64,000 bases of DNA, taken from positions 6,390 to 70,389 of the forward strand of contig JAFYXH010000009.1 in the NCBI GenBank assembly GCA_017546315.1. The letters run 5' to 3'. This DNA is from Alphaproteobacteria bacterium. Its GTDB lineage: Bacteria; Pseudomonadota; Alphaproteobacteria; RF32; CAG-239. Shown here one piece after another: positions 1 through 64,000 of the stretch (position 1 is the first letter of the stretch; the number at the start of each line of letters is the position of its first letter). The notes beneath the pieces are model-generated. The model worked only from the letters and a program-made list of their open reading frames with translations, made no database searches and was not told where the DNA came from. The position numbers were made by a program, and so were the translations under genes.

Positions 1-1
1 A

Positions 2-670
2 TTTGGTGATATGTTATATTGTAGTTCTATTTATGGAAAAGCTGCAATTATAGAAATTCCTATTATAAATGAAGAATTTAGATTGATAGCTATACAATTA
101 TGGCTTAGTGCAATTCTTTTAATTGGAATAGGATTTATGATTTCTATGATGGCGGCATTCTTTATGTTTGATATTGCTTTTAATTTATCCATTTCTATCG
201 TTCTACTTCCTCTTGGAATCGCATTGTGGCCCTTTGGTTGGACTCGAGATAAACTAAAAACTATTGTTGGTAATATATTATATTATGTTGGTGTCTTCAT
301 TTTCTTACCACTAGGAATTTTGATTAGTATGACAATTATTAGCGACATTGTGGCGTCTGTATTTGGTGGAGCTAATGAATTACGAGAAGCTTTCCTTACG
401 GACAATGCTGACTTGATAGAAGAAAAACTTGCACTATTTACACTACCTTTTGGAAAAATCTTTTTATCGTATGTCGTTGCACTTAGAGTTTTACCTTTAA
501 TGGCATCAGAGTTTTGTGGACATTACTTTAGTAGTGCGTTCGCTGGTAATCCAATAAGTGAACATGTCACACAATTATTATCAGGTTTGAAGAATAAAAC
601 TGTTGGAAAGGTAGCAAAATACGGAAAAGATGTTGCCAAACACCAAATAGATAGGTATTTCAATAAATAG
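2..670 (+). CDS. VirB6/TrbL-like polytopic membrane protein, 5'-truncated by the window edge
   Basis: The frame is open upstream of ATG 11 to the edge. Several hydrophobic helices (FDIAFNLSISIVLLPLGIALWPFGWTRDKLK) parallel the core of the next gene (DAVLQLGLAMTLLPFAICGFAFAGTKGYL), the VirB6-type pattern. Confidence 0.6.
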   Translation, partial: FGDMLYCSSIYGKAAIIEIPIINEEFRLIAIQLWLSAILLIGIGFMISMMAAFFMFDIAFNLSISIVLLPLGIALWPFGWTRDKLKTIVGNILYYVGVFIFLPLGILISMTIISDIVASVFGGANELREAFLTDNADLIEEKLALFTLPFGKIFLSYVVALRVLPLMASEFCGHYFSSAFAGNPISEHVTQLLSGLKNKTVGKVAKYGKDVAKHQIDRYFNK

Positions 671-683
671 TAAGGAGGCGCAG

Positions 684-3155
684 ATGAATAAATTTATGAA
701 ATTCTTAAAAAACTGTATGCCTTTTATCATTGGTGGGTGTGTTTTATTTTATTGCTCAGATGCTGAAGCTTGGGCTTGTGAATGGTGCCAAAAATTAAAA
801 GATTGGGTTGTTGATAAGGCTAGTGAAGTAATATTAAATGAATTGGGTATTGATTTAACGGTTAATTGTAATCCTCCAAATCCAGATTCAACTGTTTGTT
901 TGTTCTGCCCGATGTTTAAGATTATCTTTAATGCAGGAAGTATAATGGCGCACAAATCTTATGCATCGTTTGGTGTTGGATTAGCGCAACTTCTACTTGT
1001 GTTTATGGGGGTTTCTATTGCTCTTATTTTATTAAAATATCTATCATCCATGGGGGCAAAAGATGCAAGTGGGCTGATGAATGATTTATTGAAAAAATCT
1101 TTTCTCTGTTGCACGATATTTTACATACTAAATTATAATTATTATAATGTGCTTAATTTAACAATATCCCCTCTTTTTAGTGCGATGATGGATTTTGCCG
1201 CATCTGGTAGCGGAGGATCTTGTCATGGTGCTTCAGGTATTTATGGAGGAATGGGTGGTGGTAGTTCTACTGCAGGAATTGGAGGTGGAATACCAAGTTC
1301 GATTGGAACAGCTATTGTTTGTACTGTAGAAAATATTGAATTTAAGATTAAATATTTATTTGAGTTTGGCGATTGGGCATTTTGTAGAGGTTGTGGCCCT
1401 GATAGATTGTTATTTATATTGCCTCATCCAATATTTATTATTGACGGTTTATTGCTATATATTGGAGGTATTTTCTTTATGGCTTCATACCCTTGGATTA
1501 TGGCTGATGCTGTTTTGCAATTAGGACTTGCAATGACATTACTTCCTTTTGCTATTTGTGGTTTTGCATTTGCTGGGACTAAAGGTTATTTAGGTAAAGT
1601 TTTACAATGGATTATAAACTCTGTTTTTGTATTTGTGTTTATGTCTATTGTAATTGAATGTATATTAGAATATATTGGAAGTGTTTTATCTGCAGCATTA
1701 GCAAATGGTGATTTATCTGATCCTAAGCTGATATTTACAGACCCCAACAAAGGTATAGCGTTTTGGGGGCCTAATATGTTGTATATTATATTTATTCTTG
1801 CGATTGGTTTAACTTATATGCCTTTTGCTAAAGATTTGGCTAAACAACTTTCTAAAGGTTCTGGTGTGGGTGCAGCACAAACAATTGGTAAAGAAGTAAC
1901 CGGAAAAATAGATGACCTCACAGATAAAGCGGCTCACAAAGTAAGACATGCAGCTGTTGAAACAGGTAAATGGGCAGGAAGAGGCATAAAACGAGGTAGT
2001 AAAGCAGCTGTTAGAATCGGAATAGCAAAAACTGTTAATACTTTTGGGACTTCTAATGGTTCTGGTAAATCGATGCGAGTGCTTGGAATGAAATTTTCTA
2101 CCGAAAAGGACGGTAATGGAAGAGATGTTTTAACTCGAGAATGGGTGAACCCTATCAACGGCAGAAGACATGTGATGATTTCTGATAAATACTCTACAAC
2201 ATTTGAAGAATACACCAAAAGTGGTGTGCAAATAAAATCTGACACTAAATTTAAACATAATTTTATGAATGAGCATTTATTTGATGAAAATGGTGATGTA
2301 AACGTTGGTGCAGTTAATGCTATTATGAATTCTCCAAAGGCATTGGCTGATCCTAGATACAGAGAAAAAATCATGACACAAATTGCAGTAAATGCAATGA
2401 AGAAAAAGGGAAAACATGTTGGCAAATATTATAAAGATAGAAAAGTTGTTTATGATCTTTCTGACCCATATAAAATATATATTGAACAAACCGATTATAC
2501 AGGAAAAGTAACTCGTTTTGCAATGAGAATCGACCCTGCTACTGGGAGAATGGCAGTTGGTGCTAAAGTAGAAAGACTAAACAAAAAAAAGATGCGAAAA
2601 ATTAAAAACAGAAAACGCTTCTTAAAGAGGTTTGGACGAGACTTAGGTGGGGGAGAATATGCTTTCAAATCATTTTTAACGGGGACTGTCAGAGAAATAA
2701 AAATAGACTCCCAAACTGGAAGAGAATATTATGTTAAAACCCGAAGAAGACGTTTCTTGTTTTGGAAAACAAAGACTATCATTGTTAAAGACACAGAAAA
2801 TGCCGAGCAAGATGGATTTTTTGATAATGCCTATATGGGGTTTGATACTAGAAAAAATGCTAAAGGAAAGGAAAATACCTATTTAAAATATGGAGCCAGA
2901 GCAAAAGCGGGACATACAGATGTTCGAGATGCAATGAGTGCAGGCAAGATTATTGACGACAAAGGAAACATTGCAGATGATTTGGACATAAGCAATTCTA
3001 ATTGTAAACCCGAAAATGACCTTGTTTTTGGTTCAGATATTTTGATAGATCTCGGTATATGCCCAAGTGGTACAAATTCTCGTGATTTTCTTAAAAATCT
3101 TGGTGCAAGAGCTGCCTCTGAAAGATCAACAAAATTGAATACTAAACATCTATAA
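684..3155 (+). CDS. VirB6-like T4SS membrane protein with Cys-rich N-terminus and ~400-aa basic hydrophilic C-terminal extension
   Basis: RBS AAGGAGG at 672-678. Signal-peptide-like start, CxxC motifs, VirB6-like TM core (aa ~245-385) and long Lys/Arg-rich tail, as in extended Rickettsiales-type VirB6 proteins. Confidence 0.65.
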   Translation: MNKFMKFLKNCMPFIIGGCVLFYCSDAEAWACEWCQKLKDWVVDKASEVILNELGIDLTVNCNPPNPDSTVCLFCPMFKIIFNAGSIMAHKSYASFGVGLAQLLLVFMGVSIALILLKYLSSMGAKDASGLMNDLLKKSFLCCTIFYILNYNYYNVLNLTISPLFSAMMDFAASGSGGSCHGASGIYGGMGGGSSTAGIGGGIPSSIGTAIVCTVENIEFKIKYLFEFGDWAFCRGCGPDRLLFILPHPIFIIDGLLLYIGGIFFMASYPWIMADAVLQLGLAMTLLPFAICGFAFAGTKGYLGKVLQWIINSVFVFVFMSIVIECILEYIGSVLSAALANGDLSDPKLIFTDPNKGIAFWGPNMLYIIFILAIGLTYMPFAKDLAKQLSKGSGVGAAQTIGKEVTGKIDDLTDKAAHKVRHAAVETGKWAGRGIKRGSKAAVRIGIAKTVNTFGTSNGSGKSMRVLGMKFSTEKDGNGRDVLTREWVNPINGRRHVMISDKYSTTFEEYTKSGVQIKSDTKFKHNFMNEHLFDENGDVNVGAVNAIMNSPKALADPRYREKIMTQIAVNAMKKKGKHVGKYYKDRKVVYDLSDPYKIYIEQTDYTGKVTRFAMRIDPATGRMAVGAKVERLNKKKMRKIKNRKRFLKRFGRDLGGGEYAFKSFLTGTVREIKIDSQTGREYYVKTRRRRFLFWKTKTIIVKDTENAEQDGFFDNAYMGFDTRKNAKGKENTYLKYGARAKAGHTDVRDAMSAGKIIDDKGNIADDLDISNSNCKPENDLVFGSDILIDLGICPSGTNSRDFLKNLGARAASERSTKLNTKHL

Positions 3156-3187
3156 ATAAGTTTTAAGTTTAGACGAATTTAAAACCC

Positions 3188-3224
3188 AAATACTCCAATT
3201 TACGCTTCAAATTGGAGTATTTTT
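3188..3224 (+). terminator. Intrinsic terminator after the VirB6-like pair
   Basis: Perfect 14-bp inverted repeat AAATACTCCAATTT / AAATTGGAGTATTT with a 7-nt loop and T tail. Confidence 0.8.
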
Positions 3225-3361
3225 GTGTGATAAACCCAATGAATAGCTTGCATTGACAAAAGTTATACATATTTATTTTTTTTTATTTTTTTTGACTTGC
3301 ATATTTTTTTGGCAACACTATTATATAGTAAATGTTTATATTTCATTAGAGGTGATAAATT

Positions 3362-4333
3362 ATGGAAGAGATTGTATTTCCTAATCAAATTAGAATTCAA
3401 CGTAAAATGCATGGCGTTTCTATGCAAGATTTAGCTGACAAACTAGGCATAAGTCTTTCTGCTATTTCTAAAATAGAAAAGGGGTATAGACGCTTAAACC
3501 AAGAACAACTTATTTCTGTGGCAGAAATATTGGATTGTTCTTTACAAGATTTATATGTTAATGAACAAAACTCACAACAAGAAGTTGTTCTTGCTTGGAA
3601 AAAAGAACAAGAACGCAGACAAGAAATAAACAAAAGCAGTGGATTGAAAGTTTTGGGAGCTGCTCTAAGATACATTAGAGGCGATAAATCTTTGACTTTG
3701 ATTGAAGTTGCAGAACGTTCTGAAATGACTCTATCTGTATATCATAGAATTGAAATGGGACAAAGAGAAGTTTCTGACAAAGAGTATAAAAATATTGCTA
3801 GAGCTCTAGATATGGATGTTGATACTCTTAAAGCTGAAATTAAAAAATTAGATGAAAATGGTTCTTTAGAAGAAATCATCACTCACAATGATACAAAATA
3901 TAAAATCAATAATATGACACGTATGATTGCGGAACAAAATAGTTATATCGATATTGATACATTAAAAGTTCCTGTATTTGGAATATCTGGAACAGATGGT
4001 GCTATTATAATTGATAAATCAGCTTTTTCTAAAGAAGCAACAAAACCTGCTAACTTGTTTGAAAAAAGAGATGTTTATGGAGTAAGCTTGTGCACAAGAA
4101 GACTTGGATCTATATTGTCAAACAGAGCTGTTATGTTTGTTGCTCCATCTGAAGTTGCAAGTGTTGGTGATATTGCTCTTTATTATAAATCTGAGCAAGA
4201 AGCTTATGTTGTTAGCGTTAGAGAAGATGAGACTGGTCAATTATATGGCTTAATGTGGAATCCTGAAGAACGCATTTATTTTAGCAACGATGATTTTGTG
4301 AAGATACATAAAGTTGTAGATATCGCATTATAG
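3362..4333 (+). CDS. Transcriptional regulator with two XRE/Cro-C1 HTH domains and a degenerate S24-like C-terminal domain
   Basis: HTH1 SMQDLADKLGISLSAISKIEKGYR and HTH2 TLIEVAERSEMTLSVYHRIEMGQR. The C-terminus VPVFG...YGVSL...MFVAP...VGDIAL resembles the LexA/CI S24 fold. RBS GAGGTG. Confidence 0.8.
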   Translation: MEEIVFPNQIRIQRKMHGVSMQDLADKLGISLSAISKIEKGYRRLNQEQLISVAEILDCSLQDLYVNEQNSQQEVVLAWKKEQERRQEINKSSGLKVLGAALRYIRGDKSLTLIEVAERSEMTLSVYHRIEMGQREVSDKEYKNIARALDMDVDTLKAEIKKLDENGSLEEIITHNDTKYKINNMTRMIAEQNSYIDIDTLKVPVFGISGTDGAIIIDKSAFSKEATKPANLFEKRDVYGVSLCTRRLGSILSNRAVMFVAPSEVASVGDIALYYKSEQEAYVVSVREDETGQLYGLMWNPEERIYFSNDDFVKIHKVVDIAL

Positions 4334-4397
4334 TTTTTGCTTTAAATGTTATTATTTTGACTGTTGTTTATGTAATTTTATATAGAAGGTATGGCTC

Positions 4398-7300
4398 GTG
4401 GAAAATTTAAATGATGTAGAGTTTGGTAGCGATAAAGAGAAGGAAGAAGCCCCGATTTTGGTGGCTCAACGGTACTTAAACATTTATAGACAGGTACATA
4501 TTTTCAACAAAGCAAAGCGTGATCAATTTGATGATGAGCTTTTAGCTTTGCCACCTGTTATTACAGACTTCTACAAACGTATGCCTGGTGGGCGTTTGCT
4601 CATGGAGCATATTGAAGAAGTAAAAACAGAAAGAGGTATATCTTTTGTAAAATCAAACAAAGAAGATTACACAAACTTAGCAACAGATTCATCTACTCCA
4701 TCTGGAGCTCCAGCAGGAGCTCCTGTGAGTGGTGCTGTTGTTGCAGGAAGTGTTACTATTGATTCATCATTTGCAGAAACTTTAGCACAATCTTTGGCTG
4801 CTGCATTTAAGCAAAATCCTATGCAAGCAACTGTATCTGGTGGTGGTGCAACAGGTGGTGTTGTTGATTTTGGAAACACATTTGACGTTATAGCTGAAGA
4901 AATCAGAACATCTCGAGCATCATTATTGGATGTACTAAAAGAAACAAGAAATATAACAGATTCAGTTATAGCTTCTCAAGTTTCTATCTCTAGAATTTTA
5001 GAAGGTATTTTAGCATCTCGTTCAAGAGACGATATCGGTAAGGCTGACCTTAACAATCGCATTATTGCATCTCAAGCATCTATTACTAAATTGCTTGAAG
5101 GGATGTATACATCTAATGCGCAAAAGAATAACGAAATCTCAGACTTTTTAAACATTGAAAATAGATTGCAAAGCTTTAAAAACGAGATACGAGCTGAAGT
5201 TGAAAGCTCTCTAAACAGAATGCAACAAATGTTGGTTGAGAGTTTTAAAGATATTGCAGCAATTGGTATCCAAACATCTGGGATTTCTAACGCACAGCAA
5301 AACAATTTTGCAAATAGCAATGTTAATGATAGATCACAAACTAGCGCTTCTACTGAGAAGACATCTTTACAGACTCAAGTATCTGAACAAATAAAATCTC
5401 AGCCTTCTGCAATTAAGGCAGCTAATTTTGTTGATCACTGCAAAGAACTTATTGCCAACCAATTGTCAACATTTGAACAAGAAGAAAATTTTAAGAAGAA
5501 AAAGAAAAAGAAGAAAAATAGATTTGAAGATGGGCTGGAAAATAACAATAGGGATAATGTTTCATCTAACATTGGTTTAAGTGTGCAACAACCACAAATA
5601 AACAGAAATAATGTGGAAACAACAAATACTCCTATTAGAACGAATAGTACATCTACAAATACTCCGAACACTGTTCAACAAAAACCTTTTGTGCAAAATA
5701 ATAATTTGGGAAATAACACAAATAACAATGCACCGCAAAAAACTTTTGTGCAAAACAATGGCTCAACTAACACACCAAATAACAATGAGCAAAAACCACA
5801 AAACAGCATTACAAACAGCGCTCAAGCTCGTCCTAGAGAAGCTTTAGCATCTGTTAGTGCTCCAATTGCTTTTGCAGAATTAAGTGAAAAGGCTTTTAAT
5901 CAAGAAGATGATTTTGACAACTTCATCATCGATAAGCCTTTGGCTGTTGAAAACACGCCAAACACAAACACTTCTAGAAACGATTATAGAGAAGAAAGTT
6001 TTGTTGATGATTTAGATTTTGTTTTACCACAATCTAATGATGTGCAACCTACAAAAGCTCAAACATTTTCCCCTGTTTATGATGGACTCGATTTTGCTTT
6101 ACCTAAACACGCATTTGCAGAAGATGCTAACTCTTCGGCTCTTTCTGATGAAGAGTTAAACGTGGATTTATCCTCTATTAGTGATGATTTAAATTATAAT
6201 CTACCACCACAAGGTAGCGCTTTAAGAGATGATACTCCACAATTAAATATCACTTCTGCATCTTTTGAAGATGATGGTCTTTCTTTTTCATTACCTGAAA
6301 GCAATACTTTCGAGCAAAAGACTAACTTAACATATAATGAAACTCCAAACTTTAACGAAGAAGCATCATCAGGCAATAATTTACAAGATTTGAGTAAAAT
6401 TAATGATTTAAGCTTAAACACAGAAAATCAAAATTATGACTTCGATTATAGTTCTTTTGAAAATGCTTCATTTAATGATACAACAACCGAAGCTACAAGT
6501 GAAACACCTTCATTTAGCAACAATCAGCCAGAATTTAATGATTTAGCTTCATTTGCTTCTAGCAACAACATTCCAAATGATGGGGTTATATTTAATTCTG
6601 GTATTGAAGATACATTTGAAAACTCATTTACAGAAACAACAGATAGCGCATTGGGGCAAGATGTATCTTTTGAAACATTTGATTTTAACTCCTTTGAAAA
6701 TAATACTGAGAGTTCTAACGAACACCCCTTTGTGTCATCAGAAACAGAAGAGACTAACCTAAAACTTGATGACTTTTTAGGCTTATCTCAAGAGGCTGGC
6801 GACTTAAATAACCAAAACACTGATGAAAATAACTCTAGCAATAACGAATCTTTTTCTAGTTTTGATGATAACTTTGGAAATAGTGATGCTACTCCAAGTT
6901 TTGAAGATAACTTCAATAATAATGATTTTGTTCCAAGTTTTGAGAATGGTTTTGACAACAACGAATCTGTTCCAAACTTCGAAGACAATTTCAACAATAA
7001 TGAATTTACTCCAAGCTTTGAGAATAGTTTTGAAAACAATGAGACTGTTTCAACTTTTGAAAACCCAGAACAAAACGAAACTCCTTCAGTTGGTTTAAAT
7101 GAATTCTTCTTAGATCAAAATAATGAGATAAACTCTCTAACCATTGAACCATCTACACCAAAACAAAGTAGATATAGTGCGGAATTGGATAAAATTAGAG
7201 CAGCTCTTACGACTGATAATATTGATATATCTTCTCTAGATAAACCTATCGCACTTGATGATTATAGCGATGATGAGAATGTGCCATCTGATAACAGTTA

Positions 7301-7511
7301 TGATGAACAATTTGAAGATGATAATTTCCTTTCAATTCAACAAGAACAACCAAATTCGACAACTCAAGAAGCAACTTCTGATGATGATTGGGAGTGGGAA
7401 TGGGTTGATGAGAATGGGAATCCTGTAAGTGGAAATAATGGTGGAGAAGAAGATTGGGAATGGGTTGATGAAAATGGAAACCCAATCAAAAACGATAACA
7501 ACGGGAATTAA
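4398..7511 (+). CDS. Large hypothetical protein: helical N-terminal region plus long Asn/acidic low-complexity region
   Basis: 1037-aa ORF with a K8 tract, 13-aa tandem repeats and duplicated C-terminal WEWVDENGNP. No signal peptide or TM seen. Confidence 0.8.
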   Translation: MENLNDVEFGSDKEKEEAPILVAQRYLNIYRQVHIFNKAKRDQFDDELLALPPVITDFYKRMPGGRLLMEHIEEVKTERGISFVKSNKEDYTNLATDSSTPSGAPAGAPVSGAVVAGSVTIDSSFAETLAQSLAAAFKQNPMQATVSGGGATGGVVDFGNTFDVIAEEIRTSRASLLDVLKETRNITDSVIASQVSISRILEGILASRSRDDIGKADLNNRIIASQASITKLLEGMYTSNAQKNNEISDFLNIENRLQSFKNEIRAEVESSLNRMQQMLVESFKDIAAIGIQTSGISNAQQNNFANSNVNDRSQTSASTEKTSLQTQVSEQIKSQPSAIKAANFVDHCKELIANQLSTFEQEENFKKKKKKKKNRFEDGLENNNRDNVSSNIGLSVQQPQINRNNVETTNTPIRTNSTSTNTPNTVQQKPFVQNNNLGNNTNNNAPQKTFVQNNGSTNTPNNNEQKPQNSITNSAQARPREALASVSAPIAFAELSEKAFNQEDDFDNFIIDKPLAVENTPNTNTSRNDYREESFVDDLDFVLPQSNDVQPTKAQTFSPVYDGLDFALPKHAFAEDANSSALSDEELNVDLSSISDDLNYNLPPQGSALRDDTPQLNITSASFEDDGLSFSLPESNTFEQKTNLTYNETPNFNEEASSGNNLQDLSKINDLSLNTENQNYDFDYSSFENASFNDTTTEATSETPSFSNNQPEFNDLASFASSNNIPNDGVIFNSGIEDTFENSFTETTDSALGQDVSFETFDFNSFENNTESSNEHPFVSSETEETNLKLDDFLGLSQEAGDLNNQNTDENNSSNNESFSSFDDNFGNSDATPSFEDNFNNNDFVPSFENGFDNNESVPNFEDNFNNNEFTPSFENSFENNETVSTFENPEQNETPSVGLNEFFLDQNNEINSLTIEPSTPKQSRYSAELDKIRAALTTDNIDISSLDKPIALDDYSDDENVPSDNSYDEQFEDDNFLSIQQEQPNSTTQEATSDDDWEWEWVDENGNPVSGNNGGEEDWEWVDENGNPIKNDNNGN
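6861..7088 (+). repeat. Coding tandem repeat, 39-bp / 13-aa unit, ~5.5 copies
   Basis: FDDNFGNSDATPS, FEDNFNNNDFVPS, FENGFDNNESVPN, FEDNFNNNEFTPS, FENSFENNETVST start at 6861, 6900, 6939, 6978, 7017. Confidence 0.85.
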
Positions 7512-7612
7512 AAAAATAAATAAAAGATAAAATAAAAACAAATAACACTTAAATGATAATAAAAGATAATAATATATTTACAAGCTAGTTTGTTTATTTT
7601 ATTTTTTAGTAA

Positions 7613-8182
7613 GTGGGGGTGTTTATGGCTGACAATAATGACACAATAGAAAAACCTGAAACAGGTGATATGGGCAATCCAGATAGTCGTGTAATTGCGG
7701 TTACTCGTGAGTCTCTTTGGTATATAGATAATTATGTACTCATTCGAGATTATTATGATAGAACCGTATCTAGAATTGCTGCTCGTTGCATTAGAAAAGG
7801 GAATATTGCTGTTGAGGAATATCCTTTTTATGCATACATTATAGACGTTTTGGATGAGTTATGTGAAACAGGTGATTATATTATTTCACACACTGAATTA
7901 CACCCTTACGTTGAGAAAAAAATTAAAGGTGGTGTGAAAGCTTTAGAAGATAATTTAAGATTATATAAAGAAGAATTAGAAAGAAATGCTTCTGTTGAGA
8001 TGACATCTAAGAAAGATGCAGATTTGAGCGCAGCAAAAGATGCCTTTGAAGGTTTTGCATCACCTGCTGATAATAAACCAACAGCTGGTGCGGGACAAAG
8101 TATTGAAGATGTTGTAGCTAAATTGATGGCTGAACAAAATAAAATTATTGAAGAGAAAGATAAGAATGATGAAAATAGTTAA
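7613..8182 (+). CDS. Hypothetical cytoplasmic protein
   Basis: 189-aa ORF in the same-strand run, overlapping the next gene's start. No recognised motif. True start may be ATG 7625. Confidence 0.7.
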   Translation: MGVFMADNNDTIEKPETGDMGNPDSRVIAVTRESLWYIDNYVLIRDYYDRTVSRIAARCIRKGNIAVEEYPFYAYIIDVLDELCETGDYIISHTELHPYVEKKIKGGVKALEDNLRLYKEELERNASVEMTSKKDADLSAAKDAFEGFASPADNKPTAGAGQSIEDVVAKLMAEQNKIIEEKDKNDENS

Positions 8183-9449
8183 TTTTTCAAACAAACTTAA
8201 ATGCTTATTTTTGTTATTTTCAGTGCTAAGCATTGTTGCATGTAATGGTTTTAATGGCAATAATGATACTATCGTTGTAAATGACGAGGATGTTAAACAA
8301 GATAATTTTGTGATTTTGCCACAACAGAATCCATATATGTTACGCACAACATTTAGAGCAAATGACTTAGATTTGGAGACACCTTTACGTTGTAATGTTA
8401 ATTGGAAAACTCAAGAAATGGTGCAAATTTTGCCTCACAACAATATTTCTTTTAAGATTGAAAGAAATGATATAGATGATACTTTACCTGAGTTTGAAGT
8501 AAGAGATTTCTCTTTTGATAATATTCCTGCAGATCAAGCTTTATTGAAGCTTACAACTGAGGCAGGATTAACATTAGTTGCTAAAGATGCACCTTATCCA
8601 ATGCTTTATGGTAAGGATATAAATGGTAGCTTTAGTGATGTGGTTAAGATGATTGCTAAATCTGCTGATTTATTTTATCGCTATGACAAAAAGCAAAAAT
8701 CTATAATTTTGAGTAGAAGAGCTAGTTTTACACTTTATGTTCCAAATTCTAGAACTTTAATGTTAGGTTTTCTAGATGTACTAAGAGGAGCAGGAATTAC
8801 TGATATGGTTACAAACTGGCGTGATTATTCTATTACATTTGAAACGAATCTGGAAACAATGAACAAAGTTAATAGTCTTGTTAATGATTTTGAAAATAAT
8901 CCAACAATGATTATGTATGATGTTAGCATTTTTAGAGCAATAGCTAAAGAGCCTTGTGGCATTGTTTGGAATGACTTATTAAAAGATTTTGACTTTGGAA
9001 GTATTGCTACAACGCAGACAGGAGTTATTGGAAGAATGCTAACAGTAACAAATGATATTTCTATCGAACATTTGAAAACTTTTGTTAGCAAATATGCTGA
9101 TATTCAAGAAATATCTGAGGGACGTTTTGTAGTTCCTACACAATGGTTTTCTCGTTTTGATGTTGGTCGTTGCGGTAAGGTTGATGATATGGAATATTCT
9201 TTATCCCTTCTTGCTAGAGCAAATGTTGAGAAAAATAATCGTATATTATCTGAAATTACACTGGATACTACAGAAGGTGAAATCACTAAATTTAAGGCTA
9301 GGAATCGTATCGGTGAAAACTTCTTGATTATTGGCTTACCTAGTGAAATTTTTGGGCCTGCTGAGCAAGGAACAGAAACAATCGCATTTATTGTTCCACG
9401 CTTGGTTAGAACATTAAAAACAGATGAAGATATAAAAAATAAAATTTAA
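8166..9449 (+). CDS. Secretin-like outer-membrane lipoprotein (short, PilN/BfpB-like architecture)
   Basis: Lipoprotein-type signal LLFSVLSIVAC. STN/N0-like segment FSFDNIPADQALLKL...FSDVVKMIAKSADLFYRY. Secretin-domain entry MIMYDVSIF...GIVWNDL and terminal ETIAFIVPRLV. Start moved to ATG 8166. Confidence 0.55.
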   Translation: MMKIVNFSNKLKCLFLLFSVLSIVACNGFNGNNDTIVVNDEDVKQDNFVILPQQNPYMLRTTFRANDLDLETPLRCNVNWKTQEMVQILPHNNISFKIERNDIDDTLPEFEVRDFSFDNIPADQALLKLTTEAGLTLVAKDAPYPMLYGKDINGSFSDVVKMIAKSADLFYRYDKKQKSIILSRRASFTLYVPNSRTLMLGFLDVLRGAGITDMVTNWRDYSITFETNLETMNKVNSLVNDFENNPTMIMYDVSIFRAIAKEPCGIVWNDLLKDFDFGSIATTQTGVIGRMLTVTNDISIEHLKTFVSKYADIQEISEGRFVVPTQWFSRFDVGRCGKVDDMEYSLSLLARANVEKNNRILSEITLDTTEGEITKFKARNRIGENFLIIGLPSEIFGPAEQGTETIAFIVPRLVRTLKTDEDIKNKI

Positions 9450-10216
9450 TGAGGTTAGTTATGGATAATGAAACATCTGATATCTTAAACAATGATACAT
9501 CATTAAAAACAGAGAAGTTCTCTGATAATTCTTCTTTGCAATCTAGACCTAAACTTCGTAAATTTAAAAGACCTAAAATAGGACAGATGCCTGGTGCTCC
9601 TGTTGCTCCTGAAAAAGAAGCAGGGGTTGAAGAAGTTAATTTTGTTGAAGCTCCGTTAGAGAATAGTGAAAGTGTAGATATTAGTAATGTAAATTCAGAT
9701 CAACAAGAATCGCATAATGATTTAATCACATCTGCTGAAGCAAATGAAATTGCGCAAGCTCAATCTTTTGAAAATTCATACCCATTAGATGACATGCCTT
9801 CTGAACTTGATTATGAATCAGATGATTATTTTGATGATAATGATAACTTAGATGGATATGTAAAAAAGAATGTACTTGTTGTTGCAGGTATTGTTTGTCT
9901 TTTTTTGGGAATGTTTGTTGGTAAGGCTTTATTTTCATCAAAGAAAATTGAGCAACATGGTTTAGAAGGTGTTGTTATCAATCAAGATGTACCATCAGGA
10001 AGACCAAGATGTGGTTTAACTGATAAATCTCAAGCATGTGTATTTTACTTAATGAATTGGTATAAACAAGAACTTAATGGCAGAGATTTTTATAAACTAG
10101 CAGCGCAATTGACAGGACGCGAAGAATATATGATTGAAACAGATAATCTCCGTTATGCTACAATAAAAATCAAACCAGGACATTTTGCTCAATTAAATAT
10201 CCCTGCATTAAAATAA
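9449..10216 (+). CDS. Bitopic membrane protein: acidic N-terminal region, single TM, C-terminal domain ending in a LysM-like motif
   Basis: TM VLVVAGIVCLFLGMFVG. C-terminus FYKLAAQLTG...IETDN...IKPGHFAQLNIP. Start overlaps the upstream stop (TAATG). Confidence 0.6.
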   Translation: MRLVMDNETSDILNNDTSLKTEKFSDNSSLQSRPKLRKFKRPKIGQMPGAPVAPEKEAGVEEVNFVEAPLENSESVDISNVNSDQQESHNDLITSAEANEIAQAQSFENSYPLDDMPSELDYESDDYFDDNDNLDGYVKKNVLVVAGIVCLFLGMFVGKALFSSKKIEQHGLEGVVINQDVPSGRPRCGLTDKSQACVFYLMNWYKQELNGRDFYKLAAQLTGREEYMIETDNLRYATIKIKPGHFAQLNIPALK

Positions 10217-10277
10217 TTACTTTTGTGATATTATTTTTAACTACTGAGCATTGAAGGTGATTTGGCTTAATATCTTA

Positions 10278-10305
10278 AAAAAAGCGGATAAATATCCGCT
10301 TTTTT
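10278..10305. terminator. Bidirectional intrinsic terminator
   Basis: AAAAAAGCGGATA-aa-TATCCGCTTTTTT between convergent genes. Confidence 0.85.
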
Positions 10306-10306
10306 A

Positions 10307-10498
10307 TTATTCATTTTCTGTTTTTTCTTGTTTTTTGGTTGCTTTATTAGATGTTGCTTTTTCTTTTATTTCTTTTGACATCTTTTTACCTGCTTCAACT
10401 ATGTGAGGTGCTTCACCTTTAATTTTTTCAATAATTTGAGGCATACGCTCAGCATTATAAATTACTGCAACAACAATTATAGCTAAAATCCAAATCAT
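10307..10498 (-). CDS. Small TatA/TatB-like membrane protein
   Basis: N-terminal TM followed by an amphipathic helix (ERMPQIIEKIK) and charged tail. Lies downstream of nagZ, where tat genes usually sit in Alphaproteobacteria. The hinge Gly is missing. Confidence 0.5.
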   Translation of the reverse strand: MIWILAIIVVAVIYNAERMPQIIEKIKGEAPHIVEAGKKMSKEIKEKATSNKATKKQEKTENE

Positions 10499-11562
10499 AA
10501 GTTTTCTCCTTTTTTTTGCATATGATGCAACACTTCTGTCGCATCATATAAATATATTTCATCAAACCACTTGTTTAATCCGTGATTGTACAAACTCCTT
10601 TGAGCTTCTACATCAATTTTCTCACAAGGATTATGAATGACTTTTTTTATGTTTTCAAATCTATTTAATGATTTTTCAGTCATAAATCTCTTTTCATTAC
10701 AAATTCGTTCTAATTCTTCAATATTTCCTGAGCAATAACAAGTGGCATCTACTCCTGCATCTAGTGCATTATTATGTTTTTTGACAATGTTCTCAGATAA
10801 AGCCTTCATATCTATAGCATCACTTAAAAGAAAACCATCAAATTGCAATTTTTCTCTTATTATGTTTGTGATTACTTTTTTAGATACTGTGGTTGGATTT
10901 TTATCATCTATATTGTTTAATTTTATATGTGATGTCATTGCTAGCGGATAATTGGCTATAAACTCTAAGTATTCTATTTGTTTATCTATATCATCTTTGT
11001 TTAGATTACTTTCTAAAACTTCTAGATGAGGATCTTTTGGGGATGAAAAATGCCCAGGAATATGTTTAATACATGGGCAAATCCCCATTTTTATATAAGT
11101 ATCTGCCATTGCTTTTGCATATTGTTTTACTTTATCAGGATTATCACTAAAGCATCTTGTTTTTAAGACTTCTGATAAAGAATTATCCTTTATATCAGCA
11201 ACAGGAGAATAATTTACGTTAATACCATAAATATGCAAATCCATGGCGGTTAATTCTGCATGAGCAATGGTATATTTGATATCGTTTTTACCTAATATAT
11301 CTTGTGATACATATTTATTATTATTGATGTGCGATATTCTTGAAACACGCCCACCTTCTTCATCTATTGCAATTAAAACATCATCTCGATTTATTACATT
11401 TTTAATTTCATCTACTAATTTTTTTAGTTTATCTTTTGTTTCTATGTTTCTTTTGAAAAGACTTATTCCTAGTGGATTAAATTTTTCGAATAGATATTTT
11501 TCTCTATCCGTCAATTCTGTTGTTTGGCACGATAATATCGAAGCTAAAATCGGCTTATTCAT
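10495..11562 (-). CDS. nagZ: Beta-N-acetylhexosaminidase (GH3)
   Basis: IDEEGGRVSR, KHIPGH...DPH and SDAIDMKAL motifs. Confidence 0.92.
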   Translation of the reverse strand: MNKPILASILSCQTTELTDREKYLFEKFNPLGISLFKRNIETKDKLKKLVDEIKNVINRDDVLIAIDEEGGRVSRISHINNNKYVSQDILGKNDIKYTIAHAELTAMDLHIYGINVNYSPVADIKDNSLSEVLKTRCFSDNPDKVKQYAKAMADTYIKMGICPCIKHIPGHFSSPKDPHLEVLESNLNKDDIDKQIEYLEFIANYPLAMTSHIKLNNIDDKNPTTVSKKVITNIIREKLQFDGFLLSDAIDMKALSENIVKKHNNALDAGVDATCYCSGNIEELERICNEKRFMTEKSLNRFENIKKVIHNPCEKIDVEAQRSLYNHGLNKWFDEIYLYDATEVLHHMQKKGENL

Positions 11563-11570
11563 TTTAGTCC

Positions 11571-12518
11571 TTAATTCTGTTTTATTATGCTACTAATATT
11601 GTTTTGTTTTAACTTGTTTGCAAGTTCTTCAGCCTGCTTACGAGTTTTGAAGGAACCTACTTTTAAGCGATAAAGTGTATTACCATTTGCTGCAGTTATT
11701 TCCTCTACTTCGTAATAATAACTCTTCAAGAAGCTATGTTTTTGCAACATGTTTTTCCATAAATTTTCCACCGCACTTCGACTAGATGAAGCTATGATTT
11801 GTGCATACCACATACCTTTGGTGTTGTTTAATGGTTTATTTATTGTGGTTGTTTCTTGTTTAGTGAGAACTTTTTCTTTATTTTCTTCTTTTGGTTTTGA
11901 TGTTTCTTGTTTTTCACTATTTATTGTGCTTGATAGCTCAACATCTATTTGGTTTATTTTTTGAGGAATTACTATTTTTTCTCTACTGTTTGTATTGATA
12001 CTCATGAGCTCTGCTTGAACTACTTTTGTGTTATCATCTTCACTTAAAAAATCTATTGTTTCTTCATTTAGAGATAAATCTTCTTCTATGCTTTCTACTA
12101 GTGTTTCCATATCGTCTGTTTTTTCTATTGTGCTTTCAACAACAAGCTTTGGCATATCTGGTAAAGATTTAATTTTTACCTCTTTATTTTCTTTAGGGGT
12201 GTTATCTACAATGTGATAAATTTCCCTATCTTGATTATCTATTTCCATACCTCCTGGATCATTAGGTTGTATCTTGAAAGGTTTTATACTTCTTCTAATT
12301 ACGGGTATTTCAGGTGTTTTATCATTTTCGTTATTTGGTGCTAAAAATATCCAGCCCACAATAGCTCCAACAAAAATACCTGCAAGCATTCCTATAAAAC
12401 CATTTTTAGCATGCTCTATTTCGTCGCTTCTATCTTCTATAATCTGAATATTTCTATCTGCTACTCGTTGATGATAATCACTAATATCTGTTTTGTTGGT
12501 ATCAAACCCTTGCAACAT
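11571..12518 (-). CDS. SPOR-domain cell division protein (FtsN-like)
   Basis: Single TM, PFKIQPNDPGGMEIDNQDREIY, and a C-terminal SPOR domain WYAQIIA...LYRLKVGSF...A. Upstream of nagZ. Confidence 0.85.
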   Translation of the reverse strand: MLQGFDTNKTDISDYHQRVADRNIQIIEDRSDEIEHAKNGFIGMLAGIFVGAIVGWIFLAPNNENDKTPEIPVIRRSIKPFKIQPNDPGGMEIDNQDREIYHIVDNTPKENKEVKIKSLPDMPKLVVESTIEKTDDMETLVESIEEDLSLNEETIDFLSEDDNTKVVQAELMSINTNSREKIVIPQKINQIDVELSSTINSEKQETSKPKEENKEKVLTKQETTTINKPLNNTKGMWYAQIIASSSRSAVENLWKNMLQKHSFLKSYYYEVEEITAANGNTLYRLKVGSFKTRKQAEELANKLKQNNISSIIKQN

Positions 12519-12629
12519 ATTTATACCCCTTTGATTAACCGTTTCTAAGTATTATAATATAAAATTTGTTTACAATCATTTAAGATTAGTTTGTTAAAAT
12601 TCTAAATATAAAAAAATTAAGAGGAAAAA

Positions 12630-13421
12630 ATGAAGATAGCTACGTATAATGTAAATTCAATAAAAGCAAGAGCTAATAACTTTTTTGATTGGCTAAAGAA
12701 AGAAAATTTCGATATTATTTTTCTACAAGAAATTAAATGCGAAACTGAAAATTTTTTATATTTTGAATGCGAAAGTTTAGGATACAAAGTTGCTGTCCTT
12801 GGGCAAAAAGGATATAATGGGGTGGCTATTTTGTGTAAATACGATTTTAAGATAACGAATCGCAATTTACCAAATTTTAGAGATGAACAAGCAAGATATT
12901 TAGAAATTTTGATAAACAAAGAAAATGAGCAATTCTATGCTATATCTGTGTATGTTCCGAATGGTTGTGGTAGGGATAAAGAATCTGAAAAAGAGAAACT
13001 AGCTTATAAATTAAAATGGTTAGATAAATTGTATCTACATACAAAGAATCTATTAAACTCAGGAATTCCTATTATAATGGCTGGCGATTTTAACGTTATG
13101 TTGGAAGATATAGATGTATATAACGAAGAAAGTTTTAAAAATAGCCCCCTCTATATTAAAGAAGTAAAAAATGAAATCACTGCTCTTAAATACTTGGGAT
13201 TAAAAGATTGTTTTAGATTATTACACAAAAATACCGAAGGATATACGTTTTGGGATTATACCGCTAACTCTTTTGTAACTAATTTGGGTTTAAGAATAGA
13301 CTATATTTTTATTTCAGCTTTTTTTGAAAAAAAATTAAATAGTGTTTATGTCGATAAAACTTTAAGGCAAATGGAGAAACCTTCCGACCATACGCCTTTA
13401 GTTGCAGAGTTTAAGGATTAA
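12630..13421 (+). CDS. xth: Exodeoxyribonuclease III
   Basis: MKIATYNVNSI, LQEIK, YNGVAI, VYVPNG, GDFN, GLRIDY, PSDH. Confidence 0.95.
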   Translation: MKIATYNVNSIKARANNFFDWLKKENFDIIFLQEIKCETENFLYFECESLGYKVAVLGQKGYNGVAILCKYDFKITNRNLPNFRDEQARYLEILINKENEQFYAISVYVPNGCGRDKESEKEKLAYKLKWLDKLYLHTKNLLNSGIPIIMAGDFNVMLEDIDVYNEESFKNSPLYIKEVKNEITALKYLGLKDCFRLLHKNTEGYTFWDYTANSFVTNLGLRIDYIFISAFFEKKLNSVYVDKTLRQMEKPSDHTPLVAEFKD

Positions 13422-13422
13422 G

Positions 13423-14448
13423 ATGCTTAAGGTATTGTTTGTTTTAATTTTATCTATTTTGTTTAGCCCTTTTGAGGCTAATGCTTTTGAATTTAAGCGA
13501 ATAAATAAAATATATGACATGCTTGAAAAAAAACATTCCCATATTGCTGACTTAAAAAAGATATCTATAACTAGCATGGAAGAGCTTAGTAAGTTTGATA
13601 AAAATTTTAGGATATATTCTAGCAAATCAAAAATATACGTTTATTATCAAAATAATCTAATTGATCATTTTTTAGTGCCAAATGACAATCATAATTCTTT
13701 GGCTTGGAGAGATATCATAAATAATGTTTTATCTATTTATTGCCAACACTCTCCTAAGATTTCTAAAGATAATATTGAATTACAGTTAATAAACACTATC
13801 GCTCACAATATAGACAAGTATTCTAGAATGGAAGAGAATGTATTAAAGCATAAAGACATAGATCATAAAATCATTGATAATGTGATTTATATAAAGACTG
13901 AAATTTTCTACAATGGACTTGCTGAAGACATAAAAGGAATCGTTAATTCTGCACCAAACGTTAATGGGTTGATTTTAGACTTTAGGAACAATGTCGGGGG
14001 TAATTTCAATGAAGCACTTAAAGTAAGCGATTTATTTTTGGATAATGCGTTAATTACTTATAGTGTGGAAAATGGAAACACCAATTATTACACTTCTCAA
14101 GAAGGTGATTTAATTGATGGAAAAAAGATTGTTGTTTTGGTTAATAACAATACTGCTTCTGCGGCAGAAATTGTTGCAGGTGCTTTGGGTGAACAAAGTA
14201 GGGCTATAATTGTTGGGACTCGTACATTTGGCAAAGGAAGTCTTCAATCTGTTTATCATGTAAAAGATAATAATTTATACATCACAAGTGGTTATACTTA
14301 TACCCCATCTGGAAAAAAAATTGATGAGGTAGGAATTACTCCGCAAATTTGTACTGGTATAGAAAATAGTTGCAATATTACTGATTCTCAAAATTCATCA
14401 AAAGATATTTTAACTGCTATCAATCTCATAAAAAGCAATTTTGCTTAA
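13423..14448 (+). CDS. S41 family peptidase (CtpA-like), apparently without PDZ domain
   Basis: Signal peptide ending ANA. LILDFRNNVGG, TASAAEIVAGAL, RTFGKGSLQ, YTPSG...GITP. Start moved to ATG 13423. Confidence 0.85.
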   Translation: MLKVLFVLILSILFSPFEANAFEFKRINKIYDMLEKKHSHIADLKKISITSMEELSKFDKNFRIYSSKSKIYVYYQNNLIDHFLVPNDNHNSLAWRDIINNVLSIYCQHSPKISKDNIELQLINTIAHNIDKYSRMEENVLKHKDIDHKIIDNVIYIKTEIFYNGLAEDIKGIVNSAPNVNGLILDFRNNVGGNFNEALKVSDLFLDNALITYSVENGNTNYYTSQEGDLIDGKKIVVLVNNNTASAAEIVAGALGEQSRAIIVGTRTFGKGSLQSVYHVKDNNLYITSGYTYTPSGKKIDEVGITPQICTGIENSCNITDSQNSSKDILTAINLIKSNFA

Positions 14449-14456
14449 AAATTTTG

Positions 14457-14484
14457 TTGACATTAAGGATATTAAATGTATATT
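14457..14484 (+). promoter_or_regulatory. Sigma70-like promoter for rpmG
   Basis: TTGACA-16 nt-TATATT. Confidence 0.55.
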
Positions 14485-14532
14485 GCTATCAAAGTTTTTT
14501 GTGTTTAACCTTAAATTTATAAGAGTAAAGTA

Positions 14533-14700
14533 ATGGCAAAGGCAGTTAAAGTTAAAGTTAAATTAGAGAGTAGTGCTGGTACAGGTACTTTTTATCTTGC
14601 TGAAAAGAACCCAAGAACTCATCCTGAGAAATTGGTTATGAGAAAGTTTGATAAAAAATCTAAGAAACATGAAGAATTCGTAGAAAAGAAATTAAAGTAA
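14533..14700 (+). CDS. rpmG: 50S ribosomal protein L33 (not in the ORF track)
   Basis: Hand translation: MAKAVKVKVKLESSAGTGTFYLAEKNPRTHPEKLVMRKFDKKSKKHEEFVEKKLK*. Confidence 0.95.
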   Translation: MAKAVKVKVKLESSAGTGTFYLAEKNPRTHPEKLVMRKFDKKSKKHEEFVEKKLK

Positions 14701-14715
14701 TTTTGCGAAATTTAC

Positions 14716-14745
14716 AAAAAAGCACCAGATTGGTGCTTTTTTTTT
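14716..14745. terminator. Intrinsic terminator, likely bidirectional
   Basis: AAAAAAGCACCA-gat-TGGTGCTTTTTT. Confidence 0.85.
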
Positions 14746-14882
14746 ATTTCTACCTTATAAAAAATCATCATAAAACTGATGGAATAATAACAAGATATTA
14801 TTAAGCAATATAGCCTCCGAGCTTACAAGCAAAGAGAGGTTAACAATAAAACCACACACATCCTTGAGGGTATCTATATTCA

Positions 14883-15788
14883 CTAATCTGGAAATGCTTT
14901 TTTATATTCCTCTTTTATTTTATTTAAGTCCACATCTGTATATCTTTGCGTAGAACTCAAAGAAGAGTGTCCTAATAACTCTTGTATTGAGCGCAAATCA
15001 GATCCTTTGGCTAAAAGATGTGTTGCAAAAGAGTGTCTTAGTGCATGAGGAGTTATATTATCTGGTAAACTCAACACCTCTCTTATTTGTTGTAATTTAC
15101 GTTGAATTACTCGAGGCGAAACTCTATCTCCTCTGTCCCCAACAAATAGCGCCTCCCCTCTTCTTAATATATAAGGACAACTTTCTTTATATCTATTTAT
15201 AGTTTCTACGACGATAGGAAGTATCGGAACATATCTATCTTTATTTCCTTTTCCTTTTATTTTAATCATCTCATTATCATTTAGGTCTTCAACATTTAGT
15301 GATAACGCCTCAGATATGCGCAATCCACATCCATACAATAATGTTAAAATAGCCTGATCACGAAATCCAATCCAAGGCTCTTTACAATTAAGACTAGCTT
15401 CGTTTAGTACTTTGAAAGCATCTGTAACTTCTAAAGATCTTGGTAAAACCTTGGGCAATTTAGGAGGTGTTATTTGAAAAATTGAAGTATTAGATAAGAT
15501 ATCATTTTCGTTTAAATATTTGAAAAAATTTTTTATAGAAGATTCTTCTCTTGCAATGGATGATTTAGATGTTCCTTTTTTAGCTCTATAACTAAAAAAA
15601 TTACGAAAATCCCTTACGTCAAGCTGTTTTAATTCTTGAAGACTTATTATATCATCTTTAGAAATAAAATTTAGGAATATTTCCAAATCGCTTAAATAAC
15701 TCTGAAGAGTATGCTTTGAATAATTACGTTGAGTTAATAACCATTTCTGCCATTTTGATATTATATTTTTTAATTCTTTATTTGGCAT
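14883..15788 (-). CDS. xerC: Tyrosine recombinase XerC
   Basis: LYGCGLRISEAL, GKGNKDRYVP, TPHALRHSFATHLL, IQELLGHSSLSSTQRYT. Confidence 0.88.
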   Translation of the reverse strand: MPNKELKNIISKWQKWLLTQRNYSKHTLQSYLSDLEIFLNFISKDDIISLQELKQLDVRDFRNFFSYRAKKGTSKSSIAREESSIKNFFKYLNENDILSNTSIFQITPPKLPKVLPRSLEVTDAFKVLNEASLNCKEPWIGFRDQAILTLLYGCGLRISEALSLNVEDLNDNEMIKIKGKGNKDRYVPILPIVVETINRYKESCPYILRRGEALFVGDRGDRVSPRVIQRKLQQIREVLSLPDNITPHALRHSFATHLLAKGSDLRSIQELLGHSSLSSTQRYTDVDLNKIKEEYKKAFPD

Positions 15789-15804
15789 AGTTTTCTCCTA
15801 TAAT

Positions 15805-15843
15805 AAAAACCTCTTAATGCATAAATTTTAACATTAAGAGGTT
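15805..15843 (-). terminator. Hairpin/terminator downstream of the ferritin-like gene
   Basis: 12-bp inverted repeat AACCTCTTAATG / CATTAAGAGGTT. Confidence 0.6.
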
Positions 15844-15864
15844 AAAAAAATGTATATGCAACGA

Positions 15865-16353
15865 TTACTTATAGTGAGCAAAATCCTTTTTAAAATCTTC
15901 CATTTCTTGTTCGTGTTCGATTTCTTCTTTTAGTATTTTGCGTGAAACCCTAAATGTTTCATAGTCTTTATCATGTGTTATTTCGCAAATTTTTTGATAT
16001 CTTCCTATCGCACAACGCTCTGCAATTAAATTCTGCTCGACAAGCACCTTTGTATCTGGATTTATTGGCTCGTCATATTGACACTCTGCATAATCTTCCC
16101 ATTCTTTAGGATTTAATAGAGGAACTGCCCCTAGTTGTATTATTCTTTCTGCAAGCCAATTTGCGTGTTTTAATTCCTCTTCAGCGTGTTCATAAAATTC
16201 TGCAACTATTTTGGGACGTTCTATCCCCTCTGCTACCTTTGCTCCTACCCAATATTGATAATATGCCAACCATTCTTCCGCATAAGCTGTTTGCAACATA
16301 TTTATCAAATTTTCTTGTTCTGTTTTTGAAATTTTTTGTGCCATTTCACCCAT
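15865..16353 (-). CDS. Ferritin-like protein of the DpsL / bacterioferritin-related type
   Basis: AYAEEWLAYYQYW, EELKHA, AERCAI..Y and EEIEHE di-iron motifs. Confidence 0.85.
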   Translation of the reverse strand: MGEMAQKISKTEQENLINMLQTAYAEEWLAYYQYWVGAKVAEGIERPKIVAEFYEHAEEELKHANWLAERIIQLGAVPLLNPKEWEDYAECQYDEPINPDTKVLVEQNLIAERCAIGRYQKICEITHDKDYETFRVSRKILKEEIEHEQEMEDFKKDFAHYK

Positions 16354-16489
16354 AATTATCTCCTATTATCTATATTTTGAAACCATTAAATAATTATGTT
16401 TTTTTGTTTATCAAGGTTTGGAAGTGCTCATTTACTATAAGTTAAAACTTTTTATTTATAGTTTGTTTATGGGATTTAAGGAGATTAAG

Positions 16490-17131
16490 ATGGTAAAAAT
16501 AGCCCCAAGTATTTTAGCTGCTAATTTTATGTGTTTAGAAAAAGAACTTTTGGACATAGAATTTGCTGGAGCTGATTTGATACACTTTGATGTTATGGAT
16601 GGGCACTTTGTGCCAAATATAACTTTTGGACCAATGATTTTGCATCAAGCTAAGAAAAAATGTGGTTTGGCATTTGATGTGCATTTAATGGTTAATGACC
16701 CTATAAAATTTATCCCTTGGTATGCTGAAGCTAAACCGGATATTATTACATTCCATTTGGAAGCAACGCTAAATCCTGAAAAAGAAATTGAACTAATAAA
16801 AAGTTTTGGAATAAAAGTTGGTATATCTATAAAGCCTGAAACAGATGTTGAGGTTTTGGATAATTTTATTGATGTTGTTGATTTGATTTTAATTATGTCT
16901 GTAAACCCTGGTTTTGGTGGGCAAAAATTTAATCATAGCGCAATTGATAAAATTAAATACTTAAAAGAAAAAACAAAAAACACTAAAACTCTTATTGAAG
17001 TTGATGGTGGAATCAATATGGAAACAGCAAAATTATGCATAGATGCTGGAGCTGATATTTTGGTTGCTGGTTCTGCTATTTTTGGTAGCAACAATTATGC
17101 TGATAGTATAAGACAAATAAAAGGAGAATAA
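16490..17131 (+). CDS. rpe: Ribulose-phosphate 3-epimerase
   Basis: IAPSIL, HFDVMDGHFVPN, DVHLM, MSVNPGFGGQ, EVDGGI. RBS AAGGAG supports ATG 16490. Confidence 0.96.
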   Translation: MVKIAPSILAANFMCLEKELLDIEFAGADLIHFDVMDGHFVPNITFGPMILHQAKKKCGLAFDVHLMVNDPIKFIPWYAEAKPDIITFHLEATLNPEKEIELIKSFGIKVGISIKPETDVEVLDNFIDVVDLILIMSVNPGFGGQKFNHSAIDKIKYLKEKTKNTKTLIEVDGGINMETAKLCIDAGADILVAGSAIFGSNNYADSIRQIKGE

Positions 17132-17132
17132 T

Positions 17133-17858
17133 ATGAATACAGTTATGGTTATTGAAGATGAAGAAGCTATCGCAACACTACTTAGCTACAACTTAGAAAA
17201 AGAAGGATATAAAGTAATTGTTGTTAGTAATGGTGCTAATGCGGTATTGGAGGTTGATAAACACCGTCCATCAGTTATTATTCTTGATTGGATGCTACCG
17301 GAAATTTCAGGTGTTGAAATTTGTAAACTTATTCGTTCTAAACCTGAAATTAAGGCAATACCTATAATCATGCTTACTGCCAAAAGCCAAGAAGAAGACA
17401 AAGTTAAAGGGCTTATTGCGGGAGCTGATGACTACGTTACAAAACCTTTTTCTGTACCTGAATTGATGGCTAGAGTAAAAACAAATATGAGAAGAGCTCC
17501 TTTGTTTGAAGAAAAAGAAAAATTTATATCATTTAAAGATATATCTATGGATTTGGTGGAGAAAAAAGTAAGAAGAGGAGATGTCAATATTCACCTTAGC
17601 CCTACTGAATTTCGTTTATTAAAAATGCTTGTAAAAGAACCCGGTAAAGTGTTTTCTAGGGAGGTTTTATTAAAATCTGTTTGGGGTGAAAATATTTTTG
17701 TAGAATCTAGAACTGTTGATGTTCACATTAGAAGATTAAGAAGCTCTCTAAATAAATATGGACCTGACTATATAAGGACTGTTAGAGCAAATGGATATGC
17801 CATTGATGAAATAATAGAGAACAATGAAGAAAAAGATTGTGATAGTGATTGCGAATAA
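17133..17858 (+). CDS. phoB: Phosphate regulon response regulator PhoB (OmpR family)
   Basis: LDWMLP, GADDYVTKPFS, LSPTEFRLL, RTVDVHIRRLR, IRTVR. Confidence 0.85.
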   Translation: MNTVMVIEDEEAIATLLSYNLEKEGYKVIVVSNGANAVLEVDKHRPSVIILDWMLPEISGVEICKLIRSKPEIKAIPIIMLTAKSQEEDKVKGLIAGADDYVTKPFSVPELMARVKTNMRRAPLFEEKEKFISFKDISMDLVEKKVRRGDVNIHLSPTEFRLLKMLVKEPGKVFSREVLLKSVWGENIFVESRTVDVHIRRLRSSLNKYGPDYIRTVRANGYAIDEIIENNEEKDCDSDCE

Positions 17859-17868
17859 TACTTAAAAT

Positions 17869-18462
17869 CTAAAGTTGCTTTCTCATATCTAAAGCTAATT
17901 TTAATGTACCATCATCCATATAATCAAGCTCACCTCCAACAGGAATTCCTTGAGCTAAGGTTGATACTTTTATTTCCTTATCTTTTAATAAAGATGAGAT
18001 ATAGTGCATTGTTATTTGGCCATCAACTGTTGCTGGAAGTGCTAAAATTATTTCTGTAATATCCTCTTGTTCAATTCGAGTAAGGAGTTTATCTATGTTT
18101 AGGTCATCAGGAGTTATTCCTTCTATTGCGGATAAAACTCCTCCCAAAATATGATATACTCCTTTATACAAACCTCCACGCTCTAGAGCCCACAAATCAC
18201 TTATATCTTGAATGATACATAATGTATGATGATCTCTATTTGAAGATGCGCATATTGGGCATGGGCTTTCTACATCGTAGTTTCCACATATTTCGCAAAC
18301 TTTAACATTATCGTACACATTCTGCAATGTTTGTATCAACTGAGGAATAATACTCTCTCGCTTTTTTAGTAAATGAAGAGTAATCCTCCTTGCAGAACGT
18401 GTACCTAAAGAAGGAAGTTTTGCTATAGTTTTTACTAATTGTTCTATGTAAAAGCCAGACAT
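17869..18462 (-). CDS. recR: Recombination protein RecR
   Basis: HhH start LPSLGTRSARR, CxxC/CxxC zinc finger, Toprim YHILGG...GIPVGGELDY. Confidence 0.96.
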   Translation of the reverse strand: MSGFYIEQLVKTIAKLPSLGTRSARRITLHLLKKRESIIPQLIQTLQNVYDNVKVCEICGNYDVESPCPICASSNRDHHTLCIIQDISDLWALERGGLYKGVYHILGGVLSAIEGITPDDLNIDKLLTRIEQEDITEIILALPATVDGQITMHYISSLLKDKEIKVSTLAQGIPVGGELDYMDDGTLKLALDMRKQL

Positions 18463-18471
18463 ATATATCCC

Positions 18472-18792
18472 TTAAAATGGAAGTTTTAATCCACCTAAAT
18501 TAACTCCACCAGTTGCAGACTTCATACTCTCTTCTGCCATAGCTTCTACTTTTGAATGAGCGTCGTTATATGCTACCATGAGTAGATCTTCTAACATATC
18601 AACTTCGCCTTCTGAAATTAAAGATTTATCAATAGATATTTTTTTCATCTCTGATTTGCCGTTTAATGTTATTGTGAGCAAACCATTAGCAGCATTACCA
18701 GATACTTCTGTGGTGGCTAATTTGTTTTGTGCCTCTTCTATTTTTTTCTGCATTGCTTGTGCTTGTTTCATTAAACCTTGAATATTTAACAT
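18472..18792 (-). CDS. ybaB: YbaB/EbfC nucleoid-associated protein
   Basis: MKQAQAMQ...DMLEDL...LKLPF. Lies between dnaX and recR. Confidence 0.93.
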   Translation of the reverse strand: MLNIQGLMKQAQAMQKKIEEAQNKLATTEVSGNAANGLLTITLNGKSEMKKISIDKSLISEGEVDMLEDLLMVAYNDAHSKVEAMAEESMKSATGGVNLGGLKLPF

Positions 18793-18794
18793 AA

Positions 18795-20489
18795 CTAATC
18801 CTCTTCTTCAAAATAAATATTTGCCATTTCTCCAGATAAATCTGGCTCTCTCTCAGATAAAGTACTTAAATTTTTACGAATTATCGTTTCTATTTTAGCA
18901 CCTTTAAATTCTTCAAGAATCTTTTTAACTAGGGGATATTCTGACACATTTTTTGTTTTTGCTTCAACCTTTGTTTTCTCTTTATCCGCAATAGTTTCAC
19001 CTATTTGTCCTTTGATAATATCTATTTCCCATTTTAGGCCTGTTGTATCTGTCAGCAATTTATGTAAAGACATAATAAAATCTTGATGTATATTAGGACT
19101 AATATGCATCTTAATATGACCATTTTTAAATTCGTCTATGCTTACATCATTTTTTATAGAATATTCGACAAGTATCTTTTTGGTTATTTCTAGATAACGT
19201 AAAAAATCTTCAACAGTATTAAATTCCTCATATTTTTTACCACCATAAATATCATCATTTAGGTTATTTTTTTTTTCAAAAGCTCCATGAGGCTTTGTCG
19301 TTTCTATCAAACTAGAGTTTTTTTTTATCTCATTTAACATTTCAAATGGAGTTGGCAAGGATGCAGAGTATGCAACTCTTAGCAGTATCATCTCTAACGC
19401 TTCAACAGATGAAGGAGCAAGATTTAACTCACTAAGACCTTTAATTAGCATCTGCCAAATTTTTGATAAAACAGCTAAAGAAGATGCCTCGCTTAGACTT
19501 GAAAAAGTATTACGCTCTATCTCGCTTAAACTTGTAGAGGTGAGTAAAGATGGTAAAATCTTCACCTTTGCCATGTCATGAGTTATATTGATTAAATCTT
19601 GCAAAATAATCAAAGGTGTTGCACCGTATGTATATTGCTCTGCTACGTTGCCTAGAACTTTTTCCATATCACCTTTTATTAGGCTTTCAAACAATGATAA
19701 TGTTTGCCCTCTATCTGCAAGCCCTAGCATTTTTTTTACAACATCAGTTTTGATATCTCCATCACTTAAAACTATTGATTGATCAAGCAAAGATAACCCA
19801 TCTCGAGCAGAGCCATCTGCTGCTTTTGCGATAATATCGAGCGCTTCTTGTTCGGCTGGAATATTCTCTTTAGTTAAAATTTTAGTAAATAAGTTCTTGA
19901 GAGTTTCAACACTTAGGCGTTGCAAATCAAAACGTTGACAACGTGATAAAATGGTTACAGGAACTTTTCTTATTTCTGTTGTAGCAAAAATAAATTTCAC
20001 ATGTGCTGGAGGTTCTTCCAACGTCTTTAAGAGTGCATTAAATGCACCTTTGGACAACATGTGAACTTCGTCGATGATATATACTTTATATCTTGCATTT
20101 GTTGGAGCATAACGTGAGCTATCCAACAATTCTCGAACATCATCTACACCTGTGTGAGATGCAGCATCGAGTTCCATAACATCCATGTGCCTACCTTGAG
20201 CTATTGTTTTACAATTCTCACATTCTCCACAAGGATGAATTGTTGGCCCACCTTGTCCGTCTGCTCCTCGGCAATTTAGAGCTCTAGCAATTAATCTTGC
20301 TGTTGTTGTCTTACCAACACCTCTAATTCCTGTTAAAATATATGCGTGATGAAGGCGATTATTTTGTATCGCATTGGTTAATGTTCTAACTAACGCATCT
20401 TGTCCAAGCAAATCTTCAAAATTTTGAGGACGATATTTGCGAGCTAATACAACATATTGATTTTCTTTATTATCTTCCAACATCTTCAC
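18795..20489 (-). CDS. dnaX: DNA polymerase III subunit tau/gamma
   Basis: LARKYRPQ, GIRGVGKTT, IIDEVHML, LKTLEEPP, SRCQRF. Confidence 0.97.
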   Translation of the reverse strand: MKMLEDNKENQYVVLARKYRPQNFEDLLGQDALVRTLTNAIQNNRLHHAYILTGIRGVGKTTTARLIARALNCRGADGQGGPTIHPCGECENCKTIAQGRHMDVMELDAASHTGVDDVRELLDSSRYAPTNARYKVYIIDEVHMLSKGAFNALLKTLEEPPAHVKFIFATTEIRKVPVTILSRCQRFDLQRLSVETLKNLFTKILTKENIPAEQEALDIIAKAADGSARDGLSLLDQSIVLSDGDIKTDVVKKMLGLADRGQTLSLFESLIKGDMEKVLGNVAEQYTYGATPLIILQDLINITHDMAKVKILPSLLTSTSLSEIERNTFSSLSEASSLAVLSKIWQMLIKGLSELNLAPSSVEALEMILLRVAYSASLPTPFEMLNEIKKNSSLIETTKPHGAFEKKNNLNDDIYGGKKYEEFNTVEDFLRYLEITKKILVEYSIKNDVSIDEFKNGHIKMHISPNIHQDFIMSLHKLLTDTTGLKWEIDIIKGQIGETIADKEKTKVEAKTKNVSEYPLVKKILEEFKGAKIETIIRKNLSTLSEREPDLSGEMANIYFEEED

Positions 20490-20502
20490 ATTCTATTGAG
20501 GC

Positions 20503-20588
20503 GAAGGGAAACAGACCCTGATTTAATTGTTACGGCTGCTTTCTTCCGAACCTGACCGGGTTAGCAACAAATCAACCCTGCTCCCTTC
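20503..20588 (-). ncRNA. ffs: Signal recognition particle 4.5S RNA
   Basis: Minus strand has the helix-8 motif CCCGGTCAGGTTCGGAAGAAAGCAGCC and terminal stem GAAGGGAGCAG / CTGTTTCCCTTC. Directly upstream of dnaX. Confidence 0.92.
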
Positions 20589-20656
20589 ATTGACTTAACA
20601 TTTGTTTATTTATTACGCAAATATTCATAATTTGCAAGTTTAAAATTTTTAATATG

Positions 20657-21913
20657 CTAATTATTGTACAACCATTTTAAGACTTCTGAATTATTCTTGC
20701 CATAAACCTTTGGCAAGGCATCATATGATATATAACGAACATCAAATTCATTTTCAACATATTCAGCATTTTTCTCACCTTGAGCGACAACTTTAGGACC
20801 ATTTGATGTAATCTCATATACTTCTAAGCTATGCCAACTTTGGCCTGTTGGTAATACCTTAAAATATCCATTAACGCCGATAAAACCACTTTTTGATGTT
20901 AGGCTTTCTGTTATATCAGTATTTTTCATAGACAATGTGGCTGCCAATAAAACACCATCATAAGCTAATGAATATATACTTTTTGGCATTTCACCAAATG
21001 TTTCTTTGTATTTGCCATTAAAATAAGAAACATAATTTTTAGAAACCATTGGATATACACCGTGATAAAGAATTGTCTCTTTGCTTAAATTTGTATTATC
21101 CCACGCTGATGTTCCCATAAATAAAACCTCTGGATACATTATATCATTATATGCAAACATAGAAGCTAAAGATTTTAAGCGATTTCCACCATCTGCAATC
21201 AAAACTGCATCAAAATCTTTTTCTTCTGACATACTTTTTATAAGAGATGTAAAATCTATGCTTGATTGATTATAAAAACCAACCTTAACAAGCTTAATTC
21301 CTTTATTTTGAGCACTTCCTAAAGCTGATTTTAAGACATTTAAACCACTATTATTATCAGGAACAACTAGAGCTAAATTTGTTTTGCCTTTGCTTTTAGC
21401 ATAAGACAAAACCCTCTCTATTTGTTCTCCATTTAATAAACCTATACTGTATATTCCTTTTTGTAGAACCTGCGGAGATGTTGTAAAAGAAACAATAGGA
21501 ATATCATATTTCAAAGCAACAGGAGCAACACTTTCAACCTCTTCAAACATAAGAGGACCTAATATCAACTCAGATCCTTCTTTTATTGCATTTTCTGCAG
21601 CATCTTTAGCCCCTAAAGCGGTGCTTTTAGTATCATAAAATTTAAGAATCACGTTATTATCACGTTGATCACTTAGTGCCATAAACATTGCATTTTGCAT
21701 TCCTTTACCAATGTTTTCAGCTTTACCACTTAAAGGAAGCAAAACAGAAACATTAAGAGCATCTATTTTATACATTTCATCACTAATAGCATCATAATCT
21801 ATTATATCATATTTTTGATTGGCTATTTCTATTCTATTATCTGTCAAACGGTTTCCACACCCGATAAGACCCAAAACAAGAAAATATACGGCTATTTTTT
21901 TTAACACTTGCAT
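20657..21913 (-). CDS. Penicillin-binding protein activator-like lipoprotein (LpoA/LppC-type periplasmic binding fold)
   Basis: Lipobox LIGC, VLLPLSG, ELILGPL, SLAYDG, GFIGVNGYF. Divergent from rsmI-yraN. Confidence 0.85.
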   Translation of the reverse strand: MQVLKKIAVYFLVLGLIGCGNRLTDNRIEIANQKYDIIDYDAISDEMYKIDALNVSVLLPLSGKAENIGKGMQNAMFMALSDQRDNNVILKFYDTKSTALGAKDAAENAIKEGSELILGPLMFEEVESVAPVALKYDIPIVSFTTSPQVLQKGIYSIGLLNGEQIERVLSYAKSKGKTNLALVVPDNNSGLNVLKSALGSAQNKGIKLVKVGFYNQSSIDFTSLIKSMSEEKDFDAVLIADGGNRLKSLASMFAYNDIMYPEVLFMGTSAWDNTNLSKETILYHGVYPMVSKNYVSYFNGKYKETFGEMPKSIYSLAYDGVLLAATLSMKNTDITESLTSKSGFIGVNGYFKVLPTGQSWHSLEVYEITSNGPKVVAQGEKNAEYVENEFDVRYISYDALPKVYGKNNSEVLKWLYNN

Positions 21914-21984
21914 TTATTCCTAAAATATTTACAATTATGTTATTCTATTTAAATCAAAAAACGTTTTTTGTAAAGAGTTATAAA

Positions 21985-22827
21985 ATGACTAATCCATCTT
22001 TATATATTGTTGCAACACCTATTGGAAATTTGAATGATTTATCAATTAGGGCTAAAGAAGTCCTGAACAGTGTTGATATTATTGTTGCTGAAGATACGCG
22101 TGAAACAAAAAAACTTTTTGGGTTAGTTGGAATTAGCTGTAATAAAAAATTTATTGCTTATGAAGACCATTTTGAACAAGAAAAAGTTCAAGAAATTATA
22201 AATTTAATCAATGAAGGCTACACTCTTGCTTTGGTTAGTGATGCTGGCTCTCCTCTTATTTCTGATCCAGGGTATAAATTAGTTAGAGAATGCAGAAAAA
22301 GAGATATCAAAATCACCACTGTTCCTGGGTGCTGTGCGGTTATATCAGCTCTTCAACTTTCTGGCCTCCCAACAAACCGTTTTATGTTTGCAGGTTTTGT
22401 TCCCAACAAAGATAAGGCAAGAATCGACTTTTTCAATGAACTAAAAGATATAAACTCAACATTGGTCGTATATGAAACTGCAAACCGAATCCTTAAAACT
22501 CTTTATGCAATAAAAGATACATTAAATGACCGAGAAGTTTCTATTGTTAGAGAAATTACCAAAATGTATGAGGAATGTTTATTTGGAGATGTAAAAGATG
22601 TTATAGCTCAAATTGAAGAAAAAAACATAAAAGGAGAAGTTGTTGTTGTTATAGCACCACCATCTGAAAATGATTATGAAGATATAGATATTAGTAGCGA
22701 ATTAGAAAAAGAGTTAGAGAACTCAACTCTAAAAGATGCAGTAAAAAAAATAACAGAAAAATATAAATTAAAACGAAGTGATGTATATGAAAAAGCTCTT
22801 GAAATTAAAAATCACTCCGTACAATAG
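21985..22827 (+). CDS. rsmI: 16S rRNA C1402 2'-O-methyltransferase
   Basis: LYIVATPIGNL, AEDTR, LVSDAGSPLISDPG, REITKMYEE. Start moved to ATG 21985. Confidence 0.95.
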   Translation: MTNPSLYIVATPIGNLNDLSIRAKEVLNSVDIIVAEDTRETKKLFGLVGISCNKKFIAYEDHFEQEKVQEIINLINEGYTLALVSDAGSPLISDPGYKLVRECRKRDIKITTVPGCCAVISALQLSGLPTNRFMFAGFVPNKDKARIDFFNELKDINSTLVVYETANRILKTLYAIKDTLNDREVSIVREITKMYEECLFGDVKDVIAQIEEKNIKGEVVVVIAPPSENDYEDIDISSELEKELENSTLKDAVKKITEKYKLKRSDVYEKALEIKNHSVQ

Positions 22828-23188
22828 TGGAATATTAGCTGAGTTCTTGTGTCGAATGTATATGAGAATTTTAGGATATAGAATTATTGCAAAAAATTAT
22901 CGCTCTAGAACAAAAGGAAGAAGAACTCCCTATGGAGAGCTAGATTTTGTTGCAATAAAAAAACAGCGAATCGTTTTCTGCGAAGTTAAAAAAAGAAAAA
23001 ATGATACTGATTTTTGTAAAGCACTTCCTTTAAAACAGCAAAAAAGAATTGTTAATGGCGGATTGAACTTTTTAAGACAAAACAAGAAATTTAGTTCTTA
23101 CAAAATGGAATTTGATGTATTTTTTGTAATACTGCCATTTAAAATTAAACGGATAAAAAACGCAATATATTACGATAATGTGATTTAA
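22778..23188 (+). CDS. yraN: YraN family (UPF0102) endonuclease-like protein
   Basis: GYRIIAKNY...GELDFVA...FCEVK. Follows rsmI. Start uncertain. Confidence 0.85.
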   Translation: MMYMKKLLKLKITPYNSGILAEFLCRMYMRILGYRIIAKNYRSRTKGRRTPYGELDFVAIKKQRIVFCEVKKRKNDTDFCKALPLKQQKRIVNGGLNFLRQNKKFSSYKMEFDVFFVILPFKIKRIKNAIYYDNVI

Positions 23189-23925
23189 TATGTAACCTTG
23201 TTTAGATACAAACCACAAGCAGGAGCTGTTGGACCTGCTTTTTTTCTATCTTTTGCTTCAAGAATTCTTTTTACATCTTCGGGAGATAATTTACCATCTC
23301 CAACACATTTAAGAGTTCCCACAATATTCCTTACTTGATGATAAATAAAAGACTTGGCTTCTAAAATAAAATCAATCTCATCACCATTTTGGATTATATC
23401 TATCTTATCTAATGTTTTGATTGGTGATTTTGCTTGACATCCAGCCCCTCTAAATGATGAAAAATCATGATTACCAATTAGGTATTTTGCACCTTCTCTC
23501 ATTTTTTCAACATCAAGCGGATAACCTACAACCCAAACCCTATTTTTTAGCAATACGGTTGGAGCTCGACGATTTAAAATGCGATATATATATCCTCTTT
23601 TGGTTGCAGAAAAACGAGCATGAAAATCTTTTTCAACCTCTTCAACTTCTAAAACAGAAACAGGAGCTTCTAAAGTTCTAAGTCTTGCGTTTATTGCTTC
23701 TCTTAAATGAAAAACATCCATAGACGTTTCTAAATCAAAATGAGCAACTTGAGATGAAGCATGAACACCAGCATCAGTTCTTCCTGCGGCTACCACCTCT
23801 ACAACTTGATGAGAGAATCCTAAAATTGCTTCCTCTAGATAATATTGAACACTAACCCCCTCGTTCTGTCTTTGCCATCCTTGGAGGTTAGTGCCATCAT
23901 ATTCTATGGTAATTTTATAACGCAT
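23185..23925 (-). CDS. truA: tRNA pseudouridine(38-40) synthase
   Basis: IEYDGT..GWQ, AGRTDAGVHA, FHARF, HQVRNIVG, APACGLYL. Confidence 0.97.
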   Translation of the reverse strand: MRYKITIEYDGTNLQGWQRQNEGVSVQYYLEEAILGFSHQVVEVVAAGRTDAGVHASSQVAHFDLETSMDVFHLREAINARLRTLEAPVSVLEVEEVEKDFHARFSATKRGYIYRILNRRAPTVLLKNRVWVVGYPLDVEKMREGAKYLIGNHDFSSFRGAGCQAKSPIKTLDKIDIIQNGDEIDFILEAKSFIYHQVRNIVGTLKCVGDGKLSPEDVKRILEAKDRKKAGPTAPACGLYLNKVTY

Positions 23926-23934
23926 TATTCTATT

Positions 23935-24963
23935 TTATGCTGCGATAGATTGTTTTTCTTCATAAGTTGAAGATATTGCACGAGCAAAACCTAATGCGTC
24001 TTGTATCTTCCAAACAACACGAAGTGCTTTTAATGCATCAAGACCTGTAATTCTTGGTGTTGTTTTGCCTTTGATACAATCAATAAAGTGAGATAGCTCT
24101 GCTTGCAATGGTTGATTTGTTGGAATAAATAATTGCTCAACACTACCTTTTAAGCCATAATGCATCCATTCTGGAATTTCTTCCTGATTAACATATGGCA
24201 TTCTTCCTTGAGAATGAACGTTGATACTTTGGTTAATAAAGTCCATATCTATGTAGTTTGTATCTGTTGTTACTGTAAGAGTTCTAACACGTGCTTGAGT
24301 GATACGACTTGCAGTTATGTTTGCTGTTGCTCCATTTTCAAACTGAAGAAGAGCTGTGATATAATCTTTACCACTTTCATTACCCAAAGTTTTTACGGCC
24401 ATTGCTTTTACATCAACCACTTCTGATTGAACTAATGATTGTATTACTTCAACATCATGAATCATCAAATCCATTGCAACGTCAACGTCTGTAATACGAC
24501 CAGATGCCGCAGACATACGTTGTGCGGTTAGAGAACGAATCTTAGATGTATCTGATAAAATTTTTCCCATTTGCTCTACAGCTGGGTTAAAACGCTCAAT
24601 ATGACCCACGAGTAATGTTGCGTTGTTATTTTTAGCTGCATTTATAAGACGCATACATTCTTCTTCTGTCGTTGCAAGAGGTTTTTCCATCAAACAATGA
24701 ATACCTTTGTTTAAGAAAAATTCACCAACCTCGCAATGCGCAACAGATGTTGTTACAACACTTACTGCATCAACATTATGAGCAACTTCTTCTAAAGATG
24801 AAAAAGCTTTTATACCAAACATTTCTGCTGCCTTTACAGCATTTTCTGTAAATATATCATAAACACCAACAAGTTCAACTCCTTGAAGTGTTTTGTATGT
24901 TTTTAGATGGTTTCTACCCATCATTCCTGCGCCAATTACGGCTACTTTAATTAAATTTGACAT
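23935..24963 (-). CDS. Gfo/Idh/MocA family oxidoreductase (GnnA-like)
   Basis: GAGMMG Rossmann motif, EKP, VGHIERFNPA, DLMIHD, TASR. Confidence 0.85.
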   Translation of the reverse strand: MSNLIKVAVIGAGMMGRNHLKTYKTLQGVELVGVYDIFTENAVKAAEMFGIKAFSSLEEVAHNVDAVSVVTTSVAHCEVGEFFLNKGIHCLMEKPLATTEEECMRLINAAKNNNATLLVGHIERFNPAVEQMGKILSDTSKIRSLTAQRMSAASGRITDVDVAMDLMIHDVEVIQSLVQSEVVDVKAMAVKTLGNESGKDYITALLQFENGATANITASRITQARVRTLTVTTDTNYIDMDFINQSINVHSQGRMPYVNQEEIPEWMHYGLKGSVEQLFIPTNQPLQAELSHFIDCIKGKTTPRITGLDALKALRVVWKIQDALGFARAISSTYEEKQSIAA

Positions 24964-25128
24964 ATTAAACCCCTTTAAATTTGTCTTTTGGCTTTTATAT
25001 ACTACTTAATTTTATAAAAATCTTCTAAAAATATGTTTCATTTTGTTACAAAAATAATTTATTGACTTCTTGTTGATTTTCTGATATTTTTGTTGTGTTT
25101 TTCTATATTTTTTTAAATTATTTGTGTT

Positions 25129-25350
25129 ATGTTATTAAAGGTTATATGCATTGTAATGGTGGTTGCTTTTTTATTGTTTTATATTTTTTATTACGCTTCT
25201 ACCGAAGTATATAAAAAGACAGCCAAAGGATATTCAAAAGATGAGTTAAAAAAAATGCTCGCAAAGCTTGAGCATGAAGACATCGAATCGTACTCCTTAT
25301 TTAGAGCATGGAAGATTGATGTTTTCATGGAAGAATTTCTTGAACATTGA
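25129..25350 (+). CDS. Small hypothetical membrane-anchored protein
   Basis: 73 aa with an N-terminal TM, followed by a strong terminator. Confidence 0.5.
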   Translation: MLLKVICIVMVVAFLLFYIFYYASTEVYKKTAKGYSKDELKKMLAKLEHEDIESYSLFRAWKIDVFMEEFLEH

Positions 25351-25358
25351 TTACTAGC

Positions 25359-25393
25359 AAAAGAGCCACTCAAAAGAGTGGCTCTTTTTTTTT
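25359..25393. terminator. Bidirectional intrinsic terminator
   Basis: AAAAGAGCCACTC-aaaa-GAGTGGCTCTTTT plus T tract. Confidence 0.88.
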
Positions 25394-25406
25394 ATAATAT
25401 ATTTCT

Positions 25407-26480
25407 TTAATCAATTTCAGCTAAACGTTGAGCTTGATCTTCTGTTATTAGAGCACTAATAATTTCCTCTAAACATTCACCATTAACAATATCATCTAAC
25501 TTATAAAGTGTTAAATTTATACGATGGTCTGTTACTCTTCCTTGAGGATAGTTATATGTTCTTATTCGCTCACTTCTATCACCTGATCCCACTTGAAGTT
25601 TTCTCTTCTCTGAATATGTAGAATCAATATTTGCTTTCTGAGTATCATATAACTTTGCACGAAGATGGTTCATTGCTTTTTCTTTGTTTTTAAATTGAGA
25701 ACGATCATCTTGGCATTGAACTATAATACCTGTTGGAATATGCGTAATTCTAACAGCAGATTCTGTTCTATTTACGTGCTGACCACCTGCACCTGAAGCT
25801 CTATAAACATCAATTTTTAAATCTGCAGGATTTATGTATAAATCCACCTCTTCAATTTCTGGTAATACAGCAACTGTTGCTGCTGATGTATGAACTCTTC
25901 CTTGGGATTCTGTAACCGGAACTCGTTGAACACGATGTGCTCCTGATTCAAATTTTAATTTTGCAAATACATCTTTACCAGTAATTTTGGCAGAAGCTTC
26001 TTTATACCCACCAATTCCATTTTCGTTTGCATCCAAAACTTCAAAACGCCAACCTTGTTTTTGGGAATAGCGTTGATACATTTCAAATAAAACCGCTGCA
26101 AAGAGAGCTGCTTCATCACCACCGGTTCCTGCACGAACTTCTAATATTGCATTCTTCTCATCATCTTCTTCTTTGGGAAGTAATAATACTTTTATCTCTT
26201 TTTCAAGCTCAGGCAACTTTTCTTTTAGCTCATAATATTCCATTTCTGCGAGTTCACGCATTTCTTTATCTAAAGAAGAATCATCTTTCATCTCACCTGC
26301 TTCATTAAAACTCTTTTCCATTCTTTGATAATTTCCAATTGCCTCAACAATAGGATCTAAAATAGATAATTCTTTATTTAGTTTCACAAGCTCCTCTGCT
26401 GTTGTACAAGAAGAGGAAAGAAGAGCTTGAACTTCTTCAAAACGTGTAACAACCCCTGCAAGCTTTTCTTGAAAATTCAT
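25407..26480 (-). CDS. prfA: Peptide chain release factor 1
   Basis: PVT anticodon motif (RVPVTE), GAGGQHVN, RTYNYPQGRVTDHRI. Confidence 0.97.
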   Translation of the reverse strand: MNFQEKLAGVVTRFEEVQALLSSSCTTAEELVKLNKELSILDPIVEAIGNYQRMEKSFNEAGEMKDDSSLDKEMRELAEMEYYELKEKLPELEKEIKVLLLPKEEDDEKNAILEVRAGTGGDEAALFAAVLFEMYQRYSQKQGWRFEVLDANENGIGGYKEASAKITGKDVFAKLKFESGAHRVQRVPVTESQGRVHTSAATVAVLPEIEEVDLYINPADLKIDVYRASGAGGQHVNRTESAVRITHIPTGIIVQCQDDRSQFKNKEKAMNHLRAKLYDTQKANIDSTYSEKRKLQVGSGDRSERIRTYNYPQGRVTDHRINLTLYKLDDIVNGECLEEIISALITEDQAQRLAEID

Positions 26481-26555
26481 AAGTTATTTCCTTTTAACGT
26501 GTTTTCATTCTTTTTTGTTGCTTTTAACAGTTTTATTTAAATTTGCAACTTATTT

Positions 26556-27398
26556 TTACTCTAAGGAATCTACAGAAATATTAGTTTTACGTCTTTTTGC
26601 AAGGTGATCTTTTTTTACACCTTTAACGTATATTTCTACATTCTTAGGGCGCCCAACTGACACAAATAAATCGGTTGTATAATCAACTGTCTTAACATCT
26701 CCTTGATGGAAAACACCTTGAAAATATACTTTATCCTTATTTCTTAGTTCTACCCAACTTTCTCCATTAAATCTAATTTCTACTTTATTATTCTCAAGTA
26801 CTGTATTTGCTGGAGCCTTAACAGATGTATCGCTAGTACTTACTTCTTCTATTGGAATATTATCTGTGGCAGTAGAATTTTCTTCCTCAGCCTCTTGTTC
26901 AATATTTTGTTCCTCATCTTGCTTTTGCTCAAGACCTGTTTCTTCTAAAGAGTTATCTGCAATACTTTCTACTTGTTGGGGAATTGGTGCATTTACTTTT
27001 TTATCTTTTACATTACACATCTGCCATGCTGCATAAACAACAATTAACGCAACAATACCCCAAATTATATGTTTATTATTACTTTTATTAACCTCGGGCT
27101 TAATCTCTTTTTCTTCATTTTTAGCTTGTTCTTCAATTTCTGCAGCTGCTTTATAAAGTTTTACAGCTCTTTCTGTACTTAAACCTAAATAATTTGCATA
27201 AGTTCTTACATATCCTACCCCATAAGGAACAGGAGGAAGAGTTTCATAATCACCTTCTTCTAAAGCTGTTAAATAGATTTTTCTAATGCATAACTCAGCA
27301 GAAACCTCTTCTAAACTTTTTTTACATTTTAGACGATTACTTTTTAGTATTGCACCGATATCGTCAATATCAAATTCTAACTCTTCTTTATTTTCCAT
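26556..27398 (-). CDS. RodZ-like HTH membrane protein
   Basis: N-terminal HTH (LEEGDYETLP..YGVGYVRTYANYLGL), TM, and C-terminal ESWVELR domain. Confidence 0.82.
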   Translation of the reverse strand: MENKEELEFDIDDIGAILKSNRLKCKKSLEEVSAELCIRKIYLTALEEGDYETLPPVPYGVGYVRTYANYLGLSTERAVKLYKAAAEIEEQAKNEEKEIKPEVNKSNNKHIIWGIVALIVVYAAWQMCNVKDKKVNAPIPQQVESIADNSLEETGLEQKQDEEQNIEQEAEEENSTATDNIPIEEVSTSDTSVKAPANTVLENNKVEIRFNGESWVELRNKDKVYFQGVFHQGDVKTVDYTTDLFVSVGRPKNVEIYVKGVKKDHLAKRRKTNISVDSLE

Positions 27399-27447
27399 AG
27401 TTTTGCCCTTTACATAGTATTATTTCGTAGTTATTAAAACATAAAAT

Positions 27448-29655
27448 TTAATATATTTCAATAGTGTGATCAGCTGCATAGGATTTTAATTGCGGTCTTA
27501 GTGTTTTTCTTGAAGATGACAGTATATTATTTAAGTAATCTTCAATACCTTTGGCTGGTAAAGACCTAATCATTGCTTTTACTTTTCCATAAGAAGCACT
27601 TGATACAGATAAATTCCTATAACCTAAACCAATCAAAGCCATTGCATCTAGAGGAGAACTTGCCATTTCACCACATACAGAACAAGGCACATTAGCAAGA
27701 TTTGCTTCTTTTATGATTTTTTTCAGCATATTTAAGAATGGAGCTGAGAGCACATCATATCTTCCATCTAAACGTGGATTTCCCCTATCACATGCAAAGA
27801 AAAATTGATATAAGTCATTTGTTCCGATAGAAATAAAATCACAGTATTTTAGAATCTCTCGCAACTGAAAGACAACAGACGGAACTTCTATCATCATCCC
27901 TAAATTCACTTTTGATGGCATTAGAGAACCTGCTCTTTTTTCTCGTTCATATGCAAACATAAAAGTTTCTTTAGCCTCTAAAAATTCATCTAAATTAGAA
28001 ATCATCGGAAACATCACGTTCAATTCTCTACCAGATGCGGCACGAATAAATGCACGCATTTGCTTTCTTAAGATTGCACGCCTGTCTAGGGTTATACGAA
28101 TCGAACGCCACCCTATTGCTGGGTTATCTTCGGTTATAGAATTCCAGTATGGAAGAAGTTTATCTGATCCAACATCTAAACTTCTAAATATAATTTTTTT
28201 CCCATTTGCTGCATTAAATAATCTCTTATAACACTCTACTTGGGTTGATATATCGGGCATTTTTTCTGCTGACATGAATGGAATTTCTGTTCGATATAAT
28301 CCAACTCCATCACACTCTGTATTTTTTATGTTATCAAAATCAAAATCCATACCAATATTGATATATAAATTTATCCTCTCATTATCTTTGGTTTTATTTT
28401 TTAATTTCTTTAGTTTTTCTATTTGCTTTTTTTCTTTTATTTTCTCTTCTATTTTTTCTTTTATTTTTTCTATTACAGCTTTAGATGGATTTACGACCAC
28501 ACTACCTTCTTTTCCATCTACTGCGATAATACTTCCTTCTTTTACTTCTTTAAATAATCCTTCTATTCCTGCTATTACTGGAACATTTAATGTTTTTGCC
28601 ACAATAGACACGTGCATTGTTGGGGTACATTCTTCTATGATGAGGGCTCTAATTTTTTTGTAGTCATAATCCATCAAATCTGCAGGCCCCATGGAAGTTG
28701 CAATAATAACAATATCGTCAAATTCATTAAGTGTCTTACTATTACAATCTTCTCCACTTAGGTATAAACGAAGACGATCTGCAATATCCCTTAAGTCATG
28801 CATACGCTCTTTTAGATATGTATCTGTTGCACCGGATAATCTTGCTTGCATCTCTGAATATGCTTTTTCAACAGAAGCTTCTGCTGTTAAACCTAGGTTA
28901 ATATGGTTGATTATGCGTTTATACCATCCTTTATCATTGGCTATCATTCGATAAGCGTCTAATATTTCTACGTGTTCATTGTTTGCTATTTTATTTTGGC
29001 TTAATTTCACATCCAAATCTTTATTCATTTTTTGGCGAGCTACTTCTAGCTTTTGCAATTCAGTATCTTTATCTTTTGCAAAAACTACAGGCACCGCATT
29101 TCTTCTATGGTGAACAACTGCATTTCCTAATCCGTAACCAGAATTTATTATAGTTCCTTTTAGTTTATCTTTTGAAACAATACCTCTACTTTTTATTATT
29201 TTTTTCAAAAGAGCTACAACTTCTTCGGATGCAATATATTCACTTAAAAACATACATATTGTTTCTAAGCTTTCGACTTCTTCTTCGTTATATTCATGAG
29301 GTGACTGATATGAAAAATATAACACACCAACTGTTTTCCCCCAACGCTTAATTGGTGTTGCTATTTCAAAAATATCTTTACTTGAAATGAATGATATTTG
29401 ATTATCACCGCCTACTTTTCCAACTAAGCCGTCGCCTATTCTGACTGTCTTTTTATCTTCTTGCTCAGGAAAACTTGTAATTTCTTCTAATGATACATCA
29501 TCTGCTTTAATATACAACCTAACCAACAAAGCATCTGTTTCTTCTCTAATTATTTTTATCACAGAAGAAATTTTATTAGTTGTCGCATCAATAGCCTGAT
29601 TGTCATGTATGCGTTTTATAACATTTAATGCTATATTTTTTTGCAGTTTACTCAT
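27448..29655 (-). CDS. ptsP: PTS enzyme I-Ntr (GAF + EI)
   Basis: Degenerate GAF, phospho-His segment TMHVSIVA, GLYRTE, RSLDVGSDK, NPAIGWRSIR, MIEVP, GTNDL, VCGEMA. Start placed after AAGGA. Confidence 0.92.
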   Translation of the reverse strand: MSKLQKNIALNVIKRIHDNQAIDATTNKISSVIKIIREETDALLVRLYIKADDVSLEEITSFPEQEDKKTVRIGDGLVGKVGGDNQISFISSKDIFEIATPIKRWGKTVGVLYFSYQSPHEYNEEEVESLETICMFLSEYIASEEVVALLKKIIKSRGIVSKDKLKGTIINSGYGLGNAVVHHRRNAVPVVFAKDKDTELQKLEVARQKMNKDLDVKLSQNKIANNEHVEILDAYRMIANDKGWYKRIINHINLGLTAEASVEKAYSEMQARLSGATDTYLKERMHDLRDIADRLRLYLSGEDCNSKTLNEFDDIVIIATSMGPADLMDYDYKKIRALIIEECTPTMHVSIVAKTLNVPVIAGIEGLFKEVKEGSIIAVDGKEGSVVVNPSKAVIEKIKEKIEEKIKEKKQIEKLKKLKNKTKDNERINLYINIGMDFDFDNIKNTECDGVGLYRTEIPFMSAEKMPDISTQVECYKRLFNAANGKKIIFRSLDVGSDKLLPYWNSITEDNPAIGWRSIRITLDRRAILRKQMRAFIRAASGRELNVMFPMISNLDEFLEAKETFMFAYEREKRAGSLMPSKVNLGMMIEVPSVVFQLREILKYCDFISIGTNDLYQFFFACDRGNPRLDGRYDVLSAPFLNMLKKIIKEANLANVPCSVCGEMASSPLDAMALIGLGYRNLSVSSASYGKVKAMIRSLPAKGIEDYLNNILSSSRKTLRPQLKSYAADHTIEIY

Positions 29656-29749
29656 TGTCATCCTTACACAAAAAATCAACTTGTTTTTTTGTTTATATAA
29701 CTTATTATTCAATTATTCTAGTTTATTTTTTTTAAAAGGATAAAATATT

Positions 29750-30118
29750 ATGACTACTAATTACAAAAAAGGCGATAGCGATACTAGACCTTGGGGTACT
29801 TGGGAAGTATTAGAATCTTCAAACAACTATTGTGTAAAGAAAATCATTGTAAAACCCAATGCTATACTTTCTTTACAAATGCATAACTTTAGAGCTGAAC
29901 ATTGGATTATTGCAGAGGGTGAGGCTATGATTGTTTTGGGCGAAGATACTCTTTATCGCAAAAAAGACGAAGCTGTTTACATCCCTAAGCAGGCAAAGCA
30001 TCGTATAAAAAACACATCAACACAAAACGACCTAGTATTTATTGAAATTCAAACTGGTGAAACTCTTGATGAAGAAGACATTATCCGTTTTGATGATAGC
30101 TATGGAAGATTAAGCTAA
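29750..30118 (+). CDS. Stand-alone mannose-6-phosphate isomerase type II cupin domain
   Basis: RPWG, LSLQMH..RAEHW, EIQTG..L.EEDIIRFDDSYGR. Confidence 0.9.
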   Translation: MTTNYKKGDSDTRPWGTWEVLESSNNYCVKKIIVKPNAILSLQMHNFRAEHWIIAEGEAMIVLGEDTLYRKKDEAVYIPKQAKHRIKNTSTQNDLVFIEIQTGETLDEEDIIRFDDSYGRLS

Positions 30119-30215
30119 CAGACTCTTTTTGTTGAAAAAAGTAAGATTCATTTTTACATATCCCTAAAAATTCGTTATTCATTGATTGAAAGAGAACTTT
30201 TAGGGATTTTTTTAT

Positions 30216-30617
30216 ATGTATTCAGATGAACAATATGCCACAAATTTAGATGATGATATTTTGGTATCTGCATATCTAAAACCTTCAGATGATACAGCAA
30301 CTGATGGCAGTTTTTGTTGGGACTATTTTTTTAGATTTGAAAACAACTCAAATAACGACATTGTACTTTTGAGCAAGAATCTTTCAGTTATTGATGATAA
30401 AGGCAAAATGACCTCTGTAAACTATGATGGTTTTAGGGGACAACTCCCTGAACTTATCCCTGGTGATGAATTTGAAGATGATGGATACATCACATCCAAA
30501 ACTAGCGCTATTCTAAAAGGCTTTTGCACGATTAGAATCGGCAATAAAATAAAGAAGATAGAATTACCTATTATGAACTTAATTGCTAACGATAATAACG
30601 CTAGAATCGTAAATTAA
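30216..30617 (+). CDS. apaG: ApaG-like protein
   Basis: FCWDYFFRFEN...LLSKNLSVID...GFRGQLPELIPGDEFE (divergent ApaG pattern). Near hslO. Confidence 0.7.
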   Translation: MYSDEQYATNLDDDILVSAYLKPSDDTATDGSFCWDYFFRFENNSNNDIVLLSKNLSVIDDKGKMTSVNYDGFRGQLPELIPGDEFEDDGYITSKTSAILKGFCTIRIGNKIKKIELPIMNLIANDNNARIVN

Positions 30618-30644
30618 AAAAGGAGCTCAAAGCCCCTTTTTTTT
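30616..30644. terminator. Bidirectional intrinsic terminator
   Basis: AAAAAAGGAGCT-caa-AGCCCCTTTTTT between convergent genes. Confidence 0.7.
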
Positions 30645-30653
30645 AACATGTAT

Positions 30654-31268
30654 TTAGTTATATTCTTTTATTGTGTAATTATTTTTTACATACATGTTTA
30701 GGTATTCATTGATGTTTTGCTCCATGCGTTTATTAAACTCATCAAACAAATTATACACCATATCATTCCAAAGTTTTTCTTTATCATAAATCTTTGTATC
30801 TATCGGCATACGAAGTTCTCTCCAAGCATCTATAGTTGTTTCTGCTGCAGATAAATTATCTTTATCTGTTATCTTTAATACCACAGATAAGTTTGCTCTA
30901 TATTTTAATCTATCTTTACGCAATAGCTCTTCTGACTTTTCTATTTCTTCTGTAACTGATGCATCTTTGATGATGTATTCAGCTATTCTATTTGATGAAA
31001 AACCATCAGCCTTTAATCTATCTTCTGCCCACATTTTAGCAGCTTTTTCGATAGATACAGGGAACAAGTGTTCAACATTTGGACGTGTAAACGATGGCAC
31101 AAACTCTGAAGTTATGTCAATCTTTTCAATATTTAATTCTATTGGAGCATTAGTTTGAAAACGTGGTTCACTATATCTTAGAGGAACAGCATCTGTATCA
31201 GATGTTGTTGAGCAAGAAATAAGAAACAAACTAAAAAAAACTAATACTAAATTTTTTAATTTTCTCAT
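30654..31268 (-). CDS. Hypothetical lipoprotein
   Basis: MRKLKNLVLVFFSLFLISC lipobox. RBS GAGG before ATG 31268. Confidence 0.75.
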   Translation of the reverse strand: MRKLKNLVLVFFSLFLISCSTTSDTDAVPLRYSEPRFQTNAPIELNIEKIDITSEFVPSFTRPNVEHLFPVSIEKAAKMWAEDRLKADGFSSNRIAEYIIKDASVTEEIEKSEELLRKDRLKYRANLSVVLKITDKDNLSAAETTIDAWRELRMPIDTKIYDKEKLWNDMVYNLFDEFNKRMEQNINEYLNMYVKNNYTIKEYN

Positions 31269-31358
31269 AAGGTACCTCTTGTTATATGGTTCCAAAAAAT
31301 AATGGAATAATTATATTTTACCTTAGTTTATATAAAAAAACTTAATACTTATTTAATG

Positions 31359-32282
31359 TTAGTTTAGTTTTTCTAATATTTCGGATATTGTAAACTCATA
31401 ATTTTCAGAACAAAAACCACACTTTGCTGTTATTTTAGAATTTTCATCTAACATTGAGTTTAGCTCCTCTTCTTTGAAACCCCTCAATGTTTTTAATAAT
31501 TTTTCACGACTACAACGGCAAGCAAAATCATAATGATTTGTTTTTGTTACTGCTACTTGATTTGCATGATACAAGCGATATAAAATTTCGTTTAAGCTTA
31601 AATTTTCATCAAATAATTCTTCTTTTGTTAAAGAATTCATCAATACTTCAGCTTCACGACGAAGTTCTGGCAAATCTTTAACATCAACTTCTTTACCACC
31701 AAATTCAGGCACACGCTGAAGAATTATACCACCTGCTTTATATACACCATCTTCATCTTCAGGAATATCTATAAATAACTTCAACATTGTTTCTATTTGT
31801 TCAGACTTTCTGAAATATCTAAGAGCACATTCTTCTAAAGTCTTACCTTGAAGCTCTACAACACCTTGATGATAATTTGATTTGCCATCATCTATAGTAA
31901 ACGCAAGCGTTCCTGTTCCTAAAAGGTGAGGAGTTGGCTCAATCTCTCCTTCATTTTTACGAAGTGCAAATGCACGTTCTATACGCTCTAAGTCATAATT
32001 AGCACAAGCTCTTATTTGACCATTTGAAGTTATATCAACAACCAATGTTGAAACAGGACCATTGCCTTGGAGCTGAAGAGTAAACAACCCCTCAAACTTC
32101 AAAGCGTTTGCTAGCAAAACACCAAGTGCAGTTGTTTCTGCAAGGGATGCTGAAACATTTTTTATATATCCATGTTTATTGATTATTGTTTTTAACACAT
32201 TCTCTAAACGACAAATTCTACCAACATATAAACCATTGTTGATTAAAAAAGATGTACATTCATCAAAATTTTTATTAGCCAA
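31359..32282 (-). CDS. hslO: Hsp33 redox chaperone
   Basis: LQLQGNGP, YFRKSEQI, AGGIILQ, CRCS...CGFC zinc centre. Confidence 0.95.
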   Translation of the reverse strand: MANKNFDECTSFLINNGLYVGRICRLENVLKTIINKHGYIKNVSASLAETTALGVLLANALKFEGLFTLQLQGNGPVSTLVVDITSNGQIRACANYDLERIERAFALRKNEGEIEPTPHLLGTGTLAFTIDDGKSNYHQGVVELQGKTLEECALRYFRKSEQIETMLKLFIDIPEDEDGVYKAGGIILQRVPEFGGKEVDVKDLPELRREAEVLMNSLTKEELFDENLSLNEILYRLYHANQVAVTKTNHYDFACRCSREKLLKTLRGFKEEELNSMLDENSKITAKCGFCSENYEFTISEILEKLN

Positions 32283-32305
32283 TTTCTTATTCCTTTAATA
32301 TAATT

Positions 32306-32884
32306 ATGCTCGATTGTTGGCAACTTAATGTATTTAAAGGTAAATTTCAAGTGTTTAGTGAAAAAACAAAAAAAAGGACGCCTAAATTCCCAACAAAGGC
32401 TAGAATAAAGAATATTGCTCTTTATTATCTTGAGCGTTTTGAAACAAGTGAAGACAATTTACGCAATGTTTTGAAGCGTAGAATCGATAAATATGCTTTT
32501 TTTGATAAAAGCTATAACAAACAAGATGGATATACTTTAGTCGAAGAAGTTGTTAAAGAATGTATAAAAAACAATTTTGTATGTGATGAAAGATTTGCAG
32601 AATTTAAAATAAATTCGTATTTAAGAGCAGGAAAATCCAAACGTTATATTGAACAAAAACTCAAACTCAAAGGTATTAGCGAGAATATTGTTGAAAAAAT
32701 CATTATCGAATCTGAATATAATGAATTTGATGTTGCATACAATTTTGCAAAAAAGAAAAAAATCGGCCCGTTTAGAGGTTCTGAAGAAGCTAGAACTCAG
32801 TATTATCAAAAAGACCTCAGCGCTCTTGTTAGAGCAGGTTTTTCTTTTGATGTGGCAAAAGATATTTTAGATAGCACAGAATAA
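32306..32884 (+). CDS. recX: Regulatory protein RecX
   Basis: ALYYLERF..S..NLR.VL.RR, D.RFA, GKSKR.I..KL..KGI, LVRAGFS. Start may be GTG 32351. Confidence 0.85.
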   Translation: MLDCWQLNVFKGKFQVFSEKTKKRTPKFPTKARIKNIALYYLERFETSEDNLRNVLKRRIDKYAFFDKSYNKQDGYTLVEEVVKECIKNNFVCDERFAEFKINSYLRAGKSKRYIEQKLKLKGISENIVEKIIIESEYNEFDVAYNFAKKKKIGPFRGSEEARTQYYQKDLSALVRAGFSFDVAKDILDSTE

Positions 32885-32888
32885 GTGC

Positions 32889-33926
32889 CTACATGAGCCA
32901 TTTTAATATTTTAATTACCCCCATTTTAGCAACGCTGTTATGTGCTGAAACATCTTTTCTTTTTAATATTTCTTCTTTGTTATTATGATAAAACTCGTAA
33001 GCTCTATATAACATTTCTTCATTTGTCATGGTTGGACAGAATCCTAATTTTTGTTTTATTTTAGTTGTATCAAAAACAAAAGAAGATGCTATCATTTTGT
33101 ATTGATATGGTCCTAACGGAGATATTCCCAACCAAAAACAAATCTTCATGGCAAAAATCATTGGTAATTTAGGAAAATGAATAAGCCTTGTTTTGGAATT
33201 AGAACGCTTAATCACATACTCATAAACTTCATTAAAACTCTTAACATCATCAGAGCCGATATTGAATATATCTGTATAATCAGCTTTTAGGGCTAATTCA
33301 AAAGCTTTAACTAAGTCTTTTGCATAAATAAATTGGTAACGGTTTTGCCCATTTCCAACCATTGGAAGCTTTCTGTCCTCATCAATAAACTCGAATAATA
33401 TACTTAATAACCCCAGACGCCCCTCATCCATAATAGTTGGGGAGCGAAAGACGATGCTATTTATTTTATCTTTATAGGAAAATAATATCTTTTCTGCTTC
33501 TAACTTTGATTTACCATACACTTCAACAGGAGCGGGGTTTTCTTCTTCTGATACATTAGTTTCAAAATTTTTTGCCCATAAACAGTTGCTTGAGATAAAG
33601 ACAATTTTTTTTACATTATTTCTTTTTGCATATTCGCAAACGTTTTTTGTTCCATCTACATTAGCATGCCATAATTTTTTTAAATCTTTTTTGACATGAG
33701 CAAGAAGTGCTGCACAATGAAATATTGCATCAAACCGGTGAGCTTTAAAAATCTCATCCATCAAAACATTATCATTTATGTCTCCTTGGTATGATACAAA
33801 ATTTTGATGGTTAAAATTATCTGGCTCCAAATCTATACTAACACATTTCGCACCTTGCTCTAAAAAGTATTTTTTTAATATAGAACCAAAAAAACCAGCT
33901 CCACCAGTAATAAGATAACACGCCAT
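32889..33926 (-). CDS. NAD-dependent epimerase/dehydratase
   Basis: ITGGAGFFG, HCAA, NVDGT, YGKSK. Confidence 0.9.
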   Translation of the reverse strand: MACYLITGGAGFFGSILKKYFLEQGAKCVSIDLEPDNFNHQNFVSYQGDINDNVLMDEIFKAHRFDAIFHCAALLAHVKKDLKKLWHANVDGTKNVCEYAKRNNVKKIVFISSNCLWAKNFETNVSEEENPAPVEVYGKSKLEAEKILFSYKDKINSIVFRSPTIMDEGRLGLLSILFEFIDEDRKLPMVGNGQNRYQFIYAKDLVKAFELALKADYTDIFNIGSDDVKSFNEVYEYVIKRSNSKTRLIHFPKLPMIFAMKICFWLGISPLGPYQYKMIASSFVFDTTKIKQKLGFCPTMTNEEMLYRAYEFYHNNKEEILKRKDVSAHNSVAKMGVIKILKWLM

Positions 33927-34035
33927 TTCATTCTCCTTAGTATTTTGGTGTAGTGTAAAATAATATGATTAAAAAATCCATAAATAAAAAAAGTACTACA
34001 TATACTATTTAAGAATCACACAAAAACACTATCAT

Positions 34036-36117
34036 TTAGCCGGCAAGATATGTTTTTACAGCTTCGTTTTGTTCAAATAAATAAAGAAGAACTTTCAAGG
34101 CTTCGCCTCGTTTTGTTTCTAGCTTGGGGTCTGTTTTTAAGATGTTTTTAGCATCATCTCTTGCCTTTATTAGTAAATCTTGATGGTATTCCATATCTGC
34201 AATCTTAAATGATGTAAAACCGGATTGACGAGTTCCTAAAATTTCCCCACCGCCACGAAGCTCTAAATCCTTTTCTGCAATATAGAATCCATCTTCTGTT
34301 TGTTTCATAACATTTAGTCGTTCTTTTGAAATATTACTTATGGGGTAAGAATACATCAACATACAAACACCTTCTTCAAACCCTCTTTTAATACGCCCTC
34401 TAAGTTGATGTAATTGAGCTAAACCAAAACGCTCGGCATGCTCTATTATCATAATAGTCGCCTCAGGAATATTAACCCCTACTTCTATCACTGTTGTTGC
34501 AACTAAAAGACTTTTTTTACCTTGCTTAAATTCATCCATAACAGCATCTTTTTCATCTTCTTTCATTTTTCCATGAATAAGAGCTACTTTATCACCAAAA
34601 TATTCTTCCAACACTTCAAAACGTTTTGTTGCTGCAAAAAGATCTTGTTTTTCGCTTTCTTCAACCAGGGGACAAACCCAATATGCACGAGCTCCTTCTG
34701 ATATTTTCCGCTCTAATGCGGTAATAACTTCTGGAATTTTATTTATATTCATCACAACTGTTTTTGATGGTTTTCTACCTTTGGGTAGTTCTGTTATTTT
34801 TGAGTAATCCATATCTCCGTATGCAGTTAGAAGTAGACTCCTTGGAATTGGGGTTGCGGTCATAACCAAAACATCACATTTTTTACCTTTTGAAGACAAG
34901 GATAAACGCTGTTGAACACCAAAACGATGTTGTTCATCTATAACCACAAAACCCAAATCTTTAAACTCTACATTATCTGCAAATAAAGCATGAGTTCCAA
35001 TTAAGATATCTATCTTTCCTAAAGCTAAATTCTCATATATTTCTTTTTTTTGTTTTGCCTTTAATTTACCTGTTAAAAGAGCTACTTTTATATCTGTATT
35101 TTGGGTCAGAGATGTTATTGTTTCATAATGTTGTTTTGCTAAAATTTCTGTTGGAGCCATTAAAGCTGCTTGCACCCCATCTTCTATAACTTTTACCATA
35201 CTTAAAAGAGCTACAACAGTTTTTCCTGAACCAACATCTCCTTGAACCAAACGCAACATCCGATAGTTCATTTCTTGATCTTGCTTTATCTCTTCTAATA
35301 CCTCCATTTGCGATTTTGTTAACTCAAATGGGAGGGATGATATTATTTTTTGATATAACGTCCCTGTTCCTTTAAAAGACCGACCTTGTTGTTGTTTTGA
35401 TTTTTGACGGATAAAAGCTAAAGCTAATTGATTTGATAAAATCTCATCATATGCAAGTCTTCTTCTAGCTATCGAGTTAGGAGATAAGTCGCTTTCTTTT
35501 TGAGGAAAATGAACACTTTTTAGCGCATCTTTAAAACTAACATTATTTAGATCTTTTAATCCCCCTGCATCTAACCATTCTGGCAAATTAGGAATCCTTG
35601 ACAAGGCATCTCTTAGTATTTTAGAAATCATCTTATTTGTTGTGCCTGCTGTTAGAGGGTAAATAGGTTCTTTTGTTAAGATATCATTTATTCTATTTTC
35701 TGGAACAACAAAGTCTGGATGTGTCATTTGCCACATACCATTAAAATATTCTATTTTACCACTTATGGCACGCCTTTCCCCTATGGGGTAATTTTTAACT
35801 ATCGAATCTTTATATACCTTAAAAAACACAAGAACTAACTCTGTTGTTCCATCACTGCAATATATTCTATATGGATGTTTTGACGTTTGAGGTGGAACAT
35901 GCTTGGTGATTGATACAACACCTGTCCAAATTTTATTATTTATTGCTTTAGATAAAGGTGAGGTATACGTTCTATCTATTATGTTGTATGGAAAATGAAA
36001 TAACGCATCAACAACCTTTTGGCCACAAAGATTTCCTATGAGCTTTTGAGTTTTTGTTCCAACTCCTTTTAGAGAATCAATAGATGAAAAAAGCGGATAT
36101 AAAATACTTGGACGCAT
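34036..36117 (-). CDS. recG: ATP-dependent DNA helicase RecG
   Basis: QGDVGSGKT, IDEQHRFGV, MTATPIPR, QLHQLRGR, TRG motif DLELRGGGEILGTRQSG. Confidence 0.97.
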   Translation of the reverse strand: MRPSILYPLFSSIDSLKGVGTKTQKLIGNLCGQKVVDALFHFPYNIIDRTYTSPLSKAINNKIWTGVVSITKHVPPQTSKHPYRIYCSDGTTELVLVFFKVYKDSIVKNYPIGERRAISGKIEYFNGMWQMTHPDFVVPENRINDILTKEPIYPLTAGTTNKMISKILRDALSRIPNLPEWLDAGGLKDLNNVSFKDALKSVHFPQKESDLSPNSIARRRLAYDEILSNQLALAFIRQKSKQQQGRSFKGTGTLYQKIISSLPFELTKSQMEVLEEIKQDQEMNYRMLRLVQGDVGSGKTVVALLSMVKVIEDGVQAALMAPTEILAKQHYETITSLTQNTDIKVALLTGKLKAKQKKEIYENLALGKIDILIGTHALFADNVEFKDLGFVVIDEQHRFGVQQRLSLSSKGKKCDVLVMTATPIPRSLLLTAYGDMDYSKITELPKGRKPSKTVVMNINKIPEVITALERKISEGARAYWVCPLVEESEKQDLFAATKRFEVLEEYFGDKVALIHGKMKEDEKDAVMDEFKQGKKSLLVATTVIEVGVNIPEATIMIIEHAERFGLAQLHQLRGRIKRGFEEGVCMLMYSYPISNISKERLNVMKQTEDGFYIAEKDLELRGGGEILGTRQSGFTSFKIADMEYHQDLLIKARDDAKNILKTDPKLETKRGEALKVLLYLFEQNEAVKTYLAG

Positions 36118-36187
36118 TATTTTAAGCTCTTTACAAATTAAGGGTTTAGGATTATGTTCTATTTATGTTTAACAGAATAGTCGAAAA

Positions 36188-39100
36188 ATGTCTATAAATT
36201 TTGATACATGCAACAAAAAAACATTATGCTCTATTGCAAAAGATGCTGAAGCTTTTGCTATTGTTGATTTGTTTTTATCTTCTAAACAAGATTTGTTATG
36301 TATTTTAAGCGACGGCATAACCTTAAAACAAATTCATGAGGCTATTTCTTTTATAAACCCTGATATTGATGTATTGACTTTTCCTAATTGGGATACTGTT
36401 CCTTACGATAGAGTATCTCCAAACCCTAGTATATTATCACAAAGAATCGATACTTTATCAAAACTTGTTTTGGATACTGATAATAAAAAAAAGAAAATAA
36501 TTCTTACAACCGTTGGTGCGGTTATACAAAAATTACCTCCTAAAAAAATATTTCTAAATGCTAGGAAAATAATTAAAGTTGGAGATAAATTATCTTTTGA
36601 TGATTTTATTCATTATGTATCTGTAAATGGATATTTAAGAGTTGAACAAGTTATGGAATCGGGAGAATATGCCGTTAGAGGTGATATTATCGATATATTC
36701 CCTAGTGGTGCAGAAAAACCATTGAGAATAGACTTGTTTGATGATGAGGTGGAACGTTTAAGAATTTTTGAAATTGAAACTCAACGTAGTATTTGTGAAT
36801 TGAAATTCTTCAAATTTGATAGTGCTAATGAAGTTATATTAGATAAAAATACCATCAAGTCTTTTCGCTCAAAATACCGCGAAGCATTTGGAAGCTTAGG
36901 GATTAAAGATGAGATTTATGAAAGCATTTCTCAGGGTAAAAAATATATTGGCATGGAAAATTGGTTACCATTTTTTTATGACGAAGAATTACCAAGCTTA
37001 TTTAACTATATTCCTTTAGCAAATGTTTTGTTGGGTTTGGATATTGAAAATGCTTTAAAATCAAAGATAGAGACAATCACTGATCACTTTCAAGCAAGAT
37101 TAGATGCTTTAAAAATTAAGGATAGCACTGAAATAGATAAATATAGACCAGTTAATCCAAATGAAATGTATATTGAAGAAAGAGAATTTAGAGAAAAAAT
37201 TTCATCTCGAAATTTCATATCACTTTCTAGCTTAGTCTTACCAGAAAGTGATGACATTATCAGCTATAATACCCTTCCTCAAAAAAAATATGCCACATTA
37301 AAAAATATAAATAATTTATCTGTCTATCAGGAGCTTAATTCAGACTTTTCAAACAACAAAAATAAGAAAAGAATCGTTTGTTGCTACACGGAAGGCTCAA
37401 TGGATAGAATGCACAATATGTTTATTGAAAATGATATTAAAAATCTTCATATTGCTGCTAGCTTTTCTGATGCTATCAAAATGTCGCAAAAAGGAAAAAT
37501 TGTCTTTTGCTTATTGGGACTTCAACACGGTTTTAGTAGTGATGACTATTTTATTGTGAGTGAGCAAGATATTTGGGGTGAAAGAAAAAACATTCATTCA
37601 AGAAAAAAAGTTAGTGCTGAAAATTTAATTGCAGATATATCATCTTTAAATATTGGTGAATATATCGTTCATATTGAACATGGTGTTGCTCGATTTGAAG
37701 GCTTAGAAAATATTATCACAGATGGCGTTCAGCATGATTGCTTAAAACTTATTTATGCCAATAATGATAAATTGTATGTTCCGGTTGAAAATATTGATGT
37801 TATTACTCGGTATGGAGCTGAAGATAGTAATGTAAAACTTGATGTACTAGGTGGAAGTGCATGGGAAGCTAAAAAAGCAAAAGTTAAAGAAAAAATCAGG
37901 GATATTGCAAATAAACTCATCAAGATTGCTGCAGAAAGAAAAATGAAAAAAGCAGATATATTTATCCCAGAAAGAGGACTTTATGATGAGTTTTGTAGCA
38001 GATTTCCATATAGCGAAACTGATGACCAAATAAATGCTATAAATGATGTAATAAAAGATTTATCATTAGGAATGCCTATGGATAGACTTATTTGTGGTGA
38101 TGTTGGTTTTGGGAAAACAGAAGTTGCTATAAGAGCCTCTTTTAATGTTGCGATGGGAGGTGGTCAAGTTGCTCTTATTGTTCCAACGACTCTTCTTGCT
38201 CGTCAACATTATCTTAATTTCAAAGAGCGTCTAAAAGGCTTCCCTATTAAGGTTAGAATGCTGTCTAGACTTACAAGTGCAAAAGAAATAAAAGAGATAA
38301 AAAATGGTATAAAGAATGGCGAAATTGAGATTGTGATTGGAACTCATGCACTTTTAGCCAAAGATATAGAATTTTCTAATTTGGGGCTACTTATTATTGA
38401 TGAAGAGCAACATTTTGGAGTGCAACATAAAGAAAAATTAAAACAATTAAAAGCTGATATTCATATTCTAACATTAAGTGCAACACCAATACCTAGAACA
38501 CTTCAACTATCTTTAACGGGGGTTAAACAGCTAAGTATAATTGCAACACCTCCAGTTGATAGATTGGCGGCAAGAACTTTTGTTATGCCTTTTGACAAGA
38601 TGATGATTAAAGAAGCAATTTATCGTGAAAAATATAGAGGCGGACAAATATTTTTTGTTTGTCCTAGGGTTTCTGATATAGCTCAAATAGAACCCAAACT
38701 TAGAGAAATTGCTCCTGATATCAAAATAAGTATTGCTCACGGCCAAATGTCTGCCTCTAGTTTAGAGGATGTGATGTGTCAATTTGCAGACGGGAAAGCT
38801 GATATTTTACTATCTACCACCATAATAGAATCTGGAATTGATATGCCAAATGTTAATACTATGATTATTTATCGAGCTGATATGTTTGGGCTTGCTCAAC
38901 TTTATCAATTGCGTGGTAGAATCGGTCGTTCAAAACAAAGAGGTTATTGCTATTTTACAATTCCTAATCAGAAAAAACTAACTGATGTTGCTAAGAAGAG
39001 ATTAGATATTTTACAAGCACTAAATCAATTGGGTGCGGGATTTTCTTTAGCGAATCACGATTTAGATATTAGAGGAGCTGGAAATATTTTGGGTATTGAG

Positions 39101-39673
39101 CAGTCTGGCCATATTAAAGATGTTGGTATTGCACTTTACCACCACTTACTCGAAGAAGAAATTGAAAGAATAAAATCTTTAGATAATACTGATAATAAGC
39201 AAAATGGGGAAGCTGAAAAACAAGATTATAGCGTTCAAATACTAACTGGAGTTCCTATTATAATTCCGGAAGATTATGTAAAAGACTTAGGTGTTAGACT
39301 TGGACTTTATAAAAGAATAGGAAACCTCAAAACAGAAGAAGACATCAATGATATGAAAGAAGAACTTATTGATAGATTTGGAAATATACCTAACGAAGTT
39401 CTAAACCTTCTTAAAACAGTTGAAATAAAGCAAATTGCAAAACTTTCTAATATTGATAAAATTGAGGCTGGTGCAAAAGGAATATTGATATCTTTTAATA
39501 ACAACCACTTTAAAAATGTAGAAAAACTTATGGACTTTATTACCAAACAATGTGGTGCAGTTAAAGTTAGACCTGATCAAAAATTATTTATTGATAGAGA
39601 ACTTAATAATTATAATACTCGTCTTGAAGTTGTAAAAAAATACGTAAAGAAATTATATGAATTAAGTATTTAG
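36188..39673 (+). CDS. mfd: Transcription-repair coupling factor
   Basis: CarD-like VHIEHG, CGDVGFGKTEVA, DEEQHFGV, QLYQLRGRIGRS, DLDIRGAGNILG, C-terminal ELIDRFG. Confidence 0.97.
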   Translation: MSINFDTCNKKTLCSIAKDAEAFAIVDLFLSSKQDLLCILSDGITLKQIHEAISFINPDIDVLTFPNWDTVPYDRVSPNPSILSQRIDTLSKLVLDTDNKKKKIILTTVGAVIQKLPPKKIFLNARKIIKVGDKLSFDDFIHYVSVNGYLRVEQVMESGEYAVRGDIIDIFPSGAEKPLRIDLFDDEVERLRIFEIETQRSICELKFFKFDSANEVILDKNTIKSFRSKYREAFGSLGIKDEIYESISQGKKYIGMENWLPFFYDEELPSLFNYIPLANVLLGLDIENALKSKIETITDHFQARLDALKIKDSTEIDKYRPVNPNEMYIEEREFREKISSRNFISLSSLVLPESDDIISYNTLPQKKYATLKNINNLSVYQELNSDFSNNKNKKRIVCCYTEGSMDRMHNMFIENDIKNLHIAASFSDAIKMSQKGKIVFCLLGLQHGFSSDDYFIVSEQDIWGERKNIHSRKKVSAENLIADISSLNIGEYIVHIEHGVARFEGLENIITDGVQHDCLKLIYANNDKLYVPVENIDVITRYGAEDSNVKLDVLGGSAWEAKKAKVKEKIRDIANKLIKIAAERKMKKADIFIPERGLYDEFCSRFPYSETDDQINAINDVIKDLSLGMPMDRLICGDVGFGKTEVAIRASFNVAMGGGQVALIVPTTLLARQHYLNFKERLKGFPIKVRMLSRLTSAKEIKEIKNGIKNGEIEIVIGTHALLAKDIEFSNLGLLIIDEEQHFGVQHKEKLKQLKADIHILTLSATPIPRTLQLSLTGVKQLSIIATPPVDRLAARTFVMPFDKMMIKEAIYREKYRGGQIFFVCPRVSDIAQIEPKLREIAPDIKISIAHGQMSASSLEDVMCQFADGKADILLSTTIIESGIDMPNVNTMIIYRADMFGLAQLYQLRGRIGRSKQRGYCYFTIPNQKKLTDVAKKRLDILQALNQLGAGFSLANHDLDIRGAGNILGIEQSGHIKDVGIALYHHLLEEEIERIKSLDNTDNKQNGEAEKQDYSVQILTGVPIIIPEDYVKDLGVRLGLYKRIGNLKTEEDINDMKEELIDRFGNIPNEVLNLLKTVEIKQIAKLSNIDKIEAGAKGILISFNNNHFKNVEKLMDFITKQCGAVKVRPDQKLFIDRELNNYNTRLEVVKKYVKKLYELSI

Positions 39674-40269
39674 CTTAGTCTATCTAAAAGCTTTTTATAT
39701 GCTTGTGTTAAACGCTTAAATTTCTCTTCAGCATCTTTATCTTCTGGATGAAGATCTGGGTGACAGGTTTTTGCTAGTTTTTTATATTGTTTCTTTAAGT
39801 TCTCAATATTAAAATCATCCATCGATATATTTAACTCATTTAAGTTTCTTTTATCATCAGTTGAGAAACGCACTTCATGCTCTGCATTTTTATAATCAGA
39901 AAAACTTCGTAAAAACTCAAGTTCTTCATTAAGATCACAACCAAATTTATATTTAATCTTAGAGTGAAAACTTCCGAATCGTGTTCTTTTTTGAAAAACA
40001 CTTTCCTCTTCTGGTTCTTGATTATCTTGATAATAATTCCACTTTTTATTATATTCTTGAACATGCTCCAAACAAAACCAATAATGTGTTTTTAATGTCT
40101 TATCTCGTGGTGCTTTATACTCTCCTTTTTTATTACATCCTGGATGATCACAAACATGTTCTTTACCTTCATTTTGTGGAGTAAAATATTTACGAGTTCT
40201 TTTTGTTGAAGTTTGTTTTATCACTTTAAATATCCAATCAAATTTACAATTCCGGCAATGATATAGCAA
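39670..40269 (-). CDS. J-domain protein (alphaproteobacterial type with N-terminal Cys/His motif)
   Basis: CDHPGC...YKAP...WFCLEHVQEYN..WNY and a C-terminal J domain with HPD. Start uncertain. Confidence 0.85.
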   Translation of the reverse strand: MLYHCRNCKFDWIFKVIKQTSTKRTRKYFTPQNEGKEHVCDHPGCNKKGEYKAPRDKTLKTHYWFCLEHVQEYNKKWNYYQDNQEPEEESVFQKRTRFGSFHSKIKYKFGCDLNEELEFLRSFSDYKNAEHEVRFSTDDKRNLNELNISMDDFNIENLKKQYKKLAKTCHPDLHPEDKDAEEKFKRLTQAYKKLLDRLS

Positions 40270-40303
40270 ATTTCAGCATCAGTCAAATAGTATTGTCATT
40301 TTT

Positions 40304-40867
40304 TTATTGATCAATCTCTAGAGCTCTAAACAAAACATACAATCTTCTTAGCATTAAATATTTAGCTAAAGGTGTAAGCAATTTTTCTAGTCTAAAAAAA
40401 GTTATAGGCTTATAATTTTCAAAACTTTTTATATCGGTGTAATACAATTTTTTTCGCCCATTAGATACTTGTATTGTAAAATTATTCAAATTAAAATCAT
40501 AAAAAAATATATTATGCTCAACTAATTTATATGCAAAATGATATAACTGACTTATTATTTCTCTATCTATTTTATTTTTGTAGTAGTTTAGTGTTTTAGA
40601 ATACTCCCCACTATCATCTTTCAGCAATTTACAAACTACTCCTTTACCCCAAATTGTGTCAACTACCTCATTTTCATGCCAAACAAGATAATCCTTTAAC
40701 TCATATTTTATCTCATTATATGTTCTTAGTTCTCTAAATAAAATTCCATCATCTTTGGAACGAACAACAACTTTAACGCATAAATTCTCACAATAAGGAT
40801 GCTCAAAACATATTCTTGTTGCTCCTTTAGAAATAAATTTTGTTGGCTTTAAAATCTTACAATCCAT
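40304..40867 (-). CDS. YrbL-family protein (kinase-like fold)
   Basis: SKGATRICFEHP...CVKV, VDTIWGKGVV, FYDFNLNNF, YYTD. Confidence 0.7.
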   Translation of the reverse strand: MDCKILKPTKFISKGATRICFEHPYCENLCVKVVVRSKDDGILFRELRTYNEIKYELKDYLVWHENEVVDTIWGKGVVCKLLKDDSGEYSKTLNYYKNKIDREIISQLYHFAYKLVEHNIFFYDFNLNNFTIQVSNGRKKLYYTDIKSFENYKPITFFRLEKLLTPLAKYLMLRRLYVLFRALEIDQ

Positions 40868-40878
40868 TTCAACCTCTT

Positions 40879-40903
40879 TAATTACATGTAATTATAATTA
40901 CAT
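40879..40903. promoter_or_regulatory. Overlapping perfect palindromes, candidate operator
   Basis: TAATTACATGTAATTA (40879-40894) and ATGTAATTATAATTACAT (40886-40903) lie between the divergent yrbL-like and XRE genes. Confidence 0.6.
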
Positions 40904-40937
40904 TTAAAATAAATTTGTCAACACATATTCTAGATGC

Positions 40938-41183
40938 ATGAATAGAGAGTATGCTGAAAATTTATCAAAAAAAGTAGTTGAAATCCTCAAACAAAAGAGG
41001 ATAGAGCAAGGTATATCTAAACTAGAAATATCAAAACAAACAGGTATAAGCAGAACCGCTATAACACTCATTGAAAGCTATAAAAATAGTCCAACACTTA
41101 GGACCTTATTTATGCTATCTTCATCTATTAATGTGAAACTAGAAGATATTATACAAAACGCAGAAGAATTTTTAGACGAATAA
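40938..41183 (+). CDS. XRE-family HTH transcriptional regulator
   Basis: KRIEQGISKLEISKQTGISRTAITLIESYKNSPTLRTL. Confidence 0.88.
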   Translation: MNREYAENLSKKVVEILKQKRIEQGISKLEISKQTGISRTAITLIESYKNSPTLRTLFMLSSSINVKLEDIIQNAEEFLDE

Positions 41184-41261
41184 CTAGTGTATAAATCAGA
41201 TATTGTATTATCATAAAATATTTACTTTGCTATTTTTAAGTAAACGAATCAAGGAGGATAT

Positions 41262-42101
41262 ATGCCAGAATTACCAGAAGTAGAAACAATAAAAGAAGCA
41301 TTAAACAAATCTATTTGTGGAGCAAAGATAAATTCTGTTTTAGTAAACAACCGTTCTTTTAGAGAAAAAATACCAGAAGATTTTGAAAGCATAACAAAAA
41401 ACACAACAATAACTAAGATTTGGCGACTCGCTAAATATGCCATATTAAATTTAAGTAATGGATATAGTATTATTTGGCATTTTGGCATGAGCGGTAAAGT
41501 AAAAATACTAAGCGAAAACACATCTGTTTATGAAAAACATGACCACGTTATCTTCCAAACCTCTAAAGGCGTTGTTATTTTTAATGATACTAGGCGTTTT
41601 GGCCTTATTAGTTATTGCAAAACAAATGAATTGATGAAACACCATCTATTTTCAGAAATAGGAATCGACCCCTTTGATAAAAATTTTGACGTACAATATT
41701 TAGCTAGCAAACTAAAAAACAAAAAGACTCCAATTAAGATATCATTACTAGATCAAAAAATAGTTTCAGGAATCGGCAACATCTATGCCTCTGAAGCATT
41801 ATATAAAGCACAGATATCACCTCTTAGAGAAACCTCCAGCCTAACACTTGATGAGATTGAAAACTTGATTAAAGCAATACAATTTACTTTAGAAAAAGCT
41901 ATTAAAGCTGGTGGCTCAACTCTTCGAGACTACAAAAAGCCAGATGGGAGTATGGGATACTTTCAAAACGAACATTGCGTTTACAACAAAACAGGCCAAA
42001 GATGCCCAAACTGTGTTTGCGACTTAAATTCAACCAGTGGAATCGTAAAAATTACCCAAGGAGGAAGATCAACATTTTACTGTTCAACTTTACAAAAGTA
42101 A
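41262..42101 (+). CDS. mutM: Formamidopyrimidine-DNA glycosylase
   Basis: MPELPEVET, HFGMSG, GIGNIYASE, C-terminal zinc finger. Confidence 0.97.
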   Translation: MPELPEVETIKEALNKSICGAKINSVLVNNRSFREKIPEDFESITKNTTITKIWRLAKYAILNLSNGYSIIWHFGMSGKVKILSENTSVYEKHDHVIFQTSKGVVIFNDTRRFGLISYCKTNELMKHHLFSEIGIDPFDKNFDVQYLASKLKNKKTPIKISLLDQKIVSGIGNIYASEALYKAQISPLRETSSLTLDEIENLIKAIQFTLEKAIKAGGSTLRDYKKPDGSMGYFQNEHCVYNKTGQRCPNCVCDLNSTSGIVKITQGGRSTFYCSTLQK

Positions 42102-42361
42102 AAAAGTTCGCCACAAGCAACAGACTTTCATTTAGGAAGAAAGAATCTTAAATTACACATAAGTAACTATAACTATCACCACTTAACATTAAACAGTGAT
42201 ACCATCTTGTTCACTACAAACTTTATAAGACTCCATAAATCTTACAAGCCTATTATTAAAAAATCCAACTAAAGAATAATATTTCAAACACGAATCACTA
42301 CAAAAAACCTCCATATCAATATGAAAAAAGGCATTATTTTTATTTTTTTTGAAAAAATTTG

Positions 42362-42389
42362 TTGACTATCACTAATTATAGGCTATAAG
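42362..42389 (+). promoter_or_regulatory. Sigma70-like promoter for rpsT
   Basis: TTGACT-16 nt-TATAAG. Confidence 0.55.
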
Positions 42390-42440
42390 TGTTTCAGAAT
42401 TTTATTTGTAATTAACTTAATTTTGACAGGATTAAATATT

Positions 42441-42701
42441 ATGGCCAATCATAAGTCGGCAAAAACAAGAATTAACAGAAACAATAAAAGAAGCATCATC
42501 AATGGTGCTCGTAGAAGTAGAGTTAGAACTTTTGTTAAGAAAGTAATCGCGGCTGTTTTAGCTGGTGACAAAGAATTAGCAGCAAGTGCTTTGAAAGTTG
42601 CAGAATGCGAAATGATGAGAGCAGCTCAGAAAGGTGTGTTCCACAAAAACAAAGCATCTCGCACTATTTCTCGCTTAAGCCAAAAAGTTAAGGCTCTTTA
42701 A
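42441..42701 (+). CDS. rpsT: 30S ribosomal protein S20
   Basis: MANHKSAKTRI...KGVFHKNKASR. Start moved to ATG 42441. Confidence 0.97.
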   Translation: MANHKSAKTRINRNNKRSIINGARRSRVRTFVKKVIAAVLAGDKELAASALKVAECEMMRAAQKGVFHKNKASRTISRLSQKVKAL

Positions 42702-42723
42702 TTTTATTGTTATTTAGAATCTT

Positions 42724-42763
42724 AAAAAGCAAACGTTCACTTTATTGTGGCGTTTGCTTTTTT
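42724..42763 (+). terminator. rpsT terminator
   Basis: AAAAAGCAAACG...CGTTTGCTTTTT. Confidence 0.8.
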
Positions 42764-43311
42764 GTTTATTTTTAAACACTTAAACCCGAATCCTAGATAG
42801 AATCCCTGTCAAGCAATTTTATTGACATATTGTAAAAAAAAATATTTGTGTTTCCCAACAATATTAAATAAGGTTTCCCTAAGTAAGGAAATGGACACTT
42901 ATTGTTTAGTAAAGACTTTTCACTTCGTTAAACAAATTTCAAAAAAAAACCATTCATTTATTTTAGATATCTCAAATAATATCTAGGGGGTGGTTTTTAA
43001 ATAAAAAAATGGATCATTTCTAAACTTTAAATACACAAGCAATTTAGCATTTTGTTGTTTTAACACATGAAGACACCGTGAATGACATTTGTTTGATTGT
43101 TTATTATTTATGAATATAGATATGTTTTTTTAATGGGAAATATTTTCACTCTCCGGTGGGACGGAGGTTGAAACAAAACTCATAAAATATTTTAATCTTA
43201 TAACACACATACAATCTACAAAGATTATGTATTTGATGTTTTGTTTTAATTTTATGTGTTAAAATCCCATTCTATAAAAACAAGTAATTATAATTTTATG
43301 TAATATATCTA

Positions 43312-44787
43312 ATGTGGGAGATGGATATGACAGAAGAAGCTTTAGTAAGTGAAGATTGCTCTATTGATTTACAATGGAGTCAAATTTGTAGTCAACTTAA
43401 AATGGAGTTCGGTGAGACTGCATTTGACAGCTGGCTCAAACCGCTTACCGTCGGAGAATTATCAAACGGCGTAATGAACATTTGCGCACCGACTGCTTTT
43501 ATGAAGAACTGGGTTATTACTCATTATTCAGAGAGAATTAACAAAATTTGGGAACAAAAGAACCAAGAAGTTAAAAAAGTAAACTTTATTGTACAAACTG
43601 GCTTTGCAAATAGACGCAGCACAGATTCATCATTACTTAAAAGAATCTCAACAACACCTACACCACAAAATATTTATGGTGGAAATATAAACAGTAGTTC
43701 TTTTGGTTTAGTTTCTGGCTCAACAGTAACAAGTGAACCTGTAAAAAGCGTAGCCAATACACAATCAACAACAATCCCAAATCCTAACTATACTTTCGAC
43801 AACTTTGTTGTTGGCAAAACTAATGAATTTGCTTACGCTGCTGCTAAAAAAGTTGCAGAATCAAAGAACGTTTCTTTCAATCCTTTATTCTTATATTCAA
43901 GTGTTGGACTTGGTAAAACACACTTAATGCATTCTATTATTGCACACATAAAAGAAAACACACCAAATAGAAATGTGATTTACCTAACTGCTGAACAATT
44001 TGTTTATAAGTTTGTAAAAGCATTACGTTACAAAGACACAACAGCATTCAAAGAACAATTCCGCTCTGTTGATGTTTTGATGGTTGATGACTTCCAATTT
44101 ATGGGTAACAAAGGTACAACACAAGACGAATTCTTCCACACATTCAGCTCATTAGTTGAAGAAGGAAAGCAAGTAATTATTGCTGCTGACAAATCTCCAA
44201 CTGACCTAGAAGGTATCGAAAGCCGTTTAAAATCTCGTCTTGTTGGTGGCCTTGTTGTTGACATCATGCCTACTGACTTCGATTTAAGAATGGGTATTTT
44301 GAAGAAAAAAGCAGAACTTCTTAATATCGATTTACCTACAAAGGTTGCTGAATTTTTAGCACAAAAAATAACATCAAATGTCAGGGAGCTTGAAGGTTCT
44401 CTCAAAAGAGTTGCCGCTCACTCTCAACTATTATCAGGAAAAGAAATAACTCTTGATATGACACAAGATGTTTTAAAAGATATGCTACGCTCTATCGATA
44501 GAAAAACAACAATCGATGAAATTCAGAAAAAAGTTGCAGAACATTTCAATATCTCTGTTAAGGAATTACAATCTTCCAGAAGAGCAAGAACTGTTGCTAG
44601 ACCTAGACAAGTTGCTATGTATTTAGCAAAACAACTTACATCTCGTTCTCTTCCAGAAATCGGACGTAAGTTTGATAGAGACCACACAACAGTAATGCAC
44701 GCTGTAAGAAAAGTTGAGGAACTCATTGTTGAGGACACAAGCTTAGCTGAAAATATTGAGATTTTGAGAAGAACTTTAGAAAACTAG
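43312..44787 (+). CDS. dnaA: Chromosomal replication initiator DnaA
   Basis: YTFDNFVVG, NPLFLY..VGLGKTHL, DDFQF, NVRELEG, domain IV RPRQVAMYL...SLPEIG..F.RDHTTV. Confidence 0.98.
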   Translation: MWEMDMTEEALVSEDCSIDLQWSQICSQLKMEFGETAFDSWLKPLTVGELSNGVMNICAPTAFMKNWVITHYSERINKIWEQKNQEVKKVNFIVQTGFANRRSTDSSLLKRISTTPTPQNIYGGNINSSSFGLVSGSTVTSEPVKSVANTQSTTIPNPNYTFDNFVVGKTNEFAYAAAKKVAESKNVSFNPLFLYSSVGLGKTHLMHSIIAHIKENTPNRNVIYLTAEQFVYKFVKALRYKDTTAFKEQFRSVDVLMVDDFQFMGNKGTTQDEFFHTFSSLVEEGKQVIIAADKSPTDLEGIESRLKSRLVGGLVVDIMPTDFDLRMGILKKKAELLNIDLPTKVAEFLAQKITSNVRELEGSLKRVAAHSQLLSGKEITLDMTQDVLKDMLRSIDRKTTIDEIQKKVAEHFNISVKELQSSRRARTVARPRQVAMYLAKQLTSRSLPEIGRKFDRDHTTVMHAVRKVEELIVEDTSLAENIEILRRTLEN

Positions 44788-44898
44788 TTCTCTAGATAAA
44801 AAAAATCTGTTGAAGACTTATTTTTTGACTTCTGATTTTATTGATTTATGATAAAGTGTAGGAAGAATAAAAATAAGTCTTTTTTTAGGATAAAAATA

Positions 44899-46017
44899 AT
44901 GAAATTTACAATAGAACGCGCACACTTTTTAAAGACACTCAGCCATGTACAGAGCATTGTTGAGAAAAGAAATACTATCCCTGTACTATCTAACGTTAGA
45001 ATCGAAGCAAAAGGTTCTACTATTAACTTTAAAGCTACAGATATGGATATCGAGATAACTGAAATAGTAGATGCAACAGTAATTGAAGAAGGTGCAACAA
45101 CTGCTCCTGCTCATATGTTGTATGATATTGTTAGAAAACTCTCTGACGGTTCTGATGTTGAAATTTCATATCCTGATGAAAAAGGTTCTCTAAGAATTGC
45201 TTCAGGTCGTTCAAAGTTCTCACTATCTACTATTGGTGTTGAAGATTTTCCAATAATCTCAGGTGATGATTTACCAATAAATTTCGAAATTAGTAAAGAT
45301 GAATTAAAAACTTTGATTGACCGCACTCAATTTTCTGCCTCTGTTGAAGAAGCTAGATATTATTTGAACGGTTTATATGTTCATGCAAAAGCGGAAGGCG
45401 CTGCAAATGTTTTACGAGTTGTAGCAACAGACGGACATAGACTCGCTTGCGCAGAGTCTCCTTTACCAGAAGGGGCTGAAAAACTAGAAGGTGTTATCAT
45501 CCCAAGAAAATCTGTTTTAGAGATTAGAAAACTACTTGATGACGCATCTATTGATAAGGTATTGATGGCTTTGTCTGAAAATAAAGTTAGAATCTCTTTT
45601 GAAGATATCACACTTACTTCAAAACTTATTGATGGAACTTTCCCTGATTATGAGCGTGTTATCCCAACTGATAACGACAAAATTCTTGAAGTTAACGTAA
45701 AAGAATTATCTTCTGCTGTTGACCGTGTTTCTGTTGTAACAGAAAGAAGTCGTGGAATCCGCCTCATCACAGATAAGAATCACGTAACAATTGCTGCTTC
45801 AAACGCAGAATTAGGAAACGCCTCAGAAGAATTAGAAGCTACTTATGACAAAGAAACAATAGACACTGGCTACAACTTCCGTTACTTGTTAGATATTCTA
45901 GCGCAAATTAAAGGCGAGGAAGTCAGATTCAGTCTTTCTGGAAATGCAGCTGCAACTGTTATAACAGATAAAACTGATAATAGCGCAATTTATGTTTTAA
46001 TGCCTATGAGAATCTAA
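44899..46017 (+). CDS. dnaN: DNA polymerase III beta clamp
   Basis: RNTIPVLSN, ATDMD, RYYLNG, VATDGHRL, SKLIDGTFPDY, VLMPMR. Start moved to ATG 44899. Confidence 0.97.
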   Translation: MKFTIERAHFLKTLSHVQSIVEKRNTIPVLSNVRIEAKGSTINFKATDMDIEITEIVDATVIEEGATTAPAHMLYDIVRKLSDGSDVEISYPDEKGSLRIASGRSKFSLSTIGVEDFPIISGDDLPINFEISKDELKTLIDRTQFSASVEEARYYLNGLYVHAKAEGAANVLRVVATDGHRLACAESPLPEGAEKLEGVIIPRKSVLEIRKLLDDASIDKVLMALSENKVRISFEDITLTSKLIDGTFPDYERVIPTDNDKILEVNVKELSSAVDRVSVVTERSRGIRLITDKNHVTIAASNAELGNASEELEATYDKETIDTGYNFRYLLDILAQIKGEEVRFSLSGNAAATVITDKTDNSAIYVLMPMRI

Positions 46018-47253
46018 GTGAATACCGCTTTTCATATTATAGATGATAAATCTAAGACTAAGGTCCGGTCCTTTTTAAAGAACCTGACCTTAGTTAATTT
46101 TAGAAACTACCGGTATCAAAGACTAAACTTCAATCAACCATTTGTTATTTTTAGCGGAAACAATGGAAGCGGTAAGACAAATATATTAGAGGCTATTTCT
46201 TTTCTTTCACAAGGAAGAGGTTTAAGAAACGCTAAATTATCTGAGGTTAAAACTTTTGATTTTTTAATAGATAAAATTGAGACTCCAACTTTTATAAATA
46301 ACAGTGGATGGGCCGTATCAGCACTACTTGAAAGAGATAGTGAAGAATATAGAATCGGAACTTCAGTCGAGAGTTCAACCAAAGAAATCGACTTTAACGA
46401 ATCAAAAGAAATTGATCGAAGAGTAGTCAATATAAACAAACAAAAACTCTCATCACAAACAGAATTAAATAATTATATTTCTATGATTTGGGTTACACCT
46501 CAAATGGATAGATTATTCCAATCTGGCACTCAAAATCGAAGAAGTTTTTTAGATAGAATCGTATGTAGTTTTGATACATCTCATGCTAGAAGATTATCAT
46601 CATTTGACAATGTTTATAGACAATGGCTACTTCTCTTAAAAGAGGGAAATACAAATAACAATTGGCTATCTTCATTAGAAGAACAAATTACTGAAATTGG
46701 CGTAGCAATCGCTTGCGCGAGAAAAGAACAAATAGATAATTTAAATATTTTCATGGAAAGATATCCTGACGAAACATTTCCAGAAGCCTTTCTTGCATTA
46801 GATGGAACAATTGAAAAGTTGCTCAATGATAAACCTGCTATTTTTGTAGAAGACTTTTATAGAGAAGCACTAAAAAAACAGCGCAACATATCATTTTTAA
46901 ACGACTCCACAATAACTATAAATAAAACAGATTTAAAGGTAATCTATAAGAGAAAAAATGTTCCCGCATCTTTCTGTTCAACCGGAGAGCAAAAATCATT
47001 ACTTCTAAGCATCATTATATCGCAAGCTAGACGCCTTACTGAGTACAAAGGGTTTCCTCCCATAATGCTCCTAGATGAAATCGCAGCCCACTTAGACGAG
47101 ATTAGACGAGATGCCTTATTATCCAAAATATACGAGATAAATTCTCAAGCATTTTTAACAACAACTGATGAGTATGACTTTAACAATATAAAACAACACG
47201 CTCAATTTTTTGAAATAAACAACAATTCCGCAACAGAAATATTTCTTAAATAA
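46018..47253 (+). CDS. recF: DNA replication/repair protein RecF
   Basis: NFRNY, GNNGSGKTNILEAI, CSTGEQK, LLDEIAAHLD. Confidence 0.95.
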   Translation: MNTAFHIIDDKSKTKVRSFLKNLTLVNFRNYRYQRLNFNQPFVIFSGNNGSGKTNILEAISFLSQGRGLRNAKLSEVKTFDFLIDKIETPTFINNSGWAVSALLERDSEEYRIGTSVESSTKEIDFNESKEIDRRVVNINKQKLSSQTELNNYISMIWVTPQMDRLFQSGTQNRRSFLDRIVCSFDTSHARRLSSFDNVYRQWLLLLKEGNTNNNWLSSLEEQITEIGVAIACARKEQIDNLNIFMERYPDETFPEAFLALDGTIEKLLNDKPAIFVEDFYREALKKQRNISFLNDSTITINKTDLKVIYKRKNVPASFCSTGEQKSLLLSIIISQARRLTEYKGFPPIMLLDEIAAHLDEIRRDALLSKIYEINSQAFLTTTDEYDFNNIKQHAQFFEINNNSATEIFLK

Positions 47254-47276
47254 AAAAAGCCACCGAAGGTGGCTTT
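47252..47276. terminator. Terminator between convergent recF and gpsA
   Basis: AAAGCCACC-gaa-GGTGGCTTT with an A tract on the left. Confidence 0.8.
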
Positions 47277-47284
47277 AATCTTTA

Positions 47285-48259
47285 TTAAAAAGCATCAAAT
47301 TCATGCTTTAGATCTCGCTCAAACATAGAAAGAATCGTTTGTTTCACATCTGCACCTTCATATACCGCTTTGTATAAAGCCTGACAAATTGGCATATTGA
47401 TATTTTCTTTATCTGCAATGATTTTTACTGCCTTTAGAGTAAAATAGCCTTCTGCTAATTTTCCAAAATTTTCACCCTTTGCAAACATCTCACCAAACAT
47501 ACGGTTATGACTATGTTTAGAGAACAATGTAGCCTCATAATCACCTAAGTGAGACAAACCATAAGCAGTCATAGGATTACCACCAAAATGTTTTATAAAG
47601 CGCCCTACTTCTACTGGAGCTCTTGCCATTAAAGCTCCTTTTAACCCATACCACTCTAGACCATCTAAAATACCTGCGGCAATTCCTATAACATTTTTCA
47701 ATGCTGCACCAACTTGATTACCAATAAAATCAGATCCATAATAGAATCTAATCAAATCGCTTTGCAATGTTTTTACAACATTTGTTTTAACATCTTCTTC
47801 ATCACTATCAATAACGGCACAAGATGGAACTTTTTTCATATAATCTTGAACATGACCTGGTCCACCCAATGTTGCAATATGTATTGGTTGAGCAATTTCT
47901 TCCCTCATCACTTCACTTAAAAGTTTAGCACTAGGCTCTTCCAAACCTTTCATCGCTAATAAAAAAGTTTTATCTGTAACGTTATACTCATTTAATTGAC
48001 GAGCTAATGAACGAAGATGCTGACACCCTATTGATATTATAATCAGGTCATTATTTAACACATCTTCAATATTTTCATGCAAAGTCATATTATCAGTTAA
48101 TGTTAAATATGAATTTTTGCGTGTTTCTTTTAATTCTTTAAAATCAGGCAAATCTGGACGACTATAAATTTTAACTTCATCTACTTTACAATAGTTCGCT
48201 ACATACCATGCTAAAAATGTTCCCCAGCGCCCGCTTCCAATAACAGATATTTCAGACAT
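47285..48259 (-). CDS. gpsA: NAD(P)H-dependent glycerol-3-phosphate dehydrogenase
   Basis: IGSGRWGT, KGLE, GAALKNVIGIAAG, GLSHLGD, AEG. Confidence 0.9.
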   Translation of the reverse strand: MSEISVIGSGRWGTFLAWYVANYCKVDEVKIYSRPDLPDFKELKETRKNSYLTLTDNMTLHENIEDVLNNDLIIISIGCQHLRSLARQLNEYNVTDKTFLLAMKGLEEPSAKLLSEVMREEIAQPIHIATLGGPGHVQDYMKKVPSCAVIDSDEEDVKTNVVKTLQSDLIRFYYGSDFIGNQVGAALKNVIGIAAGILDGLEWYGLKGALMARAPVEVGRFIKHFGGNPMTAYGLSHLGDYEATLFSKHSHNRMFGEMFAKGENFGKLAEGYFTLKAVKIIADKENINMPICQALYKAVYEGADVKQTILSMFERDLKHEFDAF

Positions 48260-48394
48260 TCGAATAATCCTTATTTTATATTAGTAATGTGTGGAACTTT
48301 AATGGACTTTTCAAACAATATCAAACTAACTTTTCAAGAAATCAACAATCGAATCTTGATATAATAAGAGTTAGAACATTAAAAAACTTATGAA

Positions 48395-48745
48395 TTATTT
48401 TTTCTTAATTCTCTGACGACCTATAATAGCCTTAATATAGTCAAACTTTGCAAATGATTTATACGCAACATCAAGACTAGCTTCATCACCATAAAATACT
48501 TTATTAGCTAATCCCTTTATTGCCTCATCAATTTTCTTAAAGGCATCATTATAATCTTTATTGAAATTATTTTTAGATTTTTTTTGAACTAAATTATGAT
48601 ATGCAGCAATAACCTTTGCGGTTTCATCCGCAGAATTGGCATAACCTTTCCGCTCAAATTCATGCATTATTTGAGCTGTGGTTTGATAAAAGCACTTATT
48701 AGTTAAAATGCTCTTTTGTGTTTCATTTTTACTGTCTATAATCAT
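48395..48745 (-). CDS. Hypothetical protein
   Basis: 116-aa ORF with no recognised motif. GGAGG upstream. Confidence 0.55.
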   Translation of the reverse strand: MIIDSKNETQKSILTNKCFYQTTAQIMHEFERKGYANSADETAKVIAAYHNLVQKKSKNNFNKDYNDAFKKIDEAIKGLANKVFYGDEASLDVAYKSFAKFDYIKAIIGRQRIKKK

Positions 48746-48816
48746 ACTTAGAAATTAAACCTCCAAATGTACACATGTTATATATAACACAGATTTTTTA
48801 ACTTTCAATCTTTTTA

Positions 48817-50115
48817 TTACATACATGTTCTTATTGTATCAATAAAACTTAATCCTTTTTCCTGACCTATTTGCATACCTGTGCCATGAGGAATAGGAAA
48901 ATTCATACCACATTGCCAGTCTTGAATTGTTTTTAAGTTCCAATAATGGTTTAAGCAAGAACAACCATTTTTATAAAAAAGCTCACCAAAAAATTGAAAT
49001 CTTTGAGCTTTAATATCACTTACAATACCTGACAACATAAGCATAAGTAATACTACTCCATAAATATTGGCAAATTTATATTTTGATAAAAATAGAATCA
49101 TTAAAGTTGCAGGCAACATCATAAAAGCTGTTTCATTATGGCGAATGTACGTCATCCAATATGTATAAACCTCCCCCCCTCGAAAAGAAACAACACCGCA
49201 AACACAAAAAAGAATCCCAAACATTATCGCCCATAAAGGCTGTATTTTTTTATTACTATATTGTTCAAAGAAAACTACTGCTAAAATTGCAAAATGAGCA
49301 GCAAACCAAATAAAACACACTTCTTGACTTAAAACTTTTGCAAGAGAAAACATATTCAAACTATTAACAATATAAAATGACAAATGCTTTATGTATTCAT
49401 AATCAATGATTTTGTTACTCATTTTTACTTCAATAAAACGCATTGGCGTTGTAACAAATGATAACAAGAAAAACAAAACACACAAAATAGCACAAACGAC
49501 AAAACATCGCTTAAAACATAAAACTTTACCATCTGATTTAGAATTGATGCACTCTTTGATTATATATGCTAAAAACCCACCTATTGCCAAAGGAATATTC
49601 ATTGATATAACACTACAAAATAAGCTTAAAGCAAAACATACTATATTTAACCATGTAGAACTTTTTACAAAACCAAAATACACCGCAATCAAGAAAAACA
49701 ATATAAAAGTATGAGTCTGCACAAGAAACACCCATAACCAATTATAGCCTAGCATTGGCGTTAGTATAGGACACAAAAAAAGAGGAAAAATATTTATTTT
49801 ATTTTTAGGTTTTGCACTAACCAAAATCGACCAATAAACACATAGAATAACTAAATAAACTCCAAAATTTACGAAATTAAAATATCGCAAATTCCAATTA
49901 AAAGTTTTGTATATTACTTCTGATATTATAAAATAAAAAAATTGCATATTCTCATTATAAAACTCAAATAGATGAGAAAAATGTCCCCTTGGCATCAAAT
50001 CCCACGTATCCCAAAAAGGAATATCAAACGCATAACGATATAAAAGAAAAACATCATACCCTAAAATAGAAAACAATACTAAATAAGATAATAAATATAC
50101 CAATCTTATAGACAT
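48817..50115 (-). CDS. Polytopic membrane protein, possible GT-C-type glycosyltransferase
   Basis: About 10-12 TM segments. First loop DIPFWDTWD...YNEN resembles the acidic loop of lipid-carrier glycosyltransferases. RBS GAGGTG. Confidence 0.55.
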   Translation of the reverse strand: MSIRLVYLLSYLVLFSILGYDVFLLYRYAFDIPFWDTWDLMPRGHFSHLFEFYNENMQFFYFIISEVIYKTFNWNLRYFNFVNFGVYLVILCVYWSILVSAKPKNKINIFPLFLCPILTPMLGYNWLWVFLVQTHTFILFFLIAVYFGFVKSSTWLNIVCFALSLFCSVISMNIPLAIGGFLAYIIKECINSKSDGKVLCFKRCFVVCAILCVLFFLLSFVTTPMRFIEVKMSNKIIDYEYIKHLSFYIVNSLNMFSLAKVLSQEVCFIWFAAHFAILAVVFFEQYSNKKIQPLWAIMFGILFCVCGVVSFRGGEVYTYWMTYIRHNETAFMMLPATLMILFLSKYKFANIYGVVLLMLMLSGIVSDIKAQRFQFFGELFYKNGCSCLNHYWNLKTIQDWQCGMNFPIPHGTGMQIGQEKGLSFIDTIRTCM

Positions 50116-50186
50116 AACTCACCTCTCTTTTTTCGAGGTTATAAAATATTATCACTCTTTTCAACCTTTATTTTAGAAAAAAACAA

Positions 50187-50215
50187 TTGACTTATCAAAT
50201 ATTTGATTTTATAGT
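50187..50215 (+). promoter_or_regulatory. Sigma70-like promoter for the rpmH operon
   Basis: TTGACT-17 nt-TATAGT. The spacer contains the perfect palindrome ATCAAATATTTGAT. Confidence 0.65.
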
Positions 50216-50283
50216 TTAGCCTCAAACCGAGAGATAGCTTTTGCTATTTTTAAATAAATAACTAATTAACCGGAGATTTTATA

Positions 50284-50418
50284 ATGAAACGTACATATCA
50301 ACCAAGTAAATTGGTAAGAGCTCGTCGCCACGGCTTTAGAGCTCGCATGGCTACAGCTGGTGGTCGTAAAGTTTTATCTGCTCGCAGAGCTAGAGGACGT
50401 AAAAGACTTTCTGCTTAA
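50284..50418 (+). CDS. rpmH: 50S ribosomal protein L34 (not in the ORF track)
   Basis: Hand translation: [44 protein letters not shown]. Confidence 0.97.
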
Positions 50419-50428
50419 TGTATAAGCG

Positions 50429-50794
50429 ATGACAAAAATACTTACTTTAAAGAAAAGAAGAGATTTTCTACGGGTCGCACAGGATCATCATATTGCAACT
50501 TACAACGTGGTGGTTCAGGCGACTCGCAGTTTATGTAATGATGATTTCATTAGAGTTGGATATACAGCTACTAAAAAGATAGGAAATGCTGTTATAAGAG
50601 CCAAAAGCAAAAGACGTATGCGAGCTATTGCAAGAATGGTTAGTAGCTACTTACTAAAAGATGTGGACTATGTTTTTATTGCTAGAATGAGTACTGCAAA
50701 TTGTGATTTTAATGATTTATCCAGAGATGCAATTTACGCTATAAAGCGTATAAACAAGAATTTCATCCCCACCCAAAACGATGACAAAAAATAA
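50429..50794 (+). CDS. rnpA: Ribonuclease P protein component
   Basis: [23 protein letters not shown]...KRRMR, DYVFIAR. Confidence 0.93.
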
Positions 50795-51077
50795 GAATAC
50801 ATTGAAAAAGCTTTTATTCTCTATTCATTATGGAATAAAGTGTTTATTACTTCTTTTTTTGAAATTTTACAAAAAATGTATATCCCCTTTTCTTCCTTGT
50901 GCTTGCAGATATACTCCGACTTGCTCAGAATATATGATGGAAGCAATAGAAAAATATGGCATTCTAAAAGGAGGTTTGCTTGGCATCAAAAGACTACTTA
51001 GATGCTCTCCATGGGGGGGCTCTGGCTATGATCCTGTTCCTAGCTTAAACAAAAAAGACAACAAAGATACTAATTAG
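50781..51077 (+). CDS. yidD: Membrane protein insertion efficiency factor
   Basis: ISP...[10 protein letters not shown]...[14 protein letters not shown]. Confidence 0.95.
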
Positions 51078-51149
51078 CTTTACAATAGAGCTTTTGAGGG
51101 TTATAAGTTGTCGTATTACTTACAAAACATTTAGGAGTTATAAAGAAAA

Positions 51150-52823
51150 ATGAAAGATGAAATGAAATCTTTATCTTTAGCAATTGTACTTTCTTTTATT
51201 GCAATTTATAGTGTTAATCATTTTTTTGGGTATAACCAATTTGGCTCTTTACAAGAAACAGAGAAACAGAAAATTGCCCAAAAACTTAATACAGTTACAT
51301 CTCATGTAAAAATTGAAGAAAATGTTCTTAAAACAACTGGTGAAACTATTTCTAGTGAAAAAAGAATCAATATTGATAATAAAACAATAAAAGGAAGTAT
51401 TCGTCTTAAAGGTGGTCGATTTGACAATATCCTCCTTGAAAAATATAATGAAAATCTTGATGATCAAAGCAACAAAGTTGAGCTTTTAGCTCCAAACAAA
51501 ACAAAAAATCCTTATTTTGCGGAATTAGGTTGGTTATCTTTAGATGAAAAAGTTGCACTACCAAATTCTAATACCTCATGGGAAACTACATCTTCTATTA
51601 TTTCTCCTGAAAAACCAGCCATTTTGACTTGGAACAATAATAACGGATTGAAGTTTATCAGAAAAATTCAAATTGATAAAGATTATTTATTTACAATCAC
51701 AGATACTATTGAAAATTTGAGTGGAGAAGAAGTTGAATTGTTCCCTTATGCTCTTCTTAGTAGAGATATTAAAAACTTACCACAGAATCGCTCTGTTGTT
51801 CATGAAGGAATTAGTGCGGTTATCAACGACTCTTTAAAAGAATTTAAGTATGGTGATATAAAAGATGGAGATACTGAAACTTTTGAAGCAAAAACTGGAT
51901 GGATCGGTTTTTCTGATAGATATTGGTTCTCTGCTTTAATTTTGCCTAAAGATGCAAGTAATAAGGTTACCTTAAAAAATAACAATAAAACAAACTACCA
52001 AATAGATTATTTGGGTGGAAGAGCTATTATTCCAAATGGAGAGGCTTATTCATATACTTATAAGTTATATTCTGGAGCTAAAGAAATAAAGCTATTAGAT
52101 AAATATACTAAAGAGGATAAAATATCTAAATTTGATTTAGCTGTTGATTTTGGTTGGTATTATTTTTTAACAAAACCATTCTTCTATATTCTTGATTTCC
52201 TTTATGGATTTTTGGGAAATATGGGATGGGCCATACTTTTGTTTGCAGCGTTATTGAGACTTTTGATGTTTCCTATCGCAAATAAGTCTTTTGCAAATAT
52301 GGCAAAGATGAAAGCATTACAACCTAAACTTGATGAAATTAAATCAAAGTATGGTGATAATCAATTACTTATCCAACAAGCTACAATGGATTTATATAAA
52401 AAAGAGAAAATAAATCCTGCGTCTGGATGTTTACCAATGCTTATTCAAATTCCTGTATTCTTTTCTCTTTATAAGGTTTTGAATATTGCAATTGAGATTA
52501 GACACGCTCCTTTTATTGGTTGGATAAAAGACTTATCTGCACCAGATCCTTTAACTTTTTCAGAAATGTTAAATATATACGTTCCATCATTTATAAATAT
52601 TGGTATTTGGCCAATGTTGATGGGTGTTACTATGTGGATTCAACAAAAGCTTAACCCTGCTCCAATTAACAAAGATCAAGCTATGATGTTTACTTTAATG
52701 CCTGTATTCTTTACATTTATGTTGGGTCATTTTGCATCTGGTTTGGTTATATATTGGACTTTAAGCAATATTTTATCCATTATTCAACAAAAGATTATTA
52801 TGGGTAAAAATGGAGTAAAATAA
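51150..52823 (+). CDS. yidC: Membrane protein insertase YidC
   Basis: VDFGWYYFLTKP, NPASGCLPMLIQIPVFFSLY, WIKDLSAPDP, GLVIYW. Confidence 0.97.
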   Translation: MKDEMKSLSLAIVLSFIAIYSVNHFFGYNQFGSLQETEKQKIAQKLNTVTSHVKIEENVLKTTGETISSEKRINIDNKTIKGSIRLKGGRFDNILLEKYNENLDDQSNKVELLAPNKTKNPYFAELGWLSLDEKVALPNSNTSWETTSSIISPEKPAILTWNNNNGLKFIRKIQIDKDYLFTITDTIENLSGEEVELFPYALLSRDIKNLPQNRSVVHEGISAVINDSLKEFKYGDIKDGDTETFEAKTGWIGFSDRYWFSALILPKDASNKVTLKNNNKTNYQIDYLGGRAIIPNGEAYSYTYKLYSGAKEIKLLDKYTKEDKISKFDLAVDFGWYYFLTKPFFYILDFLYGFLGNMGWAILLFAALLRLLMFPIANKSFANMAKMKALQPKLDEIKSKYGDNQLLIQQATMDLYKKEKINPASGCLPMLIQIPVFFSLYKVLNIAIEIRHAPFIGWIKDLSAPDPLTFSEMLNIYVPSFINIGIWPMLMGVTMWIQQKLNPAPINKDQAMMFTLMPVFFTFMLGHFASGLVIYWTLSNILSIIQQKIIMGKNGVK

Positions 52824-53458
52824 TGTCTGAAAAACTAGAAGAAGCTCGTTTAGCAAAAGGAAAAGAGCTTTTTAATAAACGATGTGATTTTGTTCTTAGT
52901 GTTGCCAATCTTAAACAACTTCCATCTGATGATAAGGTTGAGATTGCGTTTGCAGGAAGATCAAATGTTGGAAAATCAAGTCTTATAAATGCTCTATTTG
53001 GGCAAAGAAAACTTGCTAAAACATCATCAACTCCTGGAAGAACTCAGCAATTAAATTATTTCAATCTTAATGAGCAACTTTATGTTGTAGATTTACCAGG
53101 ATACGGTTTTGCAAAAGCCCCTAAAGATATTGTTAAAAATTGGCAAAACTTAATTAACACTTATCTTGTGGGCAGAGCGAATCTTAGAAGAGTGTTTGTT
53201 TTGATTGATTCTCGTCATGGTATAAAAAAGATTGATGAGGAAATTATGGAAATGCTAGATACTGCTGCTGTTACATATCAGATTGTATTAACTAAAATTG
53301 ATAAAATTAGTGAAAAAGAATTAGAAAAAGTATTAAAAGATACAAACGAAAAGATAAGTAAACACACTGCGGCGCATGTGCTAGTTTTGAAGACGAGTTC
53401 TGAAAAGAATCTATATTTGGATGAATTAAAAGCAGAAGTTGCAGATTTAATTTGTTAA
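52823..53458 (+). CDS. yihA: GTP-binding protein YihA/EngB
   Basis: GRSNVGKSS, TPGRT, DLPGYG, TKID. Confidence 0.95.
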   Translation: MSEKLEEARLAKGKELFNKRCDFVLSVANLKQLPSDDKVEIAFAGRSNVGKSSLINALFGQRKLAKTSSTPGRTQQLNYFNLNEQLYVVDLPGYGFAKAPKDIVKNWQNLINTYLVGRANLRRVFVLIDSRHGIKKIDEEIMEMLDTAAVTYQIVLTKIDKISEKELEKVLKDTNEKISKHTAAHVLVLKTSSEKNLYLDELKAEVADLIC

Positions 53459-53460
53459 AT

Positions 53461-53489
53461 AAAAATCCCCTTAATAAAGGGGATTTTTT
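53461..53489. terminator. Bidirectional intrinsic terminator
   Basis: AAAAATCCCCTT-aata-AAGGGGATTTTT. Confidence 0.88.
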
Positions 53490-53613
53490 GTTTTAGTTTA
53501 GGTTCTATTTTTTGATAGCTTATAATCTTTTTATTCTAGGTATAAATTTGCTCTGTGAATAACTGTTATTCAATCAACCATTGGATGACTTTAACTATAA
53601 GCAATAATCAATA

Positions 53614-54603
53614 TTAGGTTATAGCTGTTACACCTCTTATATTACCATCTCTTACAATTTGAACTACATGTAGTTTTCTACGCATTTCTTGCATTGTTTT
53701 TTCAACATTTATATGTGGTGTCTGCTCCATTATACACTTTATGAAAGATTCATAAGCTGCTTCAGGACTTTCGGCGTGAATTGTCGCCATGCAGTTATCG
53801 TGTCCAGATCCCATTAAAGCCCATATTGCAGATGCATTCTTATTTGAAATCTCACCACCTATAATAGCATCGGGGGTAATACGTTTAATTAAGTCTATTG
53901 CATCAGCATCACTCATACCTTCGGTATCTTTATTTTTGCTTCCTTTAACACGAGATAAAACGATATGAATACGATTTGGATGTGGCACTTTTAATTCTCT
54001 AGTATCTTCTAGAGTTACCACTCTTTTATGTATATCTAAAAGTTGCAATAAGTTATTTAAGAATGTGGTTTTACCTGTTCCGGTACCTCCGCTAACTAAA
54101 ATATGATCTCCTCTTCGCAAAGCTAATAATAAACGCTCATATGCATCATCTGGGTCTTTTATGTTTTTCAAGGGATTTATTTCTTTTAATTGTTTACCTT
54201 GTTCCAAACCATAATCACCAAAACCAAAAGCAACATCATCAGAATACAAACGTATTGCGATAGCTATCCCCTCTTTATCTTCAAAACCATAACGAATATT
54301 TCTACCAGCAACACCCGTAAAACGATGTCCTCCTGGGATGTCGGTATAAACTGTTGGAATACCATACATTGGATCAAATTCTTGGTCATTAAGATTTGCT
54401 ATGATATATAGTAAATTAGTCAAATATTCTTTAGTCAATTTAGGATCTTTATAACTAACCCAAGGAAAAGCTCTTTTGCCTCGCAAACGCAACCAAATTT
54501 CTCCTGGTTGATTTACAGCAACTTCTTCTAAATTATCTTGTTCATACCAATATGACAATGGCCTTAGAACTGAACTCAATACTTTATCTTCTTGTTTTCC
54601 CAT
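53614..54603 (-). CDS. virB11: VirB11-family T4SS traffic ATPase
   Basis: EEVAVNQPGEIW, Walker A GGTGTGKTT, Asp box LEDTREL, Walker B PDAIIGGEI, His box SGH...TIHA. Downstream of a VirB10-domain gene. Confidence 0.85.
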   Translation of the reverse strand: MGKQEDKVLSSVLRPLSYWYEQDNLEEVAVNQPGEIWLRLRGKRAFPWVSYKDPKLTKEYLTNLLYIIANLNDQEFDPMYGIPTVYTDIPGGHRFTGVAGRNIRYGFEDKEGIAIAIRLYSDDVAFGFGDYGLEQGKQLKEINPLKNIKDPDDAYERLLLALRRGDHILVSGGTGTGKTTFLNNLLQLLDIHKRVVTLEDTRELKVPHPNRIHIVLSRVKGSKNKDTEGMSDADAIDLIKRITPDAIIGGEISNKNASAIWALMGSGHDNCMATIHAESPEAAYESFIKCIMEQTPHINVEKTMQEMRRKLHVVQIVRDGNIRGVTAIT

Positions 54604-54677
54604 AATATATCCCTACCTATTTATAATCTTTATAATAGCATGTTTTTTAATATTAGTCAATAACACCTATCTATTGA

Positions 54678-57600
54678 TTAGAAATTTAAATCTATTTCAC
54701 CAGCATCTTCTTCATCTTCTTCTTGAGGCATTACTATTGCTGAACCATCAGTAGATGGAGGTGGCAAAGCTCTTATTGGTCGATTTTGATTTCTTTGATT
54801 ATTGTTTTGAGGTGTTTCTTCTGCTATGAGTGGTGTATGCTGTGGTTGATTTTGGGTGTTTTGTTGATTACCCATAACAACTCTTTGCTGATTATTGCCG
54901 GTTGTAGTTGATTTAACACTAGAGCTACCATCCTCATCAATGAGAACATTTTCTACATTTCTCCTACCTGTACTTTCTACACCTTCTTCAACATCTTTAG
55001 CTGATCGCAACCATAAATCACTCATTGGATAAATGATAATTCTTGTTCCAGCAGGAACATAAGTTACCGCTGCTATTTCTTTTTTCTTATCGATAATTTC
55101 TTGCAAAATTTCATCCATTTTGCTCATAAATTGTTCTCTTGCATCTGATGCAGCCTGTTGTTTTGAATTCTCTACTTGCGCATTTGAAGAACTTTCTTCA
55201 TCTGCTGCCATCATGTAAGTTATTGCAGAAGTTACCATTGTTCCTACGATTGGTAGTGTATATTTTTTAACAAGTTGCTCATCTACATATCCAAGAGCAC
55301 CACCTCCACGACCTTGGCTGTCTCCAGTTTGAGCACTATTGATAAAGAAGGATACTCCATCCGGACGAATAATTCTACTCCAACTGATTTCTATTTTTGT
55401 TCCACCACTTGCTCCATCAAATCGACTTCTTTCACCGATATCTTGAAGACCACCGATAACTCTACTTCCGGCTGGAATAATAACATTACGCCCACTATCT
55501 CCATAAACATTACGTTCTACAATAGCAGTAACTGGCGCTGAACCTAATGATATGAGTGATCTAGCTAACACTGCAGGTATAGGCTTATCTGCTGTTATCA
55601 CGTTACTCATATCAACTCTTAGGGTTGAAACTTGTCTTCCTATACCCCAATCGTTTTGCCATCCATCTATTGAAGAAGCATTAAATCCACTTTCTATTTT
55701 AGCACTTGTTAATTTTTCTCTTCTTTGCTGATGATATTGAGACAATATTGCAGCTCTTTGCGGGTTATAACGTCCACCAGGACCAACACCACCGCCAGGT
55801 CCAACATTTGTTATATCATTTTTACTTGAATGAGGTGAAATTGTTGCTCCACTTGCAACATTATGCCACCAATTATCATTTGCTGGTGTTTTCTTTCTAT
55901 TTTTACGTTGTTCTATATTACCAATGGTATTTCCCTCTTCATCTATTATTTGACCATTTTCTGTTTGACGACCAACGATTTTTCCATCTTCACTAATAAC
56001 AACATTATTCTCATATACATCACCAATATACTTACCACCTGGGGTAATAGCAATACCTATGGCTTTATGATTTAATTTTGTTTCCATTACTTCTTTATCT
56101 TCTTTAGTTAGAGCCTGTTGATTATCAGAAGATGAAATATCTTTATTATTTTCTCCATTATTGTTTTCTTGTCCTAATTTTTGATTTTGCCCCACATAAT
56201 TATTACTTTCATAAGCACCTTCTAATTGAGATTTTTCACTTTCTTTATATTCATTATTTATAGAACCCTTATCTTTTGAGGTTGGCAACAAATTATTTTT
56301 TTCTTGATTGCTCTTAGAATTAACATTTCCATCTTTTAGAGTATTATCAATATCATTGAGATTATCATATTCATCATATTGATTTTGCAACTCTTGCTCT
56401 TGGCTTGATTTAGAATCCGCTCTGTTATTGCCTTGCTTAGATGATGATGGATGTGCAGGATGTTGATAATATTGAAGATAATGAGCTATTGCTATTACAT
56501 TGTTAGCGTTGTCTAAAATATTTCCGTTATTATCAAGCGTTCCTACTTTTATATTTTTATTATTTACAACACTACCATCTAATTTCAAGTATCCAATGCT
56601 TTTGTTATTTTTATCTTTTAATGTATAATCTCTATATCCTCTTGCTACAACATTTTGTCTCTTATCTAAAACGAATCCATTATAAATTGTTCCAACAACA
56701 TCTCCCATTATGCTATAAACTTTACCATTTTTAGCAATGTATCCGATGGTATTATCTTGATTATCATAAACATATAAATCGTATAAAGCGTATCCCTTTT
56801 TACCATCTAGAGTTTGAGCTTCACCATTAACATTTACACTTCCAATGATGTTTCCATTATCTGCAATAATATTACCATTTATATCTACTCTTCCTAGATA
56901 AATATTATTATTATCAAATGCTATTGAATAATTAAACAATATACCGAGTTTTTTTCCATCTTTTGATATTACATCACCATATATATTTGTTGATGCTAAT
57001 TGCACACCACTAATATCCAAAATACGACCAGATATATCTGTATATCCAATAATTTTATTATCTAACCCCATTACGGTTGCAAACTTTACAGTTCTTCCAA
57101 TATTCTCACCTTGACTATTTTTTATGAATCCTCTTTTGTCTTGACATCCTAAAACTTGATTTTGATAATTTAGAACATCACCTAAGCTATTGCTTGTTCC
57201 AAGGACTTCTCCCTTATCATTGGTTATGATGCTTGAAGATATAATATGCCCAATAATTTCTTCTCTATCATTTAATACCTGATCATTGGATAAAACTGTT
57301 CCAATATATGTATTTTGAGCGTTTCTAATTTCACCATTATTAGATACTACACCTAAATATTTACAGTCTTTTGTTACGGCTGTTGCAAATGGAAGTGTTG
57401 TTCCATATAGTGCTCCTAGATTATCCATAACATATTTATCAGAACCTATTTTACCCAATGTTTGTTTATTGTTTTCAACATTTCCTCTAAATAGGTTAGC
57501 TCCAAGAAAATCTCCATTTATGCTTATGCTAAAAAAGTCATTTCCACTTTGCTGGTTAAATATAATATTTCCCTCTAAATCTATTATAGAATTGTTAGGT

Positions 57601-59162
57601 AAAATTTTAGATATGCGATTATTTTTATTATCTATTATTGTATTTATTGGGGTTATATAACCTAAATTATCACCCATAAAATTAGTAGCATAGATTGGAG
57701 TATTGGTTTTTCCTAGGATTTTATTATTCTTATCAATCAATACTCCATTTGCATCTAATTTAGATATTTCATTAAGAGATGAATTTTCGCTATCTCCCTT
57801 AACTGATGTATATGTTAAAATATTACCCTCTGGACTATAAACACTTGAAAAACCGATACTATGACCACTTATTTCTCCTGCTTGATTAAAAACATATCCA
57901 TAAGGGGAAATTGTATATATTTCGGCATTTTTATCTAACTGGCTATTTATACCGCTTACGCCTAAATATTTATTTGCTTTATCAAAGATAAGACGTGTTG
58001 ACAAAGTCTTTCCTATTTCACGTCCTTTATAGTCAAAAGCTCTGTCTTTTAGCATATACCCTTGTTCTAACCCATCTAGTGATACTACTTTACCACCAAC
58101 TGAGGCATTTGCTCTTACTTTTCCTAAATAATCAAAAATTGGCCCTTGTTTACTAATGAAACCAATTTGCTTACCTTCTTTATCAACTACATCACCGCTT
58201 GCGTTTATTTTTCCAACAACGTTTCTTCCTTTAACAATTACACCATTTGGAATAAGATACCCTAAGAAACTTCCATCTAAAGCTGTAGCTGTTGCATTGA
58301 ATTCTACTCTAAAACCAATAATGTTTCCGGATTTATCAACTATTCTATCTTCATTAACAGCAAAAGAAGTTGTTGTACCTTTATCAATCACATCACCATT
58401 ATAACTAATTACACCCAAATAATTTCCATTAAAATCAAATGCGTATCCACTATTTACAATATGACCGATTGCCTTTTTATCTTTATCATATATATATCCA
58501 TTTGCGTAAAGATTACCTACTACATTTTTATTTAAATCAAATACTTTTCCATCTGGAGCAACGCTTCCTAAAAATTTTCCATTAAATGAAACTACAATTT
58601 TGGATAGCATCAATCTACCAGATAACTCTAGTTTATTATCATCTTTTGAAGGAATATAGATATAGCCATTAGATGTTGCAACTCCATTACTATCGCCTTT
58701 TAAGCTATAAAAATATCCATCTCCGGAAACTCTACCAATAATCTTACCGCTATCGTTAAATACTAAACCTTGTGATATCACACTTCCTAAAATATCATAA
58801 TTATCATTTACAACTATGCCTTGTGGTAATACTTTTCCTATCAAAGTATCATTTTCGGCGGTTACTGTTCCATCATTATTAACTTTTCCTAAGATGCTAT
58901 TATTATAAGATATGGCAACACCTTGAGGAACAATACCTCCTATTACATCTTTTTTATCATTTATAACATAACCATCTGCTGTTATATGCCCAATAATCTC
59001 ATTATCTGCATTAATAACTGCTCCATCAGGAATCACTTTTCCTAATAAATCTCCATTAAAACTGAGCGCACTGATGTCTGTAGCATTAGCATTAAAAATT
59101 ACATTTATAGTAAATATAAAGCTTAAAATTACTTTATTTAATTTTGATATTTTAAAATACAA
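54678..59162 (-). CDS. virB10: Giant VirB10/TrbI-domain protein with signal peptide and ~900-aa beta-hairpin-type repeat region
   Basis: C-terminal TrbI motifs IPAVL, VTAIVERNVY..SGRNVIIPAGSRVIG, ISWSRIIRPDG, DSQGRGG..GYVD, YVPAGTRIIIY (~55000-55613). Likely start TTG 59162 after GGAGG, giving a signal peptide ending ANA. Confidence 0.8.
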   Translation of the reverse strand: MYFKISKLNKVILSFIFTINVIFNANATDISALSFNGDLLGKVIPDGAVINADNEIIGHITADGYVINDKKDVIGGIVPQGVAISYNNSILGKVNNDGTVTAENDTLIGKVLPQGIVVNDNYDILGSVISQGLVFNDSGKIIGRVSGDGYFYSLKGDSNGVATSNGYIYIPSKDDNKLELSGRLMLSKIVVSFNGKFLGSVAPDGKVFDLNKNVVGNLYANGYIYDKDKKAIGHIVNSGYAFDFNGNYLGVISYNGDVIDKGTTTSFAVNEDRIVDKSGNIIGFRVEFNATATALDGSFLGYLIPNGVIVKGRNVVGKINASGDVVDKEGKQIGFISKQGPIFDYLGKVRANASVGGKVVSLDGLEQGYMLKDRAFDYKGREIGKTLSTRLIFDKANKYLGVSGINSQLDKNAEIYTISPYGYVFNQAGEISGHSIGFSSVYSPEGNILTYTSVKGDSENSSLNEISKLDANGVLIDKNNKILGKTNTPIYATNFMGDNLGYITPINTIIDNKNNRISKILPNNSIIDLEGNIIFNQQSGNDFFSISINGDFLGANLFRGNVENNKQTLGKIGSDKYVMDNLGALYGTTLPFATAVTKDCKYLGVVSNNGEIRNAQNTYIGTVLSNDQVLNDREEIIGHIISSSIITNDKGEVLGTSNSLGDVLNYQNQVLGCQDKRGFIKNSQGENIGRTVKFATVMGLDNKIIGYTDISGRILDISGVQLASTNIYGDVISKDGKKLGILFNYSIAFDNNNIYLGRVDINGNIIADNGNIIGSVNVNGEAQTLDGKKGYALYDLYVYDNQDNTIGYIAKNGKVYSIMGDVVGTIYNGFVLDKRQNVVARGYRDYTLKDKNNKSIGYLKLDGSVVNNKNIKVGTLDNNGNILDNANNVIAIAHYLQYYQHPAHPSSSKQGNNRADSKSSQEQELQNQYDEYDNLNDIDNTLKDGNVNSKSNQEKNNLLPTSKDKGSINNEYKESEKSQLEGAYESNNYVGQNQKLGQENNNGENNKDISSSDNQQALTKEDKEVMETKLNHKAIGIAITPGGKYIGDVYENNVVISEDGKIVGRQTENGQIIDEEGNTIGNIEQRKNRKKTPANDNWWHNVASGATISPHSSKNDITNVGPGGGVGPGGRYNPQRAAILSQYHQQRREKLTSAKIESGFNASSIDGWQNDWGIGRQVSTLRVDMSNVITADKPIPAVLARSLISLGSAPVTAIVERNVYGDSGRNVIIPAGSRVIGGLQDIGERSRFDGASGGTKIEISWSRIIRPDGVSFFINSAQTGDSQGRGGGALGYVDEQLVKKYTLPIVGTMVTSAITYMMAADEESSSNAQVENSKQQAASDAREQFMSKMDEILQEIIDKKKEIAAVTYVPAGTRIIIYPMSDLWLRSAKDVEEGVESTGRRNVENVLIDEDGSSSVKSTTTGNNQQRVVMGNQQNTQNQPQHTPLIAEETPQNNNQRNQNRPIRALPPPSTDGSAIVMPQEEDEEDAGEIDLNF

Positions 59163-59163
59163 A

Positions 59164-62100
59164 TCAGTTCCTCCGATTTTGTGCGACTTCATCTAATGCG
59201 TAGCCAGAAACTTTGTTGCGGCTATTTATGTATGAGCCATTGCTTTTTAAATAGCCAATCTTTCCATTCGTCAAACCACGAACTTCTCCGCTTGCAGATA
59301 ATCGTCCAATATATTTACCATCATTACCTAATATATTAGCACCTATTTTATATGTATGTCCTATAATTTTTCCATTGTTATCTACAACTAAATTTGATGA
59401 TATTAAACGACCAATTACGGTTCTTGCTTCGTTTAATACTTTTCCATCTAAAGATACAAAGCCTATAACTTTATCTTTTTCGTTAATTACAATATCACCT
59501 TTTACAATTTCACCAATCAAATTACCTTTATTATCAGATACTTGACCTTGAGTTAGAACTTTTCCTATTTTTTGTTTATCTGAAGAATATACATTTCCAT
59601 CCATTCCAACTACACCTATAATTTTACCAGAATAATCGAGAACAACACCTCTTTTTATAATACTATAATTGTTATTTGTTATTCCTCCTGGAAGTGCTGT
59701 TGTTATGATATTGTCTTCTAAACTTATGATATCACCTAAGGCATTGATGTATCCTTGAACATTTCCTAAAACATCAATAACAAAATCCTCTCTTATGACT
59801 TCACCAATTATTTGTTTGTTTAAATCTAGTATGTGTCCATCTGAGCTTACTATACCTGTTGTTTTGCCATCTACGTCTATAACCTTTCCGTTTTTGCCAA
59901 CATAGCCAAGATATGAGCCGTCATATCCCATACCAACACCTGTTTGAACAACGCTTCCTCTATATACACCTTTGCTATCAAACATTTGCCCTTTAGCATC
60001 TACTTTTCCATATATTTTACCCAATATATCTATTACTTCTGCATTATCATTTACAAACCCTATTATATCTCCGTTGAAATCAACGACATTACCTTTAGGC
60101 AAAATATTTCCAATTTTCTTATCATATATACCCATTCCATCTAGCATAAATTTATCTATTGCAGCACCTTTGTTGCTGTAGACATATCCATCTGCAAATA
60201 AATGTCCTATGATATTTCCATTAGCATCTATTATAATATTTCTTTCAGGTAAAATAACTCCTTGAATTTCTTTTTTAGGATTAACAATAATACGATTTTG
60301 CATAATTGTTGTATTTGGCATTATATCTGTACTATTATAACTTACGTTGGATAAATTACCTATAAATGTAGAATTAACATCAAAAGCTTGTGTTTTATCC
60401 ATTATTTGACCAATTATAAAGCCATCTCTATTTAATATTTCACCTTCTAAATTGGTGCATCCAATTGGTTTGGCGCCTGAGAATATCATTCCATTTGGAT
60501 TTAAGGTTCCCATAACTTCACCGTTATAGTATAAACCGTATCCTGGTTCATATACTCTTCCTATTTTTCTTTCTTGGTTGATTACTGTACCATCAGGATT
60601 TACACATCCGATATAAGCACCTTGCTCATTTTTTACAAAGCCATCAGCACCTGCTTTTCCTATGATATTGCATTGTTCATCTCTTACCCATCCTATTTTT
60701 GCAATATCTCCAATAATTTCACCTTTATCATTAACGATACTACGATCAAATAACATTCTAAAGCCTGTGTCTTTGCCGTCTTTTTTTACTTTACCGTCTC
60801 TATCTACATATCCTAAATTTTTACACCCCCAACCAACAGCTTTTCCACCAAGAACAGCTTTACCTATTATATTTCCACCTTCATTTGCTTTTATGAGAGA
60901 GTTTGGCAAAACTTTACCAATGATTTCTTGACGAGAATTTATAACCTCACCTTTGCTATTGATTATTCCTAGACCGTATCCATTTGGTGATAATGCAATC
61001 AAATCTTTACGAATAACCGCACCGATACGAACACCTTTAGAACTTATTATATTGCCATTTTCATCTACAATACCAATTACAACGCCATCAAAATCGTAAA
61101 CTTTTCCATCTTTGCCAATATAACCAATTACTTTTCCTGCATCATTTACAGCCAAATTAGAATAATCGCCGACCAAGCCTATAATATTACCATTTTGATC
61201 TGCAGCAAATTCCATTGTGTCGCCTTTTTTACCTATAACATTGCCATTTTTATCTACAAGTTCGCCCTTTTCATTGATTTTTCCTAAGACGTTCCCTTGG
61301 AAATCTCTTGCAATATTATTTTCATCTACATAACCAATAACCTCTCCTGTATCGCTAAGTAGTGCATTATTTTTTACAACATTTAGTTTGTCATTTAGTT
61401 TATTTTGTAATTGGCCAATGACTTTACCATCTGTTCCATAAACAGTGCCATCATCTCCCACTACTCCTATAACTTTACCATCATTTCCGATAACTAGTCC
61501 ATCTTCATTAACATATCCGATAATATTACCATTTTCATCAACTACTACTTTTCTGTAATCTCCTGCTTTACCGATAATATTGCCATTTACATCATGAATG
61601 GTTCCATCTTCACCAAGATAACCGATTAAATTGCCATTAAAATCTCTTACAGTTCCATCATCATCAATGTATCCAATAACATTGCCATTTTCATCTAAAG
61701 CTAAACGTTTACTAATATCTGCTTTTCCCAAAATTTCATCTGTTAAGCCTATTACGTTACCATAGTCATCAACATAGCCTATTAGTTTTCCATTTTCAGC
61801 ATATACTTTACCGTCATCTGATACATAACCGATAACATTACCATTTTCGTCATATGCTAAATTTACTTTATCACCAACTTTGCCAATTACTCTTCCGTAG
61901 CTATCTGTTATTGTTCCATCTGGATTTGCTTTACCGATCAATTTTCCATTAAAATCATAAACATTACCATTTTCATCAATATAACCGATGACATTTCCAT
62001 CTTTATCAAGAGCTAGTTTACCTGTTTTTCCGGCAAACCCAATAACCTCACCTGTGTTATTTAATATATTTCCATCATTATCAACATAGCCTATAATATT

Positions 62101-63999
62101 TCCTTCAAAATCTTTAACAGCTCCGTTTTCATCTAAAAATCCAATAACGTTACCATTTTCATCAAATGCAAGATTTTGAGCTTTTCCGGCCTTTCCTATG
62201 ATATTACCATTTTCATCTATAATGTTACCATTTTCATCTACTCTTCCTACAATCTTTCCATCTTTGCCGATAACATTACCATTTTCATCTACATAGCCTA
62301 AAATTTTTCCATCTTTATCATATGCTATAAGTGCCATCTTACAAGATTTACAAATAATCTCACCTACTGCAATAATATCCTTTTTGCCACTTAAATAACC
62401 TATAATCTTCCCTGTATTATCATAAGCGATATTATTTCTTTTTAATTCACCTATTGTTTTTTGCTCTTTATTTTTAATTATTTTACCATTTGCACTTAAA
62501 GTTCCGATTACATTATTTTTTGATGCTAGAACATTTCCTTTGTTATCTATTACACCAATTATTTTTTGGTTATTTGCATATACATATTCCAAATTATCAA
62601 CATAACCTATCACTTTATTATTTGGAGCAATCACTACATTATATGGTTTGCTTATTTCTCCAATTAGCAAACCTTTGCTATCTACTGCGTCTTTATTTTT
62701 CTTATATCCTATTATTTTATCATTAAAATCTTTGATAACGTCTTTATCATCTAAAAATCCTATTATTTCGCCATTTTTATTTTTAATAATTTTTCTTTGA
62801 ACACAAGTTTTTCCGATTATTTTGTCTCCGGCTTTTATAACTTCTCCGGCTTCATTTACAAAACCAATTATTTTGCCATTTTCATCTAGCACTTGGCCCT
62901 TTTCATTTATATAGCCAATCACATTACCATTTTTATCTAGTGCAACTTGAGAGAAATCACCAGCTCTTCCTATTATGCGTCCCTTTTTATCAACAATAGT
63001 CCCATCTGGTCTTACTCTACCAATTAGATTTCCTTTAAAATCTTTTACTGTACCGTCTTTATCAATATAACCGATTACATTGCCATTTTCATCATAAGCA
63101 AGTCTTCTCATATTGCCGGCATTTCCAATTTTATCACCGCTTGATGCTACAATATTTCCTTTGTTATCAACAACACCTATTATTTTATTATCTTTGTCTA
63201 TAACTCTTTTCTTATCATCTATATAGCCAATTATATTTCCTTTATCATCAAGAGCTAAATCTCTTAATTCACCTTTTTTACCAATTATACGTCCTTTATC
63301 ATCTACGATATTTCCATTTTTATCAGTTTTACCGATTGTATTTCCATTAAAATCTTTTACTGTTCCATCTTTATCAACAAAACCAATTACTTTACCATTT
63401 TCATCATAAGCAACATTTCTTGATGTTCCGGCTTTACCTATTACTTTATTGTTTGTCCCTATAATGTTTCCTTTATCATCAACAAATCCTTTAATAGCAC
63501 CATTTTTGCCAATTACTCTTTGTTTATCATCGACATAACCAATTACTTTACCAGATGTATCAAATGCTAGAGTTTTATAATCATCACTTGTACCAATTTT
63601 TTGACCATTTGCATCTATAATCTCACCTTTGCTATTGGTCTTTCCTATGACATTACCATCAAAATCTATCACATTACCATCATCATCTATGTACCCGATT
63701 ACTTCTCCATTTTTATCAAGAGCAATACGTTTCTTCTCCATTTTGGGAGCATCATCATCTAGACTTATAATATTTCCATTTTCATCAACATAGCCAATTT
63801 TTTGATTATTATGATCATAAACATTGCCTTTATCATCAATATAACCAATAACATTACCATTTTCATCTATTGCTAGTTTAGAATAAGCACCTGCTTTTCC
63901 GATAATCTCACCTTTATCGTTTATGATATTTCCATCTTTATCAACACGACCTATAATATTACCATTAAAGTCTTTTACTGTGCCATCTTTATCAACATA
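59164..63999 (-). CDS. Giant Gly/Asp/Asn-rich repeat protein, N-terminus beyond the window
   Basis: The frame stays open from ATG 63741 to the edge (...YVDKDGTVKDFNGNIIGRVDKDGNII...). Built almost entirely of D-x-x-G-x-[IV]-[IV]-G units. The stop lies 1 nt from the next start. Confidence 0.85.
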   Translation of the reverse strand, partial: YVDKDGTVKDFNGNIIGRVDKDGNIINDKGEIIGKAGAYSKLAIDENGNVIGYIDDKGNVYDHNNQKIGYVDENGNIISLDDDAPKMEKKRIALDKNGEVIGYIDDDGNVIDFDGNVIGKTNSKGEIIDANGQKIGTSDDYKTLAFDTSGKVIGYVDDKQRVIGKNGAIKGFVDDKGNIIGTNNKVIGKAGTSRNVAYDENGKVIGFVDKDGTVKDFNGNTIGKTDKNGNIVDDKGRIIGKKGELRDLALDDKGNIIGYIDDKKRVIDKDNKIIGVVDNKGNIVASSGDKIGNAGNMRRLAYDENGNVIGYIDKDGTVKDFKGNLIGRVRPDGTIVDKKGRIIGRAGDFSQVALDKNGNVIGYINEKGQVLDENGKIIGFVNEAGEVIKAGDKIIGKTCVQRKIIKNKNGEIIGFLDDKDVIKDFNDKIIGYKKNKDAVDSKGLLIGEISKPYNVVIAPNNKVIGYVDNLEYVYANNQKIIGVIDNKGNVLASKNNVIGTLSANGKIIKNKEQKTIGELKRNNIAYDNTGKIIGYLSGKKDIIAVGEIICKSCKMALIAYDKDGKILGYVDENGNVIGKDGKIVGRVDENGNIIDENGNIIGKAGKAQNLAFDENGNVIGFLDENGAVKDFEGNIIGYVDNDGNILNNTGEVIGFAGKTGKLALDKDGNVIGYIDENGNVYDFNGKLIGKANPDGTITDSYGRVIGKVGDKVNLAYDENGNVIGYVSDDGKVYAENGKLIGYVDDYGNVIGLTDEILGKADISKRLALDENGNVIGYIDDDGTVRDFNGNLIGYLGEDGTIHDVNGNIIGKAGDYRKVVVDENGNIIGYVNEDGLVIGNDGKVIGVVGDDGTVYGTDGKVIGQLQNKLNDKLNVVKNNALLSDTGEVIGYVDENNIARDFQGNVLGKINEKGELVDKNGNVIGKKGDTMEFAADQNGNIIGLVGDYSNLAVNDAGKVIGYIGKDGKVYDFDGVVIGIVDENGNIISSKGVRIGAVIRKDLIALSPNGYGLGIINSKGEVINSRQEIIGKVLPNSLIKANEGGNIIGKAVLGGKAVGWGCKNLGYVDRDGKVKKDGKDTGFRMLFDRSIVNDKGEIIGDIAKIGWVRDEQCNIIGKAGADGFVKNEQGAYIGCVNPDGTVINQERKIGRVYEPGYGLYYNGEVMGTLNPNGMIFSGAKPIGCTNLEGEILNRDGFIIGQIMDKTQAFDVNSTFIGNLSNVSYNSTDIMPNTTIMQNRIIVNPKKEIQGVILPERNIIIDANGNIIGHLFADGYVYSNKGAAIDKFMLDGMGIYDKKIGNILPKGNVVDFNGDIIGFVNDNAEVIDILGKIYGKVDAKGQMFDSKGVYRGSVVQTGVGMGYDGSYLGYVGKNGKVIDVDGKTTGIVSSDGHILDLNKQIIGEVIREDFVIDVLGNVQGYINALGDIISLEDNIITTALPGGITNNNYSIIKRGVVLDYSGKIIGVVGMDGNVYSSDKQKIGKVLTQGQVSDNKGNLIGEIVKGDIVINEKDKVIGFVSLDGKVLNEARTVIGRLISSNLVVDNNGKIIGHTYKIGANILGNDGKYIGRLSASGEVRGLTNGKIGYLKSNGSYINSRNKVSGYALDEVAQNRRN
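61100..63999 (-). repeat. Coding tandem repeat array: 17-aa sub-unit (51 bp) grouped into ~52-aa units
   Basis: For example IALDKNGEVIGYIDDDGNVIDFDGNVIGKTNSKGEIIDANGQKIGTSDDYKT (52 aa) is followed by LAFDTSG...AGTSRN (52 aa). DNA TTACCATTTTCATCTAC recurs at 62225 and 62276. Confidence 0.85.
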
Positions 64000-64000
64000 T

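What the first reader, a model, noticed from the sequence alone, without database searches (positions are those of the whole stretch)
54678..59162. VirB10 rebuilt as a signal-peptide, giant repeat protein
Seen: N-terminal MYFKISKLNKVILSFIFTINVIFNANA|TD, ~900 aa of G-x-[IV]-[IV]-G / D-x-x-G repeats, an Asn/Gln/acidic linker, one isolated extra repeat unit, GPGGGVGPGG, a clear TrbI domain and an acidic tail. Established: canonical VirB10 is ~400 aa with a cytoplasmic N-terminus, an uncleaved inner-membrane helix and a Pro-rich linker. The best-known giant VirB10, H. pylori CagY, uses a different, Cys/Lys-rich repeat. Inference: this VirB10 may be released from the inner membrane and carry a large beta-structured collar, implying a T4SS core complex of undescribed architecture.
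Basis: partly seen in the sequence, partly recalled or inferred. Interest (0 to 1): 0.88.

Follow-up and report, generated by a model that had tools for sequence, protein, structure and literature searches.

The report
Split giant VirB10 with beta-flower arrays
This gene is the outer-membrane half of a type IV secretion protein (VirB10) that has been split into two neighbouring genes, each carrying a huge beta-hairpin array, in a widespread group of uncultured gut bacteria.

Summary
The ORF 54678-59162 (-) encodes a 27-residue Sec-type signal peptide, about 878 residues of beta-flower hairpin repeats, a low-complexity linker, one isolated repeat module, a conserved GPGGG motif, a full TrbI/VirB10 domain and an acidic tail.

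The repeat gene directly upstream is 2516 aa and runs off the window. It carries the canonical VirB10 N-terminus: a cytoplasmic tail, a 22-23-residue membrane helix and a small beta-sandwich. That region aligns with the N-termini of single-gene giant VirB10s (1936-2838 aa, plus one of 1280 aa) found in other Alphaproteobacteria. So VirB10 here is split: "VirB10N" is anchored in the inner membrane and "VirB10C" is exported by Sec.

All 78 related loci that hold the upstream gene have a stop, a Shine-Dalgarno site, a new start and an AxA-type cleavage motif at the junction. In a gene tree the split forms make one group (support 97/92).

AlphaFold2 models the 878-residue array at pLDDT 93 and pTM 0.91, with no solved counterpart. 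A complex prediction supports binding of the two halves (score 0.79, best control 0.00). Literature searches found no description. I rate it a new variant of a known kind.

The parts
59164..64000 (-). C-terminal 1611 codons of 'VirB10N' (my label). The full gene is 2516 aa and continues 2714 nt beyond the window end (G000:C2:65553-73103 = L002:554-8104). Its N-terminus, outside the window, has a cytoplasmic tail, a membrane helix (VIILVIGLIAFLSFIFGLVILSI), an acidic/Pro linker and a beta-sandwich. The rest is beta-flower repeats.
   Evidence: Bflower_2 E 1.4e-176. (N-terminus). (collinear with the N-terminus of the unsplit G027 VirB10, E 3e-27). (residues 1-230 hit the N-termini of 10 of 10 unsplit giants). 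(KD19 3.12).
59164..59174 (-). Gene junction: Shine-Dalgarno GGAGGA at 59174-59169 inside the last codons of VirB10N, and the TGA stop of VirB10N at 59166-59164.
   Evidence: In 78 of 78 related loci an in-frame start with an SD-like motif follows the stop, by -1 to +7 nt in 74 of 78. The stop codons are TAA 35, TGA 29 and TAG 14.
59082..59162 (-). Sec-type signal peptide of 'VirB10C', 27 codons from TTG 59162: n-region with 3 Lys, a 13-residue h-region, and c-region NANA, with the predicted cut before TD.
   Evidence: Position -1 is A in 74 and S in 6 of 80. Position -3 is A 55, V 15, L 4, S 3, T 2, G 1. The apolar run has median 13 versus 22-23 in true anchors. Conservation jumps from 0.35 to 0.79 at the site.
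56448..59081 (-). Beta-flower hairpin array, 878 residues (38-915 of the ATG form), with a period of about 17 residues.
   Evidence: Pfam. AlphaFold2 pLDDT 93.4, pTM 0.91, all beta. Length is 875-887 aa in 78 of 79 full copies. No solved chain reaches Z>=5 among 48161.
56070..56447 (-). Low-complexity N/S/K/E/Q-rich linker whose length varies among relatives.
   Evidence: (alignment columns about 1101-1250 are gapped).
55917..56069 (-). Isolated three-hairpin beta-flower module (residues 1042-1092).
   Evidence: Modelled as strands at pLDDT 80-89.
55710..55802 (-). Conserved GPGGGVGPGG motif followed by a helix (RYNPQRAAIL...).
   Evidence: Invariant G/P/Y/P columns in A1 and A5. Helix 105-122 of the C-terminal model. 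Coordinates.
55008..55601 (-). TrbI/VirB10 C-terminal beta-barrel with a two-helix antenna (55074-55274).
   Evidence: Pfam TrbI E 3.8e-28. ComB10, TrwE and CagY by sequence. The top 25 Foldseek hits are all VirB10-family chains. Secondary structure.
54678..55007 (-). 109-residue N/Q-rich, then acidic C-terminal tail ending GEIDLNF, plus the stop codon. Predicted disordered.
   Evidence: Relatives end in ...LF.
53614..54603 (-). virB11 ATPase gene, the last gene of the operon.
   Evidence: Pfam T2SSE E 6.5e-23. The same position holds in 80 of 80 related loci, as an ORF of about 322-375 aa where the contig reaches it.

Best explanation
The ORF is the outer-membrane half ('VirB10C') of a VirB10 that was split into two adjacent, translationally coupled genes.

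The ancestral form still exists as one gene in other Alphaproteobacteria. It reads: cytoplasmic tail, membrane helix, beta-sandwich, a long beta-flower hairpin array, linker, TrbI barrel.

In this lineage the gene was cut inside the hairpin array:
- The upstream gene ('VirB10N', 2516 aa here) keeps the tail, the inner-membrane helix, the sandwich and a long array that projects into the periplasm.
- The downstream gene gained a ribosome-binding site, a start codon and a Sec signal peptide. The signal peptide is most likely cut after ANA.
- VirB10C therefore reaches the periplasm free of the inner membrane. Its TrbI barrel joins VirB9 in the outer-membrane cap.

Inferred step: the C-terminal part of the VirB10N array and the N-terminal part of the VirB10C array pack against each other. 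This would restore non-covalently the envelope-spanning link that canonical VirB10 makes with one chain, so signals from the VirB4, VirB11 and VirD4 ATPases can still reach the outer-membrane gate.

Shown: the domain content, the junction anatomy, the homology to unsplit forms and the conservation. Inferred: signal-peptide cleavage, binding of the halves and the function.
For: Identity as VirB10:
- TrbI domain over the full profile.
- Matches to solved VirB10 homologues by sequence and by fold.
- It is the only TrbI match in the assembly.
- Operon order is VirB8-VirB8-VirB9-VirB10N-VirB10C-VirB11. VirB4, VirD4 and VirB6-like genes lie elsewhere.

Signal peptide rather than anchor:
- Of 80 homologues, -1 is A in 74 and S in 6. 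Position -3 is A, V, S, T or G in 76 and L in 4.
- The longest apolar run has median 13 (range 7-18). VirB10N has 22 (17-25, n=68) and unsplit forms 23 (21-25, n=10).
- The majority-residue fraction is 0.35 before the site and 0.79 after it.
- The KD19 peak is 1.57, against 3.12 for the VirB10N helix.

Two genes, not an assembly error:
- 78 of 78 loci show stop, SD and start. All three stop codons are used, and the gap is -1 to +7 nt in 74 of 78.
- An independent contig bridges the junction.

Split of an ancestral giant:
- VirB10N residues 9-273 align collinearly with residues 7-252 of the unsplit G027 VirB10 (E 3e-27).
- VirB10N residues 1-230 hit the N-termini of 10 of 10 unsplit giants (E 2e-16 to 2e-7). 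The last 500 residues of VirB10C hit their C-termini (E 3e-60 to 1e-42).
- The motif [ED]xYxxK[TS] before the helix occurs in 68 of 68 complete VirB10N and 8 of 10 unsplit forms.
- Unsplit loci have VirB9 directly followed by VirB10.
- In a 32-row tree of the TrbI region, the 18 split rows form one side of a branch (support 97/92, 96% of bootstrap trees).

Structure and binding:
- The 878-residue array is modelled at pLDDT 93.4 and pTM 0.91.
- Complex prediction of the last 350 aa of VirB10N with the first 350 aa of mature VirB10C scored 0.79 (median of three runs). The best of 3 controls scored 0.00.
- The mark was reached by 58 of 80 solved complexes and 2 of 110 mismatched pairs.
- The runs agree in at least 79% of contacts and partner pLDDT is at least 85.
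- Both ends that face the junction are strongly conserved.
Against: - No signal-peptide predictor was available. Cleavage rests on the (-3,-1) rule, h-region length and the conservation pattern. Four of 80 copies have Leu at -3.
- The fission point cannot be mapped onto unsplit proteins, because the repeats match many positions with similar scores. A partial tandem duplication followed by complementary loss would give the same end state.
- The complex job used unrelated proteins as controls, not a non-cognate beta-flower fragment. Both chains are made of the same repeat type, so generic repeat-repeat packing is not excluded. My own alignments were used, so the calibration holds only roughly.
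- The tree is a gene tree of 320 columns rooted at the midpoint, with long branches for two split rows and for all short outgroups.
- Model coordinates could not be viewed, so 'one rigid body' rests on pTM alone.
- There is no protein-level or clear RNA evidence. Only two small contigs of an RNA library lie in VirB10N, and they may be DNA.
Confidence: 0.7

Rival explanations
1. VirB10 is simply released from the inner membrane and carries a beta collar. The upstream repeat protein is an independent product, such as an adhesin, a scaffold or a substrate, and does not work as the other half of VirB10.
For: VirB10C has its own signal peptide and a complete, conserved array. VirB10N length varies from 1056 to 2518 aa, which looks less constrained than a fixed machine part.
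Against: The VirB10N N-terminus is homologous to the N-terminus of single-gene VirB10s. The gene sits between virB9 and virB10C in 78 of 78 loci that reach that far, with coupled stop and start. Its last ~110 residues are highly conserved. The complex prediction supports contact.
Confidence: 0.12
2. The N-terminal hydrophobic segment of VirB10C is an uncleaved signal anchor, so both halves are tethered in the inner membrane.
For: KD19 of the segment reaches 1.26-2.37 across homologues, which overlaps weak membrane helices. Low-GC organisms use Asn- and Thr-containing helices. No predictor or experiment was available.
Against: The apolar runs have median 13, against 22-23 in the system's own proven-type anchors. 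Position -1 is A or S in 80 of 80. The sequence before the site diverges freely, while the residues right after it are nearly invariant.
Confidence: 0.1
3. The same two-piece end state arose by partial tandem duplication of a giant virB10, followed by loss of TrbI in the upstream copy and loss of the anchor in the downstream copy. It did not arise by a single cut.
For: The first 200 mature residues of VirB10C match best near residues 365-555 of three unsplit proteins of one family, not the middle of the array. In the window's genus VirB10N plus VirB10C total about 3500-4000 aa, more than any unsplit form seen (1936-2838 aa).
Against: In the sister genera VirB10N (about 1056-1640 aa) plus VirB10C (about 1440-1620 aa) sum to lengths like the unsplit forms. 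Repeat similarity is too promiscuous to place segments.
Confidence: 0.25
4. Artefact or pseudogene: a frameshift or assembly error in one giant gene.
For: The window genome is a fragmented assembly of 14 contigs with 65% completeness.
Against: Split loci from 78 different species genomes share the architecture, with SD, start and signal peptide, and use TAA, TGA and TAG stops. An independent run's contig carries the same junction. The two frames differ, and a signal peptide inside a fused protein would make no sense.
Confidence: 0.02

Closest known systems
Canonical VirB10 / TrbI family (A. tumefaciens VirB10, pKM101 TraF, R388 TrwE, X. citri VirB10, H. pylori ComB10)
   Same: C-terminal beta-barrel with a two-helix antenna. 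The gene lies in a virB8-virB11 operon next to virB9 and virB11.
   Different: Canonical VirB10 is one chain inserted in both membranes (passages of PMC6362355). Here the membrane helix and the TrbI barrel are on two polypeptides. The barrel-bearing one has a Sec signal peptide. The mostly disordered N-terminal domain is replaced by about 880 (C half) plus about 2300 (N half) residues of beta-flower hairpins.
CagY (H. pylori Cag T4SS)
   Same: A giant VirB10 homologue with a long repeat region N-terminal to the TrbI domain. Weak sequence match (8cb2 E 1.5e-5) and fold match (6x6k) to the barrel.
   Different: The repeat type is different: only beta-flower families are found here. CagY repeat number changes by recombination between strains (passage of PMC6761968). 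The VirB10C array is 875-887 aa in 78 of 79 species. CagY is one gene.
DotG/IcmE with DotF (Legionella Dot/Icm)
   Same: An enlarged VirB10 homologue with repeats before TrbI. A second inner-membrane protein (DotF) interacts with it (passages of PMC6761968). The DotG barrel matches by fold (9ngw, 7muq).
   Different: DotG has pentapeptide repeats of variable number and keeps its own membrane anchor. The searches here gave no sign that DotF is a detached piece of DotG. VirB10N is homologous to the N-terminus of single-gene VirB10s.
Beta-flower proteins (Pfam PF21784/PF21785, clan with Tubby C-terminal domain; Durairaj et al. 2023, PMC10584680)
   Same: HMM matches above cut-off. Short antiparallel hairpins with [DNEQ]xxG tips (passages read).
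   Different: The described beta-flowers are single ~100-residue barrels, some of them lipoproteins. Here there are 878 to about 2300 contiguous residues fused to, or partnered with, a secretion-system core protein. The passages read do not mention a link to type IV secretion.
Rickettsiales vir homolog (rvh) T4SS
   Same: Duplicated VirB8, several VirB6-like genes and scattered islets (passages of PMC2653234).
   Different: virD4 is not adjacent to virB11. VirB10 is giant and split. VirB9 carries a SPOR domain.

Membership tests
VirB10 / TrbI (PF03743) | C-terminal TrbI beta-barrel domain | tested here: met
   E 3.8e-28, profile 1-188 of 188. ComB10 E 1.5e-18. The top 25 Foldseek hits are all VirB10-family chains.
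VirB10 / TrbI (PF03743) | Helix-loop-helix antenna inserted in the barrel | tested here: met
   Helices 275-291 and 303-332 of the C-terminal model lie between barrel strands, at low pLDDT as a monomer.
VirB10 / TrbI (PF03743) | Encoded between virB9 and virB11 | tested here: met
   One extra gene (VirB10N) lies between virB9 and this ORF.
VirB10 / TrbI (PF03743) | Short cytoplasmic N-terminus and one inner-membrane helix on the same chain | tested here: not met
   There is only a 13-residue apolar run followed by an AxA site, and no other KD19 peak above 1.61. The feature is present on the upstream gene product.
VirB10 / TrbI (PF03743) | Pro-rich linker between the membrane helix and the barrel | tested here: not met
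   The linker is N/S/K/E/Q-rich, and a GPGGGxGPGG motif precedes the barrel.
VirB10 / TrbI (PF03743) | Forms the 14-fold outer-membrane core complex with VirB7 and VirB9 | not testable with these tools
   Needs purification and cryo-EM. VirB9 is present. VirB7 was not searched for.
Beta-flower (PF21785 / PF21784) | HMM score above the gathering cut-off | tested here: met
   139 bits against cut-off 38, and 52.6 bits against cut-off 25.
Beta-flower (PF21785 / PF21784) | Short beta-hairpin 'petals' with [DNEQ]xxG at the tips | tested here: met
   About 100 short strands with a ~17-residue period. 45 [DNEQ]xxG motifs in residues 28-905.
Beta-flower (PF21785 / PF21784) | Closed 8-12-stranded barrels of about 100 residues | tested here: inconclusive
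   Coordinates could not be inspected. Structural matches fall on ~51-residue modules with Z at most 4.5.
Sec signal peptide cut by signal peptidase I | Basic n-region, 7-15-residue h-region, small residues at -3 and -1 | tested here: met
   Three Lys in the n-region. Apolar run median 13. Position -1 is A or S in 80 of 80, and -3 is A, V, S, T or G in 76 of 80.
Sec signal peptide cut by signal peptidase I | Cleavage shown by a trained predictor or by experiment | not tested
CagY-type or DotG-type giant VirB10 | Their repeat families (CagY repeats; DotG pentapeptide repeats) | tested here: not met
   Pfam lists only beta-flower families and DUF3659 for the repeat region.
CagY-type or DotG-type giant VirB10 | Repeat number varies between close relatives | tested here: not met
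   The VirB10C array is 875-887 aa in 78 of 79. VirB10N does vary, from 1056 to 2518 aa.
rvh-type T4SS | Duplicated VirB8 and several VirB6 paralogues | tested here: met
   Two VirB8 genes. Three TrbL/VirB6 matches in the own genome, all below Pfam's cut-off (E 1e-5 to 1e-4).
rvh-type T4SS | virB8-9-10-11-virD4 in one cluster | tested here: not met
   virD4 lies on another contig (G000:C5). yidC and engB follow virB11 on the other strand.

The most novel reading that the evidence does not exclude
These bacteria build a type IV secretion machine of undescribed architecture. Per protomer, about 3000-4000 residues of rigid beta-flower array fill the periplasm. The array comes from two VirB10 halves that zip together non-covalently. 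The inner-to-outer-membrane energy signal would then cross a protein-protein interface instead of one continuous chain, and the variable length of VirB10N would tune the size of a megadalton periplasmic scaffold. This would be a natural 'split VirB10' experiment, and the first assigned role for the beta-flower fold.
Probability: 0.35. Interest if true: 0.85.

Novelty: new variant of a known kind. Interest (0 to 1): 0.74.

Why it matters
VirB10 is the textbook example of a protein inserted in both membranes of a Gram-negative cell. Its continuity is thought to carry ATP-dependent signals to the outer-membrane gate. A lineage that cut it in two and exports the outer half by Sec asks directly whether a continuous chain is needed.

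The finding also gives the beta-flower fold, known only from predicted structures, its first clear cellular context: the periplasmic part of a secretion machine.

The carriers are common, uncultured, small-genome Alphaproteobacteria of human, ruminant and rodent guts, judging by the record titles. Their way of life is unknown. A conserved, elaborate effector-type T4SS suggests intimate contact with other cells.

Public annotation calls VirB10N only a 'DUF3659 domain-containing protein'.

Tried and rejected
- A first scan of genome contigs with the single protein found no relative. The scan with alignment A1 did.
- The search for homologous proteins with VirB10N residues 1-230 and 'shorter' lengths returned only 21 close fragments and no distant or fused forms. 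I turned to whole-genome searches instead.
- Locating the fission point by BLAST failed, because repeat segments match many places with similar scores.
- Foldseek of the array against the PDB gave Rhs, teneurin and clostridial-toxin repeat hits with low E-values. TM-scores were about 0.1 and rmsd about 29 A. I read this as local hairpin likeness only and do not file the array as Rhs/YD or CROP.
- VIA-align against 48161 chains gave no Z>=5. That does not show the fold is new.
- A Kyte-Doolittle 19-residue window alone did not separate signal peptides from anchors. Apolar run length did.
- My first, strict regular expression for the cytoplasmic motif missed true cases (52 of 68). A looser one was used.
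- Weak ASH-domain hits for the post-helix sandwich (E 0.005-0.008, below cut-off, in 2 of 5 proteins scanned) are a hint only.
- The RNA-library run X19 gave two small contigs inside VirB10N and none at the junction. I make no claim of transcription or co-transcription. A contig of X5 that replaces the signal-peptide stretch had only 25 letters on one side and is not relied on.
- Literature searches found no description of a beta-flower or split VirB10: beta-flower + VirB10, RF32 + type IV secretion + Alphaproteobacteria, beta-flower, DUF3659, VirB10 + signal peptide + split (listing only) and RF32 + secretion system (listing only). Subscription journals and supplements were not searched.
- My recollection that the relatives belong to GTDB orders RF32 / Rs-D84 comes from no call.

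Full report
**What is at the coordinates.** The window holds an ORF at 54678..59192 on the minus strand (1504 aa from ATG; translation).

Pfam finds a full-length TrbI/VirB10 domain at residues 1198-1395 (E 3.8e-28, profile 1-188 of 188). In the first ~900 residues it finds the beta-flower families Bflower_2 (E 7.1e-41, 7 stretches), Bflower and DUF3659.

The next gene downstream (53614-54603) is a VirB11-type ATPase (T2SSE, E 6.5e-23). The C-terminal 465 residues match solved VirB10 homologues by sequence: ComB10 2bhv E 1.5e-18, TrwE 7o3j and CagY 8cb2.

An AlphaFold2 model of that part (51-sequence alignment, pLDDT 61, pTM 0.37) shows these features:
- an isolated three-hairpin module (pLDDT 80-89)
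- a helix after the GPGGG motif
- a beta-barrel and two antenna helices
- a disordered 95-residue tail

Its top 25 Foldseek matches in the PDB are all VirB10-family chains: CagY, ComB10, TrwE, X. citri VirB10, TraF, TraB and DotG.

**The start codon and the N-terminus.** The DNA reads GGAGGA (59174-59169), TGA (59166-59164, the stop of the upstream gene) and TTG (59162-59160). Its product begins with a 27-residue segment: three Lys, 13 apolar residues and NANA before TD.

I collected 80 homologous loci from one genome per species (ORFs) and aligned the proteins. One N-terminally cut locus copy was set aside and the window's own protein included, which gives 80 sequences:
- The residue before the predicted cut is A in 74 and S in 6.
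- Position -3 is A 55, V 15, L 4, S 3, T 2 and G 1.
- The majority-residue fraction is 0.35 in the columns before the site and 0.79 in the 25 columns after it. This is the pattern of a disposable leader in front of a constrained mature end.
- The longest run free of D, E, K, R, N, Q, P and H has median 13 (range 7-18). The upstream protein has 22 (17-25, n=68) and single-gene giants have 23 (21-25, n=10).

In the window's protein no other 19-residue window exceeds a mean hydropathy of 1.61. No trained predictor was available, so cleavage is inferred, not shown.

**The upstream gene is the other half of VirB10.** The window lies at G000:C2:6390-70389. Reading on beyond its end shows that the repeat ORF starting at 59164 is 2516 aa (Bflower_2 E 1.4e-176).

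It is preceded by VirB9 (651 aa, CagX domain plus a C-terminal SPOR domain), two VirB8 genes and a 1775-aa ORF without Pfam match.

The N-terminus of the 2516-aa protein is not repetitive. It consists of a short charged tail, a 23-residue apolar helix (KD19 3.12), an acidic/Pro stretch and a ~120-residue beta-rich domain.

This region aligns collinearly (residues 9-273 against 7-252, 29% identity, E 3e-27) with the N-terminus of a 1273-aa VirB10 of another alphaproteobacterial family (G027). In G027 the helix, the sandwich, beta-flower repeats, the linker and TrbI are in one gene directly after VirB9.

I call the two products VirB10N and VirB10C.

**How widespread, and which state is ancestral.**

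*Own genus.* 23 of 24 species genomes have a TrbI ORF of 1384-1490 aa. Eight of 8 loci inspected have the order VirB8-VirB8-VirB9-giant repeat gene-VirB10-VirB11.

*The 80 loci.* They were the best of 271 confirmed relatives. Record titles name uncultured Alphaproteobacteria MAGs from human, ruminant, deer, rabbit and mouse gut.
- The 77 complete VirB10C ORFs measure 1381-1621 aa as stop-to-stop frames.
- 78 loci reach the upstream gene. The 68 complete VirB10N measure 1056-2518 aa.
- All 68 have the motif [ED]xYxxK[TS] in front of the helix.

*Class-wide sample.* In an even sample of 401 genomes of the class, 124 have TrbI (the tally includes one unpublished genome, G065, on which nothing else rests). 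I fetched 16 giant or long ORFs.
- Ten are single genes of 1936-2838 aa lying between VirB9 and VirB11. They have an N-terminal tail and helix; the tail motif is found in 8 of 10.
- The two that I scanned with Pfam have beta-flower repeats plus TrbI.
- Four further families have the two-gene form, with a signal-peptide-like start on the TrbI gene.

*Collinearity.* VirB10N residues 1-230 hit the N-termini of 10 of 10 single-gene giants (E 2e-16 to 2e-7). The last 500 residues of VirB10C hit their C-termini (E 3e-60 to 1e-42).

*Tree.* I built a maximum-likelihood tree of the TrbI region: 32 rows, 320 columns, LG+C20. No giant row that I had was left out except near-duplicates of the 80 loci, of which 12 represent the family. 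The 18 split rows form one side of a branch with support 97/92 and in 96% of bootstrap trees. The unsplit rows are scattered outside it and the short VirB10s are further out. Long branches and midpoint rooting are caveats.

*Library count.* In a library of 1.84 billion representatives the C-terminal query has 77 hits at E<=1e-30. Among the listed ones, 14 are 1235-1647 aa and 17 are 1888-2406 aa.

*Reading.* A giant beta-flower VirB10 is old in this part of the Alphaproteobacteria. It was cut once into two genes in the lineage that includes the window.

**The junction is a designed gene boundary.** In 78 of 78 loci an in-frame start (TTG 52, ATG 13, GTG 13) preceded by an SD-like motif follows the VirB10N stop. 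The distance is -1 to +7 nt in 74 of them. The stops are TAA 35, TGA 29 and TAG 14, which argues against read-through of one reassigned codon. The implied leaders are mostly 25-35 residues.

A 541-nt contig from an independent animal-gut run covers 58788-59328 with one substitution and no gap.

**The arrays.** The VirB10C array is 875-887 aa in 78 of 79 full copies; the remaining one is 837 aa. It is not a plastic repeat tract, unlike the DotG and CagY repeat regions described in PMC6761968 (passages).

AlphaFold2 with a 76-sequence alignment gives pLDDT 93.4 and pTM 0.91 for all 878 residues. They consist only of short strands with a ~17-residue period. The high pTM suggests one defined body rather than beads on a string, but I could not inspect coordinates.

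Foldseek finds only local likeness to Rhs, teneurin and toxin repeats (TM about 0.1). A Foldseek-independent comparison with 48161 chains finds nothing at Z>=5.

The beta-flower fold was defined from predicted structures as ~100-residue barrels of hairpin petals, related to Tubby domains and with no known function (PMC10584680, passages).

**Do the halves meet?** The last ~110 residues of VirB10N and the first residues of mature VirB10C are among the best-conserved parts of either array.

I ran one complex prediction with the last 350 residues of VirB10N and the first 350 of mature VirB10C, each with a 76-row alignment:
- Scores were 0.79, 0.81 and 0.79. The best of 3 controls scored 0.00.
- There were about 225 contacts. 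Partner pLDDT was 86-87, and the runs agree in at least 79% of contacts.
- The mark was reached by 58 of 80 solved complexes and 2 of 110 mismatched pairs.
- The interface covers residues 98-349 of the first chain and 1-235 of the second, including both termini that face the junction.

This supports binding but does not show it. The controls were unrelated proteins, not other beta-flower pieces, so generic repeat packing is not excluded.

**Mechanism proposed.** Canonical VirB10 lines the outer-membrane cap and also inserts in the inner membrane (PMC6362355, passages). Here I propose the following:
- VirB10N keeps the cytoplasmic motif and the membrane helix, and so the contacts with the inner-membrane complex and the ATPases. 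VirB4, VirB11 and VirD4 are all present.
- VirB10C is exported by Sec, loses its leader and builds the cap with VirB9.
- The two arrays associate in the periplasm and restore the span.

The domain anatomy, the homology and the conservation are shown. Cleavage, association and signalling are inferred.

The main rivals are an uncleaved anchor on VirB10C, a functionally independent VirB10N, and origin by duplication rather than a simple cut.

**Novelty.** Seven literature searches found no paper linking beta-flower or DUF3659 repeats to VirB10, and none describing a split or signal-peptide VirB10. For some searches I saw only the listings. Supplements were closed. One public record names a VirB10N fragment only 'DUF3659 domain-containing protein'.

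I rate this a new variant of a known kind. It is clearly a VirB10-based T4SS, but it has an unreported periplasmic architecture and an unreported division of the core protein.

Noticed in passing
L002:8101-10056 (-) = G000:C2:73100-75055, just beyond the window end: VirB9 (CagX domain, residues 82-327) carries a long N/S-rich linker and a C-terminal SPOR (peptidoglycan-binding) domain (E 3.6e-4). The VirB9 of the unsplit G027 locus has it too (E 7e-5). A SPOR-tethered VirB9 may be another special feature of this T4SS.
   Followed up: partly
L002:11956-17283 (-), upstream of the two virB8 genes: A 1775-aa ORF with a signal peptide, many Cys and long coiled-coil-like K/E-rich stretches, and no Pfam match. 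Large ORFs sit at the same place in the genus loci. It may be a T4SS-associated surface or substrate protein.
   Followed up: no
window 54681-54740 and the C-termini of L105-L118: Nearly all giant VirB10s, split or not, end in a conserved short motif ...[PV]xLF after a long disordered tail (GEIDLNF in the window). A terminal aromatic residue after an acidic stretch suggests a docking or targeting signal.
   Followed up: no
L119:1234-3732 (-) (G271, 0.9-Mb genome): An 833-aa VirB10 without beta-flower repeats seems, by eye, to have the same kind of beta-rich domain after its membrane helix. The helix-sandwich module may therefore predate the repeat expansion. ASH-domain hits for this module in two relatives are below cut-off.
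   Followed up: no
window 684-3155 (+) and G000:C2:2007-3911: Three weak TrbL/VirB6 matches (E 1e-5 to 1e-4, below cut-off) lie in ORFs of 446, 458 and 834 aa about 50 kb from the virB8-11 operon. VirB4 lies about 18 kb beyond the window and VirD4 on another contig. The islets are scattered, as in rvh systems.
   Followed up: partly
window 59061-59165: A contig of run X5 appears to replace the 105 letters that encode the signal peptide by 115 other letters while matching on both sides. This would fit a free-to-vary leader. One side has only 25 letters, so it may come from a relative.
   Followed up: no
window 54000-64000: There is a strong negative GC skew (-0.21 to -0.48) over the two repeat genes. 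The likely cause is the many Gly (GGN) and Asp/Asn/Lys codons on the minus strand, not replication.
   Followed up: no
window 43312-44787 (+), 51150-53458 (+): dnaA, yidC and an engB-like GTPase lie close by, so the T4SS operon is chromosomal and near housekeeping genes rather than on an obvious mobile element.
   Followed up: no

Follow-up and report, generated by a model that had tools for sequence, protein, structure and literature searches.

In type IV secretion system (T4SS) loci virB9 normally precedes virB10, and a gene for an apparently extra protein lodged between the two raises the question of whether that protein is an accessory to the secretion machine, a relic, or a part of the machine itself. 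Such a gene occurs in an uncultured gut alphaproteobacterium (order RF32, family CAG-239; assembly GCA_017546315.1), at the end of a 64,000-nucleotide stretch of contig JAFYXH010000009.1 (positions 6,390 to 70,389), hereafter the window. It encodes a giant repeat protein and lies directly upstream of a gene for a TrbI/VirB10 protein, here designated virB10-C. The evidence laid out below argues, with a probability of roughly 0.8, that the giant gene is the inner-membrane-anchored N-terminal half of VirB10, first enlarged and then split in this lineage.

Extent and anchor of the giant gene

The features of the giant gene in the window are as follows:

59164..64000, (-), in-window part of the giant gene ('VirB10-N'), C-terminal 1611 residues and stop (ORF translation)
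62791..64000, (-), in-window part of a stretch in which D-F-x-G and non-F units alternate, residues 895-1308 (unit list, alignment)
61000..64000, (-), regular 52-aa-unit array (residues 228-1905 of the protein), the portion inside the window (periodicity, TRF, unit profile, AF2)
59167..60999, (-), degenerate region of 17-aa hairpins, residues 1906-2516 (lag analysis, unit list, family alignment)
59167-59856, (-), constant terminal module, the last 230 residues, ending ...EVAxNRRN (31-sequence alignment)

The frame seen in the window (59164..63999, minus strand) encodes 1611 aa and remains open at the 5' end. The first-pass annotation, which had only the window, gave the protein as longer than 1600 aa and proposed that its N-terminus and total length be sought upstream. 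The repeat giant is real, but its size had been underestimated: on the contig the gene reaches past the window end (L009:554-8104:-) to an ATG start codon at L009:8104 (contig C2:73103), outside the window, and encodes 2516 aa as assembled. In the complete protein, a short cytoplasmic tail leads into one membrane helix, which is followed by an Ig domain of the ASH/PapD-like type, the 52-residue units, and a hairpin tail. Its hydropathy profile contains a single hydrophobic helix (residues 11-41) and no second one, and the AF2 model of the N-terminus places a helix at residues 6-36 and a beta-sandwich at residues 83-199; this sandwich matches structures of ASH/PapD-like domains (6fvi, E 1.2e-6, TM 0.64; 2e6j, TM 0.70). 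Of 121 genomes of the order, 120 have one copy of the N-terminal module (N-module), which comprises these elements.

Pfam searches with the 2516-aa protein returned Bflower_2 (PF21785; E 1.4e-176, 576 bits against a cut-off of 38), Bflower (PF21784; 367 bits against a cut-off of 25), and DUF3659, and detected no TrbI (PF03743) domain. Public annotation names the giant a 'DUF3659 domain-containing protein' and the downstream gene a 'TrbI/VirB10 family protein'. By Pfam the giant alone is not a member of the VirB10 family, and it is filed here as a detached VirB10 half.

The beta-flower array and the hairpin tail

A 17-aa sub-repeat, recurring three times in each unit of ~52 aa, had been recognized in the first pass, and lag analysis, TRF, and a unit profile all bear it out. 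Self-identity over residues 230-1800 reaches 36.7% for lag 52, compared with 31.1% for lag 104, 27.2% for lag 17, and an all-lag median of 9.3%, and TRF reports a period of 156 nt (67-86% matches). Profiling with the unit itself delimits ~30 well-formed copies of 52 aa from residue 228 to residue 1905, of which 29 pass the full-length filter. Each unit is made up of three 17-aa hairpins, which appear as six strands in the AF2 model (residues 997-1308, pLDDT 84.6). Over residues 1800-2516, lag 17 alone stands out (17.9% vs 8.0%).

The alternation of two unit types, with and without D-F-x-G, that had been proposed to generate a ~104-aa super-repeat proves to be a local property of residues 895-1308. 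It is strict in the eight units that start at residues 895-1257, and when 35 six-unit stretches from orthologs were aligned, with the register chosen freely by MAFFT, 'DFxGN' appeared in units 1, 3, and 5 only. The pattern is absent, however, from the eight units of residues 476-894 (five D-F-x-G units, then DKDG, DLNG, and DLNG), and over the array as a whole lag 52 is stronger than lag 104. Every listed unit carries a [DNEQ]xxG motif at its hairpin tips, which is the tip motif given for the beta-flower family (PMC10584680); the D-x-x-G turns of the giant, which the first pass had put forward as possible Ca2+ sites, thus correspond to a known family signature.

Matches found with the structural aligner VIA are confined to single 52-aa units, which agrees with the image of beads on a string and suggests, at the level of the model, that each unit is a separate three-hairpin domain of ~50 residues. 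A wide VIA search with the repeat model gave a best Z of 3.7, with no PDB chain at Z >= 5, and a Foldseek search of the PDB returned only local hairpin-repeat likeness, at TM 0.19 or below, to Rhs/YD shells, clostridial CROP repeats, and designed propellers, none of which is taken to be a homolog. In a PDB sequence search with the repeats, the best match was a WD40 protein (E 1.2e-4), with no passing stretch. Across the source genome Bflower matches number 33, all of them within the giant gene and virB10-C, and the beta-flower repeats of this genome are limited to these two genes. The terminal module of the giant is constant across the family, with a mean column identity of 63% over 233 alignment columns in 31 family sequences.

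The junction with virB10-C

Downstream of the giant gene, the window contains the following features:

59170..59174, (-), GGAGG ribosome-binding site of virB10-C, located in the giant's last codons (sequence; kept in 28/31 family loci)
54678..59162, (-), virB10-C, encoding a signal peptide, conserved N-terminal hairpin module of the mature protein, degenerate beta-flower hairpins, low-complexity linker, and TrbI (translation, Pfam)
59082..59162, (-), predicted Sec signal peptide of VirB10-C, MYFKISKLNKVILSFIFTINVIFNANA, then TD... (read by eye)
55008..55601, (-), TrbI/VirB10 C-terminal domain of VirB10-C, residues 1198-1395 (PF03743, E 3.8e-28)
53614..54603, (-), virB11, encoding an ATPase, next in the cluster (T2SSE, E 6.5e-23)

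The Pfam match to TrbI vindicates the first-pass naming of this neighbor as virB10. The giant gene ends in CGG AGG AAC TGA, and virB10-C starts at a TTG 1 nt past the stop, yielding 1494 aa (the length also of the database gene call P0076), or 1504 aa if counted from an ATG at 59192. The ribosome-binding site earlier read in the giant's last codons is indeed present as GGAGG; cGGAGGaa stands at the same place in the 28 family loci that keep it, and the other three carry weaker purine-rich runs. At the start of VirB10-C, all 32 listed orthologs have a small residue at -1 (A; S in two), followed by a conserved (E/D)I(T/S)A(I/L)(D/S)F, and no 19-residue segment attains membrane-helix hydropathy. 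A programmed frameshift or sequencing error joining both ORFs was also considered and was rejected because the downstream ORF, open like the upstream one, always begins with a signal peptide and the gap or overlap between the two differs from species to species. At its other end, the giant gene overlaps virB9 by 4 nt. Because of this overlap and of the virB10-C Shine-Dalgarno sequence in the giant's last codons, virB9, the giant gene, and virB10-C would constitute one tightly coupled unit, an arrangement that would favor equal amounts of the three products.

Locus order and the surrounding T4SS

In the source genome virB9 immediately precedes the giant gene. The order virB9-giant-virB10 recurs in 31/31 family loci, and virB11 follows wherever the retrieved sequence extends far enough. 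That the giant belongs to a T4SS, as first proposed, is further upheld outside the family: loci bearing the N-module directly follow virB9 in all 31 family loci and in 15 of the 16 class-level loci examined, the sole exception (L067) being a weak Ig-only match. The source genome encodes the VirB4, VirB9, VirB11, and VirD4 components of a P-type T4SS together with two VirB8 proteins and several VirB6-like genes; in this assembly, which is 65% complete, one VirB9 and one VirB4 were found and the T4SS parts are scattered. VirB9 here carries a C-terminal SPOR peptidoglycan-binding domain.

Fused relatives and a probable single fission

The identity of the giant emerges from 11 complete loci of other alphaproteobacterial families (L027, L053, L055-L059, L062-L065). 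Between virB9 and virB11, each of these has one frame, 1273-2831 aa in length, that matches the giant's N-module as well as the TrbI part and carries the same beta-flower repeats between the two. The N-modules of fused and giant proteins can be aligned over their whole length, with a common cytoplasmic tail motif (SSxxYxKKxNR), a common helix, and common C/W/P/QNN positions. The best HSPs are colinear; in one example, residues 14-952 of the fused protein match the giant and residues 890-2328 match VirB10-C. According to a narrower N-module alignment search, the fused forms come from gut and rumen MAGs. These relatives, the colinearity, and the common junction displace the notion of an extra protein between virB9 and virB10: the giant corresponds to the N-terminal half of VirB10 itself.

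The split junction is identical in a second family of the order (G025) and homologous in one further family (G240), and a VirB9+VirB11 tree of 33 rows (midpoint-rooted, from a quick search) contains one change between the split and fused states, on a branch with an SH-aLRT of 99. Frames of ~1100-1500 aa had hinted that most family members outside the genus possess the fused form, an idea that was rejected when 20/20 loci from other genera turned out to be split. The direction of the change is read as fission rather than fusion because VirB10 is one gene elsewhere, an outgroup argument. Domain layout, homology to fused VirB10s, a common split point, conservation, and purifying selection are all established for the giant.

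Conservation and length variation

The upstream frame is intact in 31/31 loci across 19 genera, at lengths of 1037-3151 aa. Giant genes of two species, G000 and G022, share 70.7% identity and align colinearly, with gaps in 2 of the 2517 columns, and dN/dS is ~0.17 alike in N-module, array, and tail. The number of full 52-aa units ranges from 6 to 39 among species, with 17-39 in the window's genus vs 6-12 in most other genera. Contigs from two other studies, none of which crosses the whole array, are without indels in it. For the read joints listed, the shorter side contributes 21-26 matching letters (51 in one case), and all of the joints fall inside repeats; because of these short matching sides and this position, they were not counted as length variants. 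Uncovered parts in X4 and X5 carry no information. RNA library X20 contributed four small pieces of 155-209 nt with 0-3 differences, which document presence in the library, not transcription. In the protein database, none of 574 candidates scored as a full-length relative at 1383-4403 aa, and a search for shorter relatives produced only 22 fragments from short contigs; as the database yields fragments only, orthologs were taken from whole genomes.

Alternative explanations

Following fission, the freed giant half could have taken on a new role apart from channel coupling, e.g. binding of peptidoglycan or lipid around the machine, without contact to VirB10-C. The SPOR domain of VirB9 suggests a machine tied to the wall, and the growth of the array in the window's genus would accord with such a departure. 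Yet the giant retains the cytoplasmic tail motif of the fused VirB10s, its C-terminal module beside the split point is among its best conserved parts, and tight coupling to virB10-C has been kept. These features fit a continuing partnership of the two halves and render a new role improbable.

It is similarly hard to credit that the giant is an independent accessory protein of the T4SS, whether adhesin, sheath, or surface fiber, which shares only the beta-flower repeats with VirB10; this account we judge to be distinctly improbable. Long hairpin-repeat arrays are common among surface proteins, in every family locus the giant occupies an ORF of its own, complete with start and stop, and it is without a TrbI domain, but an accessory protein would not be expected to share a non-repeat N-module with the N-terminus of single-chain VirB10s that have TrbI in frame, nor fused proteins to be colinear with the giant plus VirB10-C. 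The N-terminal helix, moreover, anchors the giant, and Pfam and hydropathy reveal no outer-membrane or export module in it. The sequences lend no support to an adhesin in particular, given the N-terminal membrane anchor and the fused relatives, in which both ends of the array would be pinned in the envelope.

The last alternative, a decaying remnant in which a stop mutation broke a giant virB10 and left the upstream piece non-functional, accommodates the fact that the two ORFs together equal one ancestral gene but can be set aside almost entirely in view of the intact upstream frame in all family loci, the low dN/dS, the constant terminal module and Shine-Dalgarno junction, the conserved signal peptide on the downstream half, and a split common to at least three families.

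Comparison with known systems

Canonical VirB10/TrbI proteins (A. tumefaciens VirB10, pKM101 TraF, R388 TrwE) are about 380-400 aa long and, like the giant plus virB10-C, are placed between virB9 and virB11. Their bitopic N-terminus, with a short cytoplasmic tail and one helix, matches that of the giant, and their C-terminal TrbI domain has its counterpart in the partner gene. At 2516 + 1494 aa, the two-gene version is ~ten times longer, includes an Ig domain and ~130 beta-hairpins, and has a signal peptide instead of a membrane anchor on its outer half. In published descriptions, VirB10-like proteins extend from the inner membrane all the way to the outer one (PMC9371333).

Repeat-driven enlargement of VirB10 has precedents. 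In H. pylori CagY, long internal repeats precede the conserved C-terminal VirB10 domain (PMC9371333, PMC6761968). CagY resembles the present system as a repeat-enlarged VirB10 but is one chain rather than two, and its repeats vary by in-frame recombination between strains, whereas the arrays of the two species compared here are colinear. To our knowledge, the CagY repeats are unrelated in type to the beta-flower units. The DotG (IcmE) proteins of Legionella and Coxiella combine a conserved TrbI C-terminus with a variable repeat middle and range from 1000 to >1500 aa between species (PMC6761968), a variation that parallels the size range of the giant genes. DotG, in contrast, is one chain built with pentapeptide repeats, a family that was not found among the Pfam matches of the giant or neighboring window genes. 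The rvh T4SS of the Rickettsiales has a duplicated VirB8, several VirB6-like genes, and scattered parts (10.1101/479196), and in these respects it is a close alphaproteobacterial P-type counterpart; its VirB10, described there as an ordinary single-copy subunit, differs from the split VirB10 of the present locus, and the lone VirB9 and VirB4 found in the 65%-complete source genome are a further point of difference. As for the fold, the beta-flower families (PF21784/PF21785/PF21786, clan CL0395) have described members that are small, occur as single domains with 8, 10, or 12 strands and 4-, 5-, or 6-fold symmetry, and have no known function (Durairaj et al. 2023; PMC10584680). Here, by comparison, >100 hairpins are deployed in arrays of 52-residue, three-hairpin units within a defined machine. 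Our literature search, to which subscription journals were external, found no paper linking VirB10 to beta-flower repeats or to gene fission, and no title on secretion appears among the beta-flower papers listed.

A model for a two-chain VirB10

If the giant is a detached half of VirB10, the ancestral form would have been one chain composed of a cytoplasmic tail, membrane helix, Ig domain, beta-flower array, linker, and outer-membrane TrbI, a form that persists in other gut alphaproteobacterial families. One fission within the hairpin array would then have created two genes. The first, the giant, would have retained the tail, helix, Ig domain, ~30 units of 52 residues, and the conserved hairpin tail; the second, virB10-C, would have gained a Sec signal peptide while keeping hairpins, linker, and TrbI. 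The array may be periplasmic, a chain of beads serving as scaffold or sheath for the secretion channel. An earlier proposal of a periplasmic spacer comes near to such a scaffold, but a simple straight spacer cannot hold, since a fully extended chain of ~44 beads would, by what we take to be a reasonable estimate, exceed the width of the periplasm several-fold.

The two halves may rejoin non-covalently through their constant terminal modules, with the inner-membrane end still signaling to the outer-membrane pore. A complex prediction that paired the C-terminal 230 residues of the giant with the N-terminal 230 of mature VirB10-C (31-row alignments each) gave run scores of 0.42, 0.00, and 0.00, which weigh neither for nor against binding. 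It is tempting, though distinctly speculative, to propose that the split VirB10 works as two chains rejoined in this way via the terminal hairpin modules, supplying each protomer with a ~4000-residue tether or cage for which covalent continuity is dispensable. The 52-residue bead would in that event be a 3-fold variant of the beta-flower, and the T4SS would be the first functional setting of this fold.

Implications

Models of type IV secretion give VirB10 a central place, and a whole order of uncultured gut Alphaproteobacteria now offers a natural experiment in which this subunit has been enlarged ~ten-fold and cut at a fixed point. As sister families keep an uncut VirB10, a comparison of the two forms could show whether continuity of the chain matters for coupling, and could also reveal what long periplasmic arrays do. 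The beta-flower fold, to which no function was assigned when it was described in 2023 (PMC10584680), gains a concrete machine in which to be studied. If the two-chain arrangement is true, covalent continuity would be dispensable for inner-to-outer-membrane coupling in a subunit that was thought to act as a continuous energy transducer.

Gene neighbourhood of the giant gene

The repeat gene that the first-pass annotation sized at more than 1600 aa shows 1611 residues in the window and 2516 in full on the contig. We read its product as the detached inner-membrane half of a VirB10 (probability about 0.8), encoded with other T4SS genes on one strand in the order below.

T4SS genes in transcriptional order (L009, the locus fetched from the genome under study, extends past the window end; C2, contig JAFYXH010000009.1, with the window at C2:6390-70389)
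First in order: VirB4 (TIGR00929, E 1.4e-111)
After VirB4: several unassigned ORFs, one of 1775 aa
L009:11956-17283, minus: the 1775-aa ORF, adjoining the two virB8 genes on their upstream side
Between the unassigned ORFs and VirB9: two VirB8
L009:8101-10056 (C2:73100-75055, just past the window end), minus: VirB9, 651 aa, CagX/VirB9 domain, then SPOR
L009:554-8104, minus: giant gene, whole, from an ATG found on the contig
Window 59164..63999, minus: giant gene, in-window frame, 5' end open
After the giant gene: VirB10-C, whose start resembles a signal peptide and which carries beta-flower hairpins and TrbI (residues 1198-1395)
After VirB10-C: VirB11

The TrbI domain bears out the earlier naming of the gene downstream as virB10; its product, VirB10-C, has 1504 aa from an ATG and 1494 aa from a TTG, the start used in the database gene call. 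Coupling is tight, with virB9 and the giant gene overlapping by 4 nt and the giant gene ending in CGG AGG AAC TGA, 1 nt ahead of the TTG. The ribosome-binding site does lie within the giant's last codons, as had been proposed, and cGGAGGaa recurs there in 28 of the 31 family loci. VirB9, 484-761 aa long in related loci, ends in a SPOR peptidoglycan-binding domain (residues 577-649; Pfam E 3.6e-4). VirD4 is located on another contig of the assembly, which comprises 0.82 Mb in 14 contigs at 32% G+C and is rated 65% complete. Three frames of 446, 458 and 834 aa (window 1428-1706; C2:2007-3911) have weak TrbL/VirB6 matches below the Pfam cut-off and, together with the two VirB8 copies, recall the multi-copy VirB6 of Rickettsiales-type systems. 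The 1775-aa ORF, without a Pfam or NCBIfam match, is kept at the same position in 11/11 genus loci and shows weak conservation in G025, a genome of a second family of the order; it may be an unrecognised T4SS component.

The N-terminal module

Fetching the upstream sequence, as the first-pass annotation had advised, revealed the N-terminus: residues 1-227 comprise a short tail, one hydrophobic helix (the sole hydropathy peak of the whole protein, at residues 11-41) and a beta-sandwich of ~120 residues. With 36 orthologues as input, AlphaFold2 modelled residues 1-480 at a mean pLDDT of 74.5, with the helix at 6-36, the sandwich at 83-199 and confident hairpins beyond residue 227. Foldseek matched the sandwich to ASH/PapD-like Ig domains, those of CEP192 (6fvi; E 1.2e-6, TM 0.64) and HYDIN (2e6j; TM 0.70). 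Searched against 1.84 billion representative proteins, this N-module gave 55 matches, the distant ones being multi-ASH/HYDIN Ig arrays.

The repeat array and its predicted shape

Self-identity over giant residues 230-1800 is 36.7% at lag 52, 31.1% at lag 104 and 27.2% at lag 17 (median 9.3%), and a unit profile finds ~30 clean 52-residue units at residues 228-1905, each of three hairpins of the form h-h-D-x-x-G-x-h-h-G. The 17-aa sub-repeat, three per unit, noticed earlier is thus confirmed; in the last 700 residues the 17-residue period alone remains. The alternation of A and B units held in part, being strict in eight units (residues 895-1308) and absent in the eight preceding them. Pfam assigns the repeats to beta-flower families (PF21785, 576 bits; PF21784, 367 bits; DUF3659, 252 bits), and all 33 beta-flower matches of the genome fall in the giant and VirB10-C genes. 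According to its 2023 description, which assigns it no function, this fold makes a shallow barrel out of 8-12 strands, its hairpins standing as 'petals' and carrying [DNEQ]xxG at their tips (PMC10584680).

Residues 997-1308, modelled with AlphaFold2 on 35 in-register stretches (pLDDT 84.6, pTM 0.59), form six short predicted strands per unit. The model has no global PDB match by Foldseek (TM <=0.19); with VIA, the best of 48,161 chains reached Z 3.7 and none Z 5. The VIA alignments cover model residues 1-51, 50-100, 100-156 and 207-258, that is, single units, and hint at a bead-like architecture in which every 52-residue unit folds as its own small domain of six strands. Alternatively, two units may form one flower of six petals, which would suit the local 104-residue super-repeat.

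Read support and selection

TRF detects a 156-nt period with matches of 67-86%, so the DNA copies have diverged and are not near-identical copies prone to collapse. Contigs of the possible source run tile the gene without a difference; those of two other studies match it in fragments 226-650 nt long, which show 0-17 differences, have 0 indels and in no case span the array. Aligned with the giant gene of the relative G022, ours shows 2 gap columns in 2517 at 70.7% identity, and the positional orthologue is the best match for 20/29 units. The dN/dS of ~0.17 (dN 0.20; dS 1.19, near saturation) is similar in N-module, array and tail. The giant gene is maintained by selection, and its product comes from one tightly coupled message that also encodes VirB9 and the outer half of VirB10.

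The split form within the order

The N-module is single-copy in 120/121 genomes sampled from the order (RF32) and in 23/24 further genomes of the window's genus. All 31 family (CAG-239) loci, 11 of the genus (the window's own included) and 20 of other genera, have the order virB9, N-module-plus-hairpins protein (1037-3151 aa), hairpins-plus-TrbI VirB10 (1268-2325 aa); a fused form in the other genera, guessed from frame lengths, is ruled out by these 20 loci, all split. Full units per giant range from 6 to 39. Flanking the split are two constant modules, the giant's last 230 residues (63% mean column identity) and the first 230 mature residues of VirB10-C (67%), in both of which indels are almost absent. 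In the 31 loci the giant ends ...EVAxNRRN, with a start codon within a few bases downstream, and all 32 listed VirB10-C sequences open with basic residues followed by hydrophobic ones and have a small residue at -1, immediately ahead of the conserved (E/D)I(T/S)A(I/L)(D/S)F; by eye, we read this N-terminus as a putative cleavable Sec signal. G025 shares the split point, with a giant that finishes ...GYILNEIVKGKGH and a VirB10-C that opens with a signal peptide and then reads SEITAINF.

Side observations concern individual loci and the window's genus. The upstream virB8 copy of G025 (L028:4021-4990) falls into neighbouring frames of 202 and 123 aa, possibly through a frameshift or misassembly. 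An 842-aa open frame lies antisense within the giant gene of G020 (L030:11155-13683, plus strand) and is probably a by-product of biased repeat codons, not a gene. VirB10-C of one genus (G068, L035:625-7602) reaches 2325 aa and carries 63 hairpin motifs; either half can therefore expand. The window's genus has the largest giant array (17-39 full units vs 6-12 in most other genera) and sits on a long branch inside the family (0.96 changes per column; VirB9+VirB11 tree).

Fused relatives and the origin of the split

A class-wide scan with the N-module of G027 matched 21 of 401 genomes; 16 loci were examined (L027 and 15 fetched afterwards), the G292 match being left out.

Class-level loci with an N-module match
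Fused, where a single frame, 1273-2831 aa long, lies between virB9 and virB11 and matches both N-module and TrbI part (11 loci): L027, L053, L055-L059, L062-L065
Split (1 locus): L060 (G240)
Cut by contig end (3 loci): L054, L061, L066
Weak Ig-only match, without T4SS genes (1 locus): L067

In the translated G027 protein, tail, helix and Ig domain come first, then 52-residue hairpin units; a proline-rich (PE)n stretch and a few more hairpins lead on to TrbI. Fused and split N-modules align end to end and share the tail motif SSxxYxKKxNR just ahead of the helix, and for four fused proteins compared with one split pair the best HSPs are colinear, the front matching the giant and the back VirB10-C. 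The G240 junction is homologous to the order's split point. In a quick, midpoint-rooted IQ-TREE of VirB9+VirB11 (33 rows, the loci with both proteins complete), one branch (SH-aLRT 99) parts split from fused. Because VirB10 elsewhere is established as a single gene (PMC9371333), the most parsimonious history has the gene split once, in the common ancestor of the order and G240's family.

Comparison with known systems and proposed working

Among known systems, CagY and DotG are the closest functional analogues: both are described as VirB10 homologues whose TrbI end is conserved and whose repeat region is long and variable (PMC6761968; PMC9371333). The present system differs in its beta-flower repeats, its larger combined size (about 4000 residues) and its split gene. 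The labels in public records go no further than 'DUF3659 domain-containing protein' and 'TrbI/VirB10 family protein', and we found no description of a beta-flower-repeat or split VirB10 in the literature searched. A protein database search gave 1189 VirB10 relatives at E <=0.001, and beta-flower plus TrbI occurs in 120/120 among the matches listed.

In the split system, the giant's tail and helix would preserve the link of VirB10 to the inner-membrane and ATPase side, while VirB10-C would be exported by Sec and join VirB9 in building the outer-membrane core. The pair of constant modules at the split point may hold the halves together, a non-covalent rejoining to which we give even odds at best. 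The giant's array is presumably periplasmic, because in the fused relatives both array ends are pinned in the two membranes. By our estimate, ~44 beads in a row would far exceed the width of the periplasm, so the arrays must fold back, coil or lie sideways, perhaps forming a cage or skirt around the channel.
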